A DNA stretch of 64,000 nucleotides from Candidatus Adlerbacteria bacterium (GTDB lineage: Bacteria > Patescibacteriota > Minisyncoccia > Phycocordibacterales > SBAW01), in assembly GCA_029288895.1 (NCBI GenBank), contig JARIGK010000001.1, positions 134,682 to 198,681 on the forward strand. The letters run 5' to 3'. Shown one piece after another: positions 1-64,000 of the stretch. Below the pieces are notes generated by a model. It saw nothing but the letters and a program-made list of their open reading frames with translations. It was not told where the DNA came from and did not search any database. How positions within the stretch are numbered: position 1 is the first letter of the stretch; each line of letters starts with the position of its first letter. Both the position numbers and the translations under genes were made by a program.

Positions 1-3399
<3,399 letters not shown>

Positions 3400-3420
3400 A
3401 ACTTAGATATACAAAGATTA

Positions 3421-3457
3421 AGGGCGCGCATTCCTTTCGGAATGCGCGCCCTTTTTC
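3421..3457. terminator. Intrinsic terminator (bidirectional) after rpoC
   Basis: Perfect 14-bp stem AGGGCGCGCATTCC / GGAATGCGCGCCCT with loop TTTCG, followed by TTTTT. Confidence 0.7.
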
Positions 3458-3464
3458 GTGGCTG

Positions 3465-3701
3465 CTAGCTTCGAGCAGCGACACGGCGATTGAACCTCAC
3501 ATGGCTCCAGTGCTGGAGCTCATCCTTCGCGATGTCGGCCACGATGGCGACGCCGACCAGGACGACAGCGAAGAGGGCGACGAAGCGGAACAGATTGTGC
3601 TTCGAGGTCGCGTAGTCGTTGAGGGGGAAGAAGTGCCAGGCAGCAAATGCGGCGATGGCGGCGATGACGAGAGCAACGACGACGGTGACGATGCGGGACA
3701 T
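3465..3701 (-). CDS. Small 2-TM membrane protein, hypothetical
   Basis: 78-aa ORF with two hydrophobic helices. Sits between the rpoC terminator and the dnaG promoter region. Confidence 0.4.
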   Translation of the reverse strand: MSRIVTVVVALVIAAIAAFAAWHFFPLNDYATSKHNLFRFVALFAVVLVGVAIVADIAKDELQHWSHVRFNRRVAARS

Positions 3702-3830
3702 ATGATTCTCCGTGGCAAAGCCTTAGGAAGGATTCCTTTGGCGAACTTTCAATGTATATTATATAGCATATATACTATATTGTCAAGTACTCCTGCGCGG
3801 AAGGGTAAAAACAGCTAGAATGAGTAGCAA

Positions 3831-5513
3831 ATGGATTCGCAGGTGCAGGAGATCAAAGATAAGTTGTCCATCAACGAAGTGGTGGGGCAGTATGTGAAGT
3901 TGGAAAAGGCGGGCCGGAATTGGCGTGCGCGATGCCCGTTCCACAAAGAAAAAACGCCGTCATTCATGATTTCACCCGAGCGCGGGAGTTACATCTGTTT
4001 TGGTTGCGGCGAGAAAGGAGATATTTTTACATTTACAGAAAAAATCGAGCACGTTGATTTCCGCACTGCACTCACGCAGCTGGCCGAGAAAGCGGGCGTT
4101 GTACTGAAGAACACCTACGTTCCAAAACAAGAAGACAAACAAAAAGAAGAGCAGCTGCGCGATGTGTGCGAAGATGCAACAAAGTTTTTCCAAAGCCAGC
4201 TCGAGAAGCGCCAAGATGTCCTCGAGTATATAAAGAAAAGGGCAGTGACAGACGAGACTATTGCGAGCTGGCGTATTGGGTACGCGCCTGCAAGCTGGCG
4301 GGATGTGGCAGAACACCTGGCAGGGAAAGGCTACAGTAAAGATTTGATTGTCGAGGCGGGGCTTGCTGCGCGTTCGCAAAACAAGCCAGGCGAGATTTAC
4401 GATAGATTCCGCGGCCGCATTATGTTCCCGCTGTTTGACGCGGGCGGGAAGGTGATTGCATTCTCTGGGCGCTTTTTTGAAAAAGTAGAAGGCAGTAAAG
4501 AAGAAGGCGAGCCAGCGAAGTATGTAAACTCATCCGAAACGCCAATCTTTAAGAAGTCGCGCGTGCTCTATGGGTTTGACCGCGCAAAGAATTTTATCCG
4601 CAAAGCCGACTGCATTCTGTTGGTTGAAGGGCAGTTCGATGTCATTCTCTCGCACCAGTCGGGCCTGTCGTTTGCTGTGGCATCGTCTGGCACTGCTATC
4701 ACCGAAGAGCATATGAACTTGCTCAGCCGTCTTTCGAAACGCCTGGTGTTGGCACTTGATGGCGACACGGCCGGCATCCGCGCGGGCCTCAAAACCGCGC
4801 TTATGGCACTGTCGATGGGTTTTGATGTAAAAATCCCAACCTTCCCGGACGGCAAAGACCCAGCCGACATGACAAAAGAAGACCCCGAGTTGTTGAAGGC
4901 AGCAATTCGTAGTTCAAAAACCGCCGTCGAATTCTTTTTAGACGCGTTGCGCCCGAATGCGCGTGACGAACGTGCCTATGCGAAGCTTGTCGAGGCACAG
5001 GTGCTGCCGCTTATTGCCGCAGTTGGAAGCAAAGTCGACCAAGCCCATTTTGTGCGCATTGTGGCGGGCCGCCTGCGTGTGCCCGAAACTGCCATTTATG
5101 CAGAAGTTGCTAAGCGCCCCGTGCTCCGCGAAAGCGAAGAAGAGGAGAGTGTTGTAAGAGAAGTAGTGTCTCAACCGTCTTCGGTTGAGCGTGCGGCGGC
5201 ACTGTTGCTCTCATACTACTCGCACGGCCCCGTACGCGAGACACTCGAGGCCCTGTTGGGGCAGGCCCGCCTCGGCGCCCTCGAGGCCCAATTTATGGGC
5301 GATGCAGAGAAGTTCCGTTTTGAATTTGAAGCCTTGGGCGATGATGCTGCTATGACGGCAACGGCCCTTTTAGAAAGCCTCGAGCGCGGTTTGATAGACG
5401 AACAGATGGGGCAGGTAATGCAGGAGATGCGTATGGCAGAGCCCGCGGCACAGCCGGGCCTCATTCAGAAGTTAGCCAGCCTCAAAAAACGCCAGCAGGA
5501 GTTGAGAAAATAG
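3831..5513 (+). CDS. dnaG: DNA primase
   Basis: N-terminal zinc ribbon (CPFHKEKTPSF...CFGCG) and TOPRIM domain (LVEGQFD, DGD). Confidence 0.9.
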   Translation: MDSQVQEIKDKLSINEVVGQYVKLEKAGRNWRARCPFHKEKTPSFMISPERGSYICFGCGEKGDIFTFTEKIEHVDFRTALTQLAEKAGVVLKNTYVPKQEDKQKEEQLRDVCEDATKFFQSQLEKRQDVLEYIKKRAVTDETIASWRIGYAPASWRDVAEHLAGKGYSKDLIVEAGLAARSQNKPGEIYDRFRGRIMFPLFDAGGKVIAFSGRFFEKVEGSKEEGEPAKYVNSSETPIFKKSRVLYGFDRAKNFIRKADCILLVEGQFDVILSHQSGLSFAVASSGTAITEEHMNLLSRLSKRLVLALDGDTAGIRAGLKTALMALSMGFDVKIPTFPDGKDPADMTKEDPELLKAAIRSSKTAVEFFLDALRPNARDERAYAKLVEAQVLPLIAAVGSKVDQAHFVRIVAGRLRVPETAIYAEVAKRPVLRESEEEESVVREVVSQPSSVERAAALLLSYYSHGPVRETLEALLGQARLGALEAQFMGDAEKFRFEFEALGDDAAMTATALLESLERGLIDEQMGQVMQEMRMAEPAAQPGLIQKLASLKKRQQELRK

Positions 5514-5537
5514 GTTTTTGTGATATACTAGTGAATA

Positions 5538-6797
5538 ATGGCAAAAACTAAGAAGGCGACCAAAAAGAAGGTGGCCAAGGCAGCGAAACGTCCCAAAGGG
5601 AACGTTGCCAAGGCGAAGAAATTCCGCGACGTTGCAGCAAAACGCCGCGCTAAACTTGTGCCCAAAAAAGCCCCTGCCAAAAAGGTAAAGGCCGCAGCTG
5701 CACCGAAGGTTAACCCTGCAGCTGCCAAAAAACAGAACGATCAAAACAAAAAAGCAGAACAGTTGATGGCGTCGGGCCGCCAGCGCGGCTTCGTTACGTA
5801 TGACGAAATTTTGAAGGCTTTCCCTAACATCGAAACCGATGTCGATTTCTTGGAAGAACTCTACGATAAATTCTCGACCGCACACATCGACGTGCTCGAA
5901 GGCGGCGGCATGCTCGAAATCGAAAGCGAGCCGCTCGAAAAAGGCTACTCTCGTAGCGATTCCAACTACGACTCTATCCAGATGTACCTGCGCGAAATTG
6001 GCCGCTACCCGCTGCTTAACGCGCAGCAGGAGCGCGACTACGCAAAGCGCATCGTCGAGGGCGACAACGAGGCGCGTAACTTGCTTGCACGCGCAAACCT
6101 CCGCCTCGTCGTTTCTATCGCAAAGAAGTATGTAGGCCGCTCACCAGACCTCACCCTCTTGGACCTCATACAAGAAGGTAACTTGGGCCTCTTTAAGGCC
6201 GTCGATAAATTCGACTACACCAAGGGCTACAAATTCTCGACCTATGCCACCTGGTGGATCCGCCAGGCTATTACGCGTGCCTTGGCCGACCAGAGCCGCA
6301 CCATCCGCATTCCGGTCCACATGGTGGAAACTATCGCGAAATACAAGCAGGTTTCGCGCCGCCTCTCACAAGACTTGGGCCGCGACCCGCTTGCAGAAGA
6401 AATCGCACTTGAAATGGGTGTCGATGTCGACAAAATCTACCAAATAGAAAAGATCGACCAGGACACTGTCTCCTTGGAAAGCCCAGTTGGCTCAGACGAT
6501 GATGACGGTAAGTCAGTACTTGGCGACTTTATCAAAGACGACAAAATCTTGTCACCTGACCAGGAAGTCTCGCGCCGCATCTTGGGCGACCAGCTGCACG
6601 AAATCCTCGACGAGCTTTCTCCAAAAGAACGCGAAATCCTCAAACTCCGCCATGGCTTGGAAGATGGCATTTACCACACGCTCGAAGAGGTGGGCAAGAA
6701 GTTTGGCGTCACACGCGAACGTATCCGCCAAATCGAAGCAAAAGCCCTCGAGCGTATCCGCACGCACGACAAAGCAAAACGCCTCCGCAGCTACTAA
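5538..6797 (+). CDS. rpoD: RNA polymerase sigma-70 factor RpoD with a lysine-rich N-terminal extension
   Basis: Regions 1.2-4 are conserved ([43 protein letters not shown]). Residues 1-80 are histone-H1-like Lys/Ala-rich repeats. Confidence 0.9.
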
Positions 6798-6822
6798 AAA
6801 ATCCCCTCCGGGGGATTTTTTG
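6796..6822. terminator. Intrinsic terminator after rpoD
   Basis: AAAAAATCCCC TCCG GGGGATTTTTT forms a perfect palindromic stem, flanked by A-run and T-run, and overlaps the rpoD stop. Confidence 0.7.
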
Positions 6823-6834
6823 TATACTGGAGCC

Positions 6835-7716
6835 ATGGCTAAGAAGCGACAAGAGAAGAAGGCAGAGCTGCCGATAAAGCACTGGAGCCACAGCTCGCTC
6901 ATGGCGTATTTGCGGAACCCGCTGGCGTGGCACAAGCGCTATGTGGAGCTTGTGTACGACATGCCCTCGAACCCTTCGTCTGTGATTGGCCGCGCGGCGC
7001 ACACGGCGCTACAGCACTTTTATGGCGGCATTGATAAAGAAGGTGCAATAGCCTTGGGTATGGAATATTTGCGCAATGTCGCAGACTTTGAAATTAACTT
7101 CGGCAAAAAAGTTAAGTCGAACCTTGCAAAGAAAAAGAAGCGCGAGCAGATGGAACGCGAATACATCCAAGCCATCAATTTTTATTTAGAGAAGCCGCCA
7201 AAGTATAAAAAGATACTTGGGGTCGAGTATGTTGGCATGGCACAGGTCGAAGGCTTGCCGCTGCCTATTAAGGCGGTGTCGGACCTGGTGGTGCAGTCGG
7301 CCGTGGACCCAAAAGGGTTGGATATTATCGACCACAAATTTGTCGACATATTTTCGGGGAAGGGGGCAGACAAAACCCTGTTTGTGATGCAAGCGATTTT
7401 TAACTACTACACAGTTAAGAAGAATTTCGGCAAACCGGTACGCCGCTTTATTGTGTGGGAGTGCAAGAAGTCGCGCAACGCCGATGGTTCGCCGCAGATG
7501 CGCAAATACATCATCGACTTCCGTACCTTTAAACAAGAATTTATTATCTTTAACCGCCTTATCCGCGACGCCACGGCAACCATCACAGTGCTGATGGGCA
7601 CAGGGATCTTTTTGCCTAACCCATCCGACATGTTCGAAGGCGAAAACTCCTTCGATATTTACCGCATCAACTTGGCCCCCGAAGACTACGACGCTCACTT
7701 CAAACCCGACGAATAA
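6835..7716 (+). CDS. PD-(D/E)XK nuclease superfamily protein (Cas4/RecB-like fold)
   Basis: N-terminal WSHSSLMAYLRNPLAWHKRYVELVYD is typical of this family. The ATG at 6835 follows the rpoD terminator. The ORF-track extension 6487-6834 overlaps rpoD and is rejected. Confidence 0.55.
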   Translation: MAKKRQEKKAELPIKHWSHSSLMAYLRNPLAWHKRYVELVYDMPSNPSSVIGRAAHTALQHFYGGIDKEGAIALGMEYLRNVADFEINFGKKVKSNLAKKKKREQMEREYIQAINFYLEKPPKYKKILGVEYVGMAQVEGLPLPIKAVSDLVVQSAVDPKGLDIIDHKFVDIFSGKGADKTLFVMQAIFNYYTVKKNFGKPVRRFIVWECKKSRNADGSPQMRKYIIDFRTFKQEFIIFNRLIRDATATITVLMGTGIFLPNPSDMFEGENSFDIYRINLAPEDYDAHFKPDE

Positions 7717-7771
7717 TTGACAAATCCCGATTTTTACTGTATTTTCTATTTCAGAACGATGGGAGAACATC

Positions 7772-8296
7772 ATGTTTCTATATCATCGAGTCCCGCGCAC
7801 TATGGCTGGGACGACGCTGTACCCGCTCAATACGCTTAAAGAGTTGCACCCGCGGCTCTACGAAGAGTACCTACAGAAATACGCCGATCGGCGCGGTCTC
7901 ATGAAGAGAAATGTTCCGCAGCTTAATTGTTTGTGGAATGACGTACTCTTTACCATGGCACTTGCGCCCGCCGAATTGTACAAGGCGTACAAGAGTTTCA
8001 ACTTTCCGGGTCGTTACCCTCCGCGATTCTATAAAATCCCCTTGGAGCGACTGGACCAGCACCAGATTGTTGTTCTGACCAAGATGGGGGCTGGCGGGAC
8101 AGTCTACGAAGACTTTTCGGCCAGAAGGATGCAAGCGTACGCGACTCTGCCTCAAGAGACGTTGTTGTATTGGGAAGAGCGCAAGAAGGCAAACGATGAA
8201 CGGCCGCTCCTTTTTATGCACATCCCGCATGTGATGTATAAAGGAACGATTAATATCGAAGGCCTTGAAATTGTGTCAGTAAAAACCCCGGAGTGA
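7772..8296 (+). CDS. Hypothetical protein
   Basis: 174-aa ORF with an SD site (GGGAGAA) 6 nt upstream and a terminator immediately after the stop. Confidence 0.45.
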   Translation: MFLYHRVPRTMAGTTLYPLNTLKELHPRLYEEYLQKYADRRGLMKRNVPQLNCLWNDVLFTMALAPAELYKAYKSFNFPGRYPPRFYKIPLERLDQHQIVVLTKMGAGGTVYEDFSARRMQAYATLPQETLLYWEERKKANDERPLLFMHIPHVMYKGTINIEGLEIVSVKTPE

Positions 8297-8312
8297 TCCG
8301 GGGTTTTCTTTT
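8281..8312. terminator. Bidirectional intrinsic terminator
   Basis: AAAAACCCCGGA GTGA TCCGGGGTTTTCTTTT: 7-bp stem between an A-run and a T-run. Confidence 0.65.
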
Positions 8313-8328
8313 TACCTATGGTGTTCTC

Positions 8329-9048
8329 TTACTGCGCGGAGGTGGAGGAGCCTGTCGAGCCGGTGACTGGTGTGTTGCCAAGGACCGCGTCGATAGCGGC
8401 GCGCATCGAATCGTACGGCTGCGCACCCTGGAGAGTGACAGCTTCCGAGCCGATCATGACCAAGATAAACGGTGTACCCTGGCCGCCTTCGTTAATTGCC
8501 TCAGTGTAGCTGTCCTGGATCTTTTTGGTGTACTTGCCACTTGCCAAGCACTGATTAAACGTATCGACGTTCAACCCATTTTGCTTTGCAATAACCGGGA
8601 GCTGGGCCAAGTCGAGATTATTTTCTGACGGCGTAACTGCGTAGACTGCGTCGATATATTTGTAGAACGCCGCGTCGCCGCCCTGGTCTGCAGCACACTC
8701 TGCTGCCTCTGCCTCTTTAGGAGCCTTTGAGTGCAACTGTGCAAGCGGGAATGGGCGATACACCCATGCAACTTTGCCCGACGCACCGTAGTAATCCATA
8801 ATCTGGTGCATGGTCGTGTTAAACGTTTTGCAGAACGGGCATTCCAAGTCTGCGTATTCGACAACCTTTACCTGTGCATTTGGGTTGCCCAAAATATGGT
8901 CAACCTTTGGGTCGTATTCGCGCGCTGTCTCTTTTTGCGAGCCAGGAGTCGTCGGCGTGGAACCATTTTTACCGACCAAAAAGACCGCACCTGCAATAAG
9001 CGCACCTGCGACCACGATAGTAATGGGGAGTACGTATTGGGATTTCAT
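8329..9048 (-). CDS. DsbA-family thiol:disulfide oxidoreductase (membrane-anchored)
   Basis: N-terminal TM anchor, thioredoxin-fold CPFC active site (LECPFCKTF), and ~240 aa. Confidence 0.75.
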   Translation of the reverse strand: MKSQYVLPITIVVAGALIAGAVFLVGKNGSTPTTPGSQKETAREYDPKVDHILGNPNAQVKVVEYADLECPFCKTFNTTMHQIMDYYGASGKVAWVYRPFPLAQLHSKAPKEAEAAECAADQGGDAAFYKYIDAVYAVTPSENNLDLAQLPVIAKQNGLNVDTFNQCLASGKYTKKIQDSYTEAINEGGQGTPFILVMIGSEAVTLQGAQPYDSMRAAIDAVLGNTPVTGSTGSSTSAQ

Positions 9049-9136
9049 GTTTCTATTCTACAAAATTTGGAGGCCCAGCAATAGGGTTGACTAAAGGCTT
9101 TAGTTTTAGCACTATTTTGGCAGTTCTTTAAATAGG

Positions 9137-9189
9137 TGAGGCGAGCTTTTTGTACCGCATATACTATGAGATATAAAAAGCTCGCCTCA
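9137..9189. promoter_or_regulatory. Perfect 15-bp inverted repeat (hairpin) in a divergent intergenic region
   Basis: TGAGGCGAGCTTTTT - 23 nt loop containing TATACT - AAAAAGCTCGCCTCA. No T-run follows on either strand. Confidence 0.3.
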
Positions 9190-9274
9190 TTAAGAGGTGG
9201 GCCGTTCCCTGGACGAGTCAGGTTCTCGAGGTGCTGGTAGCCCTTAGGTGGGTCAAAGGCATAAGGAGAATGTT

Positions 9275-10045
9275 ATGTCTCAATATTGGACAGATGTCCC
9301 GTTTGGTGATGGCCTCCAAGCGGTTTCGAATCTTCTTTCGGGCGCTGGGCCACACGGCGGCAGAGTGCTGGGAAAGCTCAAAGATACGGGGTACGCCAAG
9401 AAAGTTGCGTGGAGTATCGCTGCAGACACTGTGAGAGAACACCCGCTGCATGAACGGGCGCGGGCAATTATGGGACGGAGTTTTTTCGGTGTGCCGGAAA
9501 ACGTAAAGTATTTTGGTGTCCACCCTCTGTCCTTGCATCTTGGTAGGCTCGATCAGGATCCGTTTCCGTTTTCTGACGAGACGCTTGCGTTGCACGTACA
9601 CTCGCACTTCTTGGTTGCTTTTTTTCCTCTGTCGATCATCGAGTTGATTAAGAAGTTGGAAGACGTCTACCCTGTGTTTGGTATGGACAGGTGGTATGAA
9701 CGTGAAGGATTTGCCAACGCTCCAGTAAAATGTCGCTGGGCCCTCATTAGAAAAGGAGGTATTAAGAATACACAAGACGACACGCTTAAAGGCCAAAGAA
9801 AAGAGCTCAGGCCAGATGAGTCGGCAGCATCTGCACCAGTGCTTTTCTATTCGACCTTGGCGTGGTTGTTGCTCAACAAAGAGCCTCTTTTCCACAACAA
9901 TAGGGCTCGCTCGGCAACGGTCGACGTTCCTGGTTCCACGCACGCTGCAATCGTTGTGCGTGAGGACAAGCTGTACATTGAGCCTTGTCGTGACGATGAA
10001 GACTCATCGTATCTTAGATTAGGTTCAATGCGCACAAAAGGTTGA
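9275..10045 (+). CDS. Hypothetical protein
   Basis: SD site AAGGAGAA 6 nt upstream of the ATG at 9275. A terminator hairpin follows the stop. Confidence 0.45.
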   Translation: MSQYWTDVPFGDGLQAVSNLLSGAGPHGGRVLGKLKDTGYAKKVAWSIAADTVREHPLHERARAIMGRSFFGVPENVKYFGVHPLSLHLGRLDQDPFPFSDETLALHVHSHFLVAFFPLSIIELIKKLEDVYPVFGMDRWYEREGFANAPVKCRWALIRKGGIKNTQDDTLKGQRKELRPDESAASAPVLFYSTLAWLLLNKEPLFHNNRARSATVDVPGSTHAAIVVREDKLYIEPCRDDEDSSYLRLGSMRTKG

Positions 10046-10054
10046 TGTGTACGG

Positions 10055-10089
10055 GCTTCGGCATGCAAATGCCGAAGCTTTTCTTTTTT
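10055..10089. terminator. Bidirectional intrinsic terminator
   Basis: GCTTCGGC ATGCAAAT GCCGAAGC followed by TTTTCTTTTTT. Confidence 0.65.
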
Positions 10090-10660
10090 AGAAGGGAAGG
10101 GTGTGGTTTATAGCTGCCTGTTCGCCCAACGTTTCCCAGCCCGACGGATTAATTTTGATTTCGCGGATGCCCTCGTAGTCTTTGTATTTCACGCTTTTGT
10201 GCTTTTTGATGTAGTCGTAGAGTTCGCGCGTGATTGCGACGTCTGCCAAGCAATATTCGCGAATGAGGTCGATTTTGCCCTCGTCCCACCACTTCATGGC
10301 CTGCAAGCCATCAGCCGTTTTATTTTTGCCGAGCGTTGCCTCGGCCAAGTTGTCGAGTTTGAGGCGGCGGCCAAGGACGTTCCGGATCTCTTTCAGGAGG
10401 TCGATACTTTTGATGCGCGTAAGGTCGCCCGCGTAATATTTATTTAAAATCGGAATGTCGAAGTGGTCGCTGTTGTAGCCCACGAGTGCGTCGGCGCTTT
10501 CAAGCAAGGGCCACAGCTGAGGGAATTCCTCGCGCGTATAGCTCGTGAGTTTTTTGGTTTGTGAATCGTGTACGCCAACGACGGTGATTTCCAAGTTAGA
10601 AAAATCGCCGTTGCCGCGGAATTCGCCCGTTGTTTCAATGTCAAAGGTAATGACTCTCAT
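10088..10660 (-). CDS. DEDD-type 3'-5' exonuclease (RNase H-like fold)
   Basis: Begins with the FDIETTG Exo I motif. Later HFDIPIL and YCLADVAITRELY carry the Exo II/III acidic residues. Confidence 0.6.
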   Translation of the reverse strand: MRVITFDIETTGEFRGNGDFSNLEITVVGVHDSQTKKLTSYTREEFPQLWPLLESADALVGYNSDHFDIPILNKYYAGDLTRIKSIDLLKEIRNVLGRRLKLDNLAEATLGKNKTADGLQAMKWWDEGKIDLIREYCLADVAITRELYDYIKKHKSVKYKDYEGIREIKINPSGWETLGEQAAINHTLPF

Positions 10661-10681
10661 AGTCTGCGTATGTTTTTCTAG

Positions 10682-11917
10682 TTAGCGCTCCAGGAAGAAC
10701 GAGGCGAGCTCGGCACGTGAGGCTGGCGTCTCGTTGCCGTTGCTCAAATCACGCACCATAAAGGTGCCTGATGTGATTTCGTTTTGGCCAACGACGACAA
10801 GGTAGGGGACGCCGTTTTTTGCGGCATTTTTAATTTGGTCGGCAAGCTTTTTGTCGCCGAAGTCTGATGCGACATGTACCCCGTGCTCGCGCAACTCTTG
10901 CGCCAACTGGAGCGCGTGCGGCACCTCAGCATCTGATGCCACGGCCAAGTACACGTGCGTAGGTGCGTGGTAGGCCGGCAGGAGGCCGCGCACTTCGAGG
11001 AAGTCGTGCATCGTGACATCGCCCATGCCAAAGCCAACGCCAGTGATGCTTTCGTTGTCGAACATAGCGGTGAGGTTGTCGTAGCGGCCGCCGCCAAAGA
11101 GCGAGCGGTTGTTGTCTTCGTGCGTGTCGAATACTTCGAACACAACGCCCGTGTAGTAGGCAAAGCCGCGCACAATGCTTGGGTCAAACTTTGCATTGCC
11201 AATGCCGACCGCGGAAAGGATGTCGAGGACTGCTTGGACATCTGCAGGGACATGAGCAGCGGAGAGTTTTTCGCTTGGGACGCCAAGCTCCGCCAAGCCC
11301 TGTTCGAACTCTGCCTTTTCTATTTTGTTTTTGCGGTCGAGGAGGCCGACGAGCTTTTGTGCCGCATCTTCGTCGAGATCAAGTTCGGTGATAAGTGCGT
11401 TGATGTACGCGCGGCTGCCAATTTTGATAACGAAGTCGCTTTCATTGGCACCGAAGGCCTTCATCAATTCGTACGAGACCTGGATGATCTCGGCATCTGC
11501 GGCGCGCGACTCTGAGCCAAAGAGGTCGACGTTAAGCTGCCAGTGTTCGCGCAGGCGGCCGCGCTGGGGGCGCTCGTAACGGAAGACGTTCGGGATAGAA
11601 AAGAGGCGAAGGGGGAAGCCAAATTCGCGGCGCTTTGCCGCAACCATGCGCGCCACGGTAGGCGTCATCTCTGGGCGCAGCGTTACTTCGCGGCCGCCGC
11701 GATCCAAGAATGTATAGGTCTGTTCGCTGACCATTTCTGCATTTTCGGCGCCCTTTGCTTTGTACAATTCTGAAGGCTCCAGAATCGACGCGTGATATTC
11801 GGCGTAGCCAAATTTCTTTGCGACGTCGCGGTACGTTGCGAGAAGATAATTTAAAAATTGCTGATCCTGAGGGTAGAAGTCACGGACACCTTTGTAGCTT
11901 TCAGTCGAGAGTTTCAT
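10682..11917 (-). CDS. hisS: Histidine--tRNA ligase
   Basis: Class II aaRS motifs (GVRDFYP, FRYERPQRGRLREHWQ, GGGRYD) and a C-terminal anticodon-binding domain. Confidence 0.9.
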   Translation of the reverse strand: MKLSTESYKGVRDFYPQDQQFLNYLLATYRDVAKKFGYAEYHASILEPSELYKAKGAENAEMVSEQTYTFLDRGGREVTLRPEMTPTVARMVAAKRREFGFPLRLFSIPNVFRYERPQRGRLREHWQLNVDLFGSESRAADAEIIQVSYELMKAFGANESDFVIKIGSRAYINALITELDLDEDAAQKLVGLLDRKNKIEKAEFEQGLAELGVPSEKLSAAHVPADVQAVLDILSAVGIGNAKFDPSIVRGFAYYTGVVFEVFDTHEDNNRSLFGGGRYDNLTAMFDNESITGVGFGMGDVTMHDFLEVRGLLPAYHAPTHVYLAVASDAEVPHALQLAQELREHGVHVASDFGDKKLADQIKNAAKNGVPYLVVVGQNEITSGTFMVRDLSNGNETPASRAELASFFLER

Positions 11918-11932
11918 GAAGATTTTTTGCCG

Positions 11933-12787
11933 ATGGGGCGTACATCTAGTATTCTAGCAGAAATGCCCGAGACAAACGACCGCCCGAAAGACCCGAAAGA
12001 TACGGACGTCCGGCCCCGCACAGTAGGCGGCAAAGTACTTAACTTATACAAACAGCAGGGCGAAACGCCGGCCGAAAGGTTGGAGCGCCTCCGTATCCAG
12101 AAGCCCGAGTATAAGCACGAAGTATTGTCCTACGCGGGGCGCCTCGACCCCATGGCCGAGGGCGTGATGATCACGCTCGTGGGTTCGGCCAACAAAATGC
12201 GCGATGCGTATTTGGACATGAGCAAGGAATATGTCGTCGATATTTTGTTTGGCTTTGCCACAGATACCTACGATGTACTCGGCCGCGTGATGGAAAATGG
12301 CGACACGGCATCGATCACCAAAAAAGCAGTCGAGCAGGGGTTAAACGAATATCGCGGCCACGTTGCACAAGAGTACCCGCCGTATTCGTCGAAGACCGTA
12401 GAAGGGAAGTCGCTCTTCCAATGGGCGCGCGAAGGTGCTATTGGCGCACTTGTGTTGCCGAAGAAGACAGTCACCGTCTATGACATTACGCTTGAAGGGA
12501 TGTACAAACTCAAAGAAGCTCAGTTACTTTCGTATATCGAACACGGCATCGAAAAAGTAAACGGCGACTTCCGCCAAGATGAGATTATCAATACGTGGAA
12601 GCGCAATTTGCGCAAAGAGGGTACGCGCGAGTTTCCTTGCGTCACCGTGCGTATATCGTGCTCCTCGGGCACCTACGCACGCTCTATAGCCCACGGCCTG
12701 GGCCAGGACCTTGGCGTCCCCGCATTGGCCCTCCATATCCTCCGCACCAAAGTCGGCGACTACGAAGCCTCAAAAAGCCTTAAATAG
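11933..12787 (+). CDS. truB: tRNA pseudouridine(55) synthase
   Basis: Catalytic Asp motif AGRLDPMAEGVMI (TruB: GTLDPLATGVL). ATG at 11933 or 11963; the track ORF start at 11858 overlaps hisS. Confidence 0.75.
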   Translation: MGRTSSILAEMPETNDRPKDPKDTDVRPRTVGGKVLNLYKQQGETPAERLERLRIQKPEYKHEVLSYAGRLDPMAEGVMITLVGSANKMRDAYLDMSKEYVVDILFGFATDTYDVLGRVMENGDTASITKKAVEQGLNEYRGHVAQEYPPYSSKTVEGKSLFQWAREGAIGALVLPKKTVTVYDITLEGMYKLKEAQLLSYIEHGIEKVNGDFRQDEIINTWKRNLRKEGTREFPCVTVRISCSSGTYARSIAHGLGQDLGVPALALHILRTKVGDYEASKSLK

Positions 12788-12804
12788 TAGCATTTTCATA
12801 GTAC

Positions 12805-12833
12805 TTGACATACTCTATATTTAAGAGTATAAT
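12805..12833 (+). promoter_or_regulatory. Consensus sigma-70 promoter
   Basis: TTGACA (12805-12810), 17-nt spacer, TATAAT (12828-12833), about 38 nt upstream of the next ATG. Confidence 0.55.
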
Positions 12834-12871
12834 AGTATTTGAGAATTCACGAGTTAACCCAGGAGGCTTTC

Positions 12872-13222
12872 ATGCTCACTCGCGCTCTCACGTTCGCCGC
12901 TCTTTTCATCACCTTCTCGTCGGCTGCGTCGGCAGAAACCATCGGCCAGTGGGCCCGTGGGATCGAAGTCAAGCTGCAGGACAAGATCGAGACGTTCTGC
13001 CCAACGGCTAAGTACTCTGAACTGTGCCGTGCGGACTTCACCGAAGTCCAGACGATTTCGCTCATCACCCAGTTGAAGTTTCAGCGGATGATGGTGCCGC
13101 TGAACAACTTGAAGGACAAGCACGTCACCGATCTTGATCCTGTCGTTCGACTGGATGTCAGGGCCTACAAAACCCTGCTTCAGAACGAGCTGGCCAAGCT
13201 CGAAGAAAAGTACGGCAAATAA
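12872..13222 (+). CDS. Small secreted protein (signal peptide), hypothetical
   Basis: SD site AGGAGG 6 nt upstream of the ATG at 12872. N-terminal signal peptide MLTRALTFAALFITFSSAASA; 116 aa. Confidence 0.5.
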   Translation: MLTRALTFAALFITFSSAASAETIGQWARGIEVKLQDKIETFCPTAKYSELCRADFTEVQTISLITQLKFQRMMVPLNNLKDKHVTDLDPVVRLDVRAYKTLLQNELAKLEEKYGK

Positions 13223-13230
13223 ATAGCGGT

Positions 13231-13280
13231 GCCCCGAAAAGAAGATCGAAAAGGTCTCACTCTTCGGGGCCTTTTCATTT
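13231..13280 (+). terminator. Putative intrinsic terminator
   Basis: GCCCCGAA ... TTCGGGGC stem with a long structured loop, then CTTTTCATTT. Confidence 0.4.
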
Positions 13281-13332
13281 ATTGACCTTTTGGTCTATGT
13301 AGACCACAATCACGCCAGAAGGGAGGTGCGTC

Positions 13333-13632
13333 ATGCCCAAAGACCCTCTGTTTTGGTTTGATGTCTGGTTTGTCCTGACTGCGATTGCGCTTATTTGGTT
13401 GCTGTGCACCTTTGATAGTATTCGCGAAACAGAAGGGCGCGAGCGCACCTGCAATATGGCACTCCTGGTGCTCCTGGCTGTGGCTACGTTGAAGTTGCAC
13501 AAGTACGCAGAGAATGACAACTTGCTGTGGTGTGGCGGAGCACTCGTACTATTGGCTTTGATACAGCTGTATCGTTCAATCGAATATACGCCGCACAAAG
13601 CGCCGCCCGAAAATCAAAACCCCGACTCGTGA
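13333..13632 (+). CDS. Small membrane protein, hypothetical
   Basis: SD site GGGAGG upstream. Two or three hydrophobic helices; 99 aa. The stop lies inside the terminator hairpin. Confidence 0.4.
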   Translation: MPKDPLFWFDVWFVLTAIALIWLLCTFDSIRETEGRERTCNMALLVLLAVATLKLHKYAENDNLLWCGGALVLLALIQLYRSIEYTPHKAPPENQNPDS

Positions 13633-13650
13633 TAGTCGGGGTTTTCTTTT
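13620..13650. terminator. Bidirectional intrinsic terminator shared with nrdB
   Basis: AAAACCCCGACT CGTGAT AGTCGGGGTTTTCTTTT. Confidence 0.65.
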
Positions 13651-14641
13651 ACCAATCCAATTCTCCTGTCTTGTATTCAGTGACGCGGGTTTCGAAGAAG
13701 TTCTTTTCCTTTGCGACGTCGATAATTTCCGACATCCACGGGTAAGGGTTTTCTTTGTGGTACTGGCGCTCAAGCCCGATGCGCTCCAAGCGGCGGTCGG
13801 CAATGTGCTCGACGTACTGCTTTACGGTTGCAGGTACGAGGCCGACGATGCCGCGAGGCAATGATTCATCGACATAATTCTTTTCAAGCTCCACGCCGCG
13901 CTTAATATTGTCGACAAGTGTTTGTTTAAACTCTGGTGTCCAGATCTGCGGGTTTTCTTGCACGATAGTGTTGATGAGGTCTGCGCCGAACGAAAGGTGT
14001 ACTGACTCGTCGCGCAAGATAAATTGGAACTGCTCGCCAATGCCCACCATGCGGTTTTTGCGGAGCATCGAAAGCATCATCACAAAGCCCGCGTAGAAGA
14101 AGATGCCTTCCATGATGACGTAGTAGCCTACAAGGTCGTGCACAAAGCGCTGGATGTTTTCGGTGCCTTCGGTCGTAAAGCTCGGGTCAAACACCGACTT
14201 GGTCATCTCAACCACGAACTCGTCCTTGGCTTTGATGCCAGGGATGGTTTCGTACATGTTGTAGATCTCGTCTGGGTTCAAACCAAGCGTGTCACAGCAG
14301 TAGATAAACGTGTCGGTGTGCACGGCCTCTTCGTATGCCTGGCGCAAGATGTACTGGCGGGCCTCAGGGTTGGTGATGTGGCGGTAAATTGCCAACACAA
14401 GGTTGTTTGCAGTGAGAGACTCAGCGGTAGAGAAAAAGCCAAGGTTCCAGAGGATCATGCGGCGCTCGTCTTCCGACAATGCACCTGGCTTCTTCCACAG
14501 CTCGACGTCTTGCTGCATGGAGACTTCTTCTGGCACCCAGTTGTTTGCGACGCCTTTTTTGTAGTGCGTGCGCGCCCACGGGTATTTCATCGGAAGGATT
14601 TTATTTGGATCTGTCGAGCTGGCGCCGTTGATGATACCCAT
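13649..14641 (-). CDS. nrdB: Ribonucleotide reductase class Ia beta subunit (R2)
   Basis: Ferritin-like di-iron/tyrosyl-radical protein (EAVHTDTF, radical-site FFYAGF). C-terminal tail ends ...YKTGELDW. Confidence 0.9.
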   Translation of the reverse strand: MGIINGASSTDPNKILPMKYPWARTHYKKGVANNWVPEEVSMQQDVELWKKPGALSEDERRMILWNLGFFSTAESLTANNLVLAIYRHITNPEARQYILRQAYEEAVHTDTFIYCCDTLGLNPDEIYNMYETIPGIKAKDEFVVEMTKSVFDPSFTTEGTENIQRFVHDLVGYYVIMEGIFFYAGFVMMLSMLRKNRMVGIGEQFQFILRDESVHLSFGADLINTIVQENPQIWTPEFKQTLVDNIKRGVELEKNYVDESLPRGIVGLVPATVKQYVEHIADRRLERIGLERQYHKENPYPWMSEIIDVAKEKNFFETRVTEYKTGELDW

Positions 14642-14702
14642 ACGTTAGTGAGTGAAAGAAATAAATTTATTTTTAAATGCCCTGATAGTCTACTGAACAG
14701 AT

Positions 14703-17609
14703 CTATGCGCTGCAAGATTCGCACGCTTCGCCAATGATTTCGACGCGGCCGCGAACTGATGGTTTCTCGGCGCCTGCAAATTGCGGGACGCCCGAAGTCA
14801 TAAGAATGGGGGACGGAGTCGGCTGTTCAGCAAGCACTTCTACAGCAGCAACGGTCGTTACTGTTTCTTCAACCACGACTGCCGTTGAAGCTCCGCCTGA
14901 CTGTACTGCGCTGTCTGTCTTAGATGTGCCGCCAAACTTTGCCAAGTTAACGGTCGATTTTTCGATGCGCGACGCGCCCAAGGTGCGGAGGTAGTACGTG
15001 GTCTTGAGGCCGAGGCTCCATGCGTAGCGGTAAATGTCAGAGAGTACTTTGCCCGAGGTGCCGCCGTAGAAGATGTTGAGCGACTGGCTTTGGTCGATCC
15101 AGCGACCGCGGTATGCAGCAGCTTTAATGAGCCACGCTGAGTCAATTTCGAATGCTTCTTTATATTTTGCGCGCAGCACTTCAGGGATCTCGGTGATGTC
15201 TTGGATAGAGCCGTCATAGTACTTGAGCTTCTCGAGCATGTCGGCGTTCCACAAATTCAATTTCTTCAAATCCTCGACGAGGTATTCGTTGACGACCATA
15301 AAGTCGCCGGCCATGTTGGACTTCACGTACAAGTTTTTGTAGATAGGCTCAATGGTTGGGTAGCAGCCAGCGATGTTTGCAGTTGATGCTGTCGGCGCGT
15401 TTGCCATCGTGTTGGAATTGCGCATACCCCAGGTGCGGACTGCTTCGCGGACAAGCTGCCAGTTGAGGGTTTCGTGGCGGGGGACGTCGATCTTCATGCC
15501 GCGCTCTTGCTCGAGCAAATTGAGCGTATCTTGCGGAAGGATACCGCGGTCCCACTTGGAGCCCTTGTAGGTCTCGTAGGTGCCGCGCTCTTTTGCCAAG
15601 AGTGCCGATGCAAGGATGGTGTGGTACGAGATGCACTCCATGCTCTGGTCGCTGAAGCGGACTGCCTCATCTGAGTCGAAGTTCAAGTTCAATTTGTAGA
15701 GCGCGTCCTGCAACCCGCGAAGGCCGAGGCCAACAGGGCGGTGGCGCATGTTGGAGCGCTTCGTTTCTTCCGTTGGGTAGAAGTTGATGTCGATAACGTT
15801 GTCGAGCATGCGCATCGCAACCGGGATAATGCGGGCAACAAGTTCGCGGTCAAACTTGCCGTCGGTGACGAAGCTGCCGAGGTTAATAGAGCCCAAGTTG
15901 CAGACGGCAGTTTCTTGCGCCGAGGTGTTGAGCGTGATTTCAGTGCAGAGGTTCGAAGAGTGGACGACGCCGACATGGTCTTGCGGCGAGCGGACGTTAG
16001 ATGGGTCCTTCCACGTGATCCAAGGGTGGCCCGATTCAAAGAGCATGGTGAGATGCTTCTTCCACAAATCAGCTGCGCGGATCTTGCGGTACATACCGAG
16101 TTTGCCTTCCTCGCCCAACTTCTCGTAGCGGACGTAGGCCTCTTCAAATTTCTTGCCGTAGAGATCGTGCAAATCAGGCACGTCAGACGGGGAGAAGAGC
16201 GACCACTGGCCATCTTCTGCCAAGCGCTTCATAAAGAGGTCGGGGATCCACGTTGCAGTGTTTAAGTCGTGTGCGCGGCGGCGTTCGTCACCGGTGTTTT
16301 TGCGGAGCTCGATGAAGTCTTCGATGTCGGCGTGCCAGTACTCGAGGTACACAGCAGCAGCGCCGCGGCGGCGGCCCGAGCGGTTGATAGAAATGGTGAC
16401 ATCGTTTGCGATCTTCAAGAATGGGATGACGCCCTGGCTTTCGACACCAGTTGCCTTTACGAGCGAACCGGTTGCGCGCACTGGGGTCCAGTCGACACCC
16501 AAGCCGCCTGCGTACTTCAAGAGCTGTGCGCCGTTTGAGTATTCTTTAAAGATAGAGTGGAGGTCGTCGGGTACGGTCGAGAGGAAGCACGACGAAAGCT
16601 GGGCCAATTTGAGGCCTGCGTGATAGAGCGTAGGAGACGATGGCATGTAGTACATCGCCGACATGATTTCGTAGAACTCGATAGCCTGTGCGTTGCGGTC
16701 TTCCTGCGTCTTTTCTGCCAAGGCACACCCCATGGCCACGCGCATCCAGAAGATCTGCGGTGTTTCCATCAACGTGCGGGTTGCATGCTCTTTGGAGAGG
16801 TAGTTTGCCTGGAGCGTCTGGAGGCCGAGATAGTTAAATTCGCGGTCGCGTTCAAGTACGAGCGCGTCGCCGAGCGCTTTCAAATCGAACTCTGTCATGC
16901 GCGGGTCAAACTGGCCGATCTCGACGCCGCGGTGGATAGTACGTGCAAATGCCGAGCGGTACTCTTCTTCGAATTTATCGTATTCAATCACGCCGAGCAC
17001 CGTGCGGTACATAGTTTGGAGCAACAGACGTGCTGCGACTTTCGAATATGCCGGGTCGCGCTCGATAAGTGAACGGGTCGTCATAATAAGGACGTCCTGG
17101 ATGTCCTTGGTCTTGATGCCTTCGTACATTTCCTGGCGAACACGACCAATAATAGAGGCAACGTCGACAACATGTTCAAAGCCTTCTGCAGCGCGGGCGA
17201 GGGTTTTGGTGAGCTTTTCTTCGCTAAAGCGCTCGGTCGAGCCGTCGCGCTTCACAATAAGGAGCGAATTTTCCTGGATTTTCTCTGCGACTACTTCTTT
17301 TTGCTCTTGGCGGACTTTGTCGTGCTCGTAGCGGTAGATGATGTAGGACTTTGCAACGTTGAAGTAGTTGCGGACCATGAGCGCGGTCTCAACCAAGTCC
17401 TGGATGTCTTCGACAGAGGGGATGAACGCGGTGTTCCCATACTGGAGGTCGATGGAGTCTGCGACCACGCGGGTGATCTCTTTCGCATCAGCTTCGTGGG
17501 CATCGCCAAGCACTGCAGCGAAGGCTTTTTGGACGGCTATCGTTACTTTGTCGGGGTGGAAATCAACGATTTCTCCATTGCGCTTCTTGATCTTCTTGAC
17601 GATAGCCAT
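14703..17609 (-). CDS. nrdA: Ribonucleotide reductase class Ia alpha subunit (R1) with an N-terminal ATP-cone
   Basis: ATP-cone (VKKIKKRNGEIVDFHPDKV), catalytic core (NLCTEI, PTASTANI), and C-terminal CESC redox pair; 968 aa. Confidence 0.9.
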   Translation of the reverse strand: MAIVKKIKKRNGEIVDFHPDKVTIAVQKAFAAVLGDAHEADAKEITRVVADSIDLQYGNTAFIPSVEDIQDLVETALMVRNYFNVAKSYIIYRYEHDKVRQEQKEVVAEKIQENSLLIVKRDGSTERFSEEKLTKTLARAAEGFEHVVDVASIIGRVRQEMYEGIKTKDIQDVLIMTTRSLIERDPAYSKVAARLLLQTMYRTVLGVIEYDKFEEEYRSAFARTIHRGVEIGQFDPRMTEFDLKALGDALVLERDREFNYLGLQTLQANYLSKEHATRTLMETPQIFWMRVAMGCALAEKTQEDRNAQAIEFYEIMSAMYYMPSSPTLYHAGLKLAQLSSCFLSTVPDDLHSIFKEYSNGAQLLKYAGGLGVDWTPVRATGSLVKATGVESQGVIPFLKIANDVTISINRSGRRRGAAAVYLEYWHADIEDFIELRKNTGDERRRAHDLNTATWIPDLFMKRLAEDGQWSLFSPSDVPDLHDLYGKKFEEAYVRYEKLGEEGKLGMYRKIRAADLWKKHLTMLFESGHPWITWKDPSNVRSPQDHVGVVHSSNLCTEITLNTSAQETAVCNLGSINLGSFVTDGKFDRELVARIIPVAMRMLDNVIDINFYPTEETKRSNMRHRPVGLGLRGLQDALYKLNLNFDSDEAVRFSDQSMECISYHTILASALLAKERGTYETYKGSKWDRGILPQDTLNLLEQERGMKIDVPRHETLNWQLVREAVRTWGMRNSNTMANAPTASTANIAGCYPTIEPIYKNLYVKSNMAGDFMVVNEYLVEDLKKLNLWNADMLEKLKYYDGSIQDITEIPEVLRAKYKEAFEIDSAWLIKAAAYRGRWIDQSQSLNIFYGGTSGKVLSDIYRYAWSLGLKTTYYLRTLGASRIEKSTVNLAKFGGTSKTDSAVQSGGASTAVVVEETVTTVAAVEVLAEQPTPSPILMTSGVPQFAGAEKPSVRGRVEIIGEACESCSA

Positions 17610-17920
17610 ACAGTACGTGGTTACTTTATAAAATTAATTTCTAGACTCCTAGTGGGAAATACATTATACGCCCGGAGCAGTTTTCTTTTATGAAAAATTT
17701 CGATTTTTTGCTGTGCATAAGCAAGCGGAGAACTGTTTTTGCAAAAAAGCAACACACAAATCGTGACTTCTCTAAAAAAGCTGCTATTTCTTCATTTTTT
17801 GACCCTCATTTTTGCCCCAAAATGAACTTTTTCTCCCACCGCACATGTTGGAAAATGTCCTGTGCACAGACCAGCGATATGTTTGACTTATATAAATTTT
17901 ATATGTAGAGATAAAGGTAG
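17610..17920 (-). promoter_or_regulatory. Long AT-rich leader/promoter region of nrdAB
   Basis: About 310 bp non-coding stretch upstream of nrdA. Contains the near-palindrome TTATATAAATTTTATATG and the inverted repeat GCACA-N15-TGTGC. Confidence 0.3.
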
Positions 17921-18418
17921 TTGAACACCCATATGGGAGAAGGGCGGTCTATGTTTATATCAAAAAATGTGCCTGTGTCGGAAATCTGTGTTGCTGGGGC
18001 GAGGAGCTTCATGTGGTCGACCGATCTGAACTTGTTCGGGTTCGTCGATATCGAATGTATTGATGCGCCTGTACACTCGTTTCTCTGCGAGGGTAGGGAG
18101 GAGGAGGTCAAGCAGGGACGTCTGACCATGATTTCTGCGCTGTCAGGCATGAGCGGCCCCGTTTTTTCTGCGTGGGAGGAATCTACCCCAATCGCGAGGA
18201 CGCACTTCGCCCAAGTCCTCGCGCGCCAAGGCAGAGGTCAAGAAGAAGGCGAGCTGCTCGTTAACGGTACGGGCAACCTCTTTGTTGTCGGCAATAAAGA
18301 GGCCCACGTGGCTATCAAAGCATCGTGGGGGCAGGCAGGATGGCTTCTGGCGAAAGCAGACAGCTGTCTCCCGGGTGAGCGCTATGCCGCAGTGCGTGTA
18401 CGGAGTCCGAGCGTGTAA
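17921..18418 (+). CDS. Hypothetical protein
   Basis: 165-aa ORF. The stop TAA lies in the loop of the downstream terminator. Confidence 0.35.
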   Translation: MNTHMGEGRSMFISKNVPVSEICVAGARSFMWSTDLNLFGFVDIECIDAPVHSFLCEGREEEVKQGRLTMISALSGMSGPVFSAWEESTPIARTHFAQVLARQGRGQEEGELLVNGTGNLFVVGNKEAHVAIKASWGQAGWLLAKADSCLPGERYAAVRVRSPSV

Positions 18419-18438
18419 CGCTCGGACTTTTCTTTTTT
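18404..18438. terminator. Bidirectional intrinsic terminator
   Basis: AGTCCGAGCG TGTAA CGCTCGGACT followed by TTTCTTTTTT. Confidence 0.65.
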
Positions 18439-18985
18439 AAAACTTCAGTGGGATTTGGAGAGTTTTTTCGCGAGATGGGTCGCCCGAAGGGTTGTCGTTG
18501 TGGAGGACGAGGGTGCCCATAGAGCCTTTAGGCTGGGCAGGGAAAGTGACAATTGCTTTGAACGGGACGAAGTCGTCTGTCATCCACTCGCCCTGTGCTG
18601 TGACATGTCCTTGGGCAATAACATTGCCTTGTGCATTGCGGAGCTCGTACGGTGCCGACGCTTCAAAGTACCATGCGCCGCGTGCCTGGCCGGTGATAGT
18701 AAGAGGTGAGGCAACGGTGCTGCCAATAAGCGGTGCGGTGACTTCGATAATGTTATCTATTTCTGCCACCGAGCCGGCGTGATTCGAGCCACTGCTGTTA
18801 GCCTCTACAGAACCCTCTGACGTCGTTTGGGACGACGCATCCGGGTTCTGCGCCGGCGTCACATCGTGCTGTTGGTTCTGCGCAGGCTCGGTATGACGTC
18901 CTGGCAAGGTAAATACACCGATAAATCCAGCTACAAGAACTATAAACAGCACAACCGCCAAAATAAGCCCATTTCTATTGTTCAT
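18437..18985 (-). CDS. Gmad2 immunoglobulin-like domain protein, membrane-anchored
   Basis: N-terminal TM segment and low-complexity linker. C-terminal domain carries WYFEASAPYELRNAQGNVIAQG...EWMTDDFVPF...GTLVLHNDNPSG, the typical Gmad2 pattern. Confidence 0.55.
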   Translation of the reverse strand: MNNRNGLILAVVLFIVLVAGFIGVFTLPGRHTEPAQNQQHDVTPAQNPDASSQTTSEGSVEANSSGSNHAGSVAEIDNIIEVTAPLIGSTVASPLTITGQARGAWYFEASAPYELRNAQGNVIAQGHVTAQGEWMTDDFVPFKAIVTFPAQPKGSMGTLVLHNDNPSGDPSREKTLQIPLKF

Positions 18986-18994
18986 ACTATTGAG

Positions 18995-19657
18995 TTATGC
19001 CTCGTCCGATATGAATAATTCATGATCACGCGGGAAGAGCCACAGCGCGATATGGTAGATGCCGTACGTGATGAAGAACGCTGACATAACGTCGATGGAA
19101 TAGTGGATGTGGCCCAACAGCACGATTGTGGCAAAGAATACCGAGCAGGCGAGGAATATATAGCGCCACAACTTTTCGTGCCAAAAGGCCAAGGCGGCGA
19201 GGAATGGCAGGCCGGTGTGGCCGGAGAAGAAGAGGTCGCCGCCAAAGAACGCACGGTTAACGGACGCGCCAAAATCGTCGGCTATGTGCGGCGCAAACGG
19301 CCCCAAATGTGTCAGTGATGTAAACCCTGAACGAATGAGAAAGAAAAGCCCTGCTGTTTTGAACATAAATGCAATACGCTTGGGGTGCGAAAATGCTAAG
19401 CCAACGCTCACAACAGCAAGAGCAATGGTGCCCCAAATAAACAAGTTGTCGACTGGAAGTGCGGGCGTATTAGAGAGAATTATGTCGGGTACCGCATTGC
19501 CTGCACGTTCTGTCGCAAATTGGATAGCCAATTCGTTGATGTAGTAACACAGCGCGAAGAAGATAAGCGAAAACACCGCTGAGGTAACAAACTCACGCTT
19601 GGAGACGTGCTCTTTATAGTGCTGTAGAAACTTGCTACGCATTATTGTTCTTTCCAT
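18995..19657 (-). CDS. PAP2-superfamily membrane protein (sphingomyelin-synthase / head-group transferase-like)
   Basis: Six TM helices; SGHT and HYSID motifs resemble PAP2 C2/C3 motifs. Overlaps the upstream GT4 gene. Confidence 0.45.
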   Translation of the reverse strand: MERTIMRSKFLQHYKEHVSKREFVTSAVFSLIFFALCYYINELAIQFATERAGNAVPDIILSNTPALPVDNLFIWGTIALAVVSVGLAFSHPKRIAFMFKTAGLFFLIRSGFTSLTHLGPFAPHIADDFGASVNRAFFGGDLFFSGHTGLPFLAALAFWHEKLWRYIFLACSVFFATIVLLGHIHYSIDVMSAFFITYGIYHIALWLFPRDHELFISDEA

Positions 19658-20825
19658 TATGGGTGCGAAGTGCTTCGCGGTAAAAATCCTCGAAGGTTTC
19701 TAATGTCGTATTTATATCATGCCCTGCAATGATTTCGAGGCTATGTTCGGCCATATTTGCGCGTTTGGCGCCATCGGACAACACGTCAACGATGTGCCCC
19801 GCAAGCTCTACAACATCGCCGGGGCGGAAGAGGTATCCGTTTTTGCCGTGGTGGATGAGCTCGGGCAGGGCGACTGCATCGGCACCCAAGACGGGCAGTC
19901 CGGTTGCCATCGCCTCCATCGCAACGATGCACTGGAGCTCTGCAATACCTGCGTTTACGAAACAATCGGCCGCAGCGTAGAGCGAGGGGAGTATTTCGTC
20001 GGGTACAAAGCCGCAGAACGTGACATTTTTTTCAATCCCGAGCTCGCGCGCTAATTTCTCCAACTTTTTGCTTTCGGCGCCATGGCCTGCGATAGCGAAG
20101 TGGAACTCAACTTTTTTGAGCGCCAAAGCTGCGGCACGCAAGACGACGTCGACGTTCTTTTCTTTGTCCAAGCGGCCAACAAACAAAAGCACCGGTTTGT
20201 CTGTTGGGAGTTTGTACGTTTTTTGTGCAGGTGTGGGGTCGTTAGTTGGATTAAAACGTACGAGGTCGATGCCGTTTGAGATGGCCGGCAAAGTGCGGCC
20301 GATCCACGGTTCGATAAAGGTATTTGCGGTTTTGGTGGGCGAGGAAACGGCGTAGGTTTTGCCCAGCACGCGCACCGCGTCCTTCCATGCGAGCGCGTTG
20401 ATGCCATTGCGGACAAACTGCGGCACAGGCAGATAGTGGCTCAAGTTTTCGGGCATAAAGTGGTTGGTAGCAACGACAGCGATGCCTTGTTTTTGCGCGG
20501 CAGCGAGTGCGGTGCGGCTTACCAAAAAATGCATCTGGATGTGCACGATGTCTGGCTTAAATTCACGGATGGCTTGGGCAATGCGGCGGTTGATGATCCA
20601 TGGCAACACAAAGCGAAATTTAGGCACAATAAGTACAGGGAAGGAGCGTACTCCATACACTTTGACGGCGCCGCGCATAAAGGTGTCGTTGCCTATGCTC
20701 AGCGACGGGGAAATGACGGCAACCTCGTGGCCGCGTTTGGTCAATGCGTCGGCCAAGCGCTGGGTAAAGTAGGATGCGCCGTTCACGTGCGGGTAGTAGG
20801 TGTCGGATGCGATTAAGACTTTCAT
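19635..20825 (-). CDS. Glycosyltransferase family 4
   Basis: GT-B fold with N-terminal KVLIASDTYYPHVNGAS and a C-terminal EX7E-like region (IAELQCIVAMEAMATGLPV). Confidence 0.8.
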   Translation of the reverse strand: MKVLIASDTYYPHVNGASYFTQRLADALTKRGHEVAVISPSLSIGNDTFMRGAVKVYGVRSFPVLIVPKFRFVLPWIINRRIAQAIREFKPDIVHIQMHFLVSRTALAAAQKQGIAVVATNHFMPENLSHYLPVPQFVRNGINALAWKDAVRVLGKTYAVSSPTKTANTFIEPWIGRTLPAISNGIDLVRFNPTNDPTPAQKTYKLPTDKPVLLFVGRLDKEKNVDVVLRAAALALKKVEFHFAIAGHGAESKKLEKLARELGIEKNVTFCGFVPDEILPSLYAAADCFVNAGIAELQCIVAMEAMATGLPVLGADAVALPELIHHGKNGYLFRPGDVVELAGHIVDVLSDGAKRANMAEHSLEIIAGHDINTTLETFEDFYREALRTHNGKNNNA

Positions 20826-21487
20826 CGGGTTTCTCTATACCGGAAATACCATAGTAGCAGCCCTATAACGGCCAAGCCAATGATGATTTCGGCTGCGTAA
20901 TTGAAGTAATGCTCGATTTGGTGATATGCCTGGCCAAACAAAACACCCACGCCAAGGAACACTGCCGACTGCGCCAGCGTGACAATAAGGCATGCAAGCA
21001 CAAAGAGAGGGTAGGAGACGCGCACCATACCTGCTGCGATAAAGCCGGCGAAGCCGATACCCTGCGCAAATTTAAAGAGCATGGTCGTTTTAAAACGATT
21101 GCGCTCCATTTTTTGCTTGGCCTGTTCGATGGTTGATTGTTTGATACCGAATACCTTTTCCAAAAAGCGGCTGATTGGCCCGCCGCCAAAGCGCCCAACG
21201 CTGTACCAGAAACTGTCGCCGACGATGTCGCCTGCGACAACCACTGCATAGACAATAAGGGGGTTAAAGATACCTGATGTTACAAAAAGCCCTGCAATGA
21301 TCGTAATAATAGGGCCTTCAATAATCGCTAAGGGGAACAATACGAAATAGCCGTACTGCTGCAGCAACAAGACTGCGTGGTCGAGGGACATACAATAAGT
21401 ATAGCGCTTATCTATTGCCCTTTCTTTTTTATAAAACTGTGGTATACATATGCCGAAAACGGTTCTTCTCACGAAAGGCGGGCACAC
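20822..21487 (-). CDS. DedA/VTT-domain membrane protein
   Basis: LLQQYGYFVLFPLAIIEGPIITIIAGLF is the DedA signature; multi-TM. Overlaps the GT4 gene by 4 nt. Confidence 0.75.
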   Translation of the reverse strand: MCPPFVRRTVFGICIPQFYKKERAIDKRYTYCMSLDHAVLLLQQYGYFVLFPLAIIEGPIITIIAGLFVTSGIFNPLIVYAVVVAGDIVGDSFWYSVGRFGGGPISRFLEKVFGIKQSTIEQAKQKMERNRFKTTMLFKFAQGIGFAGFIAAGMVRVSYPLFVLACLIVTLAQSAVFLGVGVLFGQAYHQIEHYFNYAAEIIIGLAVIGLLLWYFRYRETR

Positions 21488-22160
21488 CGTGCTTGATTCA
21501 TACTTTTATGGGAGCCAACGGCTCTTGAGAAAGTTGCCAATCTCTGTGACGGGCTTTATTCTCATGATTTTTACGACGGATGTGCTGTACCCCGGGCGCG
21601 AAATCCTGGAGGGCATCCCATACAACGTTTCGTATGCATCGCTTTTGGCCGACGTTGGCCTCGGTCTCGTCATTGTCATCGGCGCTGAGATCTTCAAGGA
21701 CGACCACCTCGTAAAGATTTTGATGAAGGCCCCGCGTGGATTCATCTACAGCAAGGGGTACCACGTACTGGTACTTCTGGTGGCTGCATGTGTCGCAGCG
21801 CTGCTTGAAGTGGTGCCGTCGCCACTTAACAAGCCACAAGTGATGGACATCTATCACAACATCGTCGTTGTGCCGCTGTTCATGTATCTTCTCGCAACGA
21901 CGTACCCGGCCATTGTTTCGCTTGGGAATATGAGACAGCGGAGATTTGCCTTCTGGCTGCTTATGTTATGGGCGGCGGCCATGGTGTTCGATATGGCAAC
22001 CGACCGTCTGGCCCAGCGTCCCTGGCTCGAGCGTCACGGAATGCACTTTTCAGAGCTTCATAACCAAGCCCCGTCTCCCAAGACTGGGCTTTTTCTTTGC
22101 CTAGACGGCCAAATTGAGCAATGTATACTTGAGGTACAGGGCTTTTACCCGTTTATATAA
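21450..22160 (+). CDS. Hypothetical membrane protein
   Basis: Five to six hydrophobic helices. Start uncertain (21450 overlaps DedA; an alternative ATG is near 21534). Confidence 0.4.
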   Translation: MPKTVLLTKGGHTVLDSYFYGSQRLLRKLPISVTGFILMIFTTDVLYPGREILEGIPYNVSYASLLADVGLGLVIVIGAEIFKDDHLVKILMKAPRGFIYSKGYHVLVLLVAACVAALLEVVPSPLNKPQVMDIYHNIVVVPLFMYLLATTYPAIVSLGNMRQRRFAFWLLMLWAAAMVFDMATDRLAQRPWLERHGMHFSELHNQAPSPKTGLFLCLDGQIEQCILEVQGFYPFI

Positions 22161-22165
22161 TTAGA

Positions 22166-22330
22166 ATGGCAGAAGTTGCATATTGTGTTAAGTGCAAAGA
22201 GAAGCGCGAAATGACCGACGCAAAGGAGGTCTCATTCGCAGGGAAGGGCGGTGGTGACCGCCGTGCGATGTCGGGTGTATGCCCGGTTTGCAGCACGAAG
22301 ATGTTTAAGATCCTCCCGAAGGCTAAATAA
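22166..22330 (+). CDS. Small zinc-ribbon protein (CxxC...CxxC), 54 aa
   Basis: MAEVAYCVKCKEKREMTDAKEVSFAGKGGGDRRAMSGVCPVCSTKMFKILPKAK. Below the ORF-track size cutoff. A strong terminator follows. Confidence 0.5.
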   Translation: MAEVAYCVKCKEKREMTDAKEVSFAGKGGGDRRAMSGVCPVCSTKMFKILPKAK

Positions 22331-22345
22331 AGCCTTGGCACTTAC

Positions 22346-22376
22346 AAAAAGCCCCCAGACGGGGGCTTTTTGATTT
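22346..22376 (+). terminator. Intrinsic terminator
   Basis: AAAAAGCCCCC AGAC GGGGGCTTTTTGATTTT. Confidence 0.7.
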
Positions 22377-22439
22377 TGCTGTACATCCATTCGGCTCTGT
22401 GCTTTATTGAATTTAGAAGCAACAGGAAAGGAAAGAGAG

Positions 22440-23240
22440 ATGACACTTCCCATCGACCTCGTGTTTTTGAGGCACGGTCAGTCTGAGGGTAACCTCGCTA
22501 AGCGCCGCTCAGAAGCTGGCGAACACGGCGTATATGACGCCATACACGCGGGCCGACATACAAGGAGCTTCCGTCTCACGGCAGATGGTCGTCGACAGGC
22601 AATGATGGCAGGCGAGTGGTTGCGGAAGGAGTTCGGTTTCTTCGACCGCTATATGGTGTCCGACTATGCTCGGGCAATCGAGACCGCGGCGTTGCTCGAT
22701 TTTGAAGGTGCCTCGTGGCGCATCAACGACCTCCTGACGGAGCGGAGTTGGGGCGAACTCGATAGGTGCTCAGAACAAGAACGGGCACAGAAATTCGCCA
22801 GCGTGCTGGATATGCGCGATATTGAGCCCTTCTACTGGAGTCCTCCTAGCGGTGAATCGCTTCAATTGCTGCGAGTACGTCTCGACCGTGTCTTGGGAAC
22901 GCTACATCGAGAATGCAGCGATAAGAAGGTTATCCTTACCTGCCATGGTGAGGTGATGTGGACCTACCGGGTTATGCTCGAGCATATGCCGCAGGGGGAA
23001 TTCAGACGGTTGCATCTGTCGAAGAATCCTTTGGACAGACTCCACAACTGCGAAATCTTGCACTATACTCGCCGCAATCCTGCCACTAATGCTCTGTCGC
23101 CGCATGCCGACTGGGTGAGGAGGATCCGACCGTCTGATAATCCGATCTGGGTTTCTAACTGGAAGAAGATCGAGAGAAAGCAGTATACCAATGCAGAGCT
23201 GCTCGGCATTCTCGATCAGTATCCGGCAGTAGTGAGTTAG
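22440..23240 (+). CDS. Histidine phosphatase family protein (phosphoglycerate-mutase-like)
   Basis: RHG motif (LVFLRHGQSEGN). SD site AAGGAAAG upstream of the ATG at 22440. Confidence 0.65.
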   Translation: MTLPIDLVFLRHGQSEGNLAKRRSEAGEHGVYDAIHAGRHTRSFRLTADGRRQAMMAGEWLRKEFGFFDRYMVSDYARAIETAALLDFEGASWRINDLLTERSWGELDRCSEQERAQKFASVLDMRDIEPFYWSPPSGESLQLLRVRLDRVLGTLHRECSDKKVILTCHGEVMWTYRVMLEHMPQGEFRRLHLSKNPLDRLHNCEILHYTRRNPATNALSPHADWVRRIRPSDNPIWVSNWKKIERKQYTNAELLGILDQYPAVVS

Positions 23241-23248
23241 ATAACGTT

Positions 23249-23279
23249 AGGCCTGACAGCAATGTCGGGCCTTTTCTTT
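23249..23279. terminator. Bidirectional intrinsic terminator
   Basis: AGGCCTGACA GCAA TGTCGGGCCT followed by TTTCTTTTT. Confidence 0.55.
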
Positions 23280-24323
23280 TTATGCGTGCGTGTTGGGGTA
23301 TTCGCGGTGGACGTCGGCGATGTCTACGAGTAGTTCAGGCGGGAGGGTGATGTTGCCTCCTTCGATGTCGACGGCAAGCTGCTCGATGCTCGTGGCGCCA
23401 ATAATGGTCGATGTGGTAAATGGACGCGACGTAGCAAAGGCAATAGCCATTGCAGCTGGGTCGATGTTGTATTTCTTTGCCAAATCGACATAGCGCTGGA
23501 TAGCGGCTTGCGACTGCGGCGGGTTGTAGTGCGCATTGCGGTCGGTCAACGCCAAACGTGAGCCTGCTGGGCGGGCACCACCCAAGTATTTACCCGTCAG
23601 CGAGCCCATCGAAAGTGCCGAGTAGGGGAGCAGCCCAACATTTTCGCGCAAACACATTTCGGAAAGGCCGATTTCAAATTTGCGGGAAAGAAGGGAGTAC
23701 TGATTTTGAATAGTCGAGATTTTTGTCATTCCTTTTTCTCGCGCCAGGTTCAAGTACTCCATCACGCCCCACGGGCTTTCGTTCGAGACGCCGATGGCGC
23801 GCACTTTGCCTTCTTTTACCAGTTCGGTAAGCGCCGAAAGCGTCTCTTCTATTGGTGCGCCGTCTTGAGAGGTGTCCACATCTTCGACACCATAGCGGCC
23901 CCAGACGTTGGTCTGGCGGTCGGGCCCATGTACTTGGTAGAGGTCGAGATAGTCGGTTTGGAGACGCTCAAGCGAGCCATTAATAGCTTCGCGGATGCGT
24001 TCGCGCGTAAGCGTGCCTCCTTCGCGGGTACCCATCGAACCTTTCTGCAGCATGCACGAGACCTTGCTTGCGATAATCAAATCCTTTCGTTTGCCGCTTT
24101 TTGCCAACCATGTACCAAGATAGCGTTCCGTTGTGCCTTGTTTAGAACGGTCGGGCGGAATAGGGTAAATTTCTGCTGTATCAATAAAATTGATACCGTG
24201 CGATGTGGCGTAGTCGAGCTGCTCGTGTGCATCGCTTTCGGTATTTTGTTGGCCCCAGTTCATGGTGCCTAAGCAAATTGAAGATACCGACATCTCTGTG
24301 CCGGGAAGTTTTCTGTAATCCAT
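23280..24323 (-). CDS. Aldo/keto reductase (Tas-like NADP-dependent oxidoreductase)
   Basis: AKR TIM-barrel with ICLGTMNWG, IDTAEIY, and the catalytic Tyr/Lys region; 347 aa. Confidence 0.85.
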   Translation of the reverse strand: MDYRKLPGTEMSVSSICLGTMNWGQQNTESDAHEQLDYATSHGINFIDTAEIYPIPPDRSKQGTTERYLGTWLAKSGKRKDLIIASKVSCMLQKGSMGTREGGTLTRERIREAINGSLERLQTDYLDLYQVHGPDRQTNVWGRYGVEDVDTSQDGAPIEETLSALTELVKEGKVRAIGVSNESPWGVMEYLNLAREKGMTKISTIQNQYSLLSRKFEIGLSEMCLRENVGLLPYSALSMGSLTGKYLGGARPAGSRLALTDRNAHYNPPQSQAAIQRYVDLAKKYNIDPAAMAIAFATSRPFTTSTIIGATSIEQLAVDIEGGNITLPPELLVDIADVHREYPNTHA

Positions 24324-24344
24324 AAGGACCTAGTATAGCAAACA

Positions 24345-24566
24345 CTACCCGCGCGACATGTAGTGCGAAGCGTCTTCTTTTTTTAGGTCGTCTTCTTCAA
24401 GTTTTATGACCTCTTGTTGTTCCTGTTCTAATTCTTCGGGGCTCTCGTGCTCGATCTCTTCTTTTTCTTCATCGGCTATTGCTAACGCGCCAGACGACCA
24501 AAAAAAGAGGCCCAAAAAGAGGAGCAGGACTGCAACCACTATGCCTCCTAGTGTTATCCATACCAT
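24345..24566 (-). CDS. Small membrane protein with an acidic C-terminal tail, hypothetical
   Basis: 73 aa with one TM helix followed by an E/D-rich tail. Confidence 0.35.
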   Translation of the reverse strand: MVWITLGGIVVAVLLLFLGLFFWSSGALAIADEEKEEIEHESPEELEQEQQEVIKLEEDDLKKEDASHYMSRG

Positions 24567-24592
24567 GATGCCTTCATTATAGCATTTCTCTG

Positions 24593-25588
24593 CTATTTGC
24601 CCTGCCCGAAGTACTTCTTTAAAAGGGCTACGTGGCCCTCGTAGGTGTCGCTGCAGTGGAAATTCCCGCGAGAATCATGGAAGTAGTAGAGACAGGTGGT
24701 CTTTTTTGGGTTCAGTGCCGCAAGCACAGCAGCAACCGATGGCTCGGCAATAGGGGCAGGCGGGAGGCCGTCATTTTGGTAGGTGTTGTACGGCGAGTCG
24801 ATATATTTATCTTTTGGCACGACCTGCGGCCACCATACACCCGAGTGGCCCGTTGCTTTTGCATACTGCAAGGTCGAGTCCATCTGCAACTTCATTCCAG
24901 AAAATATACGGTTCCAAATAATGCCGGAGATAATGCGCATTTCGTCGGGGTCGGACGTCTCGCGTTCCAAAATCGATGCGATGGTAAGACCTTCGTCGAG
25001 CGGCACAACTTTTTGTATTGCGGGCGTGTAGCGCGAAAGGATCACATCATTAAAACGCTGGCGCACATTTGTTTGCACTTCAAGCACTGACGTGCCATCG
25101 GCAATACTGTAGTCGCCCGGAGGCACCGTGCCGTCGTTTAAGTCTTGGTTTGAAACAGGCGGCAGGTCGGTAAACATCTTTTCGGTATTAGTGTTCCAGT
25201 TGAGAGCGTCGCCAAATGCCGCAGCAACTTGTTCTTTGCGCCAGCCCGGTTGGATAGTAACGACATCAGGCACGGCGCCCGTGACAGCGGCCATTTGGTA
25301 GAGGTGCGTGCCGCTGATCACGCGCGCTAGTGCGGCAAAGAAACCGCCGGCACCTTGTGCTGCGGCTTGGAGCGGCCCCGCTTGGCCATGGAAGTAGTTA
25401 TCCGCCGCGGGCTTTTCGATTATTTTTTTATTTTGCGGGTCGACGCCAATGGGGAATGGCTCGCGTGCGCCCGCGCCTTGCTGCCAGACAGTGATGCTTG
25501 GCAATACAAAAAAGAGCAGCGACAAGAGGGCGCACAGCATGATAAATGCGTAGAGCAACTTCAAACGTCTGTCACGCTTTCGGCGCAT
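24593..25588 (-). CDS. mltG: Endolytic murein transglycosylase (YceG/MltG family)
   Basis: N-terminal TM anchor. YceG-like motifs LQMDSTLQYA and SPYNTYQNDGLPPAPIAEP. Confidence 0.8.
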   Translation of the reverse strand: MRRKRDRRLKLLYAFIMLCALLSLLFFVLPSITVWQQGAGAREPFPIGVDPQNKKIIEKPAADNYFHGQAGPLQAAAQGAGGFFAALARVISGTHLYQMAAVTGAVPDVVTIQPGWRKEQVAAAFGDALNWNTNTEKMFTDLPPVSNQDLNDGTVPPGDYSIADGTSVLEVQTNVRQRFNDVILSRYTPAIQKVVPLDEGLTIASILERETSDPDEMRIISGIIWNRIFSGMKLQMDSTLQYAKATGHSGVWWPQVVPKDKYIDSPYNTYQNDGLPPAPIAEPSVAAVLAALNPKKTTCLYYFHDSRGNFHCSDTYEGHVALLKKYFGQGK

Positions 25589-25595
25589 GGTGTGT

Positions 25596-26297
25596 TTATT
25601 CTACCTCAAGAATCAGCGGCAAATGGTCAGAAATCTCGATAGTTGGGACAGTAAACTCTTTCACCTGTACATCTCCTTTGATAAAAATATAGTCGCTGTG
25701 ATAGAGCTCGTTGCCCGGGTGTTGTTCCCATGCATAGCGATTCCGTGTTGTTGCTATACCGAACTCGCGTATCACATCTCGATAGCCTGCAGCGCGAAGT
25801 AGCTCTAAGCTTTTAGTATCAGGCAACATATTAAAATCGCCACCGATAATTTTGACGCCGTCTTTTTGCTCCATATATTCGAGGAACGCGCGGGACTGCT
25901 CCATGCGTTGCTCTGTGTCGAGTTTGCCGGGCCACGGGAAGCCGTGCACGTTCAGTATATGGATGTCTTTGGTGCCCAGTGTGTGGTGCGTATAGAGTCC
26001 GACGCCGGTGCCGGTGCCCGCATCTGCCAGCACTGCGTTGTGCGCGCGTACGGGACATGAGGCTGCGGCATAGGTTGCTTGCTCGATGACGTGGACGGCG
26101 TTGTTGGATGGTTTAAGGATGTCTTTTCTGAGAAATGCCTCTGTGTGGTGGGGTAGAGTGCGGGTGCATATCTCACGCACCGTATGTGACGCTTCTTCTA
26201 AACACCAGATGTCGGTGCTGCTCGCGTGTTCTCTAAAGAATGCTTCGAGCGGTTCTTTGAGGGTGCCCAACCAGGCGTTTAAAAATATGATCTTCAT
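25596..26297 (-). CDS. Endonuclease/exonuclease/phosphatase (EEP) family protein
   Basis: Starts MKIIFLNAWLG; internal GGDFN and C-terminal SDHLPL motifs. The ORF-track N-terminal extension is discarded. Confidence 0.6.
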   Translation of the reverse strand: MKIIFLNAWLGTLKEPLEAFFREHASSTDIWCLEEASHTVREICTRTLPHHTEAFLRKDILKPSNNAVHVIEQATYAAASCPVRAHNAVLADAGTGTGVGLYTHHTLGTKDIHILNVHGFPWPGKLDTEQRMEQSRAFLEYMEQKDGVKIIGGDFNMLPDTKSLELLRAAGYRDVIREFGIATTRNRYAWEQHPGNELYHSDYIFIKGDVQVKEFTVPTIEISDHLPLILEVE

Positions 26298-26334
26298 AGA
26301 AAATATGCGGGATATACTAGTATACATACATAGA

Positions 26335-26718
26335 ATGAGTAGGAAATTTTTGAAACGCCGCAGCACATGGCGCGGAACATATATCGACCTCTGGAGCGTG
26401 CCGCACGTCATTTCAGGCGTCGTGCTTGGGTACCTCGCCTACTTCTCGTCACTTTCATTTTGGAATGGGTTCTGGATAGCGCTGTCTGTAGGCATCGGGT
26501 GGGAATTATTCGAGCGCATTACGCGGCTGTCGCGCACAGAAGCCTACACTAACTCGCTTGGCGATATTGTCTGTGCACAAGCGGGGTTTGTTGCTGCATT
26601 TCTCCTACTTCAAAAATTTAATAACCCGGCGACAGAAAAGTTCGTCGTCATCGCGCTGTGTATCATCTTCGGCATCTTGTGCCTCCTCGGCTTCCGCGCT
26701 TTTAAATATTACGGATAA
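26335..26718 (+). CDS. Hypothetical membrane protein
   Basis: 127 aa with three or four TM helices, transcribed divergently from the EEP gene. Confidence 0.4.
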   Translation: MSRKFLKRRSTWRGTYIDLWSVPHVISGVVLGYLAYFSSLSFWNGFWIALSVGIGWELFERITRLSRTEAYTNSLGDIVCAQAGFVAAFLLLQKFNNPATEKFVVIALCIIFGILCLLGFRAFKYYG

Positions 26719-26744
26719 AGAAAAAGGCCGCCCGTAGGCAGCCA

Positions 26745-27185
26745 TTATTTATCAGGATCGTACCGCCCAAGTATTTCCGGTGTGACATAGACCACCATGG
26801 AAACGAGCTTTGGCGGACCTTCCTTGAGGTTGAACTTCTTTTCGACCACAGGCTCGTCAAGATCGTCCTCGCACTGCACGATCTTGAGCTTGTACGTCAC
26901 GTGGGTGACTATGTGGGAAAGGCTCTTTTCGAGCTTGTCCAGGTTCGCTCGCTGTTGTGCGGTGAGGCTTGTGACCTCAACGTTGGGAGCATTCTCCCAA
27001 TTCTTGCAGACGACAGGGTCGAGCGACGCAGGCCGCTGTTGCGCGTGAGATTTTCGCGGGTTGAGTACCGCGGCGACCGCACACACAACAAGGAGGAGGA
27101 TGGCAAAGATCAGCCATCTCCGCCAGCCGCCAGGTACCCTCAGATTTTCGTCCGGAGACCCTTCAAGGGTTTGCCGATCGTACAT
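26745..27185 (-). CDS. Hypothetical membrane-anchored protein
   Basis: 146 aa with one N-terminal TM helix. Confidence 0.35.
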   Translation of the reverse strand: MYDRQTLEGSPDENLRVPGGWRRWLIFAILLLVVCAVAAVLNPRKSHAQQRPASLDPVVCKNWENAPNVEVTSLTAQQRANLDKLEKSLSHIVTHVTYKLKIVQCEDDLDEPVVEKKFNLKEGPPKLVSMVVYVTPEILGRYDPDK

Positions 27186-27254
27186 AATGAACTTCTCCCA
27201 TTTCTATTGGAGTGATACTAAAAACACCATACGCTCAAAATGAGCGATGTCAAA

Positions 27255-28244
27255 TCACAGGATGGGTTCGTGGCCGTGTTTTTTGAGGAAGTAGCCTTCA
27301 AGAGAGAAGCGGTCGTAGCCGTAGCAGATGAAGGAAAGCGGGATGCCGATCAAGATAAGATGCGGCCAGACAACTTCGCCAAAATAGACAAGCGACAGCG
27401 AAAGCCAAAACAAGAGGAAGATCGAGGTCCAGCGGATTTCAATGCCAAAGATAAAGAAGAGGCCGATGAGGATTTCGATAAGTGCGGCGCCCAAGACAAG
27501 GAAGTGCGGTTCAAACCCTAGGTAGTGGGCAATGGGGTACGGGTGCCCCGCAAGCGGCAACGACGCCACCTGCAGCGCCAAATCGTTATGCAAAATTTTT
27601 GCATAGTACGAGGCATAGATAAGCGCCGTGCCAAAACATACGCGCGCCACAAGGAAGCCGTACGGTGCCCATTTTTTGCGGAACAAAAATGCCAACGCCA
27701 GCGCCTCGCCCAGGTAGTTGGTATAGGTCAGCATGTACGCACCGTGTTTGAGGACTTCGGTAAAGAAGAGAACCAATAATGCGAGCGCTGCGAGCTCTGC
27801 ATAAAAATTAAAGATAAAGCAGACGCCAATAATGACGAGCAACACGCGCACGGCGTTGGTGAGCAGCCCAAACGTGCCTTCGATGGGGAGTTCTGGTCCA
27901 AAGAGCGAGCCGAAATAGGAAGCACCTAAAAGCGAGACGCCAACTGTGATGCGGCTTATGGTTGGTGCATAGGGCGGGAGTTTTTTGAACAAGCCTCCGA
28001 GATTTTCTTCTACGATGTGCCAGAAGGATGTAAAGAAAATGGTAGTGACAACAATAACCACGACAAGCGCCCAAAACATAAATTGGTGCATATTGCTCGT
28101 AGCAACCTGCAATTCAGAAAATGGCGCTGCAGTAAGGCCTGTTTGTATTTGCTCGGGTGAAAGTACGTACACCTCGTGTGCCGAGGCGAGCGCGGGGAAA
28201 AGGGCGCCGAGCGCCGCTGTACATATATAGATGAGCTTCCGCAT
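27255..28244 (-). CDS. Polytopic membrane protein, hypothetical (co-transcribed with the RR-HK pair)
   Basis: Signal peptide plus about nine TM helices. Lies 13 bp downstream of the hybrid HK stop. Confidence 0.45.
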   Translation of the reverse strand: MRKLIYICTAALGALFPALASAHEVYVLSPEQIQTGLTAAPFSELQVATSNMHQFMFWALVVVIVVTTIFFTSFWHIVEENLGGLFKKLPPYAPTISRITVGVSLLGASYFGSLFGPELPIEGTFGLLTNAVRVLLVIIGVCFIFNFYAELAALALLVLFFTEVLKHGAYMLTYTNYLGEALALAFLFRKKWAPYGFLVARVCFGTALIYASYYAKILHNDLALQVASLPLAGHPYPIAHYLGFEPHFLVLGAALIEILIGLFFIFGIEIRWTSIFLLFWLSLSLVYFGEVVWPHLILIGIPLSFICYGYDRFSLEGYFLKKHGHEPIL

Positions 28245-28256
28245 ACGCGGATTGTA

Positions 28257-30326
28257 TCACCCTTCGACCGAGGCGGCGGCTGTGGAGGAGAGTGCTTTTT
28301 TGAATGCCTTCTCTAATTCTTTGAGGCCCACGGGTTTGGTGAGATGATAGTGGAAACCTGCTTCGTGCGCTTTTTCTTTATCTTCTGTTTGGCCGTAGCC
28401 GGTAAGAGCGATAAGCGCTGCGTTTGTTGCGTTGTCTTGTTTCAAGCGGCGCACTACTTCGTAGCCGTCGATGTCGGGCAAGCCAATGTCGAGCACAAGG
28501 ATGTCATGGTCGGCCATACGTGCCGCTTCGAGCGCGGCCAACCCCGAGTAGGCCACGTGTACTTCATGACCGCGCAACTCAAGCAGCCTCTTCAGTGCAT
28601 GCGCTGCTGCCTCGTTGTCGTCAACAACTAAGATGCTGCGTTTATTGCGCACTGCACGCAAGGTACGATTTCCTGTGCCCGTGAGTATAGGTTTTTTTGC
28701 GGGCTTCTCGACGCGACCGCGGATAAGCGGCAGGCGCACGGTAAATTCCGACCCTTTTCCTTCGCCCTCGCTTTTCACTTCAATCGTGCCGCCGTGCATC
28801 TCGACCAGCTGGCGGGTGAGCGGTAGGCCGACGCCCAAGCCCTCTGTCGGTAATTTGCCGCGTTGCACCTGGAAGAAGGGTTCGAAGATGCGCTTTTGCA
28901 TCGTGCGCGAAATACCAATACCGTTATCGCGGAGCGTAAGCACAGCCATGTTTTTATCGTCGCGAAGCGAAAGTTCGATCGTGCCGCCAGGGTTTGTATA
29001 CTTCGCTGCATTGTTTAACAGATTGACGAGTATTTGTTCGACGCGGATAGGGTCAGCTTCCATATAGAGCGGCTCTTCTGGTTTGTGTACATGCAAACGG
29101 TGGCCGCGGCTTTGGAGAAGCGGTTTGGTCGACTCAACAGAGCGGTCGACGATATCTTCGACAAAGACCACTTCTTTGCGCAGCGCCAACTTATTGCGCG
29201 AGATGCGCGATATGTCGAGTACGTCATCGAGCATGCCGCGCATCGCGTTGACGTGCTGGCCGATGGTATTAACGAGTAAGGCCGACTCGCTGTGCTCGTG
29301 GCTTTCCAAGCGCAGGAGCTCTGCAGATGAGAGAATGGCTGCCAAAGGGTTCCGTAGTTCGTGCGCCAGCATCGCAAGGAAATTTTTCTTTGCTTCGTCT
29401 TCGGAGCTAATTTTACTGAGCGTTGTCTCAAGTTCTGTCACGTGGCGTGCGAGTTCTTGTTGTGCATGTTTGCGCTCTTCGACGATTGCCGTAAAGGTCA
29501 AAAATACCGTGCCCATCGTTGCGCTAAAGATCGCAAGCTGGAAGAGCGAGCCATTGGCAAAGGGGCCGTGGCCAAGCAATGTACCGCACAGCGCAACAAG
29601 CGCGGCAAGTGCAATAGAGAGACTCATGCCGCGCGGGCCCGTGCGCAGCGCCACCCACGTCAGCGGGATAAACACGTAGTAGGTAAAGTATGAGCTTTGC
29701 GGCAGCCAAAAAATAAACAGCGACGTGGCAAAGACGAGCAGGGTAAGCAGCGTAAGTTCGATGTATTGGCCGGCCGTACGCTCAAATCGCGGGCGAGAGA
29801 ACCACTTCAACAAGAGCGGTGCCAAAATAAGGATGCCCAATGCGTCGCCCGCCCACCACGCACCCCACATAGAGGGCAGCTCGGTGATGCGTCGTGCGCC
29901 GCTGGCCCACAGGCTTGCGATGCCAATGCTTGCACTCAAGAGCGGTGCAATAAACGCGGTTGCAATAATGCCGATGTTGTCACGCAGCCGAAGTAAAGAG
30001 GGTTGGAAGCCCACGTAGTAGTTTAAAAAATACGCGCCAGCGAGTGCCTCAAGTGCGTTACCTGCGCCTATCATCAGCGCGGCGAATATCGTTGCGCCGT
30101 CAGACAGGTTGACGAGTGCGGCGCCAATAAAGACTGCAGGCCAGAGCCGGTACCCCCACAGGAGAAGTGCTGCAAGTGCCACGGCGCTTGCCGGCCACAC
30201 AAACGTCGCGAAGGTGCCGACGGGTTCAATGCTTAATCCGAGACGCCCCGCCAGGAAGTAGACAAGTGTGAGAAGAATGTAGGGTTCGTATCGAAAGAAG
30301 AGGGTGATAAGGGCTCTTCTATTCAT
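28257..30326 (-). CDS. Hybrid sensor histidine kinase/response regulator (membrane sensor - HisKA - HATPase_c - REC)
   Basis: About 300 aa of multi-TM sensor domain (MASE1-like). H-box LAHELRNPL, the N/G1/G2 ATP-lid boxes, and a C-terminal receiver (LVVDDNEAAAH...DIGLPDIDG). Confidence 0.85.
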   Translation of the reverse strand: MNRRALITLFFRYEPYILLTLVYFLAGRLGLSIEPVGTFATFVWPASAVALAALLLWGYRLWPAVFIGAALVNLSDGATIFAALMIGAGNALEALAGAYFLNYYVGFQPSLLRLRDNIGIIATAFIAPLLSASIGIASLWASGARRITELPSMWGAWWAGDALGILILAPLLLKWFSRPRFERTAGQYIELTLLTLLVFATSLFIFWLPQSSYFTYYVFIPLTWVALRTGPRGMSLSIALAALVALCGTLLGHGPFANGSLFQLAIFSATMGTVFLTFTAIVEERKHAQQELARHVTELETTLSKISSEDEAKKNFLAMLAHELRNPLAAILSSAELLRLESHEHSESALLVNTIGQHVNAMRGMLDDVLDISRISRNKLALRKEVVFVEDIVDRSVESTKPLLQSRGHRLHVHKPEEPLYMEADPIRVEQILVNLLNNAAKYTNPGGTIELSLRDDKNMAVLTLRDNGIGISRTMQKRIFEPFFQVQRGKLPTEGLGVGLPLTRQLVEMHGGTIEVKSEGEGKGSEFTVRLPLIRGRVEKPAKKPILTGTGNRTLRAVRNKRSILVVDDNEAAAHALKRLLELRGHEVHVAYSGLAALEAARMADHDILVLDIGLPDIDGYEVVRRLKQDNATNAALIALTGYGQTEDKEKAHEAGFHYHLTKPVGLKELEKAFKKALSSTAAASVEG

Positions 30327-30332
30327 GCGCTG

Positions 30333-31007
30333 TTATGCGACAAATCGGTATCCGACGCCGCGCACTGTTTCAAAGCGGGGCGACATTTCTGTGCGTTCGA
30401 GTTTTTTGCGCAAGTTTTTCATGTGGACGTCGAGCACGTTGCTCCACGTCATAGAGTTAAAGTCCCACACATGGCTCGAGAGTTCTTCGCGGGTAAATAC
30501 TTCGCCTGGGCGGCGCAAGAAACATTCAAGTAGTGCGTATTCTTTCAGCGTAAGAGAAATTTCTTCACCATCGACATAGACTTTGTGCGTTGCAGTGTCG
30601 ATGGTAATGTCGCCGACCGTATGCACGACGGTGGGCATGGTTTGCGGGCGGCGGGAGACTGATGCGATGCGGGCAATAAGTTCTTCGTGTGAAAAGGGTT
30701 TGACGACGTAGTCATCGGCACCAGCGTTCAGGAGCTCCACTTTGGTAGTGGTGTCGGACGAGCCAGTCAAAATAATGATAGGGGTCTTGATCTCCGCTTC
30801 GCGGATTTTTTTGGTCAACGCCAGGCCGCCCATGCCAGGGAGCCCCAAGTCCATAATCATCACGCCGTAGTCGGTGTGGTAGAGCTGGGCGCGGGTAAAA
30901 GCTTTGTCGCCGTCATCGACCCAGTCCACTGCAAAACCCTTTAATTCTAATATCTTGGTAAGGTTAGCCCCGAGCTGCTGCTCGTCTTCGACAAGTAGTA
31001 ATCTCAT
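30333..31007 (-). CDS. OmpR-family response regulator (REC + winged-helix)
   Basis: MRLLLVEDEQQL...DLGLPGMGG receiver, and a C-terminal trans_reg_C (ETVRGVGYRF). Confidence 0.9.
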   Translation of the reverse strand: MRLLLVEDEQQLGANLTKILELKGFAVDWVDDGDKAFTRAQLYHTDYGVMIMDLGLPGMGGLALTKKIREAEIKTPIIILTGSSDTTTKVELLNAGADDYVVKPFSHEELIARIASVSRRPQTMPTVVHTVGDITIDTATHKVYVDGEEISLTLKEYALLECFLRRPGEVFTREELSSHVWDFNSMTWSNVLDVHMKNLRKKLERTEMSPRFETVRGVGYRFVA

Positions 31008-31016
31008 ATATACAGC

Positions 31017-31163
31017 CTACTCTATAGAGGTCTCCATGAACATATCATGAAGAAAGTATTTTTCGGTAGCCTGTAAGGCTTCTTCGCGGTTTTTGCACTC
31101 ACGGCAAAAGCGGGCGAATACCTCGTCCGCTTCACGCTCAAATCGTGCCAGATATGGTTCCAT
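31017..31163 (-). CDS. Small CxxC protein (48 aa), hypothetical
   Basis: MEPYLARFEREADEVFARFCRECKNREEALQATEKYFLHDMFMETSIE. Its ATG overlaps the 3' end of the upstream 64-aa gene and it ends 10 bp before the RR start. Confidence 0.3.
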   Translation of the reverse strand: MEPYLARFEREADEVFARFCRECKNREEALQATEKYFLHDMFMETSIE

Positions 31164-31332
31164 ACAAGTTGTTTGGCACTACCTTGTACATGCGCATGAT
31201 GCGCTCTGCCATGCGCGGGTGGGTGCGCTTGACGTGGTTCCACATCTTGATCTTATTCATAAGTGGCTTGGCTTCGGAGCCCAGCTCCTTGTACCCGCAC
31301 TCGCTGCAAATAAGTGTGACGTTCATAGACAC
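31138..31332 (-). CDS. Small CxxC protein (64 aa), hypothetical
   Basis: MSMNVTLICSECGYKELGSEAKPLMNKIKMWNHVKRTHPRMAERIM...; same orientation as the downstream RR-HK operon. Confidence 0.35.
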   Translation of the reverse strand: MSMNVTLICSECGYKELGSEAKPLMNKIKMWNHVKRTHPRMAERIMRMYKVVPNNLYGTISGTI

Positions 31333-31357
31333 ACAGTATAGAAGGGGGCGGGTGATA

Positions 31358-31564
31358 TTAAAGTGAAGACCTAACGTCGTCGACGCGTTGCTTCAAAAGC
31401 TGCTCCATGTCGGTAATAGCTTTGGTGATTTCTTTTGCAGTGTCATGCGCTTCGCCGCTTTTGCCTTCGAGTAAGAGCTCCAATAATTGCGCTTGGCTGT
31501 AGAGCACCGACAGCGCATTGCGCAGGTCGTGGTTGAGCTTTGAAATCTTTTCTGGCAATTCCAT
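31358..31564 (-). CDS. Stand-alone DHp/HisKA-like mini-protein (69 aa) with an H-box
   Basis: MELPEKISKLNHDLRNALSVLYSQAQLLELLLEG...; NHDLRNAL matches the HisKA H-box. TATACT lies about 12 nt upstream of the ATG. The upstream part of the track ORF looks non-coding. Confidence 0.35.
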   Translation of the reverse strand: MELPEKISKLNHDLRNALSVLYSQAQLLELLLEGKSGEAHDTAKEITKAITDMEQLLKQRVDDVRSSL

Positions 31565-31625
31565 CGTGTGTGCAGTATAGCAAAACGAAAGACGGCGACC
31601 AGTGTAGTACTGGCCGCCGTTGTTT

Positions 31626-31961
31626 TCACAGCAGCATGAGCTGCCGAACTTTTTTGTATTCCTCCAAAGGTCTGAGGTTGCTGCGTTGCGCATCGTATTG
31701 GACCCAGTGCCGCTGTTCGGGCGTGGCTTGCATGACCCACGCTGCAATCTCACACATTTGATCGTATTGTTTTTTCGGTATCCAGTCGCGGCCAGCTTTT
31801 GCCACCACTGGTAATGCATGAGTCTTGCGGGCGAAGGTTCTAAAGCTCTTCACCAGTACGAAGTAGTGTTCATGTCCTCCGAAGAGGAATGAGCACGTCG
31901 TGTCCGTTGGGGGATTGGTCTTCCAGCAGAGATCAGCTGCTGTGATGTTTGCCAAGGGCAT
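31626..31961 (-). CDS. Hypothetical protein
   Basis: 112 aa from the internal ATG (MPLANITAADLCW...). Confidence 0.3.
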   Translation of the reverse strand: MPLANITAADLCWKTNPPTDTTCSFLFGGHEHYFVLVKSFRTFARKTHALPVVAKAGRDWIPKKQYDQMCEIAAWVMQATPEQRHWVQYDAQRSNLRPLEEYKKVRQLMLL

Positions 31962-32039
31962 GCGTACGCTCCATTTTTGGTTAGAGAATACTTGAACTCT
32001 AGTAATTATTATCCTAAAGTTTGAATGAAATGTCAATGA

Positions 32040-32435
32040 TTGAATGAAAAACCCATGCAGGACAAGGGTTTTCCACAGATACAAAATTGTACATATCCAA
32101 CCTCATCTGGTATACCCAATATAGACGCACACAAAAATGGAAAGGGTAGCGTAATGGTTCCATCAACTGCCTCTAAAGAGAATACTGAGCCACGGGCCAA
32201 TCGTCTCAGTATTGCGGACGCTAATCGTCCGCCGCGCAAACATGGCAGTCGATGTTGTCGCAAAGGTTGCAAAGGCACAATAGGCATTTACGTGCCGCAG
32301 TCCATTTTCGTTTGGACACGGCAATTTTGCTCTCGTGAATGTCGCGATATTCACGACAGTAAAATAGCGCGCCCTTTGTTCCTTCCCGCGTCGACAGCTA
32401 TGTTCCTCCTTCTCTCATCGTGCGTCTCGTCTTAG
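32040..32435 (+). CDS. Hypothetical Cys-rich protein
   Basis: Contains CCRKGCKGT...CSRECRD (possible zinc finger). Start uncertain (alternative ATG at 32154). A terminator follows. Confidence 0.3.
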   Translation: MNEKPMQDKGFPQIQNCTYPTSSGIPNIDAHKNGKGSVMVPSTASKENTEPRANRLSIADANRPPRKHGSRCCRKGCKGTIGIYVPQSIFVWTRQFCSRECRDIHDSKIARPLFLPASTAMFLLLSSCVSS

Positions 32436-32458
32436 GACGGGGCGCTTTTTTTATGTAA
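32430..32458 (+). terminator. Intrinsic terminator (with G-U wobbles)
   Basis: CGTCTCGTC TTAG GACGGGGCG followed by CTTTTTTT. Confidence 0.45.
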
Positions 32459-32465
32459 AGAAAAA

Positions 32466-32492
32466 GGCCGCGCTACATGCGCGGCCCAGAAC
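32466..32492 (-). terminator. Intrinsic terminator overlapping the stop codon of 32473..33189
   Basis: GGCCGCGC ATGTA GCGCGGCC with a T-run (TTTTTCTTTAC) on the minus strand. Confidence 0.6.
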
Positions 32493-33189
32493 TCCGTAGT
32501 TGAAACTCATCTTCTGGGAGAGGAAATATATCCTTCCAAAAAGGGAGTGGGTTATGCCCTGCAGGGTCACGTTTCGATTCAGGCTCCCATTCGCCGAAGA
32601 CTTCAACAGCGTCATCGTTAATGTAGAGCCTTTCATTCCATCGTGCCGGCCGTGCTTCCCGGTTCAAGATAAAACGAGTCGTCATCGTCGCGCGCCACAT
32701 GCCCAAATAGACGCTAGACTCATGGCGGTTGCGTGGGTCGGCGAAATCTCGAATTTCAGGCGTGCTGATTTGCACCAGCTCACCTCGGGCTACTTTTACC
32801 CGGCCTTCGCCCCACATGCCGCGGATGGCAGTCGTCTCGGCTGTTTCGCCGTAGATGCCGGTCTCGCTTGTGGTGCGAATGACCGCGTCTTCTCCCTCTC
32901 GTGTAGTTGGAATGATTCTGCCGGCAACGATGCGATAGTGTTCGATGAGCTCCATTCCGGCAACGCGCAGCAACACTTCGGATTTTTTCGAACAGCACAC
33001 GCAATTGCCGTTATCGAGACGGGCGAACTCAATCTCCCGTTTTTGATTAATGGCCTTTGCCAAGTTCGCCAATTTGCGCGGACTACTTCGCTCAAACTCC
33101 TCGAGGTCAAAAGGCTTCCCGTCGAATGTTGTGCATCCAACCAGAAAGACTCGCAGATCTTTAATGGAATCGAATGTATAGAACTTCAC
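32473..33189 (-). CDS. Hypothetical protein (downstream of the second hybrid kinase)
   Basis: 238 aa, soluble, with CVCC and several conserved-looking Arg/Trp residues. Confidence 0.4.
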   Translation of the reverse strand: MKFYTFDSIKDLRVFLVGCTTFDGKPFDLEEFERSSPRKLANLAKAINQKREIEFARLDNGNCVCCSKKSEVLLRVAGMELIEHYRIVAGRIIPTTREGEDAVIRTTSETGIYGETAETTAIRGMWGEGRVKVARGELVQISTPEIRDFADPRNRHESSVYLGMWRATMTTRFILNREARPARWNERLYINDDAVEVFGEWEPESKRDPAGHNPLPFWKDIFPLPEDEFQLRSSGPRM

Positions 33190-33291
33190 TTGGGCCTCCT
33201 AAAACGTTGCGTAGTAGGATAACCCCCCGGACTCTGTACCCACACTATCGTTTTTTAAAGAAAAAGTGAAGCTCAGCAGTAGATGAAGGAT

Positions 33292-35352
33292 TTATCCTTG
33301 CACACGGCCCAGCGCCGTTTGAAGATCGCTGAGGCTAATAGGCTTAACGAGGTATTGGTCGAACCATTCGCGCGCATCCATGCGTCGCGAATCGCCCAGC
33401 CCATAGCCCGTCAGTGCGATAAGAGTGCCGCGATAGTTCTGGCCTCGCAGCATGCGCGCCACGTCGTAGCCGTCCTGGTCGGGGAGGCCGATATCCAAGA
33501 AGATGAGGTCGGGCGAAATGCTGCGTGCTTTGGCGAGACCCTGCGCACCATCGTAGGCGTACTGCACGCGTGCACCGTGGAGTTCGAGCAGGCGCCCAAT
33601 GCCGGCCGCCGCGGCATCATTGTCGTCGATAATAAGGACAAGCGGTTGTTTTGATTTGGGTTGGGACCCTGGCGTGCGGATATCCGTGGCGCGCGCCTCG
33701 CGTTTTGGAAGCATCGTGTTGCCCGAGCGCATCAGCGGTATAGTCACTACAAAGCGGCTGCCGAGCCCGGCGCCATCGCTGTATGCCTCGATGGTGCCGC
33801 CGTGGAGTTCGACGAAGTTGCGTACGAGTGTAAGCCCAATGCCGAGACCTTTTTTATTGCGCGCATCTTGCTCGACCTGGTGGAAGGGGAGGAAGATGGT
33901 CTCAAGTTCGTTCGGGCGAATACCAATGCCGCGGTCGGACACTTCGATGCTTGCATTGTGGCCCTCTTCGCGCATCGAAAGCGTAATTGTTGTACCCGAT
34001 GGCGAGTATTTCGACGCGTTCGTCAGCAAGTTGGAAAACACTTGCTCCAAACGCACTGCGTCGCCAAGCACATGGAGTTGCTGTTTTGGCATATTCAACA
34101 CCAAACGCTGATGCAATTCTTTGCGGTGATGTTCGGTCGAAAGCACAGCGCGTTTCAGTACGACATCGAGCGATACCTGTTCGCGCTTCAAATCGACTTT
34201 GCCTTCCGAAATGCGGGAGATGTCGAGGAGGTCGTCGAGCAGGCGGCGGATAGTGTCCATCCGGTTTTCCATCATGGTAAGCAATTCGGTATCTTCTGCG
34301 TCGCGGCCGCCTTTTAATTTCATCAAATCGATGGATGAAATAACAGGCGCCAGCGGGTTGCGCAATTCGTGCGACAAAATGGCAATAAAATCATTTTTTG
34401 CTTTCGACTCTGAACTTTCGCGCGCCACAGCGTTGCGAAGTGTTGCCAACTGCGAGTGCATGATGTTGGTGTTGACGCGGCGATCTTCTTCAAGCGAGGT
34501 GATGATAAAAAAGAGCAGCGTGAGCATGATCAGCAACAGTTCTGTCTGGAATAGGTAGTCGACAACTAGGGGGGCTGGCGAATACAGTGCAACGCTCGTA
34601 ATGGCAAAGCATGAGGTGAGTAGCAGTGCGAGCGTAATAAATCGCGGCCGCATTTTAAGTGCGATGTAGAAGAGGGGTGCCATCAAAAAATATACCGTCG
34701 GAATGCCGCCAAGCGTCCCCATTTGGCGGACAAACAGCAAGTAGTCGAGCCCAAGCAGCGCCACGAAGACAAGTACGAGCTCGACCATTTCGCCAGCGTT
34801 GCGCGAAAAGCGCGGCTTGGCCAACCAGCGCAGCAAGAACGGCGTCATGATAAGGAAGCAGAAGAGTGTCGCGACATAGGAATGCTCCCACGTAAGCCCT
34901 AAATCGGAGAGGCCGCGATATGCGCGCACCAAAAGTCCGAGCGTTGGCGAAATAAGAGAGATGCACACTGCTGTTGCCATAAAGAAGAACGTGTCGCGAT
35001 ACCGTCGGAAGAGCGGGTCGATGCGTGCCTCAAGCAAGAGCCATGCACCCGCCAACCCTTGCAACACTTCAAATATCGGCAAGAAAATAATTGAAAGGAG
35101 AGAGCCGCCTGTCGCGATGTTTGCGACAAGCGCCGAAAGGTAGACGACGGGCCATAGGCGCGTACCGGCGAAGTAGAGTGCGGCCAGTGCGATGCCCGAT
35201 GCCGGGTTAAAGCGGGCCATGGGTGGAAGCACGACGCGAGCAAGCGCAAAGACAGCAACATAGAACACAAACAGGGCTGCTGCCGCGCGCCATTCGCGGA
35301 TACTATAGACTCCCGCTAATGCCCGGAGGCGTTTATTCATTGCTTCTACCAT
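33292..35352 (-). CDS. Hybrid sensor histidine kinase/response regulator, paralog of 28257..30326
   Basis: Same architecture as the first hybrid HK: multi-TM sensor, H-box LSHELRNPL, HATPase_c, and a C-terminal REC (LVLIIDDNDAAA...DIGLPDQDG). Confidence 0.85.
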   Translation of the reverse strand: MVEAMNKRLRALAGVYSIREWRAAAALFVFYVAVFALARVVLPPMARFNPASGIALAALYFAGTRLWPVVYLSALVANIATGGSLLSIIFLPIFEVLQGLAGAWLLLEARIDPLFRRYRDTFFFMATAVCISLISPTLGLLVRAYRGLSDLGLTWEHSYVATLFCFLIMTPFLLRWLAKPRFSRNAGEMVELVLVFVALLGLDYLLFVRQMGTLGGIPTVYFLMAPLFYIALKMRPRFITLALLLTSCFAITSVALYSPAPLVVDYLFQTELLLIMLTLLFFIITSLEEDRRVNTNIMHSQLATLRNAVARESSESKAKNDFIAILSHELRNPLAPVISSIDLMKLKGGRDAEDTELLTMMENRMDTIRRLLDDLLDISRISEGKVDLKREQVSLDVVLKRAVLSTEHHRKELHQRLVLNMPKQQLHVLGDAVRLEQVFSNLLTNASKYSPSGTTITLSMREEGHNASIEVSDRGIGIRPNELETIFLPFHQVEQDARNKKGLGIGLTLVRNFVELHGGTIEAYSDGAGLGSRFVVTIPLMRSGNTMLPKREARATDIRTPGSQPKSKQPLVLIIDDNDAAAAGIGRLLELHGARVQYAYDGAQGLAKARSISPDLIFLDIGLPDQDGYDVARMLRGQNYRGTLIALTGYGLGDSRRMDAREWFDQYLVKPISLSDLQTALGRVQG

Positions 35353-35379
35353 AGCTCTATCGTAGAAAAATGCAAAAGA

Positions 35380-35410
35380 CTCGGGGTCGCACGATGTGCA
35401 ATACCCCGAG
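35380..35410 (-). terminator. Putative intrinsic terminator between the surface-protein genes and the hybrid kinase
   Basis: CTCGGGGT - 15 nt loop - ACCCCGAG, with TCTTTTGCATTTTTCT on the minus strand. Confidence 0.4.
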
Positions 35411-35431
35411 CCGTTTGCAGATTACCTGCTG

Positions 35432-35971
35432 TTATGCGGATGTTCGTTTGAGGAGATAGCCCGCGCTCCCAAGAACCGCTACCCCAGAAAGGATGAGCGA
35501 AATGATAGTGGGGAGTGGGTCACCGCCCTCGCCCGTGTTTGGGACCCCAGGAATGGCTGTGGTCGATGTGCCCAATACTACGCCGCCCGAGCCCGAGGAG
35601 CCGCCTGTGGTGCTTGGCGTATTGGTGATGATGCCACCACCACCGCCCCCGCCACCGCCGCCAGACGAGCTACTGCCGCCGCCTGAACTTGGTGAGCTAA
35701 CGACGCTGCCGCCAAGCGAGCCTCCAGGTGAGGATGTTACCGTGCCGCCAAGCGAGCCGCCCGATGACGTTGCGACGCTACCGCTAAGGCTGGAACCCGT
35801 CGTGCTTGCGCTTGGGGTGCTCGTTGTTGTTGTCGATGTCGTCGTCGTTGACGTGGACCCTCCCGCACTCAAGGTGCCGGTGATCTCGGAGGCGCTTGCG
35901 ACGCTCGCCATACTTCCTGCGATGAGCAGTGCGGAGAGAATTCGTGCTGTGCTCTTAGTCATGAGATGCAT
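35432..35971 (-). CDS. Secreted Ser/Thr/Gly-rich protein with a C-terminal sortase-type sorting signal (VPNTG + TM + KRTSA)
   Basis: Signal peptide. Low-complexity T/S/G tracts including G12. C-terminus is AIPGVPNTGEGGDPLPTIISLILSGVAVLGSAGYLLKRTSA. Confidence 0.5.
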   Translation of the reverse strand: MHLMTKSTARILSALLIAGSMASVASASEITGTLSAGGSTSTTTTSTTTTSTPSASTTGSSLSGSVATSSGGSLGGTVTSSPGGSLGGSVVSSPSSGGGSSSSGGGGGGGGGGIITNTPSTTGGSSGSGGVVLGTSTTAIPGVPNTGEGGDPLPTIISLILSGVAVLGSAGYLLKRTSA

Positions 35972-35995
35972 TGCGTTTACTTGCTAATACGATTG

Positions 35996-37105
35996 TTAGA
36001 ACGGAGTTGTGGTCGACATTGCGCCGAAGGTTGTCGTGTAGTTGCCAGTTGGCGTACCAGACGGTACTGCTGCCTGGATGTAGACATCGATCTGGCGTCC
36101 CGGCGTTGTCGACGAGGTGTCACCGACGAGCATCATGTTGCCGCTGTAGTCGTTATTTGCCTCAAGCATCGAGGACGCGGTGGTCGATGCGTTCGATGAC
36201 TGTGGAGACCAGATGCGGATGTGATTTGCTGTCGCAAAGGTTGTCGACGAATTTGCCGTGTTGATGAAGTCGCCGAACTTCATAGCGAAGTTGCTTTCGG
36301 TGTCCGGAACAACGAGGTGGAGTATCCACTCCCACCCATGCTCAAACGTTCCATCTGCTGTGGCGCTCGTCTGCACGCTGTCGACACCTGTCACTGCAAG
36401 TGGAGTAGTTGATGTTGATGTCGTTGTTGTGCTCGTGCTCGAAGATACTGGTTGCACGTAGTAGGAGTTTGATGCCATGAGGCCACTCGTGCGGCCAGTT
36501 GCCGTGATCGCTGCCGGGCCCACTGCAAGTGACGGCACTGTCATGCTCTGTGTAAAGTTGCCGCTTGCGTCAGCAGAAACGGTCGTTGTTGCGCCGCCGA
36601 ACATAATGTCGACTTGCTCGGACGAATTGAAGTTTGTACCGAGCGCGTTGAACATGGAACCTGGTTCGCCGCTGTAGGAGCTCAGCGCCAAGAACGCGGT
36701 TGATGTTGCAGCCGGCGTGTAGCTGAAGGTCAGCATGTTGGATGCCACGTTGCCCGTCGATGATGCGGTCGACGACGAAACATCAGCACCGACCATAACC
36801 GTCACTGTGCCCGACGCCGTTGGCATCACGTTGAAGGTAAACGTCGTGCCGCTGCCCGACACTGTGCCAACGGTGGCATTAGTTGCCGTGATGTTCGCAC
36901 TGGTGAGGCCGTTTACCGCTTGCGAGAACGTTGCAGTGACGGGGATAGTCGTCGCTGACGTACTCGAGGAGACGGTCGAAGAAAGAACTACCGTTGGGCC
37001 GCCCGAGGCTGCCGACGAGAGGGATGCCAAACCTCCAAGTACTGCAACCGCCGCTATCATGGCGACTGCCATGCTTGAAAGTATCCCGATAGATTTTGCT
37101 TTCAT
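35996..37105 (-). CDS. Secreted S/T-rich surface protein (Ig-like repeats), hypothetical
   Basis: Signal peptide (MKAKSIGILSSMAVAMIAAVAVLGG); 369 aa rich in S/T/A/N. No C-terminal sorting signal. Confidence 0.45.
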   Translation of the reverse strand: MKAKSIGILSSMAVAMIAAVAVLGGLASLSSAASGGPTVVLSSTVSSSTSATTIPVTATFSQAVNGLTSANITATNATVGTVSGSGTTFTFNVMPTASGTVTVMVGADVSSSTASSTGNVASNMLTFSYTPAATSTAFLALSSYSGEPGSMFNALGTNFNSSEQVDIMFGGATTTVSADASGNFTQSMTVPSLAVGPAAITATGRTSGLMASNSYYVQPVSSSTSTTTTSTSTTPLAVTGVDSVQTSATADGTFEHGWEWILHLVVPDTESNFAMKFGDFINTANSSTTFATANHIRIWSPQSSNASTTASSMLEANNDYSGNMMLVGDTSSTTPGRQIDVYIQAAVPSGTPTGNYTTTFGAMSTTTPF

Positions 37106-37167
37106 ATAGTAATACCTAATACCTAGTTAATAAGTTTCGAACGAGGCTTCAGTAAAACAGGCGAGTA

Positions 37168-37205
37168 GTGAACGCTCGGTGAAAAGCCGCGTGAAGCACT
37201 TCACG
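37168..37205. promoter_or_regulatory. Direct-repeat array (GTGAA x3 at 11-12 bp spacing) ending in the 16-bp palindrome CGTGAAGCACTTCACG
   Basis: Lies in the divergent intergenic region between the surface-protein gene (start 37105) and the sortase gene (start 37238). Confidence 0.35.
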
Positions 37206-37237
37206 ATTGCTTTATAAAAAACCCGCACACTAGGTAT

Positions 37238-37840
37238 GTGTCAGCACGAATACCATATGGTGCAGCGATAGCCGTCATTGTTGTGGCGGCGTTCGTGTTT
37301 GTTTTTGTGTTGTGGCATGCAGTGTGGGGCGGCGGGGAGGAGAGCGATATCGTCCCGGCGAATATGCCTGCAGCGGTCCTTGCTGCGACAACCTCGATGC
37401 CTGCGCGTTTAGAAATACCCGTGCTGCATGTTGATGCGCGCGTGCAATACGTCGGTGTGACATCAAAAGGCACCATGGGTGTGCCGAGCAACTTTACCGA
37501 TGTTGCGTGGTACAAGTACGGCGCGGTGCCGGGGCAGGCGGGCAGCGCTGTCATGGACGGTCATGTTGATAACGCGCTGTCGTTGCCAGGGGTGTTTAAA
37601 CATTTGGCCGATATCCATGTCGGCGATGATCTCTATGTTCAAACGAATGATGGCAGCACACTGCACTTCCGTGTGTACGATGTCGAGACGTACCCGTACG
37701 ACCAGGTGCCGATGCAAACCGTGTTTGCACAAACGCGCGATGCGCACCTCACGCTTATCACGTGCGGCGGTACCTGGGTGCAAAGCAAAAAAACGTACGA
37801 CCATCGCGTGGTGGTGTACTCGGCATTGGTGGGGAGTTAA
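37238..37840 (+). CDS. Sortase (class E/F-like transpeptidase)
   Basis: N-terminal TM anchor, LEIPVLHVDARV, catalytic His (MDGHVDN), TLxTC (LTLITCGG), and Arg (RVVVYSAL). GTG start. Confidence 0.8.
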   Translation: MSARIPYGAAIAVIVVAAFVFVFVLWHAVWGGGEESDIVPANMPAAVLAATTSMPARLEIPVLHVDARVQYVGVTSKGTMGVPSNFTDVAWYKYGAVPGQAGSAVMDGHVDNALSLPGVFKHLADIHVGDDLYVQTNDGSTLHFRVYDVETYPYDQVPMQTVFAQTRDAHLTLITCGGTWVQSKKTYDHRVVVYSALVGS

Positions 37841-38376
37841 CGGCGCGCGAGCGAGGATTGTTGCGTACCAAAAAATTCGACGATGATGGTTGTTTGTTTG
37901 CCTTGGTAGATTCCGCGTGCGATGCCGATACCCATATCTTTGTACTTCGCGTTGATGATATTTGCGCGGTGCGTTGGCGAATTCATCCATGCCATTTCGA
38001 CACTCGCGGCGTCAGAAAAATCCATCGCTAAATTTTCTGCGGCATAGAGGTATGTGTAGCCATTTTGTATAAACCATTTCCATGGCGCCTGGCCCTCGGG
38101 GGATGTGTGCGAGAAATACTGGCGGGCGAGCATATCGTCGGCGCGTTTTTGTGCAGCCTGGTCGAGCAGCGCATTATCTTTCACGGCGCCGATGTGCTGC
38201 GAAGCACGGTCAGTATTGGTGAGTGTAATAATTTGGCTGGCGAGCGCTGTGTCTAGAGGAGGCCGTGTTTGTACCTGCGCAAGTACAGGGATTGGCCCTG
38301 CAGTAAAAAATGCGAGAGCGAAAAGAAAGGTCGAGAAAGAGGAGAGTGTGCGCGAATACATGAGAGTACTCATCAA
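37837..38376 (-). CDS. CAP/SCP/PR-1-like secreted protein
   Basis: Signal peptide. NTDRASQHIGAVKDNALLDQAAQKRADDMLARQYFSHTSPEG...HRANIINAKYKDMGIGIARG is the typical CAP-domain pattern. Confidence 0.7.
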   Translation of the reverse strand: MMSTLMYSRTLSSFSTFLFALAFFTAGPIPVLAQVQTRPPLDTALASQIITLTNTDRASQHIGAVKDNALLDQAAQKRADDMLARQYFSHTSPEGQAPWKWFIQNGYTYLYAAENLAMDFSDAASVEMAWMNSPTHRANIINAKYKDMGIGIARGIYQGKQTTIIVEFFGTQQSSLARR

Positions 38377-38439
38377 TTGTAGATGAGTTCATACTCAATT
38401 CATATTCACATCGATGAAGAGGTCAGCTAGATGAAGAGC

Positions 38440-38967
38440 CTAGCGAAAGATTTTTTTCGAGAGCCACACAAAAGCAGCGCCAGTAAGAATGCCAAGTACT
38501 ATGCCGCCGAGGATATCAGACGGGTAGTGCACACCTGCGGCAACGCGCGCGGCACCGATAAGGAGGCCTGTTGCCATGAGCGCCCACCCAAACTTTTTAT
38601 TGAAGTGAAGAATGACCGTTGCGAGCGCGAACATAAATATGGTGTGGCCCGATGGAAAGGAATACGCCGAGTCCGCCACCAGATGGGGGATGTTGAGTGC
38701 AGAAAATGGACGTGCGCGGTGCCAGAAGTGGCGTATGAGGGATGCAATGCCGTAGCGTGCAACGAGCGCTGCCACAAGTGCAAGGCAATAGCCCATGACA
38801 TGTTCGCGTTCGCCTTTCTTCCACGCGAGTGCGAATGCTGCCACTACGCCAAGCAGCACAGCGTAGATGAGATATTCGGCGCAGACGATGATCGCCGTAT
38901 CAAGAAGCGCGCTCTGTCCTGCGAGGTTGTGGAGTGCGTAGAAGAGTGAGAGGTCGAGTTGCTGCAT
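38440..38967 (-). CDS. PAP2-family phosphatase (undecaprenyl-diphosphatase-like)
   Basis: KX6RP (HRARPF), PSGH, and SRX5HX3D-like (GVHYPSD) motifs; 4-5 TM helices. Confidence 0.75.
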   Translation of the reverse strand: MQQLDLSLFYALHNLAGQSALLDTAIIVCAEYLIYAVLLGVVAAFALAWKKGEREHVMGYCLALVAALVARYGIASLIRHFWHRARPFSALNIPHLVADSAYSFPSGHTIFMFALATVILHFNKKFGWALMATGLLIGAARVAAGVHYPSDILGGIVLGILTGAAFVWLSKKIFR

Positions 38968-38973
38968 ATGTCG

Positions 38974-39369
38974 TTAGTGGAAGTACCCGAGGATCGCGGC
39001 ACCCGCGATAATCGTGATGAGGCTGCTGAAGATGCCAAGCCAGAATACGGTCATTTTGCCGCCCCAGAGTGCGTCACCCAATTTCATCGGGGCGATAAAG
39101 CCAACCCATGCCCAGACACCAATAGCAATGGCATTGAGAGGCGAGAGGCCTTGCGTTGCGCGCGCAAGCACATAGAACATCACCAAGCTTGCGATAAATT
39201 GCCAGATGTAGCTTGTGGCCATAGCCTTCTGCATCTGTTTTTTTTCTGCGGTACTCTTGTTTTCCCAACCCATGGCGCGAATATAGACTTTGCCAAAGAG
39301 CGGGCCGTACCAGAGAGCGCCTATAACCATGGAAGCGACCGCAGCCGCCAGAATCGCGATGTAGTTCAT
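38974..39369 (-). CDS. DUF1761-family membrane protein
   Basis: ALWYGPLFGK N-terminal signature; 131 aa with four TM helices. Confidence 0.5.
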   Translation of the reverse strand: MNYIAILAAAVASMVIGALWYGPLFGKVYIRAMGWENKSTAEKKQMQKAMATSYIWQFIASLVMFYVLARATQGLSPLNAIAIGVWAWVGFIAPMKLGDALWGGKMTVFWLGIFSSLITIIAGAAILGYFH

Positions 39370-39373
39370 ATAG

Positions 39374-39856
39374 TTATGCTAGCACGGGGCTGCACGAATT
39401 GCAGAGGCAGCCTTTTGGCTTGATAAATTCGTCAAAATACTCGGTATCGTAGTCGTAGGTGAGCTCCTCGCCGGGCTTAATAGTTCGCTTTGCGAAGATA
39501 AAGACGCGTTTGTTTTTAATGTCGATTTCGCAGTTGGGTTTGCAGGCATGGTTCACATACTTGGCGATGTTGCCCGGCACGTTGCCATCGATCATCGAGT
39601 GTTTGCCCGTCTCGAAAAAGTACTTGCCACTTTTGTTGTGCTGCTCCCAGTCGTTGAGTGCGCGGCCAGTGTATTCGAGTATGCAGGCACCTTTCGGGAT
39701 TTTTTCTTCAGCAAATACGCCCTTTCCGGTGCGTGATTTTCCAACGCGCACCTTAAAATCCCCCGGCGTAAATCTCTTCGGTAATTTTTTCATCCAAACA
39801 GTATACATCTTAAGTAAATCTTCATAATTCGACTGATACCCTTCTTTATACATCAA
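39374..39856 (-). CDS. SET-domain protein lysine methyltransferase
   Basis: GKGVFA...IPKGACILEYTG...NHACKPNC...IFAKRTIKPGEELTYDY, plus a post-SET CLCNSC. Confidence 0.8.
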   Translation of the reverse strand: MMYKEGYQSNYEDLLKMYTVWMKKLPKRFTPGDFKVRVGKSRTGKGVFAEEKIPKGACILEYTGRALNDWEQHNKSGKYFFETGKHSMIDGNVPGNIAKYVNHACKPNCEIDIKNKRVFIFAKRTIKPGEELTYDYDTEYFDEFIKPKGCLCNSCSPVLA

Positions 39857-39894
39857 TCGGTTATCACACCGGTCGAAGCGGGGAGTTCTTTCTA

Positions 39895-40767
39895 ATGCAG
39901 AATAACGGGCAGGGTTCGAACGTCTATCACACGATGTCGTTCGGGGGGCTGTATCCCATAGCTAACGAATTGCTCGGGATGAGCGTATTGTTCGCCTCCT
40001 GGCAGTCGACAATAATACGCATGCACAAAAAAGACGGGACACCAGTCTCGAATGCCGACAAAAACATCCAACGGTTCGTAAAGAACTGTTTGCTAACCGC
40101 GTATCCCGAGATACCGGTCTGCGGCGAGGAAGATGATTGCTTGCCGTCGCGCATGGTACGTGCAGGGACACATTGGTCCGTCGACCCTATCGACGGTACG
40201 CGCTACTACGAGGCAAAGAAGGATGAGTGGTGTATTTCCATCGCACTTATTGTTGCTGGCGTTCCATATGCGGGCATAATCATCCAGCCAAGTCTTCGCG
40301 AATGTTTTATCGGCATCCGCGGTAAAGGTGTGCAGTCGCGTTCGCACGAGACGGCGTGGGTAGCACACAGCAAAATGCTATGGGCGGATGTAAGTACGCC
40401 CATGCTGATTGTGCCGACGTCGCAGTCGGTGTTTCGAAACCAGTCATATGTGGAGCAAGCTGGCCGTCTGACGCTTGCGTACGAAAATACCTTTAGCGCG
40501 CCGTCAGTGTCGGCGGGTCTCGAAATTGTGCGCGGGCGTGCGTGGGGGTGGGCGAGCCTCTTTGAGCCGTGGCACTGGGACATCGCCGCAAGCTACATCT
40601 TGGTGAAGGAGATTGGCGGAGCAGCCCTATGTGCAAACGGCCAGGAGATCCCATGGCACAAGGACCGTATGCCGCCAGTTGTTTTCGCTCGGACACAGAA
40701 AGAGGCAGAAGAAATCTGTAGCGTTCTTCGGGGCGAGCACATTCAATCACGACAGGCCGTCTCATAA
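39895..40767 (+). CDS. Inositol monophosphatase / CysQ-like family protein
   Basis: WSVDPIDGT metal-binding motif and an ...EE.D... upstream motif; 290 aa. Confidence 0.65.
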   Translation: MQNNGQGSNVYHTMSFGGLYPIANELLGMSVLFASWQSTIIRMHKKDGTPVSNADKNIQRFVKNCLLTAYPEIPVCGEEDDCLPSRMVRAGTHWSVDPIDGTRYYEAKKDEWCISIALIVAGVPYAGIIIQPSLRECFIGIRGKGVQSRSHETAWVAHSKMLWADVSTPMLIVPTSQSVFRNQSYVEQAGRLTLAYENTFSAPSVSAGLEIVRGRAWGWASLFEPWHWDIAASYILVKEIGGAALCANGQEIPWHKDRMPPVVFARTQKEAEEICSVLRGEHIQSRQAVS

Positions 40768-40862
40768 GACGGCCTTTTTCTTTGCATATACAAGAGAAAA
40801 GCGTAGGATGGCACACAGACGCGGTTACGCCGCCCGTTCTTACTCTTGTGGAGGACTATGCA

Positions 40863-41831
40863 ATGATCGTTCGTCTACTCGCTCTTGTGTGCGCGCTACT
40901 CGTTCCAGGGTTCGCGAATGCAGAGGTCTATCCGGCCAAGCCTGTGCGGCTTATCGTCGGCTTTCCGCCCGGAGGGCCAACTGATGTGCTTGCGCGAATC
41001 GTCGCCGAGAGTCTTTCGGCGAAGTTGGGTGTGCAGGTGCTTGTCGAGAACAAGCCCGGCGCTGGCACCATCCTTGCAATCAAAGAGGTGATTGCAGCGG
41101 CGCCCGACGGCTACACACTTTTGTTTGGCAGCCCGAACGTTGCCACCAACGAAACACTCTATCCAAATCGCGGGTACGAATTTCTGCAGAGTACTGAGCC
41201 TGTTGCGCTCGTTGCCCGAGGGCCAGTCGCATTGTATGTAAAGCGCGGCACTCCTGATGAGGATCGTTTCCAGACGTTGGATAGTCTTATCGGGTTCGCA
41301 AAGGCACATCCGTGGAGGCTCAACATGGCATCTCCGGGCAACGGCACAGCGAGCCATCTCATCGGCGAACTCTTCCAAATGCGGGCGGGCGTCACCATGA
41401 CGCACGTTCCGTACAAAGGCGGCAGCCAGGTGATGCCAGACTTGCTCGCAGGGAGGGTTAGCCTGACCTTTGATACGACGACGTTGGCGCTCCAGTATGT
41501 CCGTGATGGGCGTTTGCGCGCGCTTGGGGTTACAACCAAGCAACGCGTCAGCGTCTTGCCGGACACGCCCGCCATTGCCGAGGTCCTTCCTGGGTTCGAG
41601 GCAAGTAACTGGTGGGGCATTAGCGCGCCAAAAGGAACTCCAGCGTCGGTTGTCGCGCGGCTTAACAGTGCGATCAACAGTGTGCTCGGCGAACAGGAAA
41701 TGCAGAAGAAGCTCACTGAGTTGGGGCTTATCCCCGCGGGAGGCACGCCGTCTGAGTACGGCACCTTCATTGCGGCGGAGACGCTCAAGTGGGCGGACGT
41801 CATCCGCTACTCTGGAGCTACGCTCGATTAA
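40863..41831 (+). CDS. TctC/Bug-family tripartite tricarboxylate transporter substrate-binding protein (orphan)
   Basis: SD site GGAGGA upstream of the ATG at 40863. Signal peptide, PVRLIVGFPPGGPTDVLARIVAE, and the periplasmic binding fold. No tctA/tctB nearby. GC-rich codon usage. Confidence 0.7.
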   Translation: MIVRLLALVCALLVPGFANAEVYPAKPVRLIVGFPPGGPTDVLARIVAESLSAKLGVQVLVENKPGAGTILAIKEVIAAAPDGYTLLFGSPNVATNETLYPNRGYEFLQSTEPVALVARGPVALYVKRGTPDEDRFQTLDSLIGFAKAHPWRLNMASPGNGTASHLIGELFQMRAGVTMTHVPYKGGSQVMPDLLAGRVSLTFDTTTLALQYVRDGRLRALGVTTKQRVSVLPDTPAIAEVLPGFEASNWWGISAPKGTPASVVARLNSAINSVLGEQEMQKKLTELGLIPAGGTPSEYGTFIAAETLKWADVIRYSGATLD

Positions 41832-41845
41832 AAGACACACTACAA

Positions 41846-41882
41846 CGCCAGCTCCTCGCGAGCCGGCGTTTTTTCTTAGCAA
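41846..41882 (+). terminator. Intrinsic terminator
   Basis: CGCCAGCTC CTCGC GAGCCGGCG followed by TTTTTTCTT. Confidence 0.55.
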
Positions 41883-41987
41883 TTATTACGGTAATGGGCG
41901 TTTAGGAGTAGAATCTTTTTCTATTACCCGTTTGATAGTTTTCACGATGCAACATTGTATAAAAAGAAAAGCTGTCCCGGAGGACAG

Positions 41988-42359
41988 CTAGTGTAAACGA
42001 AACTGATGCTGTACAAATTTTAGCTCGGCTGGTCGGATCAACCGCGAATGCGCCACACTCACTTTGTGGAGTTTGCCATCCAAATTCTTCTCCCAGAATT
42101 CCAAAAACCCAGTAAGTTTTGGAAAGCGAGGATGAAGATCCGTGTCCTGCCAAACATAACTCTGCAGAATATGTTTATGGTCGGGCATCCAGTAGAGAAT
42201 TTCTGCTGTTGTAATTCCGAAGCCCTTAAACAGTTCTACGAAATCTTTTGAGACAGATGCAGGCATCGTATGTCCCTCGCTCGTTGCTCCCGCTATAAGT
42301 AAAGCGCCGAACCTGTTCATCGTCAAAACGATCCTGTGAACTGTGTGGCCCGTGTTCAT
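41988..42359 (-). CDS. Usg-like family protein (tentative)
   Basis: ITTAEILYWMPDHKHILQSYVWQDTDLHPRFPKLTGFLEFW...LHKVSVAHSRLI resembles the Usg-like domain. Start may be the internal ATG at 42266. Confidence 0.4.
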   Translation of the reverse strand: MNTGHTVHRIVLTMNRFGALLIAGATSEGHTMPASVSKDFVELFKGFGITTAEILYWMPDHKHILQSYVWQDTDLHPRFPKLTGFLEFWEKNLDGKLHKVSVAHSRLIRPAELKFVQHQFRLH

Positions 42360-42397
42360 GACAACGAATGGTTTAGTAGAGCCCTGTCGTGGTGATA

Positions 42398-42430
42398 AAA
42401 AGAGCCCTACAAAGTAGGGCTCTTTTACTC
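42398..42430 (-). terminator. Intrinsic terminator
   Basis: AAAAAGAGCCCTAC AAAG TAGGGCTCTTTTACTC. Confidence 0.6.
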
Positions 42431-42446
42431 TGCAGTAGTAATAGAA

Positions 42447-42710
42447 TTAATTACCTTGGCAGTTGGTGTGCGAGTTGTTGTAGCCAGTTGCGCCAGCGTC
42501 TTGGCCAGTTGCGCCGCCGTGATATCCAGGCGTTCCGCCAGCTTGGCCGAGGAAGCCGAAATTCCCGTTAACGTCAGCGAAGGCGCCATGTGATGCTCCG
42601 CATGCAGATGCGTTTGAACCATCACCTGCGGCAAATGCAGGCATTACTGCCGCTCCGAACAAAAGTGCGCTTGCGCCCGCGCCCAACACTGCTTTCTTGA
42701 AGGTACCCAT
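42447..42710 (-). CDS. Small secreted Gly-rich protein, hypothetical
   Basis: Signal peptide (MGTFKKAVLGAGASALLFGAAVMPAFA) followed by a Gly/Ala/Asn-rich 60-aa region. Confidence 0.45.
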   Translation of the reverse strand: MGTFKKAVLGAGASALLFGAAVMPAFAAGDGSNASACGASHGAFADVNGNFGFLGQAGGTPGYHGGATGQDAGATGYNNSHTNCQGN

Positions 42711-42808
42711 AGATTGCTTAAGAAGTTAACGAATATTTTCCCAGTATACGTACCCTTCATTAATAACGTATGAAATAGAGGAGGTTGAACCTGCCTGCAT
42801 AAAAGAGA

Positions 42809-42843
42809 AATCGCCCACACGGAGCAGATTTCCGTTGGGCGAT
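42809..42843 (-). terminator. Intrinsic terminator
   Basis: ATCGCCCA(C)ACGGA GCAGATT TCCGTTGGGCGAT with a T-rich tract on the minus strand. Confidence 0.55.
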
Positions 42844-42854
42844 TGTGCAACCGA

Positions 42855-43127
42855 TTAGGTGCGCCGGATAGGCTTGATGGTCACCCCCAAGCTTTGCAGG
42901 TGCTCAACCACACCTGCATCCTTGAGGATGCGGGCGTATGCGCCAGTGATGAAGTTGATCTTCGGCTGGTGTTGGACAAGGCCACCTTTCTCCTGCAGGA
43001 CTTCGTCCAGCTCCTCGGCAAGCTTTGTAGCTGTAGCCGCCAGCTGGATCAGCTCAGTGCGCATTCCCTCCGCTTTGCCGCGGATCGAGCGTTGCATCGG
43101 ATTAGTACCGTCGTTTCGACCGTTCAC
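42855..43127 (-). CDS. Small hypothetical protein (90 aa) with a consensus promoter, SD site and terminator
   Basis: GTG start preceded by AAGGAGA 8 nt upstream. Coiled-coil-like. Confidence 0.45.
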   Translation of the reverse strand: MNGRNDGTNPMQRSIRGKAEGMRTELIQLAATATKLAEELDEVLQEKGGLVQHQPKINFITGAYARILKDAGVVEHLQSLGVTIKPIRRT

Positions 43128-43158
43128 GTAAGGTATCTCCTTAATGTTCTTACCTATA

Positions 43159-43187
43159 TATTGTAACCTAATATAAAATATTTGTCA
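43159..43187 (-). promoter_or_regulatory. Near-consensus sigma-70 promoter
   Basis: On the minus strand: TTGACA (43187-43182), 17-nt spacer, TACAAT (43164-43159). Confidence 0.5.
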
Positions 43188-43277
43188 AATTTGCCCACCT
43201 TAGTGGACGACTTTAGAACCATTGATTGGGTGAGAGAGTACCCTGCGCCTGCATTCACGCTGCGACAGGTGCAGGAG

Positions 43278-45065
43278 TTACTGAGGTAGTGTCTCCGTTG
43301 TATCGACGCTTTCTACTACAGCTGGAATTGGTTCAGGCAATTGGACACCATGCATCTTAACGCGTCGCGCATTCAATCGATTTTCTTGGCCAATTTGTAC
43401 TAAAGCTTTTGCAGCTCTCTCAGCAATGGTTTCCGTGTCATCTGCAGTCCTGTTGTTCAGACCACGAGCAGCACGAACAATGCGATGCATTCTATCGCCC
43501 TTTTCAGCCTTAAATATTCTGTAAAAATCTTCGACACTGAGCTTGCTTATTAATTCAGTATCTTCTGGATTCCAGCCATGTTTAATAATCATATCTTCTA
43601 ACACGTCAGCTGGGTTGCGGTCATCAACAAATCTGCTACGCGCTGCATCGAATGCCTGCGCAAGTTCCTCATCTCTTTCTCCATCGTCAAATAGACTTTG
43701 ACGTCCATCGAACAAATCTTTCTCGTCCCTGCGTTCTGTAACGTATTTGGTTATAAGCTCCGTTGCTTCCGTGTTTCTTCCAAACTCTTTGAGCAGCTTA
43801 ACTGTTGAGTTTAGATTGGAAGGGTGAAGGACTCCAATATTTTCCATCGACGCACTAAAAATTTTGTCCATCACTTCTTTTTCGTTATCGTCAAAAGAGC
43901 CGTGGTATGCAGTCCAAGCATCGTGTATATCCTGCTCTTGTTGGGCTTTGTTGGCCACCTTACTTTGCTTCTCAGCTGCCTTTAGGAGAGCTTCTTCATC
44001 AAAGATTCCACTCTGCACGGTCTTATGGATAGCCAAGTCAAAGTCATCAGCACTAAAAAATTTATACTTTGCCATCAACTCAGACCACTTCCTGTCCGTG
44101 TCTGGAATTTGGTTATTATTTCGCAACATACCATGCAGGCGCCCCATATCTGTTAAGAACTCGAATGGCGGCGGTTCGCCGTCCTTCTGATATTTTTCCC
44201 AACCGAATAGCGTTGCCGAGTGAAAGGCTTGGTAGAAAAGCTCTGAATAATCAGTTTGTAATATCCCTTCGAGTCGCGCGCAAATTCTCTCTATCTTTTT
44301 GAGTACTCTGATGTTGGTGATACCAAGAGTGACGCAAAAATCATGCAGCAGTTTTTTGTTACCCGTTGCATCTGCGTCAGGGAAAGCAATGTCCGCTGCT
44401 TCTTGAGGAGTCGGATCAAATTGCAGATGGGTATCAACGACCTTTTCAAGTTGTTTATGGAAAACTTCCTTTTGTCCATCCGCAATTTCTTCTTCGTTGA
44501 GCAAGAGAACAACTTTACACTTGCGTTGTTCTTTTAGCATGGATATAAGTCCGAATACTTCTATGACGTCCAATCCGTTCCCAGCTCTTTCAAGGTCGTC
44601 TATGCATATGATTTGTTCGCCCACAGAGTGAAAGAGAAGTTTTTCAGCTAGTGCAGTTCCGATGTAACTTTGGACTACGGGATTCTGACCCGCCTGCGTT
44701 AACAGCCACCGCACGGAAGAGCCGAGCGTGTCTCGTAAATTTTTCGGCTCCAAAGCTCCTAGTGTCCACTCCTCTCCGATTTTTTCAACGGGTTTTGTAG
44801 CTTCATAGATTGCGTAGCGCAAGTCGTCAATTTTCTTTACTCCAAATAACGATACATATGCGTAGCGCGTTAACTTAATCTTCCCAGCATCTTTTGCTTC
44901 TTTAAGAAAATAGTTCCAACCGTATGTTTTGCCAACGCCCCATTTGCCGCTAATACAAAGCACTTCAGGGTCGGCTCTTTCCAAAAAACGAGTTATTTCT
45001 GCTTTTACAAGTCGTATAGACACGCCCCTATTGTAGCGATAAAAGCTCATGTGAAAAGAGCTCAA
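43278..45065 (-). CDS. KAP-family P-loop NTPase (PifA-like)
   Basis: Walker A ISGKWGVGKT, KAP-type Walker B ICIDDLER, and a long alpha-helical C-terminal half; 595 aa. Confidence 0.8.
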   Translation of the reverse strand: MSSFHMSFYRYNRGVSIRLVKAEITRFLERADPEVLCISGKWGVGKTYGWNYFLKEAKDAGKIKLTRYAYVSLFGVKKIDDLRYAIYEATKPVEKIGEEWTLGALEPKNLRDTLGSSVRWLLTQAGQNPVVQSYIGTALAEKLLFHSVGEQIICIDDLERAGNGLDVIEVFGLISMLKEQRKCKVVLLLNEEEIADGQKEVFHKQLEKVVDTHLQFDPTPQEAADIAFPDADATGNKKLLHDFCVTLGITNIRVLKKIERICARLEGILQTDYSELFYQAFHSATLFGWEKYQKDGEPPPFEFLTDMGRLHGMLRNNNQIPDTDRKWSELMAKYKFFSADDFDLAIHKTVQSGIFDEEALLKAAEKQSKVANKAQQEQDIHDAWTAYHGSFDDNEKEVMDKIFSASMENIGVLHPSNLNSTVKLLKEFGRNTEATELITKYVTERRDEKDLFDGRQSLFDDGERDEELAQAFDAARSRFVDDRNPADVLEDMIIKHGWNPEDTELISKLSVEDFYRIFKAEKGDRMHRIVRAARGLNNRTADDTETIAERAAKALVQIGQENRLNARRVKMHGVQLPEPIPAVVESVDTTETLPQ

Positions 45066-45279
45066 ATGAGAAGAGTTCTTCAGAACAGCGCCGAGTGCTT
45101 CTGCAACACCTGTTCTTGAATCTCACATTGAAGGACAAACAGACGACCTACACGCTGAAAAGCCCATCGAGATACTTTCGATGAGGGTTCAAGAGAAGCT
45201 CGACGCCCAGAAAAACTTCGAACTCCAAAAAACGCCTAAAAGTAAGGCTCGTCTAGAATCTGTTTCGAAAATCGACCCT

Positions 45280-45322
45280 TTGCTCCGCGCGATAGAGGAT
45301 GTTCGAACCTGTATTGCGGTAA
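45280..45322. repeat. Direct repeat A (att-like): TTGCTCCGCG + GATAGAGGATGTTCGAACCTGT...
   Basis: The first 10 nt (45280-45289) match the tRNA-Asn 3' end and flank (53311-53320). Copy A aligns with copy B at about 79% identity. Confidence 0.5.
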
Positions 45323-45371
45323 CTATCTGACTCAAGTAAAGTGGCAGACGGCAGTTTTGAAGGAGACGACA

Positions 45372-45659
45372 ATGACCGTGTGGTTCCCGCGTTACTGGTG
45401 TATGGGGTGCGGAGCACGCTTCGTGTTGGAAGCCGATGCTCTTGAGACCAACCTGACTCCTGAAATCATCCTCTCAGCAATGAGTGCAGGGGAGGGTCCT
45501 TTCAAGCAGCTCAGGACGCATCATGACTGCGGCTTGCATAAAGCGCAAGAAGCAGGGAAGGCGTTGGGAGCTGGTGGGCCCGGGCTCTACTCTTCCAACT
45601 TCGAGCCTTATTGGGGCGAAGCGAAGTTCTGCGGTATGAAGAAGAAAGTTCCAACCTGA
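45372..45659 (+). CDS. Small CxxC protein, hypothetical
   Basis: SD site GGAGA upstream of the ATG at 45372. Begins MTVWFPRYWCMGCGARF. A terminator follows. Confidence 0.4.
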   Translation: MTVWFPRYWCMGCGARFVLEADALETNLTPEIILSAMSAGEGPFKQLRTHHDCGLHKAQEAGKALGAGGPGLYSSNFEPYWGEAKFCGMKKKVPT

Positions 45660-45688
45660 TGACATCCTGCGTTACGAATTTTAGAGGC

Positions 45689-45722
45689 CGCTATCCGCAA
45701 GGAGCGGCCTTTTCTTTTTTGT
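45689..45722 (+). terminator. Intrinsic terminator
   Basis: AGGCCGCT ATCCGCAAGG AGCGGCCT followed by TTTCTTTTTT. Confidence 0.5.
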
Positions 45723-45791
45723 CTAATTATAAAAGTTTTGATGTCCAATTGGGGTATCTAAAATACCCTTGCAAAATAATCTCCAAAAAAT

Positions 45792-45832
45792 GGCTCCGCC
45801 TGATAGAGGACGTTCGAACGTGTTTAAGGTAA
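45792..45832. repeat. Direct repeat B (att-like): GGCTCCGCCTGATAGAGGACGTTCGAACGTGT...
   Basis: About 79% identical to repeat A. Contains the perfect palindrome ACGTTCGAACGT. Confidence 0.5.
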
Positions 45833-45850
45833 AAACCTCCACTTTATGTT

Positions 45851-46645
45851 TCAGACATTTTTTGATAGATAATCTTTCATGACTGCTTTAGCGGCAAAGT
45901 CAAAAGCCGAAGCTGTTATAGGAAGCTTTGCGGCTGCTTTCGCAATATTTTTCCAATCCTCAGGCAGTTCTCCATTCCCAAGTTCTTCTTGGTAAGCAAG
46001 TAGCTGAACGACAAAATCATAATGGCCAGTACTCAAGGTCATGGCAAGCATTAATGCTTTGTGAATTTCTAGCTTCGGACCATAATTGAAATGATATTTA
46101 TTTCCTTTACCGCGGTATCCGTAAAGCTGTGAACCAAATGCGCTTGCGTGAGAACTTTTGCTCAATATTCTAAATGCCTTTTTGGCAGGTTTTCCTCCGT
46201 GAGCAACAATATCTCTTTCAATCGTTCCCTCACTGAAAGCATCCTTAAAAGCTGGATTTTTCTGATAATCATCCTCTGTTTCTTTGAGAAACAAATCACG
46301 AAGTTCTGGATGTGAAAAAAGATATATCAGCATTGATAAATCACTCATTATGCTTCTTACGATCACAAACGCATCTCCGTACAACCCTCTTTCCATAAGT
46401 ATCCTTATCGTTTCAAGATGTTGAATAGACCTGTTCACCAACATAAGTTGGATCGTTTTGAATTTCGCTTCTTCGGTGCCCGGAGTCTCTTTTACTTCAT
46501 TAATCAGTAATGCGACTGCATCTTTCAGAACCCCTAGACCTTCCCAATAAATGGGATAAAGCAGACTGAGAGTCATTTTTGTGCTCTCTTTAATTTCTAG
46601 TTCCAGCGTTTCAAAGTCTCGTCTTCCTTCCACTGGTTTAGACAT
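45851..46645 (-). CDS. Hypothetical protein (third gene of the LexA-like / Y-family-polymerase operon)
   Basis: 264 aa, alpha-helical. Ends 32 bp downstream of the polymerase gene. Confidence 0.4.
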   Translation of the reverse strand: MSKPVEGRRDFETLELEIKESTKMTLSLLYPIYWEGLGVLKDAVALLINEVKETPGTEEAKFKTIQLMLVNRSIQHLETIRILMERGLYGDAFVIVRSIMSDLSMLIYLFSHPELRDLFLKETEDDYQKNPAFKDAFSEGTIERDIVAHGGKPAKKAFRILSKSSHASAFGSQLYGYRGKGNKYHFNYGPKLEIHKALMLAMTLSTGHYDFVVQLLAYQEELGNGELPEDWKNIAKAAAKLPITASAFDFAAKAVMKDYLSKNV

Positions 46646-46677
46646 ATTTATGTAGATCCTAGCATGTTTAAGAGCGA

Positions 46678-47982
46678 TTATTTAACCTCACCAAGCATCG
46701 GTATTCCTATGCGTTGACGTCTATTTTCACCTTTGAATAGTTTAGATGTGCGACCTGGGGCATCGCCTCGTTCGTTTGTGTGAGCGCCCCGCTTCATGGC
46801 TTTCATAGTGGAACCTAGGTAGACAGTGTGTTTGCCGAACTTACTGTCCATTGCATCAACTGCCGCATAGACGGGCTTCCATTTAATAATCTCAGATACT
46901 GCCCCAAATAAGTCCATCTGTATTTCTTTATTGTGCTCAAGCCCCATCAATACAACGCCAGTAGCACGGTAGGGTGTGCGAGGGCGATACACCTTATCAA
47001 ACGACTCACGCACAAGGCGAATAAACTCGTTAGGTAATGATTGAGGAGTGGCAAGTGTTAATTCAAGTCCTGAATAGCGAAACTCTTGAGTCTTAAGAAA
47101 GAAGAATATCTTCTTAGGCGCAAGCTCATACCGACGCGCCTTGATACAGGCATTTTCAATATTCTTTGAGAGTTGGGAGAACACGAACTCTTTGTCAGCA
47201 GATGCAGGAGTAAATGTTTTGGTTTTACTTATGCTCTGGTAGTCGTGCTTTTCCTCAGTTGTGAGGGGGTACACAAACTCTCCACGTAGCTCGTGCCATA
47301 TCTCGCGATACGGTTTGCTCATGTTCGCGTCTATCCACTCAACGGGCTTTTGAGCGTATTGGAGAGATGTCTGAATGCCGTGTTGTTTCAAGAAAGCAGA
47401 TGTCTGTGGGCCAATGCCCCAGATTTTATCTATCGGGAGTTTGCTTAAGTACGTCTCTACTCTGTTTGCAGGGATAATAGTCAGCCCCGATGGTTTCTTC
47501 CACTTGGAACCTACCTTTGCAAGCACCTTATTTGGTGCGAGGCCGATAGAAAAGGTCATTCCAAGTTCTGTGTCCAAGTCGTGCTTTATGGCCTCTGCTA
47601 TGGCCTCATATGACATCCTGAGAGACCTGCGCATGCCTGTTAAATCAGCAAAGCATTCATCAATACTGTATTCCTCAACAGCCTCTGTATATCGCCTCAC
47701 AATGGCGTACATACGCTTAGAGAAGAGACTGTAGGTCTCGTAGTCAGAAGGGAGAATGATGACCTCGGGGCATATCTTTTTAATCTCTCGCAGAGACATG
47801 CCACGCTTCACGCCCATAGCCTTCAGCTCGTAGCTCATGGAAGATGCGATGCCGCGTTCTTTGCCAGTAACCACAGGTTTGCCTTTAAGTGCTGGGTTTA
47901 CGGCGGCTTCGCATGACGCAAAGAACGAGTCCCCATCAATATGTATTATTGCGCGGGGGAATGAGCGGATAGAGAGCGGCAT
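46678..47982 (-). CDS. Y-family DNA polymerase (UmuC/DinB-like)
   Basis: HIDGDSFFASCE (Y-family motif I), SIDECFADLTG, and little-finger region; 434 aa. Confidence 0.85.
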   Translation of the reverse strand: MPLSIRSFPRAIIHIDGDSFFASCEAAVNPALKGKPVVTGKERGIASSMSYELKAMGVKRGMSLREIKKICPEVIILPSDYETYSLFSKRMYAIVRRYTEAVEEYSIDECFADLTGMRRSLRMSYEAIAEAIKHDLDTELGMTFSIGLAPNKVLAKVGSKWKKPSGLTIIPANRVETYLSKLPIDKIWGIGPQTSAFLKQHGIQTSLQYAQKPVEWIDANMSKPYREIWHELRGEFVYPLTTEEKHDYQSISKTKTFTPASADKEFVFSQLSKNIENACIKARRYELAPKKIFFFLKTQEFRYSGLELTLATPQSLPNEFIRLVRESFDKVYRPRTPYRATGVVLMGLEHNKEIQMDLFGAVSEIIKWKPVYAAVDAMDSKFGKHTVYLGSTMKAMKRGAHTNERGDAPGRTSKLFKGENRRQRIGIPMLGEVK

Positions 47983-47983
47983 A

Positions 47984-48544
47984 TCAGTATTTACGGATTA
48001 CAGCTTGTACAACAGCTTCTATTGTGAGTTCGTTCTCAGGATAAATATCTTTGAATTTTTTATTTGCCGCTTGGAGAAATACTTTGTTTCCTTCCTTGCG
48101 GTAGTACTTCATAGTGTACTCGCCGTCTACTTGGGCAATGACAATCTGCCCTGGCTTTGGGGTTTTACCACGTTCAACCAGCACCATATCTCCCTCCATA
48201 ATTCCTGCATCAATCATTGAGTCACCTTTAACTTTGAGCATAAAAGTTGCCTCTTTATTTTTTATCAAGTATTCATCCAAGCTCATCGTGTCCACCAACT
48301 CTTCTTCAGCAGGGGAAGGGAAGCCTGCTTCTACTGTGCCAAGAAGAGAGACAGTATTTAGAAGATCGCGAGGGATGAGTTTACCTTTCTTGTCTTTGCT
48401 AACAACTCCAGAATCTATGAGTTTTTGAACTGCATATTGGGTTGCGCCCTTGCTTTTATATCCAAGCAGCAGAGACAACTCGCTGTATGAGGGCATACGA
48501 CGATGTTTTTTGTAGAAGGAAAAGAGTTTGCTTTGAGGCGTCAT
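47984..48544 (-). CDS. LexA/UmuD-like S24 peptidase with an N-terminal wHTH
   Basis: N-terminal DNA-binding domain. GDSM Ser nucleophile and a downstream Lys (MKYYRKEG). Ends 2 bp before the polymerase gene. Confidence 0.75.
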   Translation of the reverse strand: MTPQSKLFSFYKKHRRMPSYSELSLLLGYKSKGATQYAVQKLIDSGVVSKDKKGKLIPRDLLNTVSLLGTVEAGFPSPAEEELVDTMSLDEYLIKNKEATFMLKVKGDSMIDAGIMEGDMVLVERGKTPKPGQIVIAQVDGEYTMKYYRKEGNKVFLQAANKKFKDIYPENELTIEAVVQAVIRKY

Positions 48545-48601
48545 CCCCTCAGTATATTAGTACGTTCGTACTAGTGTCAAACTCAGCTTATCTTAGCGTT
48601 T

Positions 48602-49606
48602 TTACCAGAACTTGAGCCAATTAAAGATGCTTTGCCATATAGGTCTTTTTGGAAATCCAGGTATTGTCGTTGTGGTAGAATTTTTAACCGCCGACACTGC
48701 TGAGGTACTGACAGAGCTAGATGCAGATTTCTTTATGGAACCAGCTGAAAAATCTTTTAATTGTGAAGGCGCTTTAATCGTTGGCGGCGGTGTTGAGACG
48801 GGTAAAGTCACTGATTGGGAACCTTCCTCGACACAGGTCGTTTGATCTGCGTTGAGTTCGTACCCTTCAGCGCAACTACATAGATTCTGGCCCGCAACAA
48901 TCCCATGCGGACCTAGCTTTTGATTACAAAGTTCGATGGGGTCTGGGCCGGAAGGAACACAGGATGTCTTGCTGGAGTCCATCTTATAACCCTGATCGCA
49001 GTAGCAGCCAGCCCCTGTATTGGTGGAATTTGGTGGACATGAGGATGTGGGCACAGGTTGTGTGACAGCTTTTATCTGCGAGGAATATTGTTTATAAAAA
49101 TTTGCTTGTTGTTGGAGAAATTCCGTATCTCCTAAGGCATAGCATTCTGTGTACGCTTGGTTAGAAGCAACTCTGTAGTTGCCAAGGGCGATTTGCATAA
49201 TACTTGAAAGCTTTAAAGCATCAATTGCTTTTTGACGGTCGCAAAAAGATTGAGTATCTCCTTGGCAGGGAACGTAATAAGAAGCAATAACCGCATCTGC
49301 TGCATCTCGAGCTTTATTTGCCAAGCTATCGAGATTATATTTTGCATTTATAGATTGAAATTCGCTGGCAGTGCAAAGATGCAGCGAGTCGGTACATTCG
49401 TTGGTACTCCAATACGAAACAGTGCTATCAGCCCAGCCATCATTACAAATTACGCTTCCATCCCAATCTGATCCCGCCCTACAATTCACTCCGCCGTGGT
49501 AAGAGCAGGCTCCAGAAGTTGCGAAGGTATGATTTGAAAAACTTAAAAAAAAGAGTGCCAGAAATAGTCCCGTAAAGACTGCTTTTCTCATTCTGCAATA
49601 GTGCAT
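48602..49606 (-). CDS. Secreted cysteine-rich protein (EGF-like Cys spacing), hypothetical
   Basis: Signal peptide. More than 20 Cys in repeated CxxxC / CxC contexts, with a C-terminal S/T-rich tail. Confidence 0.45.
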   Translation of the reverse strand: MHYCRMRKAVFTGLFLALFFLSFSNHTFATSGACSYHGGVNCRAGSDWDGSVICNDGWADSTVSYWSTNECTDSLHLCTASEFQSINAKYNLDSLANKARDAADAVIASYYVPCQGDTQSFCDRQKAIDALKLSSIMQIALGNYRVASNQAYTECYALGDTEFLQQQANFYKQYSSQIKAVTQPVPTSSCPPNSTNTGAGCYCDQGYKMDSSKTSCVPSGPDPIELCNQKLGPHGIVAGQNLCSCAEGYELNADQTTCVEEGSQSVTLPVSTPPPTIKAPSQLKDFSAGSIKKSASSSVSTSAVSAVKNSTTTTIPGFPKRPIWQSIFNWLKFW

Positions 49607-49680
49607 GTTCTCTTCACAAAAGTACAGGGACTCAAGTGAATACTCGAAATCATCCTTTTATTGGGCTATATTAACGACAA

Positions 49681-50592
49681 ATGAGTATGAGATGGCCTAA
49701 AAAAAGGAGGACGGCATATTCTGTAACATCTCAGGCAAAAAATCATTTCTTTTCTTATATAGACAGCCTTAAGGTGAGAACTTTGATCGATGAGTTAAGA
49801 AGGGAGTTTGGCATTCCAAAAAATGGGTTCAGACATAGACCCAAAAAAGAAAATTCAGAAAGAAGGCCTTATTATCCCGATGAATACTGCATATATGTCT
49901 CTCCCTCGGGAGTTCTTTCGCCAGAACAAAGAAGGCTTTATAAGTTGATGAATGAAAAAGAAAAGGTGCTGGAAAAAGCCCTTGATAAATTAATGGAGAA
50001 ATTTGAGATTTGGCCCCATGATTTCTGGAGGAACGTTTTCTCTATCTATTTATTTCATGGTGAAGTTCCTGAAAAGTACTTCAAATACAGTTATACAAAA
50101 GAATTTTCGCCTGGTGGATTAATTCCGGACATTTGTTATGTCTATCCTCTTAACGATAGATTGCTCATAGAACTGAGAGATTGGGAGAAGCTAGGCGAAG
50201 ACGATGAAGTCAAAGTTTGGTACTTCGACGCCTTAAAAGAAGTTGCTCACAAATACCCTGTAGGGATTTTATTGTCACCATACATATCACTGACTCAGCT
50301 AAAAGCCTACATTTCTAAACAGTGGCCGGTAATTGAACGACAGCTAGATAATGCGTATATGCAGAAAGCATATGCAGACAATGAGGTCTTACAAAATTGG
50401 TCATTAGGTCGCACAAAACCGCGTGTTCTTCGGGAAAGAGATTCTTTCATAATGAAGTTACATCTCGAAGGTAAAGATCGAAAAACTATACTAGCAAGGG
50501 TGGTGAAGCGCTACGGAAAAAGAAATATGGATGCAAATTATATAAGCACAATTATTGCTCGAGAAAAGAAACACAACAGCGACCGTTCATAG
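49681..50592 (+). CDS. Hypothetical protein (island cargo)
   Basis: 303 aa, basic N-terminus, AT-rich codon usage unlike the core genes. Confidence 0.4.
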   Translation: MSMRWPKKRRTAYSVTSQAKNHFFSYIDSLKVRTLIDELRREFGIPKNGFRHRPKKENSERRPYYPDEYCIYVSPSGVLSPEQRRLYKLMNEKEKVLEKALDKLMEKFEIWPHDFWRNVFSIYLFHGEVPEKYFKYSYTKEFSPGGLIPDICYVYPLNDRLLIELRDWEKLGEDDEVKVWYFDALKEVAHKYPVGILLSPYISLTQLKAYISKQWPVIERQLDNAYMQKAYADNEVLQNWSLGRTKPRVLRERDSFIMKLHLEGKDRKTILARVVKRYGKRNMDANYISTIIAREKKHNSDRS

Positions 50593-50637
50593 TTATTGTT
50601 GTCGCCATAGAGGGTTCGCTGGGAATATAGTTTTCCC

Positions 50638-50898
50638 ATGCTGAATGAAAATGACCTGTTCGAAACCAGCGATCTGCCACTCGTAGCAGCTCTCCTTTCG
50701 CATGGGGCAAAGATTGAGTTTCTGGAGCGAAATGGTGGCCCACGGGTCAGCTTCTATTTCCGCCGAGAACGGGCTCTAGATAAGCTCGTAGAGGCCTTTT
50801 GGGCGCACTCACTTACAGTTGAGCCACTCCAGTATTTTAATGCCTTGAAAGAAGCGAAAACGCGCCTTTATGGTGTGCCTATAATCTATGGAAATTAG
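50638..50898 (+). CDS. DUF5659-like small protein
   Basis: LFETSDLPLVAALLSHGAKIEFLERNG...FYFRRERALDKLVEAFW...ALKEAKTRLYG fits the DUF5659 pattern. Confidence 0.45.
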   Translation: MLNENDLFETSDLPLVAALLSHGAKIEFLERNGGPRVSFYFRRERALDKLVEAFWAHSLTVEPLQYFNALKEAKTRLYGVPIIYGN

Positions 50899-51039
50899 CC
50901 TGGAAAAACTAGAGGAATTTATAGCTCTATATCGCCAGGAATATGGATTGGATCTAACTCCGGCTGAAGCTCTGGAGCAGGCAATTCCTTTAATTTTACT
51001 CGTGCAAATTGTTAAGAATTGATAAGTTCCGAATGAAAA

Positions 51040-51522
51040 ATGAATATGGAACCGATTAAAAACTTTGTACCTTTCCCTCGTCGAATCTTAAGCGACGTTC
51101 TTAATGGACGCATGAGTGGTCCAGAGTTTTTTGTATATGCGTGGATACGTGGCAAGGGCAATCCTTATGCAGTTTCCCAAGTATCAATCCCGGAAATTAG
51201 GGCTGCCTACCCTGGCACAGTCAGCGACAATCATATCTATAAACTCATTCGCTCCTTACGAAAGAAGAAGTACCTTTACTACCCGGACCGTGCTGGACGT
51301 AGAGGTTCGTTCGAGGTGCATATGGGCGAATGGACACTACCTGACGGGAGTTTTAAGACTCTGGAAAGATTCTTTGTGCAGCAAACAGTCAGAACTTCAC
51401 AACCGGCGTCACCTCCAGTTCGCCCAGAGGTTAGGGATGAAAACAAAGACGTTAATCAGGGGTTCGAAATGATGAAAAAACATATGGCAGAACGTTTTAA
51501 ACTACCTCCTTCGAATGAATGA
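51040..51522 (+). CDS. Hypothetical protein (possible DNA-binding/replication function)
   Basis: 160 aa, basic. Confidence 0.35.
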   Translation: MNMEPIKNFVPFPRRILSDVLNGRMSGPEFFVYAWIRGKGNPYAVSQVSIPEIRAAYPGTVSDNHIYKLIRSLRKKKYLYYPDRAGRRGSFEVHMGEWTLPDGSFKTLERFFVQQTVRTSQPASPPVRPEVRDENKDVNQGFEMMKKHMAERFKLPPSNE

Positions 51523-51737
51523 ATCAGAGCTTACTAGAATGAGAATAAGAAAAAGAAAAATATATCTTTGTCGAACTTATTCGCCTCTTTTTGGCTTTGA
51601 TTCTTTGATTAAATATCAAAATAATCAAAATTTATTCCGCCATGGAATTATCGGACATTATGGGAGGCTTTTTGACACTATAAAAAGGGATTTTTGGGAG
51701 CAGTACGCGCGTAGAAGCGAGAGATATACTTAACGTT

Positions 51738-53352
51738 ATGGAAGGTGCCAAGAAATACATTTTGTACGCTCGTAAAAGCTCCGAGTCTGAAGATAGACAA
51801 ATGGCCTCGATTGATTCTCAGGTACAAGAGCTTCAAAAACTCGCTGCAGAGCTTCGTTTAGAGGTCGTAGACGTGCTTTCGGAGTCTCAGTCTGCCAAAG
51901 CTCCGGGCAGGCCTGTTTTTAATACCCTGCTCGCTCGGATTCAGGCTGGAGAGGCCGATGGCATCCTTTGTTGGAAGATTAATCGTCTGGCTCGTAACCC
52001 GATAGATGGCGGACAGATAAGCTGGTTGCTCCAGGGCGGAACGCTGAAGCATATACAGACCTTTGGTCGAGGCTATTACTCCACCGACAATGTCATCATG
52101 ATGGCGGTGGAGCTTGGTATGGCGAACCAGTTTATCCGTGACCTAAGTACTGACACAAAGCGTGGATTGAAAGCCAAGGCAGAGCGCGGCTGGTATCCAA
52201 CTTTTGCTTCCATCGGGTATATGCACAATCCTTATAAACACAAAGGGCAAAAAGAAATAATCGAGGATCCAGAACGTTTTGATTTGGTGCGGAAGATGTT
52301 CGACTTTATGCTCACGGGCAACTACACTCCGCCCAAGATTTTAGAGCTGGCCAACGATCAGTGGGGTCTTCGAACTCGCCAGGGCAATAAAATAGCTCGA
52401 AGTAATATCTACCGTATTTTTTCTGATCCCTTCTACTACGGCGAATTTGAGTACCCCAAAGGCAGCGGTAACTGGCACAAAGGACAGCACAAAGCGATGA
52501 TAACAAGGCAGGAGTTCGACCGAATCCAGTTTTTTGATTGGACGCAAGGATTCAATACGACCCAAGACCTATGAATTTGATTTCAGAGGACCAATCCACT
52601 GTGGTGAGTGCGGAGCAATGATCACCGCAGAACATAAACTCAAGCGCCAGAAGAATGGGCTGGTTCGAAGCTATATTTATTACCACTGCACAAAACGCAA
52701 ACAGATTGCCTGCTCCCAGCCGTCAATCGAAGAAAAAGAGCTAAATCGGCAGATATCTGAAATCGTTGGAAGATTGGAAATACCCGAATCGTTTTATAAG
52801 TGGGCCATGGACATCCTTAGAGAACAAAACGCAGTGGAGTCCAAGGGCAGAGAGCAGATCGTCGCCCGACAAAGAAAAGAATACGATTTAGTAATGGAGA
52901 AAATAGATCGACTGATCGATCTGAGGTCTGCAGGGGAAATCACGGCAGATGAGTTTGCGGACAGGAAGCGCTTTTTAAACGGTGAAAAAAGCGCTCTGGA
53001 GGCTCTCTTGGCCACGACAGCCGCCGGGGTCAGTGAGTGGCTAGACACCGTCGATAAGTATTTTTCATTTGCTGAAAGTGCCAAGCGCGCGTTCGATCAC
53101 GGCACTCTGGAGATAAAACGGGAGATTTTAGGGGCTCTTGGTTCGAACCTTCTTTTGAAAGATAGGAAATTGAGCGTCAGTCTCGCTAAACCTCTGACTC
53201 TTATCGAAACGGTAGCTTCTGAAGCTCGCACTATTAGCCAAATGTTCGAACCTCTAGACACCGTTGTTAAACAACGTGATATCAGACAAATCTACTCTGA
53301 AAATCCTAACTTGCTCCGCGACCAGGACTCGAACCTGGAACCAACTCCTTAA
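51738..53352 (+). pseudogene. Large serine recombinase (integrase), disrupted by a +1/-1 frameshift in a T6 run
   Basis: ORF1 (51738-52574) is the resolvase catalytic domain (YARKSSESEDRQ) plus recombinase domain. ORF2 (52534-53352) is the zinc ribbon (CGECGAM...C) plus coiled-coil. Deleting one T at 52530-52535 fuses them. The 3' end overlaps tRNA-Asn by 39 nt. Confidence 0.8.
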
Positions 53353-53385
53353 CAGGGAGCTGCTCTACCATTGAGCTATCGCGGA
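53314..53385 (-). tRNA. tRNA-Asn (anticodon GTT)
   Basis: Cloverleaf folded by hand: 7-bp acceptor stem UCCGCGA/UCGCGGA, D-arm GCUC/GAGC, anticodon loop CUGUUAA, variable loop UGGUU, T-arm CCAGG-UUCGAGU-CCUGG, discriminator G. CCA is not encoded. Confidence 0.85.
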
Positions 53386-53591
53386 ATGTTTTTGACCGCT
53401 TGCGCGGCTGTGAGAAATATAGCGTATTTAGGGCAAGAAGAAAACCCTCCCTGCGCGGTTGAGGGTGTGGGGTACATTTCTAACCGCTGCCTACGCGGGA
53501 TTTCTGTTTTTCAATTTATATAAATTTTATAACTATTTGATGCACTATCTGCTAGGGTCAAAAAAGAGGGAATACGGGAAAGCGAGGGGGA

Positions 53592-53813
53592 ATGAATGCG
53601 GAAAAACTGCTTGAGTTCTATCGCTATCAAGAAAAGTTTTATTCGAGTAAAATCGAAGAAACGCGCGCCATAGCGAAGGACGCCCATACTGCAGTAGTTA
53701 AAAGAGGATGGGAGGTGTTGATCCAGCATTGGGAGCGCATGCATACAAACGCTCAGGCCCAGATCTGTGCATTAGAAAAACAGATAGAGGACCAACGCCA
53801 CAGTAGGCAGTAG
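53592..53813 (+). CDS. Small hypothetical protein
   Basis: 73 aa with SD-like GAGGGGGAATG upstream. Confidence 0.3.
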   Translation: MNAEKLLEFYRYQEKFYSSKIEETRAIAKDAHTAVVKRGWEVLIQHWERMHTNAQAQICALEKQIEDQRHSRQ

Positions 53814-53849
53814 GTCCTCTTTTTCTGTCTCACGTTGTGTGTTGTTTTT

Positions 53850-54527
53850 TTACTGCACAACTATTGTTGCCGTTGCAGTGTCGCCGCCAGTGCCAAGGAA
53901 GGTGTAGGTGTACGTGCCGGGGATGCTCGGGAGGCGGACGCTGCCTGTCGAGAAGTTGCCGCCGCCATCTGCGTGTGCGTGTGCCACCTGCATACCACTC
54001 ATCATAACCATGACATCTTCTTCAGCCATAAAGTTGTGACCGCCGAAATCAATTTGGTCGCCCGCTGCTTTCATCATGCCCTGTTGGTCGATGTGCGCGA
54101 CGCCCATCATTGGTGGAGTTGTGGTGCCGCCGTCTGGCATTGTAGTGGTACCCATGCCAAGGAGGTAATGGATAAACCATTCAAGTTGCGAGGTGAAGTT
54201 GGGGAAGGTAGGTTCGAGCCCACGCAATGCACTGATAAACGAATTCAAGTCGCCGGACGTTGGCGGAGTTGTAGTGCCTGTGGTGCTTGTGCCTGTTGAT
54301 GTGCTAAAAACAGTGCCCGTGAGCATACCTTGGAGCATGCTGCTTGTTGTGGACGACGTTGTTGTTGCAGTTGTCGATGTTGCTGTTGCAGATGATGCGT
54401 CAATAACAGTCCCTGTTAATGTGTTCGATGTCGAAGTGGCTTGTTGTGCATGAGCGAGCGCAGTAGTGCTACCAATACCAATAATGAGCGCCGCACTCAT
54501 GAGCCACAGTATGTTCTGTGCTCTCAT
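53850..54527 (-). CDS. Secreted Ser/Thr-rich protein, hypothetical
   Basis: Signal peptide (MRAQNILWLMSAALIIGIGSTTALAHA), T/S-rich linkers, and a Met/His-rich segment. Confidence 0.45.
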   Translation of the reverse strand: MRAQNILWLMSAALIIGIGSTTALAHAQQATSTSNTLTGTVIDASSATATSTTATTTSSTTSSMLQGMLTGTVFSTSTGTSTTGTTTPPTSGDLNSFISALRGLEPTFPNFTSQLEWFIHYLLGMGTTTMPDGGTTTPPMMGVAHIDQQGMMKAAGDQIDFGGHNFMAEEDVMVMMSGMQVAHAHADGGGNFSTGSVRLPSIPGTYTYTFLGTGGDTATATIVVQ

Positions 54528-54675
54528 CGAACAACTCTACGCCTCGCGTAGTAAATGGTGGGTGAACCCATGCGCACAAAGTTGCTTTTTTTCAAAAGTA
54601 ATGTAGAGTTTTGGGCGGATAGACTCCCGCGGTGCGTATGTGTCGCCGTGCAATCTGGGTGAGGGAATACATACT

Positions 54676-55443
54676 ATGTGGACCTTTTTCAAAGCGTTTG
54701 GCGCTCTTCTGGCGTTCAAATACTTAGTGTTTTGGATGGAAACGAAGTATCACTTCGTGGCCAACTTCATCGCGAACTCGCAGGGTATCATCGCGCAGAA
54801 GGTGCCGTCCGTCCTAGGGCTTCCTGTCACTGCGATGTCTGTCGCGTTTGCGGCCAGTATCGTCGTGGCAGTGGTCTGCTCGATCAGGTGGCCAATGCTT
54901 ATGCCAGCACTTATCGTCATGAGTGTTGTCGAATTGCTGGCGTTCTTTCCGCAGATCAACCAGCACTTCGACAATCCGCAGACGGCGTTCTGGTCTCTGA
55001 ACGGCGCGATCTCAATCGTGGTCTCGGCGTTCCTGCTCGACCGCCGCGAGATGTGGCACGTCTATAGCTTCTGGCGAGTGGTTTCCAAACTGGTCTTGCC
55101 GGTTGCTTTCGTCGCGATCAACTTCGCGCTGTCTCTGATCTATGCCAACGTCGCGTTCAACGATAAGCGCTTCTGGATCTCGGGTCTGCTTATCGTGGCC
55201 TCCTGCACGACGGTGTTCTTCACCAGCCTTCTGGGCCTCGAAGATCTGGCGTTCTCGATCCGTAACGCGAGGCGCCTGCCCAAGATCGAGGATGATCTGA
55301 AGAAAGCCAACGAGGAAGTCGTCCGTCTGCAAGGGTTGGTCTCCAAGCCGACGCTTGTTCCTGAAACGCCGGCTCCTCCGGCAGCTCCTACCACTCCAAC
55401 TCATTTGAAGGCCGTTACAATCGAACGGGCGCGGGCGAGTTAA
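54676..55443 (+). CDS. Hypothetical polytopic membrane protein with a coiled-coil / Pro-rich tail
   Basis: SD site GAGGGA upstream of the ATG at 54676. About six TM helices. Confidence 0.45.
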   Translation: MWTFFKAFGALLAFKYLVFWMETKYHFVANFIANSQGIIAQKVPSVLGLPVTAMSVAFAASIVVAVVCSIRWPMLMPALIVMSVVELLAFFPQINQHFDNPQTAFWSLNGAISIVVSAFLLDRREMWHVYSFWRVVSKLVLPVAFVAINFALSLIYANVAFNDKRFWISGLLIVASCTTVFFTSLLGLEDLAFSIRNARRLPKIEDDLKKANEEVVRLQGLVSKPTLVPETPAPPAAPTTPTHLKAVTIERARAS

Positions 55444-55472
55444 TCTCAAGCTCGAGTCGATTTTTCTGCCTT

Positions 55473-55510
55473 GGCCGGACCCTTCACGGGGCCCGGCCTT
55501 TTTCTTTTTT
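55473..55510 (+). terminator. Intrinsic terminator
   Basis: GGCCGGACCC TTCAC GGGGCCCGGCC followed by TTTTTCTTTTTT. Confidence 0.6.
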
Positions 55511-55604
55511 CAAAAGCTTGCAAAATTTAATAGTTGTGGTATTAAATATATTGTTGAGTTCTCTATAGTAGAAGCCCAAAAAGGGCAGAAAGGCAGAGTG
55601 AAAA

Positions 55605-56351
55605 GTGACAGATGCAACCGTGCCGGGCGCCAAAGAGGCCCCGGCTGCTACGCCGCTCCCGAAGGTTCTTCGGGAGAAGAAGGTCATCGAATTCGTGCAT
55701 TGCTATTCGCACGGGCTCGCGATCTACTACTGGCCGCTGTTCGTCGTGCCGCTGATTATGGGCGTGCTCGTCCATTTCGGCGTCGTCGGCGGCAAGGCCG
55801 CATGCTGGACGGTGATTTTTGCCTACTACCTGGTCGGCAACGTCGCCTTCGACCTCTCAAGGACGGCCGCTTTCGCGCTTGGCGCGTTGGTGTTCGGTCT
55901 TGTGATGGCCGCGCTCTTCGCCCAGGCGCAGTGGCAGATCCCGTTCTTCCACTGGCTCGGCGTCCAGCTCTCGTCCATTCCGATGGATTGGACATTGGAG
56001 GTGCAGGGTATTTTCTTCACCCTCGCGGCGATCTTCTTCGGCCTCTGGTGCTACGAAATCGTGGATTCCATCACGGACGGCAAGTGGGTGTTCTCGCGCA
56101 ACGAGTTCGTCCACGATCAGTGGGGTCGTCGTGACAAGAGCCTGGCTCGCGGCCAGTGCACCGTCACGGTCTCGACGCCCGATCGCTTCAAGTGGCTTCT
56201 CGGCTTGGGCGGCGCCCAGATCGAGATCCATGCTGCGGAGGACAACAACCGCGTCCATGCGATCATCCCGAATGTGATCTTCGGCGCCCGCAAGGGCCGG
56301 CAGATCCATGCACTACTGCAAGCGTTGCAGGTGGTCAAGCTCTCATCGTAG
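55605..56351 (+). CDS. Hypothetical membrane protein (4 TM + soluble C-terminal domain)
   Basis: GTG start. GC3-rich codon usage. Confidence 0.4.
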   Translation: MTDATVPGAKEAPAATPLPKVLREKKVIEFVHCYSHGLAIYYWPLFVVPLIMGVLVHFGVVGGKAACWTVIFAYYLVGNVAFDLSRTAAFALGALVFGLVMAALFAQAQWQIPFFHWLGVQLSSIPMDWTLEVQGIFFTLAAIFFGLWCYEIVDSITDGKWVFSRNEFVHDQWGRRDKSLARGQCTVTVSTPDRFKWLLGLGGAQIEIHAAEDNNRVHAIIPNVIFGARKGRQIHALLQALQVVKLSS

Positions 56352-56373
56352 GGCTTCGGCGCACAAACATAGA

Positions 56374-56408
56374 GCCGGTATCCCACAAGGATGCCGGTTT
56401 TTCTTTTT
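56374..56408 (+). terminator. Intrinsic terminator
   Basis: CCGGTATCC CACAA GGATGCCGG followed by TTTTTCTTTTTC. Confidence 0.5.
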
Positions 56409-56470
56409 CTATACATGATCTTGACAAAAGGGGATAGATAGTTGCATAGTATTCTCAGGAGGACATAGAT

Positions 56471-56650
56471 ATGCTCAAAAAGGTCTCGGAGTTTCTGCTC
56501 AAATGCTTGGGCAAGCTCGCGCTTTCGACCATGGTCATCGGGCTCTGTTTCCTGGTCGCCGTGGTGTTTTCAATGATCGGCGCTTCAATTGAATCGCTTG
56601 GCCACACCATCGAACACGCGGCCCAGCAATTTGAAGTGGGCACGCACTGA
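56471..56650 (+). CDS. Small membrane protein (59 aa), hypothetical
   Basis: SD site AGGAGGA 7 nt upstream of the ATG. One TM helix. Below the ORF-track cutoff. Confidence 0.35.
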   Translation: MLKKVSEFLLKCLGKLALSTMVIGLCFLVAVVFSMIGASIESLGHTIEHAAQQFEVGTH

Positions 56651-56662
56651 AGGGAGAAGGAC

Positions 56663-56971
56663 ATGGTTTCTGCAATCCGCAGATGGTATCTGTATGATCG
56701 ACGCAACGCCAGGCAGGGCATCTTCTTAATGGTGGCGACCGCGCTTTGTTTGGGTGGTGCGTACATGTTGCCACGCCCAGAAGAGACGGGGCCGCTGCCC
56801 GAGCCGACGACGTCCAGTTGGACCATCAAGTGTTATGAGGCGAGGAGCCTCGAGGTGGATCAGCTGATGCGCAAAATCGCGCAGTCGCAGACCATGCGGG
56901 GGTATAGATACCTCGGCAATGGCTATGGCTGCAATGATGCGCACGCCGTGGCGGAGTACATCATCGATTAG
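56663..56971 (+). CDS. Small membrane-anchored protein (102 aa), hypothetical
   Basis: SD site GGGAGAAGG upstream of the ATG at 56663. One TM helix. Confidence 0.4.
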   Translation: MVSAIRRWYLYDRRNARQGIFLMVATALCLGGAYMLPRPEETGPLPEPTTSSWTIKCYEARSLEVDQLMRKIAQSQTMRGYRYLGNGYGCNDAHAVAEYIID

Positions 56972-57094
56972 CTGGGCAACCAGCGCAAACAAAAGGCTCA
57001 GGCGAAATCCTGGCCTTTTATTTTTTCAGTACCCTTGACTATTTTAATTTTTAAAGTATAAATACATCGGAAACTTTCACAAGGAGGAACAGCC

Positions 57095-57865
57095 ATGGAG
57101 CTGTCGCATTTACTGCTGTATTTTTCGGAACTGATGTGCGCCCTGGTCTGCTGGGAAATGCTCAAGTTGGGCATGGACCACCAGACCGCGAAGTGCCGCA
57201 TCGCACAGGGTGCTGAAGGTGCGCATGAAGTCGGGCAGTTCGCTCCCGGCTACTTCACCTTCCTCACCGTCCAAACCTTCCCGCTATTGTTAACAGGGGT
57301 GGTCATCGGCGATGTGTTCATCACACTCACGCGTAGCGCTATGCTCGGCATCGCGCTCGTGACGTATGCCCTGACGATCAGCGCTGATGGTGCGCTCGAT
57401 AATAAGCGCATGCGGTGGTGGGCACGCTTCTGGATCATCGCGCTCATATTGGGCACGATGGTATGGAAACAGTCTCCGGAAGTGCGCGGCTTCGTGCACG
57501 ACTGGGAGAAGTGGATTGCGGCGGCATCGGTAATCACGATGCTCGTATTTTTCTTCTTCGGCCAGCTGCGCGTGGGGTTACAGCTCTGGCGCCACTTCCT
57601 TGGTGGCAACACCACAAACAAGCGTCTGAGCATCCAGTTCAAGCGCCTGCTCTACTTCGCACCGCAGGCCATCTTCTATGGGATGGTGCCGTCGTCGGCG
57701 GACCCGATCAGCCTCCCGTTCCTGAGCTTCTTGGGGACGTTCGATCCGATCTTCTTCAATGGTGTCACCGGCACCCTCGGCGTCATCTTCGTCCTCGCGC
57801 TGGCCTTCTTTGGCAAGCTGTTGGGCGCAGGCAATCGTACGCAAGATACGATGGCGCGAGCCTAA
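57095..57865 (+). CDS. Hypothetical polytopic membrane protein
   Basis: SD site AAGGAGGA upstream of the ATG at 57095. Six to seven TM helices. Confidence 0.45.
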   Translation: MELSHLLLYFSELMCALVCWEMLKLGMDHQTAKCRIAQGAEGAHEVGQFAPGYFTFLTVQTFPLLLTGVVIGDVFITLTRSAMLGIALVTYALTISADGALDNKRMRWWARFWIIALILGTMVWKQSPEVRGFVHDWEKWIAAASVITMLVFFFFGQLRVGLQLWRHFLGGNTTNKRLSIQFKRLLYFAPQAIFYGMVPSSADPISLPFLSFLGTFDPIFFNGVTGTLGVIFVLALAFFGKLLGAGNRTQDTMARA

Positions 57866-57871
57866 TACATG

Positions 57872-57917
57872 GGCCGCAGAATGAATTCATACTTCATTCT
57901 GCGGCCTTTTCTTTTTG
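57872..57917 (+). terminator. Strong intrinsic terminator
   Basis: 14-bp stem GGCCGCAGAATGAA / TTCATTCTGCGGCC followed by TTTTCTTTTT. Confidence 0.75.
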
Positions 57918-58015
57918 GAAATACACTCTCAGGGAAGAGCTAGACATTTCAAAAAATTATGCTATAACTACGTCAGACGATAAAATTCAAATTCAAGCAA
58001 GAAGGAGAAGGGACC

Positions 58016-58861
58016 ATGAGTCCTGAACAGGAACAGTTGCTAATGGACCAGGAGTCCAGAACCAGGCTCCCGGACCCCGACGAGGTGCTCAACTTCGGTT
58101 ACTCGATCTACGTGGCCGACGATGACTCTTCGACCCCGCAGTCGCGGTTGGTCGCCAGACACAACGTGCGGCGACATCGCATGACGCAGCCCCGAAATGA
58201 TGTCGAGAGAGCATATCTTCTCTCGGCTCATGATATCGCCGTGGCATTCAGCCGTTCGCTGAGCAGGCGCAAGGGGCTCTGGCTCCAGGAGATACGGGAC
58301 GCTCGAGAAGAATACGATTTCGAGCGACTGAGACTGGCGGAAGCCAGAAAGGAGATGGCGTTCTTCACCATCAGCTGGGGTCTCGTCAAGATGGCCGCTG
58401 TGGCCCTGCTCGGGTACGTCACCGCGCAGGTCATTGGGTTCTTCATCCCTGCAGACATCGCCAGCGAAACTGGGAGTAAAATCCCTGGCATCCTTGGCGG
58501 CCTAGTCTTCGTCTGCTTCTTTCGCTGGCTCGTATCAACCTTCAACGACCAACGTCGCGGCGAAGTCGACAGTCGGTATCGTCAGCGTATAACGGAAGCG
58601 AACGATGTCTACGACGAGGGCAAACTTTCGGAGTTCCGCCTCTACCAGGCGAAGCTCTGTGAAGCCTGGCTCCAGTACACCGCGGAGGAGTACGTGAGTA
58701 AGATCTCGTACGTCGATGTCATGGAGAGCGATCTCCGTGCTCGTCGTCAGATCCAGCGCCGGTTGAACAACAGCCGCACGCTCACGGTCGCTCTTCGAGT
58801 GTTCCGTCTGCAGAAGGCCATCCTTGTGCAGATCACACGCAGGCGTCGCGCTGTCGCCTGA
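58016..58861 (+). CDS. Hypothetical protein with two central TM helices
   Basis: SD site GAAGGAGAAGG upstream of the ATG at 58016; 281 aa. Confidence 0.45.
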   Translation: MSPEQEQLLMDQESRTRLPDPDEVLNFGYSIYVADDDSSTPQSRLVARHNVRRHRMTQPRNDVERAYLLSAHDIAVAFSRSLSRRKGLWLQEIRDAREEYDFERLRLAEARKEMAFFTISWGLVKMAAVALLGYVTAQVIGFFIPADIASETGSKIPGILGGLVFVCFFRWLVSTFNDQRRGEVDSRYRQRITEANDVYDEGKLSEFRLYQAKLCEAWLQYTAEEYVSKISYVDVMESDLRARRQIQRRLNNSRTLTVALRVFRLQKAILVQITRRRRAVA

Positions 58862-58868
58862 ATCTTTG

Positions 58869-58910
58869 GCCGCATCAGGGGTAACACCTTGATGCGGCTT
58901 TTCTTTTTTA
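58869..58910. terminator. Bidirectional intrinsic terminator
   Basis: GCCGCATCAGG GGTAACACC TTGATGCGGC followed by TTTTCTTTTTT. Confidence 0.55.
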
Positions 58911-59768
58911 CTGAGTGCTGCGTACGTAGTCGTCGTACGGCATTTCTTTTTTGCCTTCGGGGATGACTTTCAAGAGTGTGAGGGTGCCATCTTCGACTAC
59001 TGCATCAGTAATGATGACGCGTTTGTTATCGCTCGTGATGAAATGCGCGCGCGGGTTTTTGTCGAATGCGCGGATTTTGAGAAGTTGCTGGTGTGCGTCG
59101 CCATTGAGGTCGATGCGCGAATCTGCATCGCTAAATTTGCGAGTGAATGTCGCAGCAGACTCGTCCTGCTCTTCGGCATCAATCTGTCCCGCGAGCCAGT
59201 GGGGAATAGTTTCCGCAAGCAAATTGCCACCTTCGGTTGCCAAGAGTTCTTCAAACTCGCTGCCTTTTGGCGGCCACTGTTCTGCTTCAAGCTCAATTCG
59301 AGCCTGCGAGATAATAGGCCCCGCGTCCATCTTTTCTGCCATCTGCATAATGGTGACGCCAGTTGCGCGCTCGTCGGCCAATATTGCTGAGAGTGCAGGC
59401 GAGGGGCCCCGGAATTTTGGCAGGAGTGATGGGTGTACGTTGAGGCATTTGCCAGCGGGCATATCGAGCAAATTTTTTGGAATCAGTTTTGCGTACGCTG
59501 CAACGACGAAGAGGTCCCATTCTGTGTTTTGAAGTTCTGCCAAAAAATCTTCATCTTTGAGTGTTGTGGGCGTCAGTACATCGATCCCACGTTCAAGCGC
59601 CCACTGCTTGGCAGGGGATGGAGTTAATTTCAAACCGCGGCCCTGAGGTTTGTCGGGCGCTGTGACAACGAGTGCGGGCAGCATGCCGTGGCGCTCAAGC
59701 GCGTCCAACACAAAGACCGAAAATTTCGGTGTACCAAAAAATGCAAAAAGAGGTTGCTTAGTGTTCAT
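58908..59768 (-). CDS. fmt: Methionyl-tRNA formyltransferase
   Basis: N-terminal formyl-transferase domain (FAFFGTPKFS, HPSLLPKFRG) and C-terminal domain. Overlaps def by 11 nt. Confidence 0.9.
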   Translation of the reverse strand: MNTKQPLFAFFGTPKFSVFVLDALERHGMLPALVVTAPDKPQGRGLKLTPSPAKQWALERGIDVLTPTTLKDEDFLAELQNTEWDLFVVAAYAKLIPKNLLDMPAGKCLNVHPSLLPKFRGPSPALSAILADERATGVTIMQMAEKMDAGPIISQARIELEAEQWPPKGSEFEELLATEGGNLLAETIPHWLAGQIDAEEQDESAATFTRKFSDADSRIDLNGDAHQQLLKIRAFDKNPRAHFITSDNKRVIITDAVVEDGTLTLLKVIPEGKKEMPYDDYVRSTQ

Positions 59769-60297
59769 CGTCGGTTTCTTTTGAATCTTCCAAGGTCACT
59801 GCCTTGTCTATATATAGTATGCCGTCCAGGTGGTCGACTTCGTGCTGGAAGATATGCGCAATAAGGCCCGAGCCATGGTACGTAAAGGGTTTGCCTTTTT
59901 CATCCCATGCTTCGATCGTCGCTTTTTCGTGGCGCATCACCGTGCCATATTTGCCGCGCACCGACAAGCATCCTTCGCCCATCTCTTTCTTCTTTTTCGA
60001 AAGGCGTTTCAGAACTGGGTTGATAAAAACAGTGGGGTACACCTTCGCAGGAATTTCTTCTGGCGTCTCAGTTTCCTCCTCGTCTTTTTTGTACGACTTC
60101 GGAGCAACAACAAAGACGCGTAGTGCGCTGCCGACTTGTGGCGCGGCAATGGCGACGCCGTGCGGCTCGTTCGCGAGTGTGTCTCTCATTTTATTGATGA
60201 GGGAGGAGAGTTCTTTTGTGCCGATGTCTTTTTTGAGTACGGCTCGTGCCTTTTCGCGTAATACGGGGGCGCCATCTTGGACGACGGGGTCTTTCAT
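59758..60297 (-). CDS. def: Peptide deformylase
   Basis: GIAAPQVG, EGCLS and HEVDHLDG metal-binding motifs. ATG at 60297; the track's N-terminal extension is discarded. Confidence 0.9.
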   Translation of the reverse strand: MKDPVVQDGAPVLREKARAVLKKDIGTKELSSLINKMRDTLANEPHGVAIAAPQVGSALRVFVVAPKSYKKDEEETETPEEIPAKVYPTVFINPVLKRLSKKKKEMGEGCLSVRGKYGTVMRHEKATIEAWDEKGKPFTYHGSGLIAHIFQHEVDHLDGILYIDKAVTLEDSKETDDEH

Positions 60298-60652
60298 GTG
60301 TGAAGATATAATGCAATATTTTTGCGAAAAAGGAAAGGGTTTCGAGAGAAGTTGTATACTGGAGCCATGGACCATATCGGCTCGCACATGAAGGGATTTG
60401 TCCGAGGAAAATCGCGTGCAACAGAGCGCGGCGAGCTGATGGAATATTTTATACAAAAACTCAATGCGTCGCGTGCACAAGACGGTTTGGCGCCGATGAC
60501 TATGGGCCGCATGGGGCGCGTGCTTGTCGGCATCCCCACCAAAGACCTCTACTTTTTAAAGAGCGTGTGCGACGATGCACAAAAGCGAAATGGCGTGAGT
60601 GCGTTTTCTAAAAAATTTTGGTGGGAAGTAAAACCTAAAGATACAAAATAAT

Positions 60653-61930
60653 ATGGCTGAGCGATTTATCGTCGAAGGGCTCGGCGGCAAAAAAGTATTG
60701 AAGGGCGAAATTAAAGTTGGTGGCGCGAAGAACGCCATCTTAAAAGGCCTCGCAGCAACTATTTTGTTTGAGGGTGATGTGGTGCTTACGAATGTGCCCG
60801 AGATCGAAGATGTCGGAGCCGAGTGCGCAATTTTGGAAGAGTTGGGGGCCACGGTCGTGCAAAAAGATGCACATACATACGTAGTTAATACCGACGGCAT
60901 TACGCATTCTGATTTGCCCGACGAGTTGGCGCGCAAAATTCGCGCATCGATTGTATTTGCAGGGCCACTGCTCGCACGCTTTGGGAAGGTTGTCTTCCCG
61001 CACCCCGGTGGTGATGTTATAGGTCCGCGCCCCATCAACCTTTTCTTAGATGGTTTTGCAAAGTTGGGCGCCACGGTGGTGCTCGAGCACGATTCGTACA
61101 CGGTCACTGCAGACAAATTGCACGGTACCGATATTAATTTCGAACCAATCAGCGTCACAGCTACAGAGACATTGATGATGGCGGCGGTGTTGGCAGAAGG
61201 CACAACGATTTTGAACAACGCTGCGCGCGAGCCCGAGATCACCGACTTAGCTTTTTATCTAAATGAGTGCGGTGCGCAGATCACGGGCGCAGGCACAAGC
61301 ACGATCACAATTGTGGGTGGTGGTATGTTGCATGCAAACGGCATTTCGTACGACACGCCGCCGGACCGTATCGAGGCGGGCACGTTTGTGTTGCTGGGAG
61401 CGCTCGCGGGCGAGAAAGTCCTCGTATCAAATTGCGTGCCCGAACATATCGAAGCGCTTACGACACTTTTGAAAAATTCTGGAGTGAAGATGGAGATAGG
61501 GAGTACTTATATAGATGTAGAAGGGTGCGAGGCGCCCAAGAGCTTTGATGTGACGACGGCAGAATATCCGGGCCTCGCGACTGACCTGCAGCCGCCGCTT
61601 GTTGTGTACCTTACGCAAGGCACGGGTGTAAGCAAACTTACAGAAACAATTTGGAAGGGGAGGCTTGCGTATACGGCAGATATTGTTGGCATGGGTGCCA
61701 AGATTGAATTGGCAGATTCGCAGCATGCGACCATTGCAGGCCCGACACCACTCCGTGCAGCAGAGCTTAAAAGCCCCGATATCCGTGCGGGGCTCGCCTT
61801 CCTTATGGCAGCGGCTATCGCTGAGGGGACATCCACAATCGACAATGTCTACCACATCGACCGAGGCTACCAACATATAGAAGAGCGCCTGCAAAAGCTC
61901 GGGCTTAACATCACGCGCGAACAAGCGTAG
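60653..61930 (+). CDS. murA: UDP-N-acetylglucosamine 1-carboxyvinyltransferase
   Basis: EPSP-synthase fold (KVGGAKNA); 425 aa. Confidence 0.9.
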   Translation: MAERFIVEGLGGKKVLKGEIKVGGAKNAILKGLAATILFEGDVVLTNVPEIEDVGAECAILEELGATVVQKDAHTYVVNTDGITHSDLPDELARKIRASIVFAGPLLARFGKVVFPHPGGDVIGPRPINLFLDGFAKLGATVVLEHDSYTVTADKLHGTDINFEPISVTATETLMMAAVLAEGTTILNNAAREPEITDLAFYLNECGAQITGAGTSTITIVGGGMLHANGISYDTPPDRIEAGTFVLLGALAGEKVLVSNCVPEHIEALTTLLKNSGVKMEIGSTYIDVEGCEAPKSFDVTTAEYPGLATDLQPPLVVYLTQGTGVSKLTETIWKGRLAYTADIVGMGAKIELADSQHATIAGPTPLRAAELKSPDIRAGLAFLMAAAIAEGTSTIDNVYHIDRGYQHIEERLQKLGLNITREQA

Positions 61931-61942
61931 AATAGCTACGCA

Positions 61943-62956
61943 ATGTCGTTTTTTACTCCAAAGCTTGGGATCGATTTGGGTACTGCAAACACGCTCGTGT
62001 TTGTGCCAGGCAAGGGCGTTGTGTTGAACGAACCGTCGGTCGTTGCCATTTCTGAAATTGATAAACGCATCTTGGCTGTTGGCAACGACGCAAAAGAAAT
62101 GATCGGCCGCACGCCGGGCGAAATTATCGCGTATCGCCCACTCAAAGACGGCGTTATCTCCGACTACCGCGTCACACAAGCGATGCTCCGCTATTTTATT
62201 GGCAAGGCATTGGGTAAGTGGCAATTCTTCCGCCCTGAAGTGATGGTCTCGGTGCCCACGGGTGTAACGTCAACAGAGCGCCGCGCCGTTGTCGAAGCTG
62301 CGGTGCGCGCAGGTGCAAAAAATGCGTATGTGGTTAAAGAGTCAGTCTTGGCCGCAATCGGTGCCGGCATTCCAATTCAAGAGCCGCGCGGCAACATGGT
62401 CGTCGACATTGGCGGCGGCACATGCGACGTGGCGGTGATATCGCTTGGCGGCATTGTTGCATCAACGTCGGTAAAGTTTGGCGGCGACAAACTCGACCAC
62501 GCCATCGCCGACTATATAAAGAAGACATACAACCTCGGTATCGGCGAAAAATCAGCAGAAGATGTAAAGATTGCCATTGGCTCTGCGGTGCCGATGGAAG
62601 AGGAATTGGTGATGACCGTGCGCGGCCGTGATTTTATTACCGGCCTCCCGCGCTCGGCAGAATTGAAGACAAACGATTTAGTCAAAGCGATGGGCAAAGA
62701 ATTGCGCGAAATTATCAAAGCGATACGCGATGTGTTGCAAGAGACGCCGCCTGAGTTGGCGTCCGACATTATCGACCGCGGCATCATCATGACAGGCGGC
62801 ACGTCACAGCTTCGCTACTTCCCAGAGTTAGTATTGCGCCGCACAGGCGTCAAAGCACGCGTCGCGGACAACCCCTTGTTTTGTGTAGCGCGCGGCACAG
62901 GCATCGCACTCGACCACTTGGACACGTACAAAAAGGCCATCATCGCCAAGCGCTAG
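61943..62956 (+). CDS. mreB: Rod-shape-determining protein MreB
   Basis: Actin-fold ATPase with GIDLGTANTLVF and DIGGGTCD motifs. Confidence 0.9.
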   Translation: MSFFTPKLGIDLGTANTLVFVPGKGVVLNEPSVVAISEIDKRILAVGNDAKEMIGRTPGEIIAYRPLKDGVISDYRVTQAMLRYFIGKALGKWQFFRPEVMVSVPTGVTSTERRAVVEAAVRAGAKNAYVVKESVLAAIGAGIPIQEPRGNMVVDIGGGTCDVAVISLGGIVASTSVKFGGDKLDHAIADYIKKTYNLGIGEKSAEDVKIAIGSAVPMEEELVMTVRGRDFITGLPRSAELKTNDLVKAMGKELREIIKAIRDVLQETPPELASDIIDRGIIMTGGTSQLRYFPELVLRRTGVKARVADNPLFCVARGTGIALDHLDTYKKAIIAKR

Positions 62957-62962
62957 CTGCCT

Positions 62963-63661
62963 ATGCATCACGCATATATATATGAAGGGCCTATGTCGTT
63001 GCACGAGCAGTTGGCCTTTGATGCGTGTACACGATTTCAATTTGAACGGAACCCCTCGACTGCGCTCGGGGCAAGTAACCCGGATGTACATATCGAACAG
63101 TGGGAGAAGTTTGGTATCGACGAAGCGCGCGAATTAAGCCAGCAGGCGGCGTTGAAAAGCACGGGCGGCCGCGGATTGTTTGTGCTTAGCATTGCACAAA
63201 TCACGAGCGAGGCGCAGCAAGCGCTTCTCAAATTATTTGAAGAGCCAGTGCAGGGGACGATATTTGTGGTGCTCGTACCGCACGGCACACTACTGCCAAC
63301 ACTCCGTTCGAGATTTATCGAATATCCGCTACTCTCCGCGCAAATTCCCTCTGCTACGCTGCAGGGCAAGAGGGAACGCTCCGCAGAGGGAATTTCCGCT
63401 ACGGAAGAGTTTTTGGCTTCGTCGTATGCGAAGCGCAGTGCGTGGGTGACAGCGTTTTTGAAAGACGAAGAAAACGTTCGTGAGCGTGCGCGAGACTTTT
63501 TGAATGAGGTGGAAACTCTGTTGCACCCTAAGATTGCGCAAAAAGACGTGCGCGAGGCATTGGCCGATATTGCACACTTCCGCAATTATCTGTCCGACCG
63601 TGCACCATCTTTGAAGATGATTCTTGAACACTTTGCTGCGACTCTGCCACAGGTGAAATAA
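62963..63661 (+). CDS. holB: DNA polymerase III delta'-like clamp-loader subunit (degenerate, no Walker A)
   Basis: HAYIYEGP and LLKLFEEP...LPTLRSRF match the AAA+ sensor region of HolB/DnaX. The P-loop is absent. Confidence 0.5.
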   Translation: MHHAYIYEGPMSLHEQLAFDACTRFQFERNPSTALGASNPDVHIEQWEKFGIDEARELSQQAALKSTGGRGLFVLSIAQITSEAQQALLKLFEEPVQGTIFVVLVPHGTLLPTLRSRFIEYPLLSAQIPSATLQGKRERSAEGISATEEFLASSYAKRSAWVTAFLKDEENVRERARDFLNEVETLLHPKIAQKDVREALADIAHFRNYLSDRAPSLKMILEHFAATLPQVK

Positions 63662-63662
63662 C

Positions 63663-64000
63663 ATGACCCCGAAGAAATGTGCCGAGAGAAAAGAAAGACT
63701 CAAGAAATTAGACAGAGCACTTAAGAAGCTTTATCCAACGGCAGAGATAGAGCTTAACTTCAGCAACCCGCTTGAGTTGCTTATTGCGGTGCAGCTTTCG
63801 GCGCAGTCGACAGACAAAAACGTCAACAAAATCACAGAGAAACTTTTTAAGAAATACAAAACTCTGGAAGATTACGTGCACGCAGGTAAGACGCAGAAGG
63901 GGAGGAATGAGTTTGAGCGTGATATTTTTGCCTCGGGGTTTTATCGTGCCAAAGCAAAAAATATTTTAGGTACAGTAAAAATGATCAAAGAGGATTTCGG
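63663..64000 (+). CDS. nth: Endonuclease III (3'-truncated by the window edge)
   Basis: ELNFSNPLELLIAVQLSAQSTDKNVN is the Nth HhH-GPD N-terminus. No stop before the window end, so it is absent from the ORF track. Confidence 0.75.
   Translation, partial: MTPKKCAERKERLKKLDRALKKLYPTAEIELNFSNPLELLIAVQLSAQSTDKNVNKITEKLFKKYKTLEDYVHAGKTQKGRNEFERDIFASGFYRAKAKNILGTVKMIKEDF

Follow-up and report, generated by a model that had tools for sequence, protein, structure and literature searches.

The divergent promoter region between a sortase gene and a surface-protein gene of Candidatus Adlerbacteria contains a tandem TTCAC box which, judged by comparison with related genomes, is probably the operator of the OmpR/PhoB-family response regulator encoded at 30333-31007 of the window (the whole stretch of 64,000 nucleotides that was analysed) and would activate the surface-protein genes in a PhoB-like manner. 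Sequence comparison among Parcubacteria indicates that the motif is conserved, that it has a fixed geometry, that it is specific in strand and position and that it is associated with the regulator gene. In this way one short motif ties a two-component system, its genes and the sortase machinery together across Kaiserbacteria-, Adlerbacteria-, Uhrbacteria- and Paceibacterota-type genomes.

CPR bacteria (Patescibacteria) are uncultivated organisms with small genomes and few regulators, and to our knowledge almost nothing is known about the control of their gene expression. Full-text literature searches on Parcubacteria and other CPR bacteria brought up no report of regulator motifs or of sortases under two-component control, and a regulator-box regulon of the OmpR/PhoB kind is previously undescribed in CPR bacteria. 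Since PhoB-like activation is textbook knowledge, the value of the finding is its biological context rather than any new principle. Should the prediction prove right, it delivers a testable regulon with a defined operator, promoters and regulator, a promoter model for CPR bacteria (-35-less, with an extended -10 and frequently leaderless) and a candidate for a signal-controlled surface or attachment programme.

Gene content and repeats of the sortase locus

The repeats are situated in a divergent intergenic region of 132 bp, with the sortase gene on the plus strand and the gene of a Big_12-domain protein on the minus strand (Table 1). Homologs of the sortase are found in Parcubacteria/Paceibacterota, near Kaiserbacteria, the nearest of them being 65% identical, and the C-terminal domain of the Big_12 protein shows 72-78% identity in loci L002 and L081. 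Exact-sequence look-ups of the regulator and the sortase of the window returned no record. The regulator gene and the MASE1 hybrid kinase gene directly behind it are also paired in four other loci (L163, L165, L168 and L169), and this kinase is probably the cognate sensor of the regulator. In the same four loci a small DHp-only protein is kept beside the regulator; it is a candidate for passing phosphoryl groups from the hybrid kinases to the regulator. In at least 11 loci a MASE1 hybrid kinase gene is a neighbour of the sortase gene, and in several the regulator gene is. The 62-aa Cys/His protein yielded no significant Pfam match; homologs of its gene were detected by tblastn in L046, L070, L056, L043, L064, L038 and L084, directly 5′ of MASE1 hybrid kinase genes and, in L046, 5′ of the sortase gene.

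Table 1. Genes, predicted promoter elements and repeats of the locus, in window coordinates.
Feature	Position	Strand	Remarks
MASE1 hybrid histidine kinase	28257-30326	-	Pfam MASE1, HisKA, HATPase_c, Response_reg; 6 nt 3′ of regulator gene
OmpR/PhoB-family response regulator, 224 aa	30333-31007	-	Pfam Response_reg and Trans_reg_C; proposed binder of the box
Putative autoregulatory box TTCAT-N6-TTCAT	31036-31051	-	5′ of regulator gene; -10 TAGAGT at 31019-31024; ATG at 31007
Gene of 62-aa Cys/His protein (CxxC...HxxxxH)	31138-31326	-	Conserved
Putative Cys/His-gene box TTCAC-N6-ATCAC-N11-TATACT	31335-31367	-	8 nt before ATG at 31326
DHp-only small protein, about 69 aa	31358-31564	-	Weak HisKA match; invariant HDLR H-box
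Second MASE1 hybrid histidine kinase	33292-35352	-	3′ of surface-protein unit
Intrinsic terminator closing the surface-protein unit	35365-35419	-	Hairpin of -31.9 kcal/mol, z -6.6, followed by UCUUUUGCAUUUUU
Sortase substrate, 179 aa	35432-35971	-	Signal peptide, Ser/Thr/Gly-rich, IPGVPNTGEGG, transmembrane helix, KR tail (from translation)
Secreted Big_12-domain protein, 369 aa, without sorting signal	35996-37105	-	First gene of predicted P_surf unit
Predicted extended -10 of P_surf, TGtTTTACT	37151-37159	-	11 nt 3′ of proximal repeat; block conserved
Proximal half-site of P_surf (GTGAA on plus, TTCAC on minus strand)	37168-37172	-	Same in L002; CTGAA in L081/L082
Distal half-site of P_surf (TTCAC on minus strand)	37179-37183	-	11 bp from proximal half-site; GGTGAAA block invariant in four-way alignment
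Third GTGAA copy	37191-37195	-	12 bp from distal repeat; lineage-specific
Imperfect palindrome CGTGAAG-ca-CTTCACG, 7-bp arms	37190-37205	.	Not conserved as a unit
Putative P_srt box: distal TTCAC (37200-37204), N6, degenerate proximal TTTAT (37211-37215)	37200-37215	+	TTCA and TTTA invariant
Putative P_srt -10, CACACT (CACAAT in relatives)	37226-37231	+	CACA invariant; 6-8 nt before sortase start codon
Class F sortase gene	37238-37840	+	Pfam Sortase 6e-23; homologs annotated as class F sortase in Paceibacterota

An initial annotation of the region had described three GTGAA copies at 11-12 bp spacing, the last of them forming one arm of a perfect 16-bp palindrome, in a divergent promoter of sortase and surface-protein genes. 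The three copies, at steps of 11 and 12 bp, and the divergent promoter region are present as described, and the third copy does lie in the left arm of an inverted repeat; the palindrome itself is not perfect, as it consists of 7-bp arms around a central CA. The direct repeats turned out to be conserved, with a different unit: two repeats instead of three, read as TTCAC on the minus strand, and belonging to the surface-protein promoter.

Taken by itself the GTGAA array is real, yet statistically weak and within the range of chance. No other GTGAA-N5-7-GTGAA pair was found in a scan of both strands of the 64-kb window, the G+C content of which is 51.5%. For triples of any pentamer at 10-12 bp spacing, a second-order Markov model gives an expectation of about 0.9 per 64 kb versus 3 in the window, and two of these three are located inside coding sequence. 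On the comparative evidence, the case for an array beyond chance comes from the relatives and not from the window.

In the minus-strand direction the promoter-proximal pair of copies (37183-37168) is part of the arrangement TTCAC-N6-TTCAC-N11-TGtTTTACT about 45 nt 5′ of the ATG of the Big_12 gene. Transcription from this predicted promoter, P_surf, would start near position 37144. A consensus scan of 36900-37400 revealed no match to a sigma-70 -35/-10 promoter.

For the footprint in syntenic relatives the window was aligned with L081/L082 and with L002 (the same genome as L163/L164), all of which have the divergent layout and the wider synteny in common. The alignment shows conservation of both promoter-proximal GTGAA copies (in L081/L082 the first is CTGAA), of a block which reads TGTTTWACTGAA on the minus strand, and of the further block GTTCGAAAC. 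On the plus strand, TTCAYG (37200-37205), TTTA (37211-37214) and CACAMT (37226-37231) are conserved, and the sortase start codon follows CACAMT after 6-8 nt in all four sequences. These plus-strand blocks suggest a second promoter, P_srt, the putative box and -10 of which would imply a leaderless sortase mRNA. In the window the proximal half-site of the putative P_srt, TTTAT, is degenerate; other lineages (L001, L014, L020, L038 and L043) carry a full box immediately 5′ of the sortase gene.

The spacers between the repeats differ among the aligned sequences and so does the position of the third GTGAA, which reads ATGAG in L081/L082 and CTTCC in L002, the closest relatives available for this comparison. 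The closest relative of the regulator itself comes from a locus without sortase (L169). Arrays of three copies are rare, with one other among 92 loci. The third GTGAA may be an accessory extension unit at most, or a chance or lineage-specific match.

Recurrence of the box across Parcubacteria

The recurrence of the motif was surveyed in 80 Parcubacteria loci with related sortases, comprising 650 kb. The exact form TTCAC-N6-TTCAC occurs 15 times in this set, versus 1.1 expected and 0-8 occurrences for other spacings. With the relaxed pattern TTCA[CT]N6TTCA[CTG] we obtained 59 matches at N6 versus 5-15 at the other spacings from N3 to N11. A first weight matrix, which had been built from exact TTCAC sites, missed the TTCAT boxes of the regulator promoters, and these were caught by the relaxed pattern. 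Pairs of TTCAC with an N7 spacer (12-bp period; 8 matches) were dismissed as a variant of the box, most of them reflecting the periodicity of coding sequence on the opposite strand.

The motif is also bound to one strand and one position. Within 1 kb 5′ of the sortase gene, 38 box matches, from 37 of the 80 loci, are on the sortase strand versus 2 on the opposite strand, and the control regions downstream of the sortase contain 5 and 0 matches. The strict box is found in about half of the sortase loci. Where the box is present, the usual order is box, small PNTG-sorted proteins, sortase; in some loci the box precedes the sortase gene itself. The genes 3′ of the box encode for the most part small signal-peptide proteins ending in PG(T/V)PNTG(A/S)GG, a transmembrane helix and an RR tail, and such a PGxPNTGxGG-TM-RR tail was found in small proteins 3′ of the box in about 30 loci. 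At 77 sites a T-w-w-A-n-T hexamer follows the second repeat after 10-11 nt, with TG upstream of it in about half of them (extended -10).

The window contains three matches to the relaxed motif, versus 0.67 expected: P_surf, the regulator promoter and a site at 38388 on the plus strand. The latter is located between a PAP2 and a CAP gene, antisense to both, and is not conserved in L081/L082 or L002. At first sight it resembled a target site 5′ of an ORF at 38431-38949; this ORF is spurious, the real genes being those of PAP2 and CAP, both on the minus strand, and the site is doubtful as a target. Since this match is antisense to both genes, not every match is an obviously oriented promoter. As far as can be judged from the loci surveyed, the box is confined to a coherent set of genes, namely sortase substrates, the sortase, the regulator and the small ORF with the kinase.

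The regulator as probable binder and competing readings

The box is also found in front of the regulator gene itself. Each of the 12 orthologs examined (those of the window, L083, L084, L052, L070, L046, L163, L165, L166, L167, L168 and L169, among them loci annotated as Adlerbacteria and Uhrbacteria) has a motif TTCAT-N6-TTCAK about 40 nt before its start codon. These orthologs share 49-86% identity and the spacer sequences of their boxes differ. The promoter in the window reads TTCAT-N6-TTCAT-N11-TAGAGT (31051-31019), with the hexamer 11 nt before the ATG. The recognition helix, with the residues SNVLDVHMKNLRKK, is identical where the box is conserved; a paralog in L031 with 40% identity has a different recognition helix and is without the box. 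Similarly, all 8 copies of the Cys/His gene are preceded by TTCAY-N6-nTCAS-N10/11 and a -10, and in 7 of them the ATG follows 6-8 nt after the hexamer, the leader of the copy in L046 being about 50 nt long. Taking regulator and small-ORF promoters together, the ATG stands 6-11 nt after the hexamer in most loci (exceptions are L070, L046 and L166), which speaks for a -10 element and for mRNAs without a leader.

The regulator belongs to a family which in Parcubacteria comprises more than 120 clusters at a threshold of at least 60% identity, nearly all members having exactly 224 aa. Its closest solved structures are DrrD, MtrA, RegX3 and KdpE. A metagenome scan with the regulator yielded two close relatives, and the remaining hits, generic OmpR-family proteins of 40% identity, were left out. 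At the level of sequence, what is typical of an OmpR/PhoB operator is encountered here: tandem repeats, an available regulator, a box at the regulator's own gene and a class II position. Self-regulation is typical of the OmpR family, and positive autoregulation is its usual pattern.

The initial annotation had taken the phased direct repeats for a site of an OmpR-family regulator. The enrichment restricted to N6 and to one strand, together with the box at the regulator's own gene, argues for this interpretation. The annotation had also placed two hybrid kinases directly next to the locus, and two MASE1 hybrid kinases do flank the regulator. One of them was correctly placed as a co-oriented gene downstream of the surface-protein genes; a strong terminator separates it from them, so that it is not co-transcribed. 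The overall idea of a two-component control of surface-protein and sortase expression gains support from comparative genomics and syntenic conservation.

From this pattern we infer the identity of the binder, its activating effect, the transcription start sites and a phosphorelay, which would work together as follows. A dimer of the phosphorylated regulator would bind head-to-tail at the box, at about -39 to -24. The box would stand in for the -35 element, 11 nt from the extended -10, and the bound regulator would recruit RNA polymerase. Phosphorylation by the adjacent MASE1 hybrid kinases would thereby turn on the genes of the Big_12 and the PNTG protein, and a single box would drive both as a bicistronic unit up to the terminator at 35365-35419. 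The half-degenerate box on the plus strand, TTCAC-N6-TTTAT-N10-CACACT, may drive the leaderless sortase mRNA. Through like boxes the regulator would also activate its own gene (positive autoregulation) and the small Cys/His gene. Because hybrid kinases require a phosphotransfer step, the DHp-only protein with its HDLR motif comes into question as a candidate for this role.

A wider generalisation is tentative, and we hold it for possible although rather doubtful in its full extent: a self-activating phosphorelay common to Parcubacteria, leading from MASE1 kinases via a DHp protein of about 69 aa to the 224-aa regulator, with the leaderless Cys/His mini-protein as an extra component and, as output, the class F sortase-dependent display of PNTG proteins from -35-less and often leaderless promoters. 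If this phosphorelay is real, it would represent a regulated surface switch, possibly for host attachment, in organisms thought to be poor in transcriptional regulation.

The strongest of the competing readings, though an unlikely one, accepts the box as a real operator and assigns it to another protein, either the Cys/His protein or a response regulator encoded elsewhere. The Cys/His protein is without an assigned function, it co-occurs with kinases, regulator and sortase, and its own gene is preceded by the box. The search for regulators covered 64 kb of the genome, and the genomes may encode further OmpR-type regulators which recognise the same box. Against another binder stands that sites built of tandem direct repeats with 11-bp periodicity are the hallmark of winged-helix dimers of the OmpR/PhoB family (PMC4832192), that the box accompanies every one of the 12 regulator orthologs and that the recognition helix varies with the presence of the box, as the boxless L031 paralog illustrates. 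In addition, no second winged-helix response regulator was found in the window, in line with the initial annotation; the search also made use of the DNA-binding domains of E. coli PhoB and OmpR, which served as extra probes only.

Less probable still is that the regulator binds the box as a repressor and occupies the -35 region until a signal releases it. The box does overlap the position at which RNA polymerase contacts a -35 element, and the extended -10 (TG) in about half of the sites could permit transcription without an activator. However, there is no -35-like hexamer, the geometry fits class II activation of the PhoB type as at pho boxes, and the regulator gene itself has the box, which for such a gene would usually mean positive autoregulation. 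The preference for activation over repression is drawn from just two of these features, the missing -35 and the PhoB-like geometry.

A third reading, which we consider very unlikely, ascribes the function to the inverted repeat CGTGAAG-ca-CTTCACG, either as the operator of a symmetric dimer or as an RNA or DNA hairpin (terminator, attenuator). Its 7-bp arms are present, a consensus scan flags the hairpin as terminator-like on the plus strand (a weak pattern match), and the RNA fold on this strand has -10.2 kcal/mol at a z of -3; the fold of the minus strand is indistinguishable from shuffled sequences. The reverse complement of CGTGAAGCACTTCACG (37190-37205) is CGTGAAGTGCTTCACG. As the two differ, the element is a 7-bp inverted repeat with a non-palindromic centre of 2 nt (CA), and the window holds 42 inverted repeats of 7 bp with a spacer of 0-4 nt. 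Of the two arms, the right one (TTCACG) alone is conserved in the syntenic relatives, apparently as the distal half-site of the sortase promoter. The inverted form GTGAA-N4-TTCAC has 7 matches, inside the range of 1-12 for spacers of 0-12, and no spacing shows an enrichment of inverted pairs; in the same comparison the direct N6 form is enriched, with 49 matches versus 4-19. A palindromic operator for a symmetric dimeric regulator was rejected on these grounds: L081/L082 and L002 do not share the left arm, inverted pairs show no enrichment and the centre is not palindromic. A terminator or structured RNA was rejected likewise, the hairpin having 6-7 bp and about -10 kcal/mol and a search of the region against Rfam giving no relevant match. 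Both flanking genes diverge from the hairpin, which leaves no transcript upstream that it could terminate, and since the third GTGAA is not conserved, the hairpin is specific for the lineage of the window.

Equally improbable is that the TTCAC repeats are a core promoter element read by a sigma factor, such as an unusual -35 or an UP-like element. The distance from the box to the -10 hexamer is fixed in dozens of promoters, as such a reading would have it, and we know of no characterisation of CPR promoter architecture. It is opposed by the distances, which are 10-11 and 21-22 nt from the repeats to the hexamer and in neither case 16-18 nt, and by the restriction of the motif to a small, functionally coherent gene set; with three strict matches in the 64-kb window, the box is no general promoter feature. 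Finally, a chance clustering of pentamers in an AT-rich intergenic region, for which the expectation of about 0.9 triples per 64 kb and the two other triples in coding sequence of the window could be put forward, has a negligible probability and is effectively refuted for the two proximal copies by their conservation and by the enrichment tests with controls for spacing, strand and position, a chance origin being possible for the third copy.

Comparison with known systems

The operator reading advanced here finds its closest model in E. coli. The pho box has the form TGTCA-N6-TGTCA-N11-TATAAT; it takes the place of the -35 element in promoters which lack one, for example that of pstS, and allows class II activation there. 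The box described here is similar in that two direct repeats with an 11-bp period stand in place of a -35, with the proximal repeat ending about 10-11 nt before the -10, and in that the regulator is a winged-helix protein of the OmpR/PhoB family whose own gene is regulated, in our case as predicted from sequence. The differences concern the half-site, which is TTCAY here and TGTCA in E. coli, the kinases, which are MASE1 hybrid kinases and not PhoR, the many apparently leaderless promoters and the host, a CPR bacterium. The targets also differ and comprise the sortase, its substrates and secreted proteins instead of phosphate uptake.

A second comparison can be made with the actinobacterial PhoP boxes. 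Regulators of the OmpR/PhoB family bind as tandem dimers to direct repeats that recur every 11 bp; PhoP of M. tuberculosis recognises the 7-bp motif TCACAGC with a strict 4-bp spacer (PMC4832192). In Streptomyces, PhoP binds 11-nt units with GTTCACC, where a core of two or three units is extendable by adjacent units (PMC2691820). The half-site core TTCAC/TCAC and the 11-nt periodicity are shared with the box of the Parcubacteria. The third GTGAA copy, for which the extension units of Streptomyces are the model, departs from them by its distance of 12 nt to the neighbouring repeat instead of an 11-nt period and by its lack of conservation. The GTTCACC-like core raised the question of a membership in a Pho regulon, which is ruled out by the MASE1 kinases and the non-phosphate target genes. 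Unlike in Actinobacteria there is no phosphate-regulon context, and no pst genes were found in the annotated neighbourhoods of the relatives. As the solved relatives DrrD, MtrA and RegX3 are only modestly similar to the regulator, orthology to PhoP is not established.

With regard to the regulated genes, counterparts are known from Firmicutes. TCS08 and the pilus islet of pneumococci (PMC5956151) and FpsR and the pili of Ligilactobacillus ruminis (PMC12688256) are reported to connect likewise a two-component regulator with genes of sortase-anchored surface proteins. Phyla, regulators and sortase classes differ (A and C there, F here). The link also has a different basis, being established by genetics in those systems and predicted here from a conserved operator and the gene neighbourhood.

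Small proteins of the signalling locus

The OmpR/PhoB-family response regulator of the window (30333-31007, -) is the proposed binder of the TTCAY boxes, tandem TTCAY-N6-TTCAB repeats lying 10-11 nt before a -10 hexamer. Its gene lies next to that of a stand-alone DHp-only protein, and this arrangement is conserved in the window and in the related Parcubacteria loci L163, L165, L168 and L169, in all of which the HDLR H-box is invariant. The protein is a candidate minimal phosphotransfer protein, leading from the receiver domains of hybrid kinases to the regulator. For this gene in the window, the long 153-aa ORF probably begins too far 5′.

A Cys/His mini-protein for which Pfam holds no family has the conserved, Cys2/His2-like pattern CxxCG[HY]...LMxK[IV]xMWNHxxxxHP. 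Its gene is nearly always located immediately 5′ of a MASE1 hybrid kinase gene or of the regulator gene and is preceded by a TTCAY box in every case. Since the ATG follows the -10 hexamer by only 6-8 nt, with the sole exception of L046, the other mRNAs are probably leaderless. The mini-protein could be a partner of the two-component signalling system.

Coordinates of the features in the window and in related loci
Feature	Locus	Position	Strand	Remarks
Cys/His mini-protein	window	31138-31326	-	~62 aa; homologs in L038, L043, L046, L056, L064, L070, L084, L163, L165-L167
DHp-only protein	window	31358-31564	-	~51-69 aa over the window and the four loci below; kinase phosphoacceptor helix region alone
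DHp-only protein homologs	L163; L165; L168; L169	9511-9720; 9335-9544; 1418-1621; 2012-2167
Terminator hairpin	window	35365-35419	-	-31.9 kcal/mol, z -6.6; very stable; U-rich tail
Predicted class F sortase substrate	window	35432-35971	-	counterparts: small ORFs 5′ of sortases at ~30 loci (e.g. L009, L017, L045)
Conserved block GTTCGAAAC	window	37134-37142	-	also in L081/L082 and L002
Strict TTCAT-N6-TTCAT box	window	38388-38403	+	short gap between PAP2 (38440-38967, -) and CAP (37837-38376, -) genes
Two strict boxes	L167 (more distant genome)	5758; 7478	-

Boxes and gene content outside the sortase promoters

In L167, the two strict boxes precede the genes of a YggT-family membrane protein, here with leaderless geometry, and of an unknown 314-aa protein, so the predicted regulon probably reaches past sortase genes in some lineages. 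The strict box between PAP2 and CAP is antisense to both genes, and L081/L082/L002 do not share it. Its possible readings are a chance occurrence, an antisense promoter or a site working in the opposite orientation.

Comparison of L165 (5571-8512) with the window (33292-39856) and L163 revealed that its MASE1 kinase gene directly follows the SET-DUF1761 genes. L165, whose regulator is 84% identical, lacks the genes for CAP, the sortase, the Big_12 protein and the second surface protein, all of which the window and L163 contain. The sortase/surface cassette thus behaves as an insertion or deletion inside an otherwise syntenic signalling locus.

Surface-protein unit and sorting signal

The hairpin directly 3′ of the PNTG-protein gene was not flagged by the consensus terminator scan, apparently owing to its long, partly structured loop. 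At the other end of the unit, the block GTTCGAAAC, which includes the palindrome TTCGAA, lies just 3′ of the predicted start site of the surface-protein promoter P_surf in the window, L081/L082 and L002. It might serve as a further operator or as a signal in the initial transcribed region.

The C-terminal ~135 aa of the secreted Big_12 protein (window 35996-37105, -; L002 2431-2835; L081 1892-2305) share 72-78% identity, far above the rest of the protein, and the window protein carries no sorting signal. This suggests a functional domain, perhaps ligand-binding, that would be released or held non-covalently.

In these Parcubacteria, the class F sortase probably acts on the proteins with a PNTG signal, many of which are just 70-120 aa long. 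Their common sorting signal reads PG(T/V)PNTG(A/S)GG, with PNTG as its core in place of the canonical LPXTG; a transmembrane helix and then an Arg/Lys tail come after it.

Follow-up and report, generated by a model that had tools for sequence, protein, structure and literature searches.

Transmembrane helices beside the NTPase domain are typical of many KAP proteins but absent from PifA of the F plasmid, which excludes phage T7 and acts on T7-type phages, with gp1.2 or gp10 as the trigger. Other members of the group consist of a single ORF with a C-terminal region of unknown function, and four of these, EF_KAP and three metagenomic KAP proteins, were shown to protect against phages by a non-abortive route that depends on Walker B as well as on the C-terminal region (PMC13552941, PLoS Biol 2026). 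'Reve' is a further KAP-domain single-gene system (NAR 2026, PMC13586616), and PDC-S49 is a single-gene phage defence candidate of the PADLOC collection that was obtained by 'guilt-by-embedding' (bioRxiv 10.1101/2024.01.29.577857).

Here, we analyzed a 64,000-nucleotide stretch of a Candidatus Adlerbacteria contig (referred to as the window), in which a P-loop NTPase gene is followed by a small gene for a 90-aa protein. The features of this locus are as follows:

43278..45065, minus strand: solitary KAP-superfamily P-loop NTPase; longest ORF of 595 aa, TTG start
44925..44948, minus strand: Walker A motif GKWGVGKT, NTPase residues 40-47, from sequence and alignment
44586..44609, minus strand: Walker B motif ICIDDLER, NTPase residues 153-160, from sequence and alignment
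43278..44420, minus strand: C-terminal all-helical region of the NTPase (approximately residues 215-595), kept throughout the family
43160..43188, minus strand: near-consensus sigma-70 promoter of the 90-aa gene, TTGACA-17-TACAAT, 11/12 positions
43136..43142, minus strand: Shine-Dalgarno sequence AAGGAGA of the 90-aa gene, 8 nt upstream of its GTG
42855..43127, minus strand: ORF of the 90-aa protein, GTG start, 150 nt downstream of the NTPase gene on the same strand
42801..42844, minus strand: intrinsic terminator of the 90-aa gene; stem of 14 bp interrupted by one bulge, then the U-run UUUCUCUUUU
42447..42710, minus strand: Gly-rich 87-aa ORF with a hydrophobic N-terminus (19-residue Kyte-Doolittle mean of 1.82)

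With a probability of roughly 70%, we read this arrangement as two unrelated transcription units lying side by side, namely a solitary NTPase cargo gene with an anti-phage role and an autonomous cassette for the 90-aa protein. A preliminary description of the locus had instead joined the two into one candidate defence module and had noted that a Gly-rich secreted 87-aa protein comes next, whose hydrophobic N-terminus and Gly-rich body are indeed present.

The true start of the NTPase is likely either the ATG at 45050, which corresponds to the public gene call of 590 aa, or the GTG at 45023, which encodes V15 and is where alignments with homologues begin. The protein was initially described as a KAP P-loop NTPase of the PifA family, and the first half of this assignment was borne out by a profile search, in which PF07693 (KAP_NTPase) scored 27.2 bits with the cut-off at 20, a weak pass and a partial match, as residues 31-211 cover profile positions 18-212 of 293. 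A precomputed PF07693 match exists for approximately half of the relatives. The Walker A sequence follows the KAP pattern GxxGxGK[ST] and the Walker B sequence is of the hhhhDD[LF]DR type, and in an alignment with 25 relatives G40, G43, G45, K46 and T47 of the former and C154, D156, D157, E159 and R160 of the latter were invariant. No transmembrane segment was found in the NTPase (top 19-residue Kyte-Doolittle mean of 0.97), which is not decisive for KAP membership since PifA is likewise devoid of such helices (PMC13001434).

The placement in the PifA family, on the other hand, had to be abandoned. BLASTP against PifA of the F plasmid aligned only the Walker A and Walker B stretches (E 0.029), hhalign returned a probability of 42.8%, and the PADLOC PifA model, which gives PifA itself 963 bits, had no match to the NTPase at E<=0.1. 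The two proteins share the KAP_NTPase Pfam superfamily, the Walker A and B motifs, carriage on mobile elements and the lack of transmembrane helices, but PifA is longer (741 aa versus approximately 580 aa) and scores far higher with PF07693 (148.5 versus 27.2 bits). On the F plasmid pifA comes after pifC, and a tblastn search of the window for PifC gave chance matches only (E>=1.6).

The only PADLOC family matched was PDC-S49, by the NTPase of the window (E 2.6e-28, model positions 29-393 of 624) and by 25 out of 25 relatives tested, whose matches were equally partial. Both are single genes whose products of approximately 560-620 aa carry a P-loop domain at the N-terminus, but the C-terminal third of PDC-S49 is not common to the NTPase, and because the scores are modest (66-102 bits) the sequences suggest that the NTPase family is a sister of PDC-S49 rather than a member. 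Like PDC-S49, it is a single gene by its genomic record, with no conserved neighbor beyond phage backbone genes in 80 genome and 79 viral loci. Going by their descriptions, the EF_KAP- and Reve-type systems are also alike, with a KAP-type domain followed by approximately 320-350 aa of unknown function, single-gene action and carriage on mobile elements near serine recombinases. They differ in that EF_KAP has two transmembrane helices and the window NTPase none, and in that the recombinases are large serine enzymes near the window NTPase and its closest relative (locus L084) but small ones near the described KAP systems.

The NTPase gene stands alone, moves horizontally and belongs to a widespread family. 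We found 1725 relatives, and the family of approximately 560-aa, single-gene proteins is present in the genomes of at least 544 species from many phyla, with 148 plasmid records, 83 IMG/VR viral contigs and temperate phages of Burkholderia among its carriers. The three closest relatives are 63%, 58% and 56% identical, the NTPase ORF is the sole part that their loci have in common with the window, and the closest one (L084) has a large serine recombinase 1.7 kb away. When flanking ORFs of 80 genome loci were clustered, no neighbor was common to more than 5 loci, and the 79 viral loci showed no conserved neighbor except phage backbone genes. The gpA-gpQ region of P2-like prophages is a phage-defence hotspot (PMC9122126), an accessory region that contains old, tin and further exclusion genes. 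In 41-44 of the 79 IMG/VR loci, or 17-20 of 48 groups, the NTPase gene has P2 gpA (replication endonuclease) on one side and the portal/terminase genes on the other, and in an annotated case of this hotspot, E. coli AF5, it adjoins a HEPN protein. The larger flanking genes of the 80 genome loci were mostly ordinary, with integrases 4 times and a handful of defence genes, so that a defence-island setting is supported for the P2-like prophages only.

Unlike the relatives in the P2 hotspot, the window copy lies in a low-GC island of approximately 43.2-53.4 kb, which ends at a tRNA-Asn beside a large serine recombinase. The NTPase gene was originally said to sit against an 'island repeat A', but no such repeat was found: repeat searches and local alignment between the NTPase end and the tRNA end gave only chance-level matches, as did the search of the left end for att-type repeats and for a displaced piece of the tRNA. 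The only recurrent motif near the NTPase end, GCGGCCTTTTYCTTTT, forms the 3' arm of a terminator that occurs in 7 copies across the genome. As no end repeats were found, the left boundary of the island is drawn from composition alone. At third codon positions the GC content of the NTPase gene is 0.41 versus 0.69 for the 90-aa gene, with host genes at 0.55-0.82; the NTPase gene is thus foreign in composition and the 90-aa gene host-like.

The expression signals first reported for the 90-aa gene, a TTGACA-17-TACAAT promoter, an AAGGAGA site and a terminator, are all there, and the 71-nt terminator segment has a folding energy of -25.3 kcal/mol (z = -2.96). That they are far stronger than those of the neighboring genes holds only in part: a umuD-like operon in the island has an 11/12 promoter as well, at 48580 on the minus strand. 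In the whole window there are 5 promoter sites of at least 11/12, compared to 0.52 +/- 0.70 in Markov simulations. The same promoter-ORF-terminator cassette, with promoters of 11-12/12, recurs in two unrelated loci that lack the NTPase (L086 and L170), and the sequence upstream of the gene is conserved with L086. Judging from these comparisons, strong expression is a property of the 90-aa gene family itself.

A word-indexed search had returned the 90-aa protein only, as if it were an ORFan, a status overturned by an exhaustive HMMER search with approximately 52 relatives, which share the motif GG..QPQ..FLTGAxARxxKDxGVxEHLQ. Their contexts are mostly early regions of temperate phages, and in two of them (L174 and L175) the family gene is the first gene divergent from a CI-like repressor. 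A scan of viral contigs gave no confirmed match, and a scan of metagenomes gave 3 loci only. The protein has a pI of 9.6 and ends in a basic tail, and its AF2 model (pLDDT 92.7), with helices at residues 10-47 and 54-79, is a predicted basic helical hairpin. Neither Pfam nor PHROG gave a reproducible family, and Foldseek against the PDB returned generic coiled coils only, none of them significant (E>0.7), including a weak likeness to the DNA-binding coiled coil of Uup (E 0.87).

By these data, the 90-aa gene is a self-contained cassette of promoter, Shine-Dalgarno sequence, ORF and terminator for a presumably abundant protein of a mainly temperate-phage early family, and in this genome it probably belongs to the host backbone as a domesticated or moron-type gene. 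A more specific version holds that it is the functional item, that is, a moron-type or domesticated phage early gene, maybe a regulator, a nucleic-acid binder or a superinfection exclusion factor, which is expressed constitutively from the chromosome and lies beside the island by chance. We regard this version as tentative, at somewhat less than even odds; the phage-early contexts, the slot opposite the CI-like repressor, the cassette kept in three loci, the basic charge and tail and the weak Uup likeness are consistent with it, whereas neither a Pfam or PHROG family nor a structural match of any significance backs it, and the function is deduced entirely from position. It is compatible with the reading of two separate units and does not oppose it. 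Rather doubtful, in our estimate, is the broader proposal that the family constitutes a previously undescribed class of abundant basic helical hairpins, encoded in phage early regions, including the slot opposite CI, and on chromosomes, where it would have become fixed as a constitutive single-gene cassette with a terminator and a consensus promoter, which could be a domesticated regulator or a superinfection-exclusion factor and in this genome might conceivably modulate the adjacent NTPase.

For the NTPase, our analysis makes a defence role plausible. The gene is the single-gene cargo of a horizontally mobile element, and in its product a P-loop switch domain of KAP/AAA+-like type at the N-terminus is joined to a helical region of approximately 350 aa that is specific to the family. 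We infer an anti-phage protein that needs no partner, whose helical region may sense or act on a phage component, and which would block infection through nucleotide binding and hydrolysis, probably with oligomerisation, as was shown for other single-ORF KAP NTPases.

Alternatively, the NTPase might not be an immune protein and might instead serve its carrier elements in maintenance, in exclusion of competitor elements or in DNA transactions, a reading that comes from its ORC/Cdc6-, TnsC- and MuB-like fold and that we consider unlikely. No relative of solved structure was found by sequence search, and two fold searches with the AF2 model (pLDDT 91.4) had replication initiators (ORC/Cdc6) and the transposition target selectors TnsC and MuB as their best matches, which agrees with such a service role, as do the carriage by plasmids, prophages and islands and the heterogeneous flanking genes with few recognised defence genes. 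These matches, however, are limited to the generic AAA+ core of approximately 170-236 residues at 9-17% identity. Compared with AAA+ initiator-clade and STAND NTPases in general (ORC/Cdc6, TnsC, MuB, CED-4, plant NLR), which are likewise only 9-17% identical, the NTPase lacks a winged-helix, TPR, LRR or other recognisable effector domain, and the helical region at its C-terminus is unmatched, with no detectable relative of known structure. Moreover, the family has no fixed place relative to replication or transposition genes, and its recurrent site is the accessory gpA-gpQ hotspot with old, tin and other exclusion genes.

Whether the two genes belong together was judged from their occurrence elsewhere. 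The preliminary description had named a conserved small neighbor beside KAP homologues as a check and had taken the 90-aa protein for a partner, inhibitor or antitoxin of the NTPase. In a tblastn survey with 38 small-family queries and flanks of 5-6 kb, the 90-aa family was found in 0 of 165 NTPase loci, and the NTPase was found in 0 of 8 other contexts of the 90-aa family; this is the very outcome that the description itself had named as speaking against a two-gene module, and the idea of a partner falls with it. Two other partner candidates, a divergent 100-aa ORF and a DUF5677 gene, were absent from the first 83 loci searched, nearly all of which were NTPase loci. Nor do the genes look like a shared operon, with a spacer of 150 nt and a 90-aa gene that has its own promoter and terminator; the stretch from the NTPase stop codon to this promoter showed no terminator, so read-through into the 90-aa gene is possible. 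That the pair forms a two-gene defence, abortive-infection or toxin-antitoxin-like module, with the abundant small protein holding the NTPase in check until a phage infects, is highly improbable, for although the genes are adjacent on the same strand, the promoter of the small one is strong and constitutive and no terminator was seen after the NTPase, they do not co-occur in the 165 and 8 loci surveyed elsewhere, the promoter and terminator accompany the 90-aa gene at other loci too, the two differ in GC3 (0.69 versus 0.41), and the NTPase family matches a single-gene candidate and has no conserved neighbor. A lineage-specific functional pairing may exist in this one genome. What stands of the original defence candidate is the NTPase, a credible anti-phage candidate in view of the PDC-S49 match, the P2 hotspot and the carriage on plasmids and islands; the two-gene module does not.

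The strong signals on the small neighboring gene are thus no evidence of partnership, because the autonomous cassette recurs without the NTPase. If the reading of the NTPase as a solitary anti-phage gene is true, a large cross-phylum family of soluble proteins of approximately 560 aa, from at least 544 species as well as plasmids and P2-like prophages, would join the newly recognised single-gene KAP NTPase defences, and the copy in the P2 hotspot of E. coli (WP_001518830.1) would be an easily testable representative.

The KAP-superfamily P-loop NTPase and the two small genes next to it were located as follows:

43278–45065, (−) strand: NTPase ORF of 595 aa (ORF call)
42855–43127, (−) strand: 90-aa ORF with a GTG start (ORF call)
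42447–42710, (−) strand: 87-aa ORF, secreted, with a hydrophobic N-terminus, rich in Gly/Ala/Asn, containing two Cys and followed by a terminator of its own

The large ORF and both of the Walker motifs attributed to it in the preliminary description (Walker A GKWGVGKT and Walker B ICIDDLER) were indeed present, and the alignment showed these motifs to be invariant across the family. The public gene call gives a length of 590 aa, and the first residue with homology, according to homologue alignments and tblastx, is V15 (GTG at 45023). The proposed KAP membership held weakly in a profile search, in which the NTPase scored 27.2 bits on the Pfam family KAP_NTPase (PF07693; cut-off 20). Its sole match in PADLOC was the single-gene phage defence candidate PDC-S49 (E 2.6e-28, model positions 29–393 of 624); PDC systems are candidates obtained by guilt-by-embedding. 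The NTPase has 1725 detectable relatives, nearly all of them 550–590 aa long and collinear end to end. Its family is probably a sister family of PDC-S49.

The closer likeness to PifA, the phage exclusion protein of the F plasmid, was not borne out. Orthology was ruled out, as F-plasmid PifA aligns with the NTPase at the P-loop motifs only, the NTPase did not match the PADLOC PifA model, on which PifA itself reaches 963 bits, and a search of the window for PifC found none. On PF07693, PifA scored far above the NTPase, at 148.5 bits.

The NTPase and the 90-aa gene had moreover been proposed to form a two-gene module. When all flanking ORFs within 3.5 kb were clustered for 80 genome loci, no neighbour family was conserved near the NTPase in more than five loci, and none of 165 loci bearing the NTPase yielded a copy in tblastn searches with the 90-aa protein and, later, with 38 of its family members. 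Reciprocally, the NTPase was absent from all eight other independent contexts of the small gene. Since the two families co-occur in neither direction, the module is ruled out on the preliminary description's own terms. A gene for a DUF5677 protein (45851–46645, (−)), which shares the NTPase gene's strand and lies some 800 bp upstream of it, likewise had no counterpart near NTPase homologues elsewhere.

The expression signals of the 90-aa gene were largely as described, comprising a near-consensus promoter (TTGACA-17-TACAAT, 11/12 positions), the Shine-Dalgarno sequence AAGGAGA 8 nt 5′ of the start codon, and a terminator hairpin with a U-run (−25.3 kcal/mol, z = −2.96), whose stem is however bulged and of 14 rather than 13 bp. 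The promoter is strong but does not exceed all of its neighbours, since one of the promoters of at least 11/12 lies upstream of a umuD-like operon within the island. Five such promoters occur in the window versus 0.52 expected, and they are therefore genuine genome features not peculiar to the 90-aa gene. At L086, the locus of the nearest relative (54% identity), it is a lone gene flanked by a DUF5671 gene and ychF, with leuS and cysS close by; its upstream region matches that of the window (TTTGACAAATA.T.TATAT, an 11/12 promoter), and GGAGG and a strong terminator are also present. As the copy at another locus, L170, has a terminator too, together with a 12/12 promoter whose −10 is extended, the strong signals belong to the 90-aa cassette, whatever its location. 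Composition agrees with a cassette separate from the NTPase: GC3 is 0.69 for the 90-aa gene and 0.55–0.82 for backbone genes, versus 0.41 for the NTPase and 0.33–0.53 for most island genes. Most likely, the island begins within the 150-nt spacer between the two genes, so that the 90-aa gene lies outside it.

At first appearance an ORFan, the 90-aa protein proved to have 52 relatives of 80–110 aa in an exhaustive HMMER search, sharing GG..QPQ..FLTGAxARxxKDxGVxEHLQ and a basic tail. It has a pI of 9.6, its AlphaFold2 model predicts a two-helix hairpin (pLDDT 92.7), and no structural or family match was significant. Five contexts of the family are early-gene arrays of temperate phages:

Context 1: beside Cro/CI-like genes, DUF968 and an integrase
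Context 2: ahead of a ParB-like DUF6551 gene, on a contig with a tail-fibre peptidase
Context 3: first gene divergent from a CI-like HTH repressor, on a contig that also encodes a terminase, a muramidase and an integrase
Contexts 4 and 5: arrays of small overlapping ORFs

On two temperate-phage contigs (L174, 3042–3819; L175, 410–1187) the homologue comes first among the genes running divergently from a CI-like HTH_31 repressor, a slot usually held by Cro-type regulators. With low confidence, we regard the 90-aa protein as an abundant helical hairpin that dimerises and derives from phages, and that may bind nucleic acids or have a regulatory role; the family is unnamed and mildly interesting by itself. 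The Gly-rich 87-aa ORF with its hydrophobic N-terminus was found as described; its exact peptide sequence was absent from a collection of 15 billion proteins, and a role as a bacteriocin-like or surface peptide is possible. Directly left of the small genes (40782–42359) lie genes for a TctC-family tricarboxylate-binding protein and a Usg-like protein, the latter low in GC (0.46).

The low-GC island itself spans approximately 43.2–53.4 kb and ends on the right at tRNA-Asn (53313–53385, (−)), adjoining a large serine recombinase whose 3′ end runs into the 3′ part of the tRNA gene. Two overlapping ORFs (51738–53352, (+); Resolvase and Recombinase, then Zn_ribbon_recom) make up this recombinase; the split points to a frameshifted pseudogene or to an error of assembly. 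The "island repeat A" said to abut the NTPase was not found in repeat searches of the window, the nearest recurrent motif being the 3′ arm of a terminator that recurs genome-wide. This motif, GCGGCCTTTTYCTTTT, occurs seven times versus 0.13 expected (45688–45722, 5680, 26716, 32456, 40769, 55493 and 57901); at 45688–45722 it forms the 3′ arm and T-run of a GGCCGC-stem hairpin, and its copies follow gene ends, which suggests an intrinsic terminator used repeatedly. The island also carries a mobile umuDC-like mutagenesis module (46678–48580, (−)), an operon of an S24 LexA/UmuD-like gene and a Y-family polymerase (IMS domains) behind an 11/12 promoter, and a 334-aa secreted Cys-rich protein (48602–49606, (−)) with weak cEGF-like matches, unusual for a bacterial mobile element. 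Divergent from the NTPase, a 100-aa ORF (45357–45659, (+)) with CxxC and HHDC motifs has a host-like GC3 (0.63) and a host-type terminator, yet lies inside the island; like the 90-aa gene it is host-like, and such small genes thus flank the NTPase on both sides. The island may be composite.

Relatives of the NTPase occur in at least 544 species-representative genomes, across Patescibacteria, Acidobacteriota, Alpha- and Gammaproteobacteria, Cyanobacteria, Myxococcota and Bacteroidota, and on mobile DNA (148 plasmid records, Burkholderia temperate phages and 83 IMG/VR contigs). In 41–44 of 79 viral loci (17–20 of 48 groups after dereplication) the gene sits between a P2-type replication endonuclease and portal/terminase genes. 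This position is the cos-proximal gpA-gpQ hotspot, home to old, tin and numerous other defences that have been validated (PMC9122126); in P2-like prophages it is taken by family members at L176 and among loci L093–L168. The L176 member, an annotated relative beside an LA2681-family HEPN protein in E. coli AF5 (NZ_OZ547033.1, 4264925–4268601), lends itself well to experimental work. A large serine recombinase and an SDH-type protease border the NTPase gene of the closest relative (63% identity), the next-closest relatives have quite different contexts, and by tblastx only the NTPase ORF is common to the window and the closest relatives. Outside prophages the flanks are mixed (four integrases, a few methyltransferase/mad genes, many housekeeping genes). 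Such heterogeneous flanks, with only the NTPase ORF in common, indicate that the gene moves alone.

The NTPase thus combines conserved Walker motifs with a switch-type AAA+/STAND-like fold and a conserved family-specific helical region; it is inherited alone and carried by mobile elements, and its family is present in a known defence hotspot. Experimentally tested single-ORF KAP NTPases require Walker B and an unknown C-terminal region for protection and are not abortive at high MOI (PMC13552941), and Reve is a further single-gene KAP system (PMC13586616). The outputs of such NTPases vary, with membrane depolarisation by PifA and ATP turnover and plasmolysis by Tmn (PMC13001434). By analogy with the tested single-ORF proteins, the NTPase would act alone against phages, its C-terminal region would supply recognition and/or effector activity, and the NTPase domain would drive or gate that region.

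Follow-up and report, generated by a model that had tools for sequence, protein, structure and literature searches.

The DNA between positions 43191 and 53313 is probably a tandem array of about 10.1 kb, in which three elements (X, Y and Z) were inserted by serine integrases beside a tRNA-Asn gene. The evidence supports a horizontal origin for this DNA, with insertion by a large serine recombinase (LSR) at the tRNA-Asn 3' end. We studied positions 134,682 to 198,681 (forward strand) of contig JARIGK010000001.1 from Candidatus Adlerbacteria bacterium (GCA_029288895.1), and all coordinates refer to this stretch of 64,000 nt, called the window below. Z is the youngest element (45794-53313, or 45283-53313 with Y counted in) and, at 7.5-8.0 kb, the sole near-complete member of the array. 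X and Y are older, and both are clearly degraded.

Extent of the island and its junctions

The original prediction described a single island of about 8 kb starting at 45280, with codon usage unlike that of the flanking core genes. The difference in codon usage was confirmed (GC3 of 0.434 in island genes vs 0.633 in flanking genes), and the GC content was 0.529 left of the outermost junction, J0, then 0.446, 0.494 and 0.436 in the three island segments and 0.530 to the right of the island. The low-GC stretch begins at about 43.2 kb rather than at 45280. The GC3 step from 0.63 to 0.43 is located at J0 (about 43.19 kb), where a host gene of 90 aa (0.69) lies on one side and the gene for a KAP NTPase (0.41) on the other. 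The junctions, the attachment site and the target are as follows.

43160..43188, minus strand: host promoter-like site (TTGACA, 17-nt spacer, TACAAT; 11/12 consensus matches), the host (B) arm abutting J0
43191..43289, plus strand: J0, outermost attL and left end of the whole island; TTGC, then a P' arm with the long tail LPTLVDDFRTIDWVREYPAPAFTLRQVQELLR and a stop
45280..45330, plus strand: J1, between remnant X and the next element; decamer TTGCTCCGCG and a P' arm, with the tail LLRAIEDVRTCIAVTI and a stop
45791..45832, plus strand: J2, second short-type junction (pattern match at 45794); TGGCTCCGCC and a P' arm, with the tail WLRLIEDVRTCLR and a stop
53290..53340, no strand: attR; P arm formed by the LSR 3' end, core TTGCTCCGCG at 53311-53320, B' arm formed by the tRNA acceptor and T arm
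53313..53385, minus strand: host tRNA-Asn(GTT), the integration target (ARAGORN)

The mark of a boundary is an in-frame native LSR tail with a [VIF]RT motif right after the LLR codons, not a repeat of the decamer. Such a tail is encoded to the right of the core at every left junction, whether host-to-element or element-to-element, and the arginine codon of its RT motif varies (CGA, AGA, CGT), so that the conservation is at the protein level. Tail profiles built from independent homologs, without the window sequence, located three attL-type junctions at 43191, 45280 and 45791. For J0, an HMM built on the long tails of L023, L033 and P0047, all three independent, gave one significant match when the window was translated in six frames (43167-43286, E=6.9e-9). 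J1 and J2 were the best and second-best matches (E=6.9e-4 and 7.8e-4) of an HMM of 17 independent short tails, and their P' arms are identical at 22/26 positions. The pattern CTCC-N7-16-GTTMGAAC occurred three times vs 0.15 expected.

Only J0 has host DNA on its left. This is intergenic DNA whose promoter-like site probably drives the 90-aa host gene at 42855-43127, and no LSR remnant was found left of J0. A decayed LSR 3' end precedes J1. An HMM of the LSR C-terminus (14 homologs) matched there with ranks 2 and 3 of 2096 segments (45020-45181, E=0.0073; 45070-45327, E=0.21), the two matches being colinear; an nhmmer profile of 19 independent tRNA-Asn loci matched 45118-45311 (E=0.014), and tblastn was concordant. 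What is left of X is thus a long-type P' arm, a KAP NTPase gene and about 270 nt of LSR 3' end. J2 is most likely the attL of Z. Because the C-terminal HMM search detected no LSR remnant at the protein level left of J2, Y may belong to Z, or J2 may have arisen from J1 by local duplication.

The recombinase of Z

Profile searches matched the recombinase domains expected from the original prediction. A +1 frame change in the T6 run at 52530-52535 splits the LSR of Z, with the Pfam domains Resolvase and Recombinase in the ORF at 51738-52574 and Zn_ribbon_recom in the ORF at 52534-53352. The predicted overlap of its last codons with the tRNA 3' end was found (the stop at 53352 is 40 nt within tRNA-Asn), but the gene is not the intact single ORF that had been proposed. 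ARAGORN placed the tRNA on the minus strand as predicted, starting at 53313 rather than 53314. With one T removed, the LSR has 537 aa and aligns over 97-100% of its length with homologs of 528-570 aa, at 57-79% identity. Its score was under the curated NCBIfam cut-offs of every named LSR equivalog.

Since its recombinase gene is frameshifted, Z may no longer be self-mobile. We see about an even chance that the LSR is a true pseudogene and that the array is an inactive fossil, immobile, vertically inherited and eroding. The frameshift leaves the zinc-ribbon and coiled-coil part cut off from the catalytic and recombinase domains, and X and Y are plainly degraded. Long core genes elsewhere in the window appear as single long ORFs in the program-made ORF list, which makes widespread homopolymer sequencing error unlikely; however, one miscall at the T6 run is possible. 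Apart from the frameshift, the LSR keeps all invariant columns in an alignment of 15 sequences that includes its own, the composition is not ameliorated, and a related LSR could work in trans. This reading addresses present activity alone and is compatible with an origin as a three-element array.

The attachment site

As first proposed, a single island of 8.1 kb (45280-53385) with 10-bp direct repeats would integrate inside the tRNA and supply a new tRNA 3' end, as elements with tyrosine integrases do. We consider this quite unlikely. The decamer TTGCTCCGCG does occur at both ends (45280 and 53311) and nowhere else in the window, and 45280 is a true element junction, as the short-tail HMM showed. 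The recurrence by itself, however, is at chance level: 8/100 shuffles gave at least two matches, and many other 10-mers of the tRNA region also recur in the window. Two related loci (L011 and L034) carry upstream direct repeats of the tRNA 3' part of 16 and 22 nt, but when the tRNA 3' region of 44 related loci was compared with the 10 kb upstream, its best direct match had a mean length of 9.8 nt, vs 9.1 nt for an inverted control. Left of 45280, both an LSR remnant and low-GC cargo continue as far as J0, a further junction lies at 45791, and Pfam searches found no tyrosine integrase. J0 is without tRNA acceptor sequence, and no displaced tRNA 3' fragment was recognisable at the junctions beyond the 6-7 nt common with the core.

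Nor does the element seem to rebuild the tRNA. J0 reads TTGCCCACC, not TTGCTCCGC, which places the crossover within or beside TTGC (53311-53314), probably at or just past the discriminator base; this placement depends on one junction, J0, being undecayed. The acceptor-stem 3' strand and the host 5' strand covary among the window, L001 and L002, so the tRNA body looks host-derived. On the host side, synteny with L001 was seen in the right flank (fmt, def, murA, mreB, holB).

Gene content

The genes of the three elements are listed below.

43278..45065, minus strand: KAP-family P-loop NTPase, cargo of degraded X (Pfam KAP_NTPase; GC3 0.41)
45020..45289, plus strand: decayed 3' end of an older LSR (X), about residues 450-527, with an internal frameshift (HMM, nhmmer, tblastn)
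45357..45659, plus strand: 100-aa ORF in the 0.5-kb segment Y, of host-like composition (GC3 0.63)
45851..46645, minus strand: DUF5677 protein, Z cargo (Pfam PF18928; GC3 0.33)
46678..47982, minus strand: Y-family (DinB/UmuC-like) DNA polymerase, Z cargo (Pfam IMS, IMS_HHH, IMS_C; PHROG 1268)
47984..48544, minus strand: LexA/UmuD-like S24 autoprotease with an N-terminal DNA-binding region (Pfam Peptidase_S24)
48602..49606, minus strand: Cys-rich secreted protein with a cEGF-like repeat, Z cargo (Pfam; signal-like N-terminus in the translation)
49681..50592, plus strand: 303-aa protein
50638..50898, plus strand: DUF5659 protein (Pfam PF18903)
51040..51522, plus strand: 160-aa protein, upstream of the LSR also in several relatives (tblastn)
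51738..53352, plus strand: LSR of Z, frameshift-split; the final 10 codons (DQDSNLEPTP) read antisense to the tRNA

The KAP NTPase also matched PHROG 4740 (E=3e-62) and the PADLOC candidate defence family PDC-S49 (E=2.6e-28). The 100-aa ORF of Y and the 303-aa protein had no match in Pfam, PHROG or PADLOC, and the latter had no homolog in the related loci. The LexA/UmuD-like and polymerase pair and the Cys-rich secreted protein had been predicted, and domain matches bore both out. The stop of the S24 gene abuts the polymerase start. The S24 protein exceeded the NCBIfam cut-offs for both LexA (TIGR00498, 126.7 vs 110.95) and UmuD (PRK10276, 120.7 vs 110); the polymerase was under the curated cut-offs of the Pol IV and UmuC models.

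The DUF5659 gene, also predicted, is present but is not cargo. Homologs occur in 26 loci, most of them 0.7-4.5 kb upstream of the LSR in the same orientation, and the gene is a conserved partner of the LSR family and part of the element core. Its AF2 model (pLDDT 80) had no PDB match. The 160-aa protein had tblastn matches in L001 (68% identity), L005, L026, L083 and L084. Z retains the family core, which consists of DUF5659, this 160-aa gene and the LSR. We identified no recombination directionality factor.

S24 repressors govern induction in many prophages, and the S24 protein matches PHROG 4 (transcriptional repressor) and a CI-like PHROG, one related locus (L084) has Rad52, RuvC, PD-(D/E)XK and HTH genes adjoining its LSR, and element sizes of 5-10 kb fit satellites; but a small temperate phage or satellite prophage with the LexA-like protein as its SOS-responsive repressor, instead of a non-viral island, is very unlikely, given no capsid, tail, terminase, portal or morphogenesis gene, core genes all without a PHROG match, no megablast match to 50,697 phage records, only two partial matches in 2.9 million IMG/VR contigs, and an S24-polymerase arrangement that is umuDC-like, with a UmuD-like top PHROG match.

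The recombinase family and a proposed mechanism

We counted the ends of LSR genes in the 135 related loci with sequence past the gene. In 87 the LSR stops within a convergent tRNA of one of 14 identities (Asn, His and 12 others), a further nine have a tRNA-antisense tail, and 25 have a native tail. P0024 and P0039 are near-alike throughout by eye but differ at their ends (RRQDSNLRPID vs RWVEDVRTSCRETVTYSI). In the window, too, the LSR reading frame crosses the attachment site, and the integrated copy proximal to the tRNA terminates in antisense tRNA codons. From these alternative ends, the LSR reading frame seems to contain attP, so that integration would swap the C-terminus of the enzyme.

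In the mechanism we propose, attP would lie inside the final 15-35 codons of the LSR gene, and the enzyme would pair it with an attB whose two sides are the tRNA trailer and the acceptor and T arm. The cut would be made at a central dinucleotide in or next to TTGC, where the discriminator base lies, and would leave the tRNA body intact. Integration would replace the native tail of the LSR with a tRNA-antisense tail, and excision would give the native tail back. Newcomers would insert at the same tRNA and shift earlier elements outward. Two-LSR arrays terminating at tRNA-Asn were found in L001, L028, L029, L033 and L044, and L083 has two tandem LSRs on a contig without a tRNA. LSRs ordinarily recombine attP with attB only, a rule that does not explain array formation, in which attP may pair with attR or attL. 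Among the loci examined we recovered neither an empty site nor a circular form or reconstituted attP, and none of the whole contigs was circular.

Comparison with known systems

The LSR shares the order of Resolvase, Recombinase, and zinc ribbon with coiled coil with the serine integrases phiC31, Bxb1, Listeria A118/LI and TP901-1, and, as in phage-type systems, a short core is common to the sites and the enzyme gene lies at the element end. From the start of TCGAACC to an anchor C we measured 16 nt in the tRNA arm vs 21 nt in 7/7 P' arms examined. This outward shift of 5 nt in the outer motif of the attP arms would fit the half-site model for these enzymes, and it agrees with the offset of the zinc-ribbon motif between attB and attP that has reportedly been described for the A118 integrase. 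Unlike in those systems, the attachment site lies within the enzyme's own frame, and the reconstructed attP had no significant dyad symmetry (6/26 positions, p=0.61).

SCC cassettes, like the array proposed here, form tandem composite islands with short repeats between them by repeated insertion. As in SCCmec (CcrA/B/C at rlmH/orfX), an LSR here drives insertion at the very 3' terminus of a conserved housekeeping gene, which is spared. The island LSR is, however, not a Ccr member, since it scored 59-77 bits against the CcrA, CcrB and CcrC NCBIfam models, far under their cut-offs of 700-900; in addition, a single recombinase takes the place of the CcrAB pair, insertion is aimed at a tRNA, and the host belongs to another phylum.

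Islands with P4-like tyrosine integrases are inserted at tRNA 3' ends, with a tRNA-adjacent integrase, deviant composition and tandem arrays (PMC7192596). All four traits are found here, but the enzyme belongs to another family with another chemistry, a long direct repeat is lacking, and the tRNA 3' segment is apparently not replaced. In the integration-dependent immunity of mycobacteriophages, attP lies in the repressor gene and integration alters the protein C-terminus, in some cases adding residues from bacterial sequence at a tRNA-overlapping attB (PMC8092301). Our locus likewise would have attP within a coding sequence and a changed C-terminus in its product. There, however, a tyrosine recombinase splits the repressor and loss of a degradation tag was demonstrated, whereas here the serine integrase itself is split, and any effect of its tail swap is hypothetical.

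Serine integrases that target tRNA genes were previously unreported according to a 2020 survey (PMC7192596), and the 3' end of a tRNA as target sets this system apart from phage-type serine integrases. The LSRs described here are a large family aimed at the ends of tRNA genes, with their own gene spanning the insertion site.

The Recombinase Gene and Its Target tRNA

The sole tRNA called by ARAGORN in the window was a tRNA-Asn(GTT) gene, and it adjoins the recombinase as the original prediction had placed it. The recombinase was found in two ORFs:

51738-52574, plus strand: ORF with Resolvase and Recombinase domains
52534-53352, plus strand: ORF with the recombinase zinc ribbon
53313-53385, minus strand: tRNA-Asn(GTT)

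Both ORFs belong to a single large serine recombinase (LSR) gene, interrupted by a +1 frame change at a run of six T (52530-52535). Removing one T gave a 537-aa LSR with 57-79% identity over 97-100% of its length to the best 120 of more than 4,000 homologs matched in the database; all 120 were 504-579 aa long, and the few with names were assigned to Patescibacteria, Minisyncoccia, Nomurabacteria or Aerophobetes. The LSR stop codon at 53352 lies 40 nt inside the opposite-strand tRNA. The predicted overlap of the recombinase C-terminal codons with the tRNA 3′ end thus stands, whereas the gene is not one intact ORF. Profile searches matched Pfam Resolvase (E=6e-19, residues 8-151), PF07508 (Recombinase, E=8e-9) in the first ORF and PF13408 (zinc ribbon, E=1.9e-8) in the second, and by this domain content the enzyme is a large serine recombinase, as predicted. 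For the coiled-coil motif that is inserted in the zinc-ribbon domain and controls directionality, the searches gave a sub-threshold SHOCT match alone (second ORF, residues 122-146). Y10, R12, S14, S15, R20, and Q21 were invariant in an alignment of 15 LSR sequences; one of these serines is the putative nucleophile.

Association of the Recombinase Family With tRNA Genes

We collected loci around LSR homologs by exact protein look-up (L001, L002, L083, and L084), from GTDB species genomes (80 loci), and from JGI and ENA metagenome contigs (80 loci). The match reached the LSR C-terminal region in 159 loci, and 135 were counted after removing 24 in which the contig ended within 75 nt of the match.

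How the LSR gene ends at the 135 counted loci
Stop codon inside a convergent tRNA gene: 87/135 (median overlap 42 nt)
tRNA-antisense tail without an ARAGORN call: 9/135
Different, conserved native tail: 25/135
Unclassified end: 14/135

The tRNA genes at LSR stops were those for Asn (34), His (22), Gln (6), Gly (5), and ten others. Because these loci have on average only one tRNA gene per 11 kb or so (197 in 2.26 Mb), the association is far beyond chance. It can also be read in the proteins, as the antisense of the acceptor and T arms forms the C-termini of many homologs (…LLR-DQDSNLEPTP, -RQDSNLRPID, -GRDSNPRPIG). The closest homolog, that of L001, adjoins a tRNA-Asn that ARAGORN misses because a group I intron interrupts its anticodon loop (11622-11842, minus strand; Rfam RF00028, 72.9 bits, E=9.5e-19). 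The eight other loci with a tRNA-antisense tail but no tRNA call may be similar cases.

The contigs that ended at most 75 nt past the LSR match (24/159 loci) included L006, L017, L025, L030, L041, L046, L051, L055, L087, L093, and L097. Assemblies seem to break at the LSR end, for which population heterogeneity, with occupied and empty tRNA genes or alternative neighbors, would be a fitting cause. The LSR clade is very large and common in Patescibacteria, and was also found in MAGs labelled Omnitrophota, Elusimicrobiota, and other phyla.

Two Alternative Recombinase Endings

LSRs located away from tRNA genes continue, after the same (L/W)L(R) position, into a native tail with a [VIF]RT motif (for example LLRGLYEVRTAIK…, LLRWVEDVRTSCRE…, and LLRLLDDVRTCLMG…) or into a longer type (LAWRDAFRTYDW…P.PE…RQV.ELL). 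The two endings of the enzyme read …LLRLIEDVRTCLR (native) and …LLRDQDSNLEPTP (integrated). Two related proteins, P0024 and P0039, are closely alike throughout when compared by eye, yet carry the alternative endings. Where two LSRs stand in an array at a tRNA (L001, L028, L029, L033, and L044), the distal copy has a native-type tail and the proximal copy a tRNA-antisense tail; L083 holds two tandem LSRs on a contig without a tRNA. Since the arginine of the [VIF]RT motif is encoded by different codons (CGA, AGA, and CGT), the native tail is conserved as protein and not merely as a DNA site.

The simplest reading of these endings is that attP lies within the final 15-35 codons of the LSR gene. 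The native tail would then be encoded by the far (P′) arm of attP, and integration would carry this arm to the opposite, left end of the element. With attP inside the integrase gene, the enzyme would exist in two forms: a free form with the conserved [VIF]RT tail, and an integrated form with tRNA-antisense residues in its place. Mycobacteriophage integration-dependent immunity follows a like logic of attP inside a gene (PMC8092301), and by this analogy the tail swap might be functional, a built-in sensor of integration state that alters activity, stability or directionality, which we regard as possible but rather unlikely.

Junctions and Extent of the Island

The original prediction was of a single island bounded at 45280 by a decamer, TTGCTCCGCG, repeated from the tRNA 3′ end. 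The decamer does occur only at 45280 and 53311, but by itself it does not mark a boundary: at least two matches were obtained in 8 of 100 shuffles, and the window also contains repeats of other 10-mers from the tRNA region. Across 44 loci, the longest direct match to the tRNA 3′ region upstream of the LSR averaged 9.8 nt, against 9.1 nt for an inverted control. On these three counts the 10-bp repeat is at the level of chance, and we rejected it as boundary evidence. Exact direct repeats of the tRNA 3′ part stood out at only two of the 44 loci, about 9-10 kb upstream of the tRNA: 16 nt in L011 (1172-1187 vs. 11565-11580) and 22 nt in L034 (2692-2713 vs. 11596-11617). Long direct repeats are therefore not a family feature, and these two may be displaced tRNA fragments of another integration mode or remnants of another integrase.

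Junctions were instead recognizable at both ends of the island, with attR at the tRNA and, to its left, three of attL type found with independent profiles. They are listed here with the sequence around their shared GC:

J0, 43191, attL-type: …TTTGCCCACCTTAGTGG
J1, 45280, attL-type: …TTTGCTCCGCGCGATAG
J2, 45791, attL-type: …ATGGCTCCGCCTGATAG
attR, at the tRNA: …CTTGCTCCGCGACCAGG

The pattern CTCC-N7-16-GTTMGAAC had three matches in the window against 0.15 expected, two of them at 45283 and 45794. Profile HMMs of the native tails (17 independent tails for the short type, three for the long type) were searched against 2096 six-frame segments. The two best short-tail matches were at J1 (45070-45327, E=6.9e-4, encoding LLRAIEDVRTCIAVTI and a stop) and J2 (45542-45829, E=7.8e-4, encoding WLRLIEDVRTCLR and a stop), and the single significant long-tail match in the window was at J0 (43167-43286, E=6.9e-9, encoding LPTLVDDFRTIDWVREYPAPAFTLRQVQELLR and a stop). 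An HMM of the LSR 3′ end (last 98 residues of 14 homologs) identified a decayed LSR stump left of J1, in two matches colinear across a frameshift (45020-45181, E=0.0073; 45070-45327, E=0.21), and the best non-self match in the window to an nhmmer profile of 19 independent tRNA-Asn loci covered the same region (45118-45311, E=0.014). Left of J0 we found no LSR remnant but AT-rich intergenic DNA. It contains a near-consensus promoter (43188-43160, minus strand; TTGACA, 17 nt, TACAAT), which drives a 90-aa gene of host-like GC3 (0.69).

Composition agrees with these limits. GC content was 0.529 at 1-43190, 0.446 at 43191-45289, 0.494 at 45290-45793, 0.436 at 45794-53313, and 0.530 at 53386-64000, with steps at 43.19 kb and 53.3 kb. 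The predicted difference in composition was thus borne out (mean GC3 of 0.434 for island genes vs. 0.633 for flanking genes), although the low-GC tract starts at about 43.2 kb and not at 45.28 kb. Given junctions J0-J2, the LSR stump, host DNA left of J0, and the segment GC, the island is a tandem array of about 10.1 kb at 43191-53313, and not a single island bounded at 45280. Its segments are, from left to right:

X, from J0: long-type P′ arm, KAP NTPase, and LSR stump
Y, 0.5 kb: contains a 100-aa ORF
Z, 7.5 kb: right-hand element up to the tRNA, youngest and LSR-bearing

Segment Y may be a separate remnant or part of Z; upstream of J2, no LSR remnant was detected at the protein level, and DNA comparison gave only a weak alignment. 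The 100-aa ORF of Y (45357-45659) had no family match and has host-like composition (GC 0.55, GC3 0.63), unlike the rest of the island.

The palindrome GTTCGAAC occurs six times in the window against 1.36 expected (45301, 45812, 53141, 53244, and also 11302 and 39914). Four of them fall within DNA that encodes the LSR 3′ end or within junctions, at the codons of the invariant motifs LGSNL and FEPL and of the VRT tail. It resembles the tRNA T-loop region, and copies could be accessory LSR binding sites or a trace of att-site origin.

Crossover Point and Origin of the tRNA

Of the four junctions, J0 alone borders virgin host DNA on the left, and the acceptor sequence CTCCGC is absent from it. 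We therefore place the exchange point within or beside TTGC, at the discriminator base; otherwise three of five positions in J0 would have had to change in spite of the conservation of its tail. Part of the LSR ORF is the acceptor 3′ strand, and among the window, L001, and L002 this strand changes together with the 5′ strand on the host side: at pair 7:66 the window has A-T and both relatives have G-C, and at pair 4:69 L002 has A-T where the window and L001 have G-C. L001 shares the gene order of the right flank (fmt, def, murA, mreB, and holB). We infer that the tRNA body is host DNA and that only the trailer was replaced. The absence of CTCCGC from J0 and the covariation with the host side speak against the earlier proposal that the element rebuilds the tRNA 3′ end, and set the locus apart from classic tRNA 3′-rebuilding islands.

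Measured from the anchor C, the motif TCGAACC begins at 16 nt in the tRNA arm and at 21 nt in 7/7 P′ arms examined. A 5-nt offset is what the A118-integrase model predicts between attB and attP half-sites. Serine-integrase sites usually span about 40-50 bp with imperfect dyad symmetry and a 2-bp crossover, but neither the reconstructed attP (5-6/26 symmetric positions, p=0.6-0.8) nor the reconstructed attB (5/26) was significantly symmetric. An ATCCT/AGGAT inverted repeat noticed by eye was withdrawn as att evidence because the symmetry was not significant.

Core Genes and Cargo

DNA and protein comparison of the window, L001, and L002 left the DUF5659 gene and the LSR in common, with a 160-aa gene shared with L001 only; the rest of the element content differs. 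Of the 26 loci with a DUF5659 homolog, most have it 0.7-4.5 kb upstream of the LSR, and the 160-aa protein recurs in five loci. By this recurrence the core consists of the LSR with the DUF5659 and 160-aa genes, and DUF5659, previously taken for cargo, is a conserved upstream partner of the LSR. Neither it nor the 160-aa gene had an informative family match, and the AlphaFold model of the 86-aa DUF5659 protein (50638-50898; pLDDT 80) matched no PDB fold at E<0.001. Both proteins are candidates for a directionality factor or regulator.

The cargo otherwise listed in the original prediction was confirmed by Pfam matches, including the pair of a LexA/UmuD-like repressor and a Y-family polymerase. 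The S24 protein exceeds both NCBI curated cut-offs (UmuD, 120.7 vs. 110; LexA, 126.7 vs. 110.95) and, as in umuDC-type operons, the gene for this self-cleaving subunit abuts that of the polymerase, which has IMS, IMS_HHH, and IMS_C domains and scores below the UmuC and Pol IV equivalog cut-offs. The cargo of Z comprises this pair, DUF5677, a Cys-rich protein, and a 303-aa protein, and apart from one S24 homolog in L028 none had homologs in the other loci. Segment X carries the following gene, which may have an anti-phage role judging by its database matches:

43278-45065, minus strand: KAP P-loop NTPase (PADLOC candidate PDC-S49, E=2.6e-28; PHROG 4740, E=3e-62)

Genes for an inositol monophosphatase, a TctC-family receptor, and an Usg-like protein lie just left of the island (39895-42359). 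Patescibacteria are indicated by the right flank (short fmt, def, murA, mreB, and short holB) and by the relatives of the LSR.

Nature and Present Activity of the Element

A prophage was rejected: PHROG and Pfam searches found no virion structural or packaging genes in the island, PHROG matches being confined to cargo, megablast found no phage DNA match, and the LSR family is almost absent from IMG/VR. On the same evidence we regard the elements as integrative and non-viral; that they are satellites is a small residual possibility.

The frame change parts the catalytic half of the LSR from its DNA-binding half. Because the long core genes of the window read as single long ORFs in a mechanical ORF list, a sequencing error is no more likely than a true inactivating mutation, and the tandem array may be a fossil. 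Programmed frameshifting at TTTTTTG was rejected on inspection of the sequence, as the shift needed is +1 and not -1, and we take the T6 run to be too short for typical transcriptional slippage. None of 166 loci searched for circular (attP-form) contigs had terminal repeats. In the search for an empty site, exact look-ups of four window proteins and the DUF5659 cluster representative returned no contig, and a metagenome scan with the 90-aa left-flank protein returned no relatives. In the nearest syntenic relative, L001, the same tRNA is filled by a related LSR with different cargo.

Relation to Known Systems and Implications

To our knowledge, serine integrases are generally held to avoid tRNA genes. 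The TIGER/Islander survey of Mageeney et al. placed serine integrases at tRNA genes in 14/297 cases, a use that had "not been reported previously" and for which proof was needed (PMC7192596). The full-text literature covered, mostly outside the subscription journals, yielded no account of this LSR clade, of serine integrases that target tRNA genes in Patescibacteria, or of an attP inside a serine integrase gene, though one may exist. Islands of tRNA-targeting tyrosine integrases are among the closest functional analogues. SCCmec-type cassettes likewise use an LSR, insert at a housekeeping gene's 3′ end, and form tandem composites, but the window LSR is no Ccr enzyme by score, falling under the NCBIfam CcrA, CcrB, and CcrC cut-offs (59-77 bits vs. 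700-900); it is also below the curated cut-off of XisF.

The predicted island is real, but its anatomy and mechanism have to be revised. Taken simply as a genomic island, the locus is ordinary; its moderate to high interest lies in the view it gives of a large family of tRNA-targeting serine integrases that swap their tails and have an attP apparently embedded in the ORF. In this genome, the LexA-like protein and the translesion polymerase are imported cargo of a decaying array and do not belong to the core SOS machinery. Large DNA cargo is inserted mainly with serine integrases as tools, and this family would offer a natural series of enzymes whose specificity tracks tRNA identities, from which the way the zinc-ribbon and recombinase domains recognize DNA could be learned. 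Landing sites could follow for organisms without genetic tools, including Patescibacteria, and an attP in the integrase frame gives a directly testable idea of how an element could sense its integration. That 87/135 informative loci of one family end in a tRNA gene would overturn the generalization of tRNA avoidance for a bacterial superphylum.

What the first reader, a model, noticed from the sequence alone, without database searches (positions are those of the whole stretch)
45280..45832. Two 42-bp att-like direct repeats with a palindromic GTTCGAAC core bracketing a 0.5 kb mini-segment
Repeat A (45280-45322) and repeat B (45792-45832) are about 79% identical: GCTCCGC..GATAGAGGA(Y)GTTCGAAC(S)TGT..GGTAA. 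Copy B contains the perfect 12-bp palindrome ACGTTCGAACGT. Copy A begins with the tRNA-Asn 3'-end decamer. Only a 95-aa CxxC protein gene and its terminator lie between them. A recombinase binding site flanked by imperfect inverted half-sites with a CG centre is what a serine-recombinase att site looks like. The pair may therefore be attR-type scars of two successive or nested integrations, or operator sites for an island regulator.
Basis: seen in the sequence. Interest (0 to 1): 0.55.

Follow-up and report, generated by a model that had tools for sequence, protein, structure and literature searches.

The report
Stacked serine-integrase attachment sites beside tRNA-Asn
The two repeats are real, and they are leftover attachment sites of a serine integrase that inserts small mobile islands into the end of a tRNA-Asn gene; several islands were stacked here one after another, which is a known and fairly ordinary way for such islands to pile up.

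Summary
Copies A (45282-45312) and B (45793-45823) are 87% identical over 31 nt. Their shared 18-mer occurs twice, against 0.06 expected.

They are not isolated. Two more copies lie to the left: D (43193-43220, strong) and C (42775-42793, degenerate). All four sit in a low-GC block (about 42.8-53.3 kb). The block ends at tRNA-Asn and holds a frameshifted large serine recombinase whose 3' end runs into the tRNA.

Among 80 related recombinase loci, at least 61 show the same recombinase/tRNA overlap. The A/B motif recurs upstream on the recombinase strand, in the same register. It follows 7-8 nt of whichever tRNA 3' end that locus targets.

I read each copy as a crossover core plus the element-side P' half-site of attP. 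The T-loop-like TTMGAACC lies exactly 5 bp further from the core than the real T-loop does in the tRNA. That is the published attP/attB signature of serine integrases.

Copy A follows a recombinase 3' remnant, so it is a tandem-array junction. The GTTCGAAC palindrome, however, is not the crossover centre and is not conserved in the family. The operator idea has no support. Closest precedent: Dehalococcoides ssrA islands.

The parts
45282..45322 (+). Copy A. Core GCTCCGCG (45282-89), CG, then P' half-site ATAGAGGATGTTCGAACC (45292-45309) and tail. A P|P' (attP-like) junction between two stacked elements.
   Evidence: Matrix score 17.2. In register with attL/attP sites of other loci. Left arm resembles P arms (p about 0.007) and belongs to a recombinase remnant.
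45793..45832 (+). Copy B. Core GCTCCGCC, TG, then P' half-site ATAGAGGACGTTCGAACG and tail. The junction at the left end of the tRNA-proximal 7.5-kb element. Its left arm is TGG (CCA-encoding) plus an A-run.
   Evidence: Left arm is not P-arm-like (p 0.6-0.7) and no recombinase remnant was detected.
43193..43220 (+). Copy D. Core-like GCCCACCT plus TAGTGGACGACTTTAGAACC.
   Evidence: Matrix built from other loci only scores it 24.0. 0 of 200 shuffles reach 24. Tail reads ..NLPTLVDDFRTIDW...
42775..42793 (+). Copy C. Degenerate P' arm ATAGAGGAGGTT-GAACCTG with a 1-nt deletion and no tRNA core, at the left GC boundary.
   Evidence: Seen. Local alignment score 28 against a null maximum of 20-25.
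53313..53385 (-). tRNA-Asn(GTT). Its 3' end (core 53313-53320) plus T-arm forms the B' arm. With the recombinase 3' end it makes attR (P|B').
   Evidence: ARAGORN. Rfam tRNA 71.7 bits. Sequence.
51738..53352 (+). Large serine recombinase gene. It is frameshifted in or near the T6 run at 52530-52535, and its last 13 codons are encoded by the tRNA-Asn 3' end.
   Evidence: Pfam Resolvase, Recombinase and Zn_ribbon_recom. Frames. The repaired 537-aa protein is colinear over residues 1-535 with intact relatives at up to 60% identity.
45056..45330 (+). Frameshifted 3' remnant (about 95 codons) of a second recombinase gene of the same family. It ends in the excised-state tail ..SKIDPLLRAIEDVRTCIAVTI* and reads through copy A.
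   Evidence: tblastn of the stitched remnant hits the C-terminal ends of recombinases in L031 (3e-5), L071, L042, L055 and L059.
45372..45659 (+). 95-aa CxxC ORF in the 0.5-kb mini-segment. It is an ORFan with GC 0.556.
   Evidence: The only hit among 5.8 billion proteins is itself. GC. No Pfam hit.
45686..45722 (+). GC-rich hairpin followed by a T-run after the CxxC ORF, a probable terminator.
   Evidence: Read. Weak ctRNA-like Rfam hit below threshold. Not called by the consensus scan because the loop exceeds 8 nt.
43278..45065 (-). KAP-family P-loop NTPase gene, the cargo of the D-to-A segment.
   Evidence: Pfam PF07693. GC 0.438.
45851..51733 (.). Cargo of the tRNA-proximal element: DUF5677, a Y-family polymerase, an S24 peptidase, a 334-aa EGF-like protein, a 303-aa protein, DUF5659, and 160-aa and 72-aa proteins.
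   Evidence: Pfam. DUF5659, the 160-aa protein and S24 recur in related loci.

Best explanation
A and B are attachment-site junctions left by a family of large serine recombinases (LSRs) that integrate small islands into the 3' end of tRNA genes, here tRNA-Asn.

Each copy has two parts. The first is a 7-8 nt crossover core copied from the tRNA 3' end (GCTCCGC, tRNA positions about 74-68). The second is the element-side P' half-site of attP.

In the circular element, attP spans the end of the recombinase gene. The P arm is the gene's last codons (AAATCC-N6-core). The P' arm encodes an excised-state tail (..LLRxxxDVRT..). Integration swaps P' for the tRNA T-arm (B').

The half-site design is that of LSRs. 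A GGA/AGA triplet sits at the same distance from the core in P' and B'. The T-loop-like 8-mer TT(C/A)GAACC sits 5 bp further out in P' than the real T-loop does in the tRNA.

New elements insert at the tRNA side, which pushes older junctions leftwards. The block 42.8-53.3 kb is therefore a stack:
- C, then a small segment.
- D, then the KAP NTPase gene and a recombinase remnant.
- A, then the CxxC mini-segment.
- B, then the 7.5-kb element with the frameshifted recombinase.
- attR and the tRNA-Asn.

Shown: the site anatomy, the register, the family-wide recurrence, the remnant, and tandem arrays elsewhere. Inferred: which protein domain binds which part, the exact crossover dinucleotide, and the order of events. 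With the only full-length recombinase frameshifted, the sites are most likely inactive relics now.
For: - The island context fits. There is a low-GC block, an LSR with Resolvase, Recombinase and Zn-ribbon domains adjacent to and overlapping tRNA-Asn, and no tyrosine integrase.
- 57 of 80 related loci have a convergent tRNA (Asn, Gln, Ser, Lys, Trp, His, Gly, Ile, Arg) at the recombinase 3' end. At least 4 more have intron-containing tRNA genes.
- P'-type sites recur upstream of the recombinase, 35 on its strand against 4 on the other. The core that precedes them matches the tRNA targeted in that locus: Lys GTGCGCCC in L020 and L022, Gln GCTGCGGG in L050 and L070, Ile in L024, Asn in L012, L028, L042 and L059.
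- In L012, L078 and L080 the recombinase ORF runs straight into a P' arm with no tRNA. These look like intact attP sites.
- GAAC starts 18 nt from the core start in every attR and 23 nt in every P' site. This matches the 5-bp shift of the zinc-ribbon-domain (ZD) motif between attB and attP reported for the Listeria innocua (LI) integrase (PMC3783163).
- L028 and L042 hold two full recombinase genes, and the upstream one is followed directly by a P' site. L022 has attL, a P|P' junction preceded by a 27-codon remnant, and attR.
- The window's copy A is preceded by a recombinase 3' remnant.
- A metagenome scan of the exact A/B-type 22-mer gave 4 hits. Three are directly preceded by GCTCCGCTG with unrelated left flanks.
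- A matrix built only from other loci finds A, B and D in the window, 3 hits at or above 17 against 0.125 expected.
Against: - No recombination was observed, and no empty site could be found. The host has no close relative in the databases; the next-best Usg homologue is 76% identical.
- B has a trailer-like left arm but lies inside the array, not at its outer edge. This needs either a deleted integrase or an integrase-less unit.
- D has a non-Asn core and C has none.
- The P arm shows no mirrored counterpart of TTAGAACC.
- Variation in the P' motif is largely synonymous for D-V-R-T, with Arg as CGA, AGA or CGC. Part of its conservation is therefore protein-coding constraint rather than DNA recognition.
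- The rest of the host genome could not be scanned for dispersed copies.
Confidence: 0.85

Rival explanations
1. The segments between the sites are live, integrase-less mini-elements (P'-cargo-P units, like cis-mobilisable elements). A related recombinase moves them in trans, so A and B are working ends of a 0.5-kb mobile unit rather than dead scars.
For: - P' sites are kept far more often than recombinase remnants. The window has 4 sites and 1 remnant. L018 has 4 sites and L007 has 3, with no remnant in either.
- Where remnants exist they are short terminal pieces: 27 codons in L022 and about 95 in the window.
- B's left arm would supply a correct CCA end to the tRNA.
- Integrase-less islands in Dehalococcoides ssrA arrays were interpreted this way (PMC3146451).
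Against: - The CxxC ORF is an ORFan seen nowhere else, so there is no sign that the unit has moved.
- B-left and D-left do not resemble P arms.
- Some inter-site distances in L018 are only 55 nt, too small for an element.
- The only full-length recombinase here is frameshifted.
Confidence: 0.15
2. The repeats are similar only because they are homologous 3' coding ends of recombinase genes or pseudogenes (tails ..IEDVRTC..). They have no role as DNA sites.
For: - All copies keep the same reading frame: IEDVRTCIAVTI*, IEDVRTCLR*, VDDFRTIDW.
- Family variation is synonymous for D-V-R-T.
Against: - The tail lies exactly where attP must be. It is replaced by tRNA sequence in every integrated copy.
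- It sits at the far end of integrated elements, joined to the displaced tRNA core and with no recombinase upstream (L020, L024, L070, L089).
- The constant 5-bp offset relative to the T-loop is a DNA-level feature.
- The two readings are compatible rather than exclusive.
Confidence: 0.08
3. They are operator sites for an island-encoded regulator, for example the S24/LexA-like protein at 47984-48544, which would bind the GTTCGAAC palindrome.
For: - There is a palindrome in B and a near-palindrome in A.
- A lies about 60 nt upstream of the CxxC ORF.
Against: - The palindrome is not conserved in the family; GTTAGAAC predominates.
- The motif co-occurs with the recombinase and tRNA core in loci that lack any S24 gene, which is present in 3 of 80.
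- No copy lies at the S24 or polymerase promoter.
- All copies share one orientation, unlike typical operators.
Confidence: 0.03
4. They are ordinary tRNA 3'-end direct repeats made by a tyrosine integrase, or pseudo-tRNA fragments, or a dispersed REP/MITE-type repeat.
For: The first 8-10 nt match the tRNA-Asn 3' end, and TCGAACCTG matches the T-arm.
Against: - There is no tyrosine integrase in the block.
- Identity to the tRNA is limited to the 7-10 nt core. The T-loop-like part is out of register by 5 nt and cannot form a T-arm.
- Rfam and ARAGORN call nothing at A or B.
- Within 64 kb the copies occur only inside the island, all on one strand.
- Hits to the 18-mer in viral contigs are an unrelated coding sequence.
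Confidence: 0.03

Closest known systems
Dehalococcoides ssrA-specific genomic islands with the serine integrase DsiB (McMurdie et al. 2011, PMC3146451)
   Same: A recombinase of about 540 aa of the large-serine type. The target is the tRNA-like 3' end of a stable-RNA gene. The att repeat is embedded in the integrase gene. Islands are stacked in tandem, each bounded by a short repeat of the RNA 3' end plus a conserved adjacent motif that does not match the RNA gene. Many units in the array have no integrase and were interpreted as cis-mobilisable elements.
   Different: The target here is tRNA-Asn, and nine tRNA species across the family, not tmRNA. The inferred crossover is in the acceptor stem rather than the T-loop. 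There is no DsiA-like second recombinase or the rest of that integration module. Sequence relatedness to DsiB was not tested.
Listeria innocua prophage (LI/A118-type) serine integrase attP/attB architecture (Rutherford et al. 2013, PMC3783163)
   Same: The recombinase-domain (RD) contact sits at the same place in both site types. The motif bound by the zinc-ribbon domain (ZD) lies 5 bp nearer the centre in attB than in attP, at positions 11-19 against 16-24. Here the T-loop-like 8-mer lies at about 12-20 in B' and 17-25 in P'.
   Different: Which domain contacts which bases is inferred here, not shown. The left (P) arm lacks a mirrored motif. The recombinase is under 28% identical to characterised LSRs such as TP901-1 Int. 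It gives only sub-threshold XisF and CcrB matches in NCBIfam.
Tandem arrays of integrative genetic elements and accretion (Mageeney et al. 2020, PMC7192596; CIME/ICE accretion in streptococci, from my own knowledge)
   Same: Integration restores a usable core at the element ends, so further elements insert and build arrays of diverse neighbours.
   Different: Most described arrays are made by tyrosine integrases with long identity blocks. Here the identity block is 7-10 nt and the enzyme is an LSR. For an LSR, a hybrid attR is not expected to serve as attB, yet L028 and L042 show that it does.
Integration-dependent changes of a gene product because attP lies inside an ORF (mycobacteriophage integration-dependent immunity; from my own knowledge, not checked here)
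   Same: The crossover lies inside a coding sequence, so the integrated and excised states encode different C-termini.
   Different: There the affected gene is the repressor and the enzyme is a tyrosine integrase. Here the recombinase's own tail changes, and no regulatory consequence has been shown.

Membership tests
Large serine recombinase attachment sites | A cognate recombinase with resolvase catalytic domain, recombinase domain and zinc-ribbon domain encoded next to the site | tested here: met
   Pfam Resolvase 6e-19, Recombinase 8e-9, Zn_ribbon_recom 2e-8 for 51738-53352. The gene is frameshifted.
Large serine recombinase attachment sites | A short identity block containing the crossover dinucleotide, shared by the sites at both ends of the element | tested here: met
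   GCTCCGC is shared by A, B and attR. In other loci the attL/attR identity blocks always include core nt 1-5. The dinucleotide itself was not determined.
Large serine recombinase attachment sites | The distal (ZD) motif lies 5 bp further from the centre in attP-type than in attB-type half-sites, with the proximal motif unmoved | tested here: met
   GAAC starts at 23 nt from the core start in P' and 18 nt in B', in all sites. GGA sits at nt 13-15 in both consensus arms. Definition from PMC3783163.
Large serine recombinase attachment sites | Imperfect inverted symmetry of the two arms of attP | tested here: inconclusive
   Only TCC/GGA is mirrored. The P arm has no counterpart of TTAGAACC.
Large serine recombinase attachment sites | Recombinase-dependent recombination of attP with attB | not testable with these tools
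   Needs an in vitro or in vivo assay with the repaired enzyme.
Tandem (accretion) array of integrative elements | Several att-type junctions in direct orientation on one side of the target gene, separated by unrelated cargo | tested here: met
   C, D, A and B are all on the + strand between 42775 and 45832, then attR at 53313. The cargo differs between segments.
Tandem (accretion) array of integrative elements | Internal junctions are of the P|P' type, preceded by an integrase gene or its remnant | tested here: inconclusive
   Met for A. Not detectable for B and D. Met in L022, L028, L042 and L050.
Tyrosine-integrase tRNA islands | A tyrosine recombinase gene, and direct repeats that are plain copies of the tRNA 3' segment | tested here: not met
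   No Phage_integrase domain in the block. Only 7-10 nt are tRNA-identical.
Transcription-factor operator | A conserved palindrome positioned at promoters of the regulated genes and co-occurring with the regulator gene | tested here: not met
   The palindrome is not conserved. The motif is independent of the S24 gene. All copies share one orientation.

The most novel reading that the evidence does not exclude
The array may be an integron-like store. Integrase-less mini-units (P' arm, one or two genes, minimal P arm) would be captured and released at a tRNA gene by a serine recombinase acting in trans. The recombinase's own C-terminal tail would be exchanged by integration: a DVRT tail when excised and a tRNA-encoded tail when integrated. 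That exchange could serve as a built-in switch of directionality.

The family would also be naturally programmable. A universal T-loop half-site plus a short exchangeable acceptor-stem core would let it retarget among at least nine tRNA species.
Probability: 0.12. Interest if true: 0.7.

Novelty: new member of a known kind. Interest (0 to 1): 0.4.

Why it matters
For this window, the result settles what the repeats are. It redraws the island as a stack of four att-bounded segments rather than one element.

More widely, it exposes an uncharacterised family of large serine recombinases that is abundant in Patescibacteria and also present in Proteobacteria and other phyla. In this family attP sits across the end of the recombinase gene, and attB is the acceptor/T-arm end of a tRNA gene.

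The family gives a natural, many-fold replicated illustration of the 5-bp attP/attB rule. It suggests that specificity can be moved between tRNA species by changing a 7-8 nt core. That is relevant to people who engineer serine integrases.

It also shows that a hybrid attR can serve as a target for further integration, which the standard LSR model does not predict.

Tried and rejected
- **Rfam and ARAGORN on the region.** Nothing at A or B, only the tRNA-Asn.
- **Viral-contig scan of the 18-mer.** Five hits, all in one unrelated phage coding sequence.
- **Search for an empty site or the host identity.** The exact Usg protein is not in the contig index. Its only identical match is an unnamed NCBI protein on a 219-kb contig, and the next relative is 76% identical. 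No comparison with an unoccupied tRNA-Asn was possible.
- **CxxC protein as a conserved directionality factor or cassette gene.** No homologue in the 80 loci or among 5.8 billion proteins. Rejected.
- **Recombinase remnant upstream of B.** No enrichment of hits at recombinase C-termini and no similarity of B-left to P arms. Unresolved.
- **tRNA-like fold of the repeats.** By eye, the T-loop-like part is 5 nt out of register with the acceptor part, and A and B would form different hairpins. Not pursued.
- **Characterised relatives.** Phage records give at most 28% identity (TP901-1 Int, Faecalibacterium phages). NCBIfam gives only sub-threshold XisF and Ccr matches.
- **Literature.** Searches for this family (serine recombinase with tRNA and Patescibacteria, or with tRNA-Asn) found nothing specific.

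Full report
**The observation.** The sequence at 45280-45832 is as described.
- The repeat finder reports 45282-45312 and 45793-45823 as a 31-nt direct repeat, 87% identical, 511 nt apart.
- The shared 18-mer GATAGAGGAYGTTCGAAC occurs twice in the window, against 0.06 expected.
- The A-B local alignment scores 45, against a shuffle maximum of 20-25.
- TTGCTCCGCG at the start of A equals the end of the tRNA-Asn gene plus two trailer bases.
- Between the copies lie a 95-aa CxxC ORF (45372-45659) and a hairpin with a T-run.

**Surroundings.**
- tRNA-Asn(GTT) lies at 53313-53385 on the minus strand.
- A block from about 42.8 to 53.3 kb has 41-47% GC, against 52-57% on both sides.
- At its right end is a large serine recombinase gene with Resolvase, Recombinase and Zn-ribbon domains. 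It is split by a frameshift in or near a T6 run.
- Its last 13 codons (LLRDQDSNLEPTP*) are the reverse complement of the tRNA 3' end and T-arm.
- The rest of the block carries a KAP NTPase, DUF5677, a Y-family polymerase with an S24 peptidase, DUF5659 and unknowns. There is no tyrosine integrase.

**Related elements.** The repaired 537-aa recombinase found 279 relatives in the genome collection. The best 80 were kept, at up to 60% identity. Most are Patescibacteria/Saccharibacteria MAGs, with some Gammaproteobacteria, Ignavibacteriales, Clostridia and others.
- In 57 of the 80, a convergent tRNA gene overlaps or abuts the recombinase 3' end, exactly as in the window. The tRNAs are Gln 21, Asn 17, Ser 7, then Trp, Lys, Arg, Gly, His and Ile.
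- Several loci where ARAGORN called no tRNA have tRNA halves interrupted by group I introns.
- This is therefore a family of tRNA-targeting serine integrases whose gene crosses the attachment site.

**What the repeat is.** A fuzzy search, and then a weight matrix, found the A/B motif in the related loci. There were 35 hits on the recombinase strand against 4 on the other, and nearly all lie upstream of the recombinase.
- All hits share one register: 8 nt, then NN, then NTGGACGAYGTTAGAACC.
- In L012, L078 and L080 the recombinase ORF runs directly through such a motif and no tRNA is present. The tails read ..LLRMLNDVRTYLL....LGLLDDVRTVLL.. and ..YRLVKDVRTFYL... These are intact attP sites.
- The motif is therefore the P' arm of attP. 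After integration it ends up at the far end of the element, joined to the displaced tRNA 3' end. The recombinase end (P arm, consensus AAATCC-N6-core) becomes joined to the tRNA body.
- A metagenome scan with the exact A/B-type 22-mer gave four hits. Three are directly preceded by GCTCCGCTG with unrelated left flanks, and one flank is a terminator hairpin, as expected for a native tRNA trailer.

**Half-site anatomy.**
- In every attR, GAAC of the T-loop begins 18 nt from the core start. In every P' site it begins 23 nt from it.
- In the consensus, GGA occupies nt 13-15 in both arms. TTCGAACC follows at 16-23 in the tRNA arm, and TTAGAACC at 21-28 in the P' arm.
- Rutherford et al. showed for the Listeria innocua (LI) integrase that the motif bound by the zinc-ribbon domain (ZD) lies 5 bp closer to the centre in attB than in attP, while the recombinase domain (RD) binds at the same place (PMC3783163).
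- The mirrored TCC (P arm) and GGA (P' arm) put the centre between core nt 3 and 4, which are tRNA positions 72 and 71. The attL/attR identity blocks of all loci include core nt 1-5.
- The crossover is therefore in the acceptor-stem part at the left edge of the repeat, not in the GTTCGAAC palindrome.
- That palindrome is a peculiarity of this element. The family consensus is GTTAGAAC, with GTCAGAAC and GTTCGCAC variants.
- These variants are synonymous for D-V-R-T (GAY, GTY, CGA/AGA/CGC, ACN). Part of the conservation is therefore selection on the excised-state tail of the protein.

**The array in the window.**
- A matrix built only from other loci finds three sites in the window, all on the + strand: A and B (17.2 each) and a new one, D, at 43193-43220 (24.0, above all 200 shuffles). 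That is three hits at or above 17, against 0.125 expected.
- A degenerate fourth copy, C (42775-42793, with a 1-nt deletion), sits at the left GC boundary.
- The 275 nt left of A are a frameshifted 3' remnant of a second recombinase gene. The stitched peptide hits the C-terminal 80 residues of recombinases in five loci (E from 3e-5 to 5e-3) and ends ..SKIDPLLRAIEDVRTCIAVTI*.
- A is thus a P|P' junction between two stacked elements.
- Complete examples of such stacks exist. L028 and L042 have two full recombinase genes, and the upstream one is followed at once by a P' site. L022 has attL, then a P|P' junction preceded by a 27-codon remnant, then attR.
- Arrays of two to four P' sites also occur in L007, L018, L051 and L063.
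- The general phenomenon of tandem element arrays is described in PMC7192596.

**What stays open.**
- B has a CCA-encoding core flank and an A-run, like a native tRNA trailer. It shows no detectable similarity to P arms or to a recombinase end. Yet it lies inside the array, where a native trailer cannot be.
- Either the integrase of the CxxC segment was deleted to within 80 nt of the junction, or that segment is an integrase-less unit with its own minimal P arm.
- P' sites outnumber recombinase remnants in several arrays. Random decay does not predict this, and it keeps the second reading alive.
- The CxxC ORF is an ORFan with host-like GC, so there is no sign that the unit has moved.
- D has a non-Asn core.
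- No empty site could be obtained, because the host has no close relative in the databases.

**Comparison with the known.**
- The closest described system is the Dehalococcoides ssrA island family. It has a serine integrase of about 540 aa, the att repeat embedded in the integrase gene, tandem islands bounded by a repeat of the RNA 3' end plus a conserved non-RNA motif, and many integrase-less islands (PMC3146451).
- The recombinase here is only distantly related to characterised enzymes: under 28% identity to TP901-1 Int, and sub-threshold XisF and CcrB matches.
- Literature searches found no description of this tRNA-targeting family. I have not excluded that island databases already list members.

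**Verdict.**
- It is wrong in anatomy: the crossover centre is not in the palindrome, and the sites are attL- or attP-type rather than attR-type.
- The feature is a new member of a known kind and is probably inactive today.
- The side finding is of moderate interest: a widespread LSR family that uses a T-loop mimic displaced by 5 bp and retargets among tRNA species.

Noticed in passing
window 51738-53352 and 53313-53385; L012 3873-3948, L078 11572-11659, L080 1840-1906: The recombinase ORF crosses the attachment site. Integrated copies end in tRNA-encoded tails (..LLRDQDSNLEPTP*). Unintegrated ones end in ..LLxxxDVRTxxx tails, and the Arg codon varies CGA/AGA/CGC, which points to protein-level selection. 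This could act as an integration-state switch.
   Followed up: partly
window 43193-43220 and 42775-42793: Two further P'-type sites, D (strong, non-Asn core GCCCACCT) and C (degenerate, no core), lie left of the reported pair. The low-GC block therefore holds four att-bounded segments.
   Followed up: yes
window 45056-45330: A frameshifted 3' remnant (about 95 codons) of a second recombinase gene abuts the start of the KAP NTPase gene, which lies on the other strand.
   Followed up: yes
L084 3430-3626, L038 11636-11984, L006 4679-4975, L059 10759-10991: The tRNA genes targeted by the recombinase in these Patescibacteria loci carry group I introns (Rfam RF00028), which hid them from ARAGORN.
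   Followed up: partly
L028 1370-2853, L042 3102-4692: Two complete recombinase genes lie in tandem. A hybrid attR (P|B') evidently served as the target for a second integration, which the standard LSR attP x attB rule does not predict.
   Followed up: partly
L018 302-1484, L007 2996-5357, L063 1781-3029, L051 1608-3085: Arrays of 2-4 P'-type sites spaced 55 nt to 1.7 kb apart, with no detectable recombinase remnants. P' arms are kept more often than random decay would predict.
   Followed up: partly
window 46678-48544: An S24 (LexA/UmuD-like) peptidase with a possible HTH, plus a Y-family DNA polymerase, form island cargo. The S24 gene recurs in L061 (56% identity), L036 and L042.
   Followed up: no
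window 50638-51522: DUF5659 and a 160-aa unknown protein form a module upstream of the recombinase. It is shared with many related loci and may be accessory recombination or regulatory genes, for example a directionality factor.
   Followed up: no
window 48602-49606: A 334-aa minus-strand ORF has weak cEGF / factor-Xa-inhibitory-site matches, which is unusual for a bacterial island protein.
   Followed up: no
window 45372-45659: The CxxC ORF is an ORFan, with only itself among 5.8 billion proteins. Its GC is 0.556, against about 0.44 for the neighbouring island segments. It may not be a real gene, or it may have a different origin.
   Followed up: partly
L007 7568-7682: LOOT RNA (Rfam RF03000, 72 bits) lies inside a related Saccharibacteria element.
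   Followed up: no
window 42447-42710 and 53850-54527: The chromosomal genes flanking the block encode low-complexity secreted-looking proteins (Gly/Ala-rich 87 aa; Thr-rich 225 aa) with no Pfam match.
   Followed up: no
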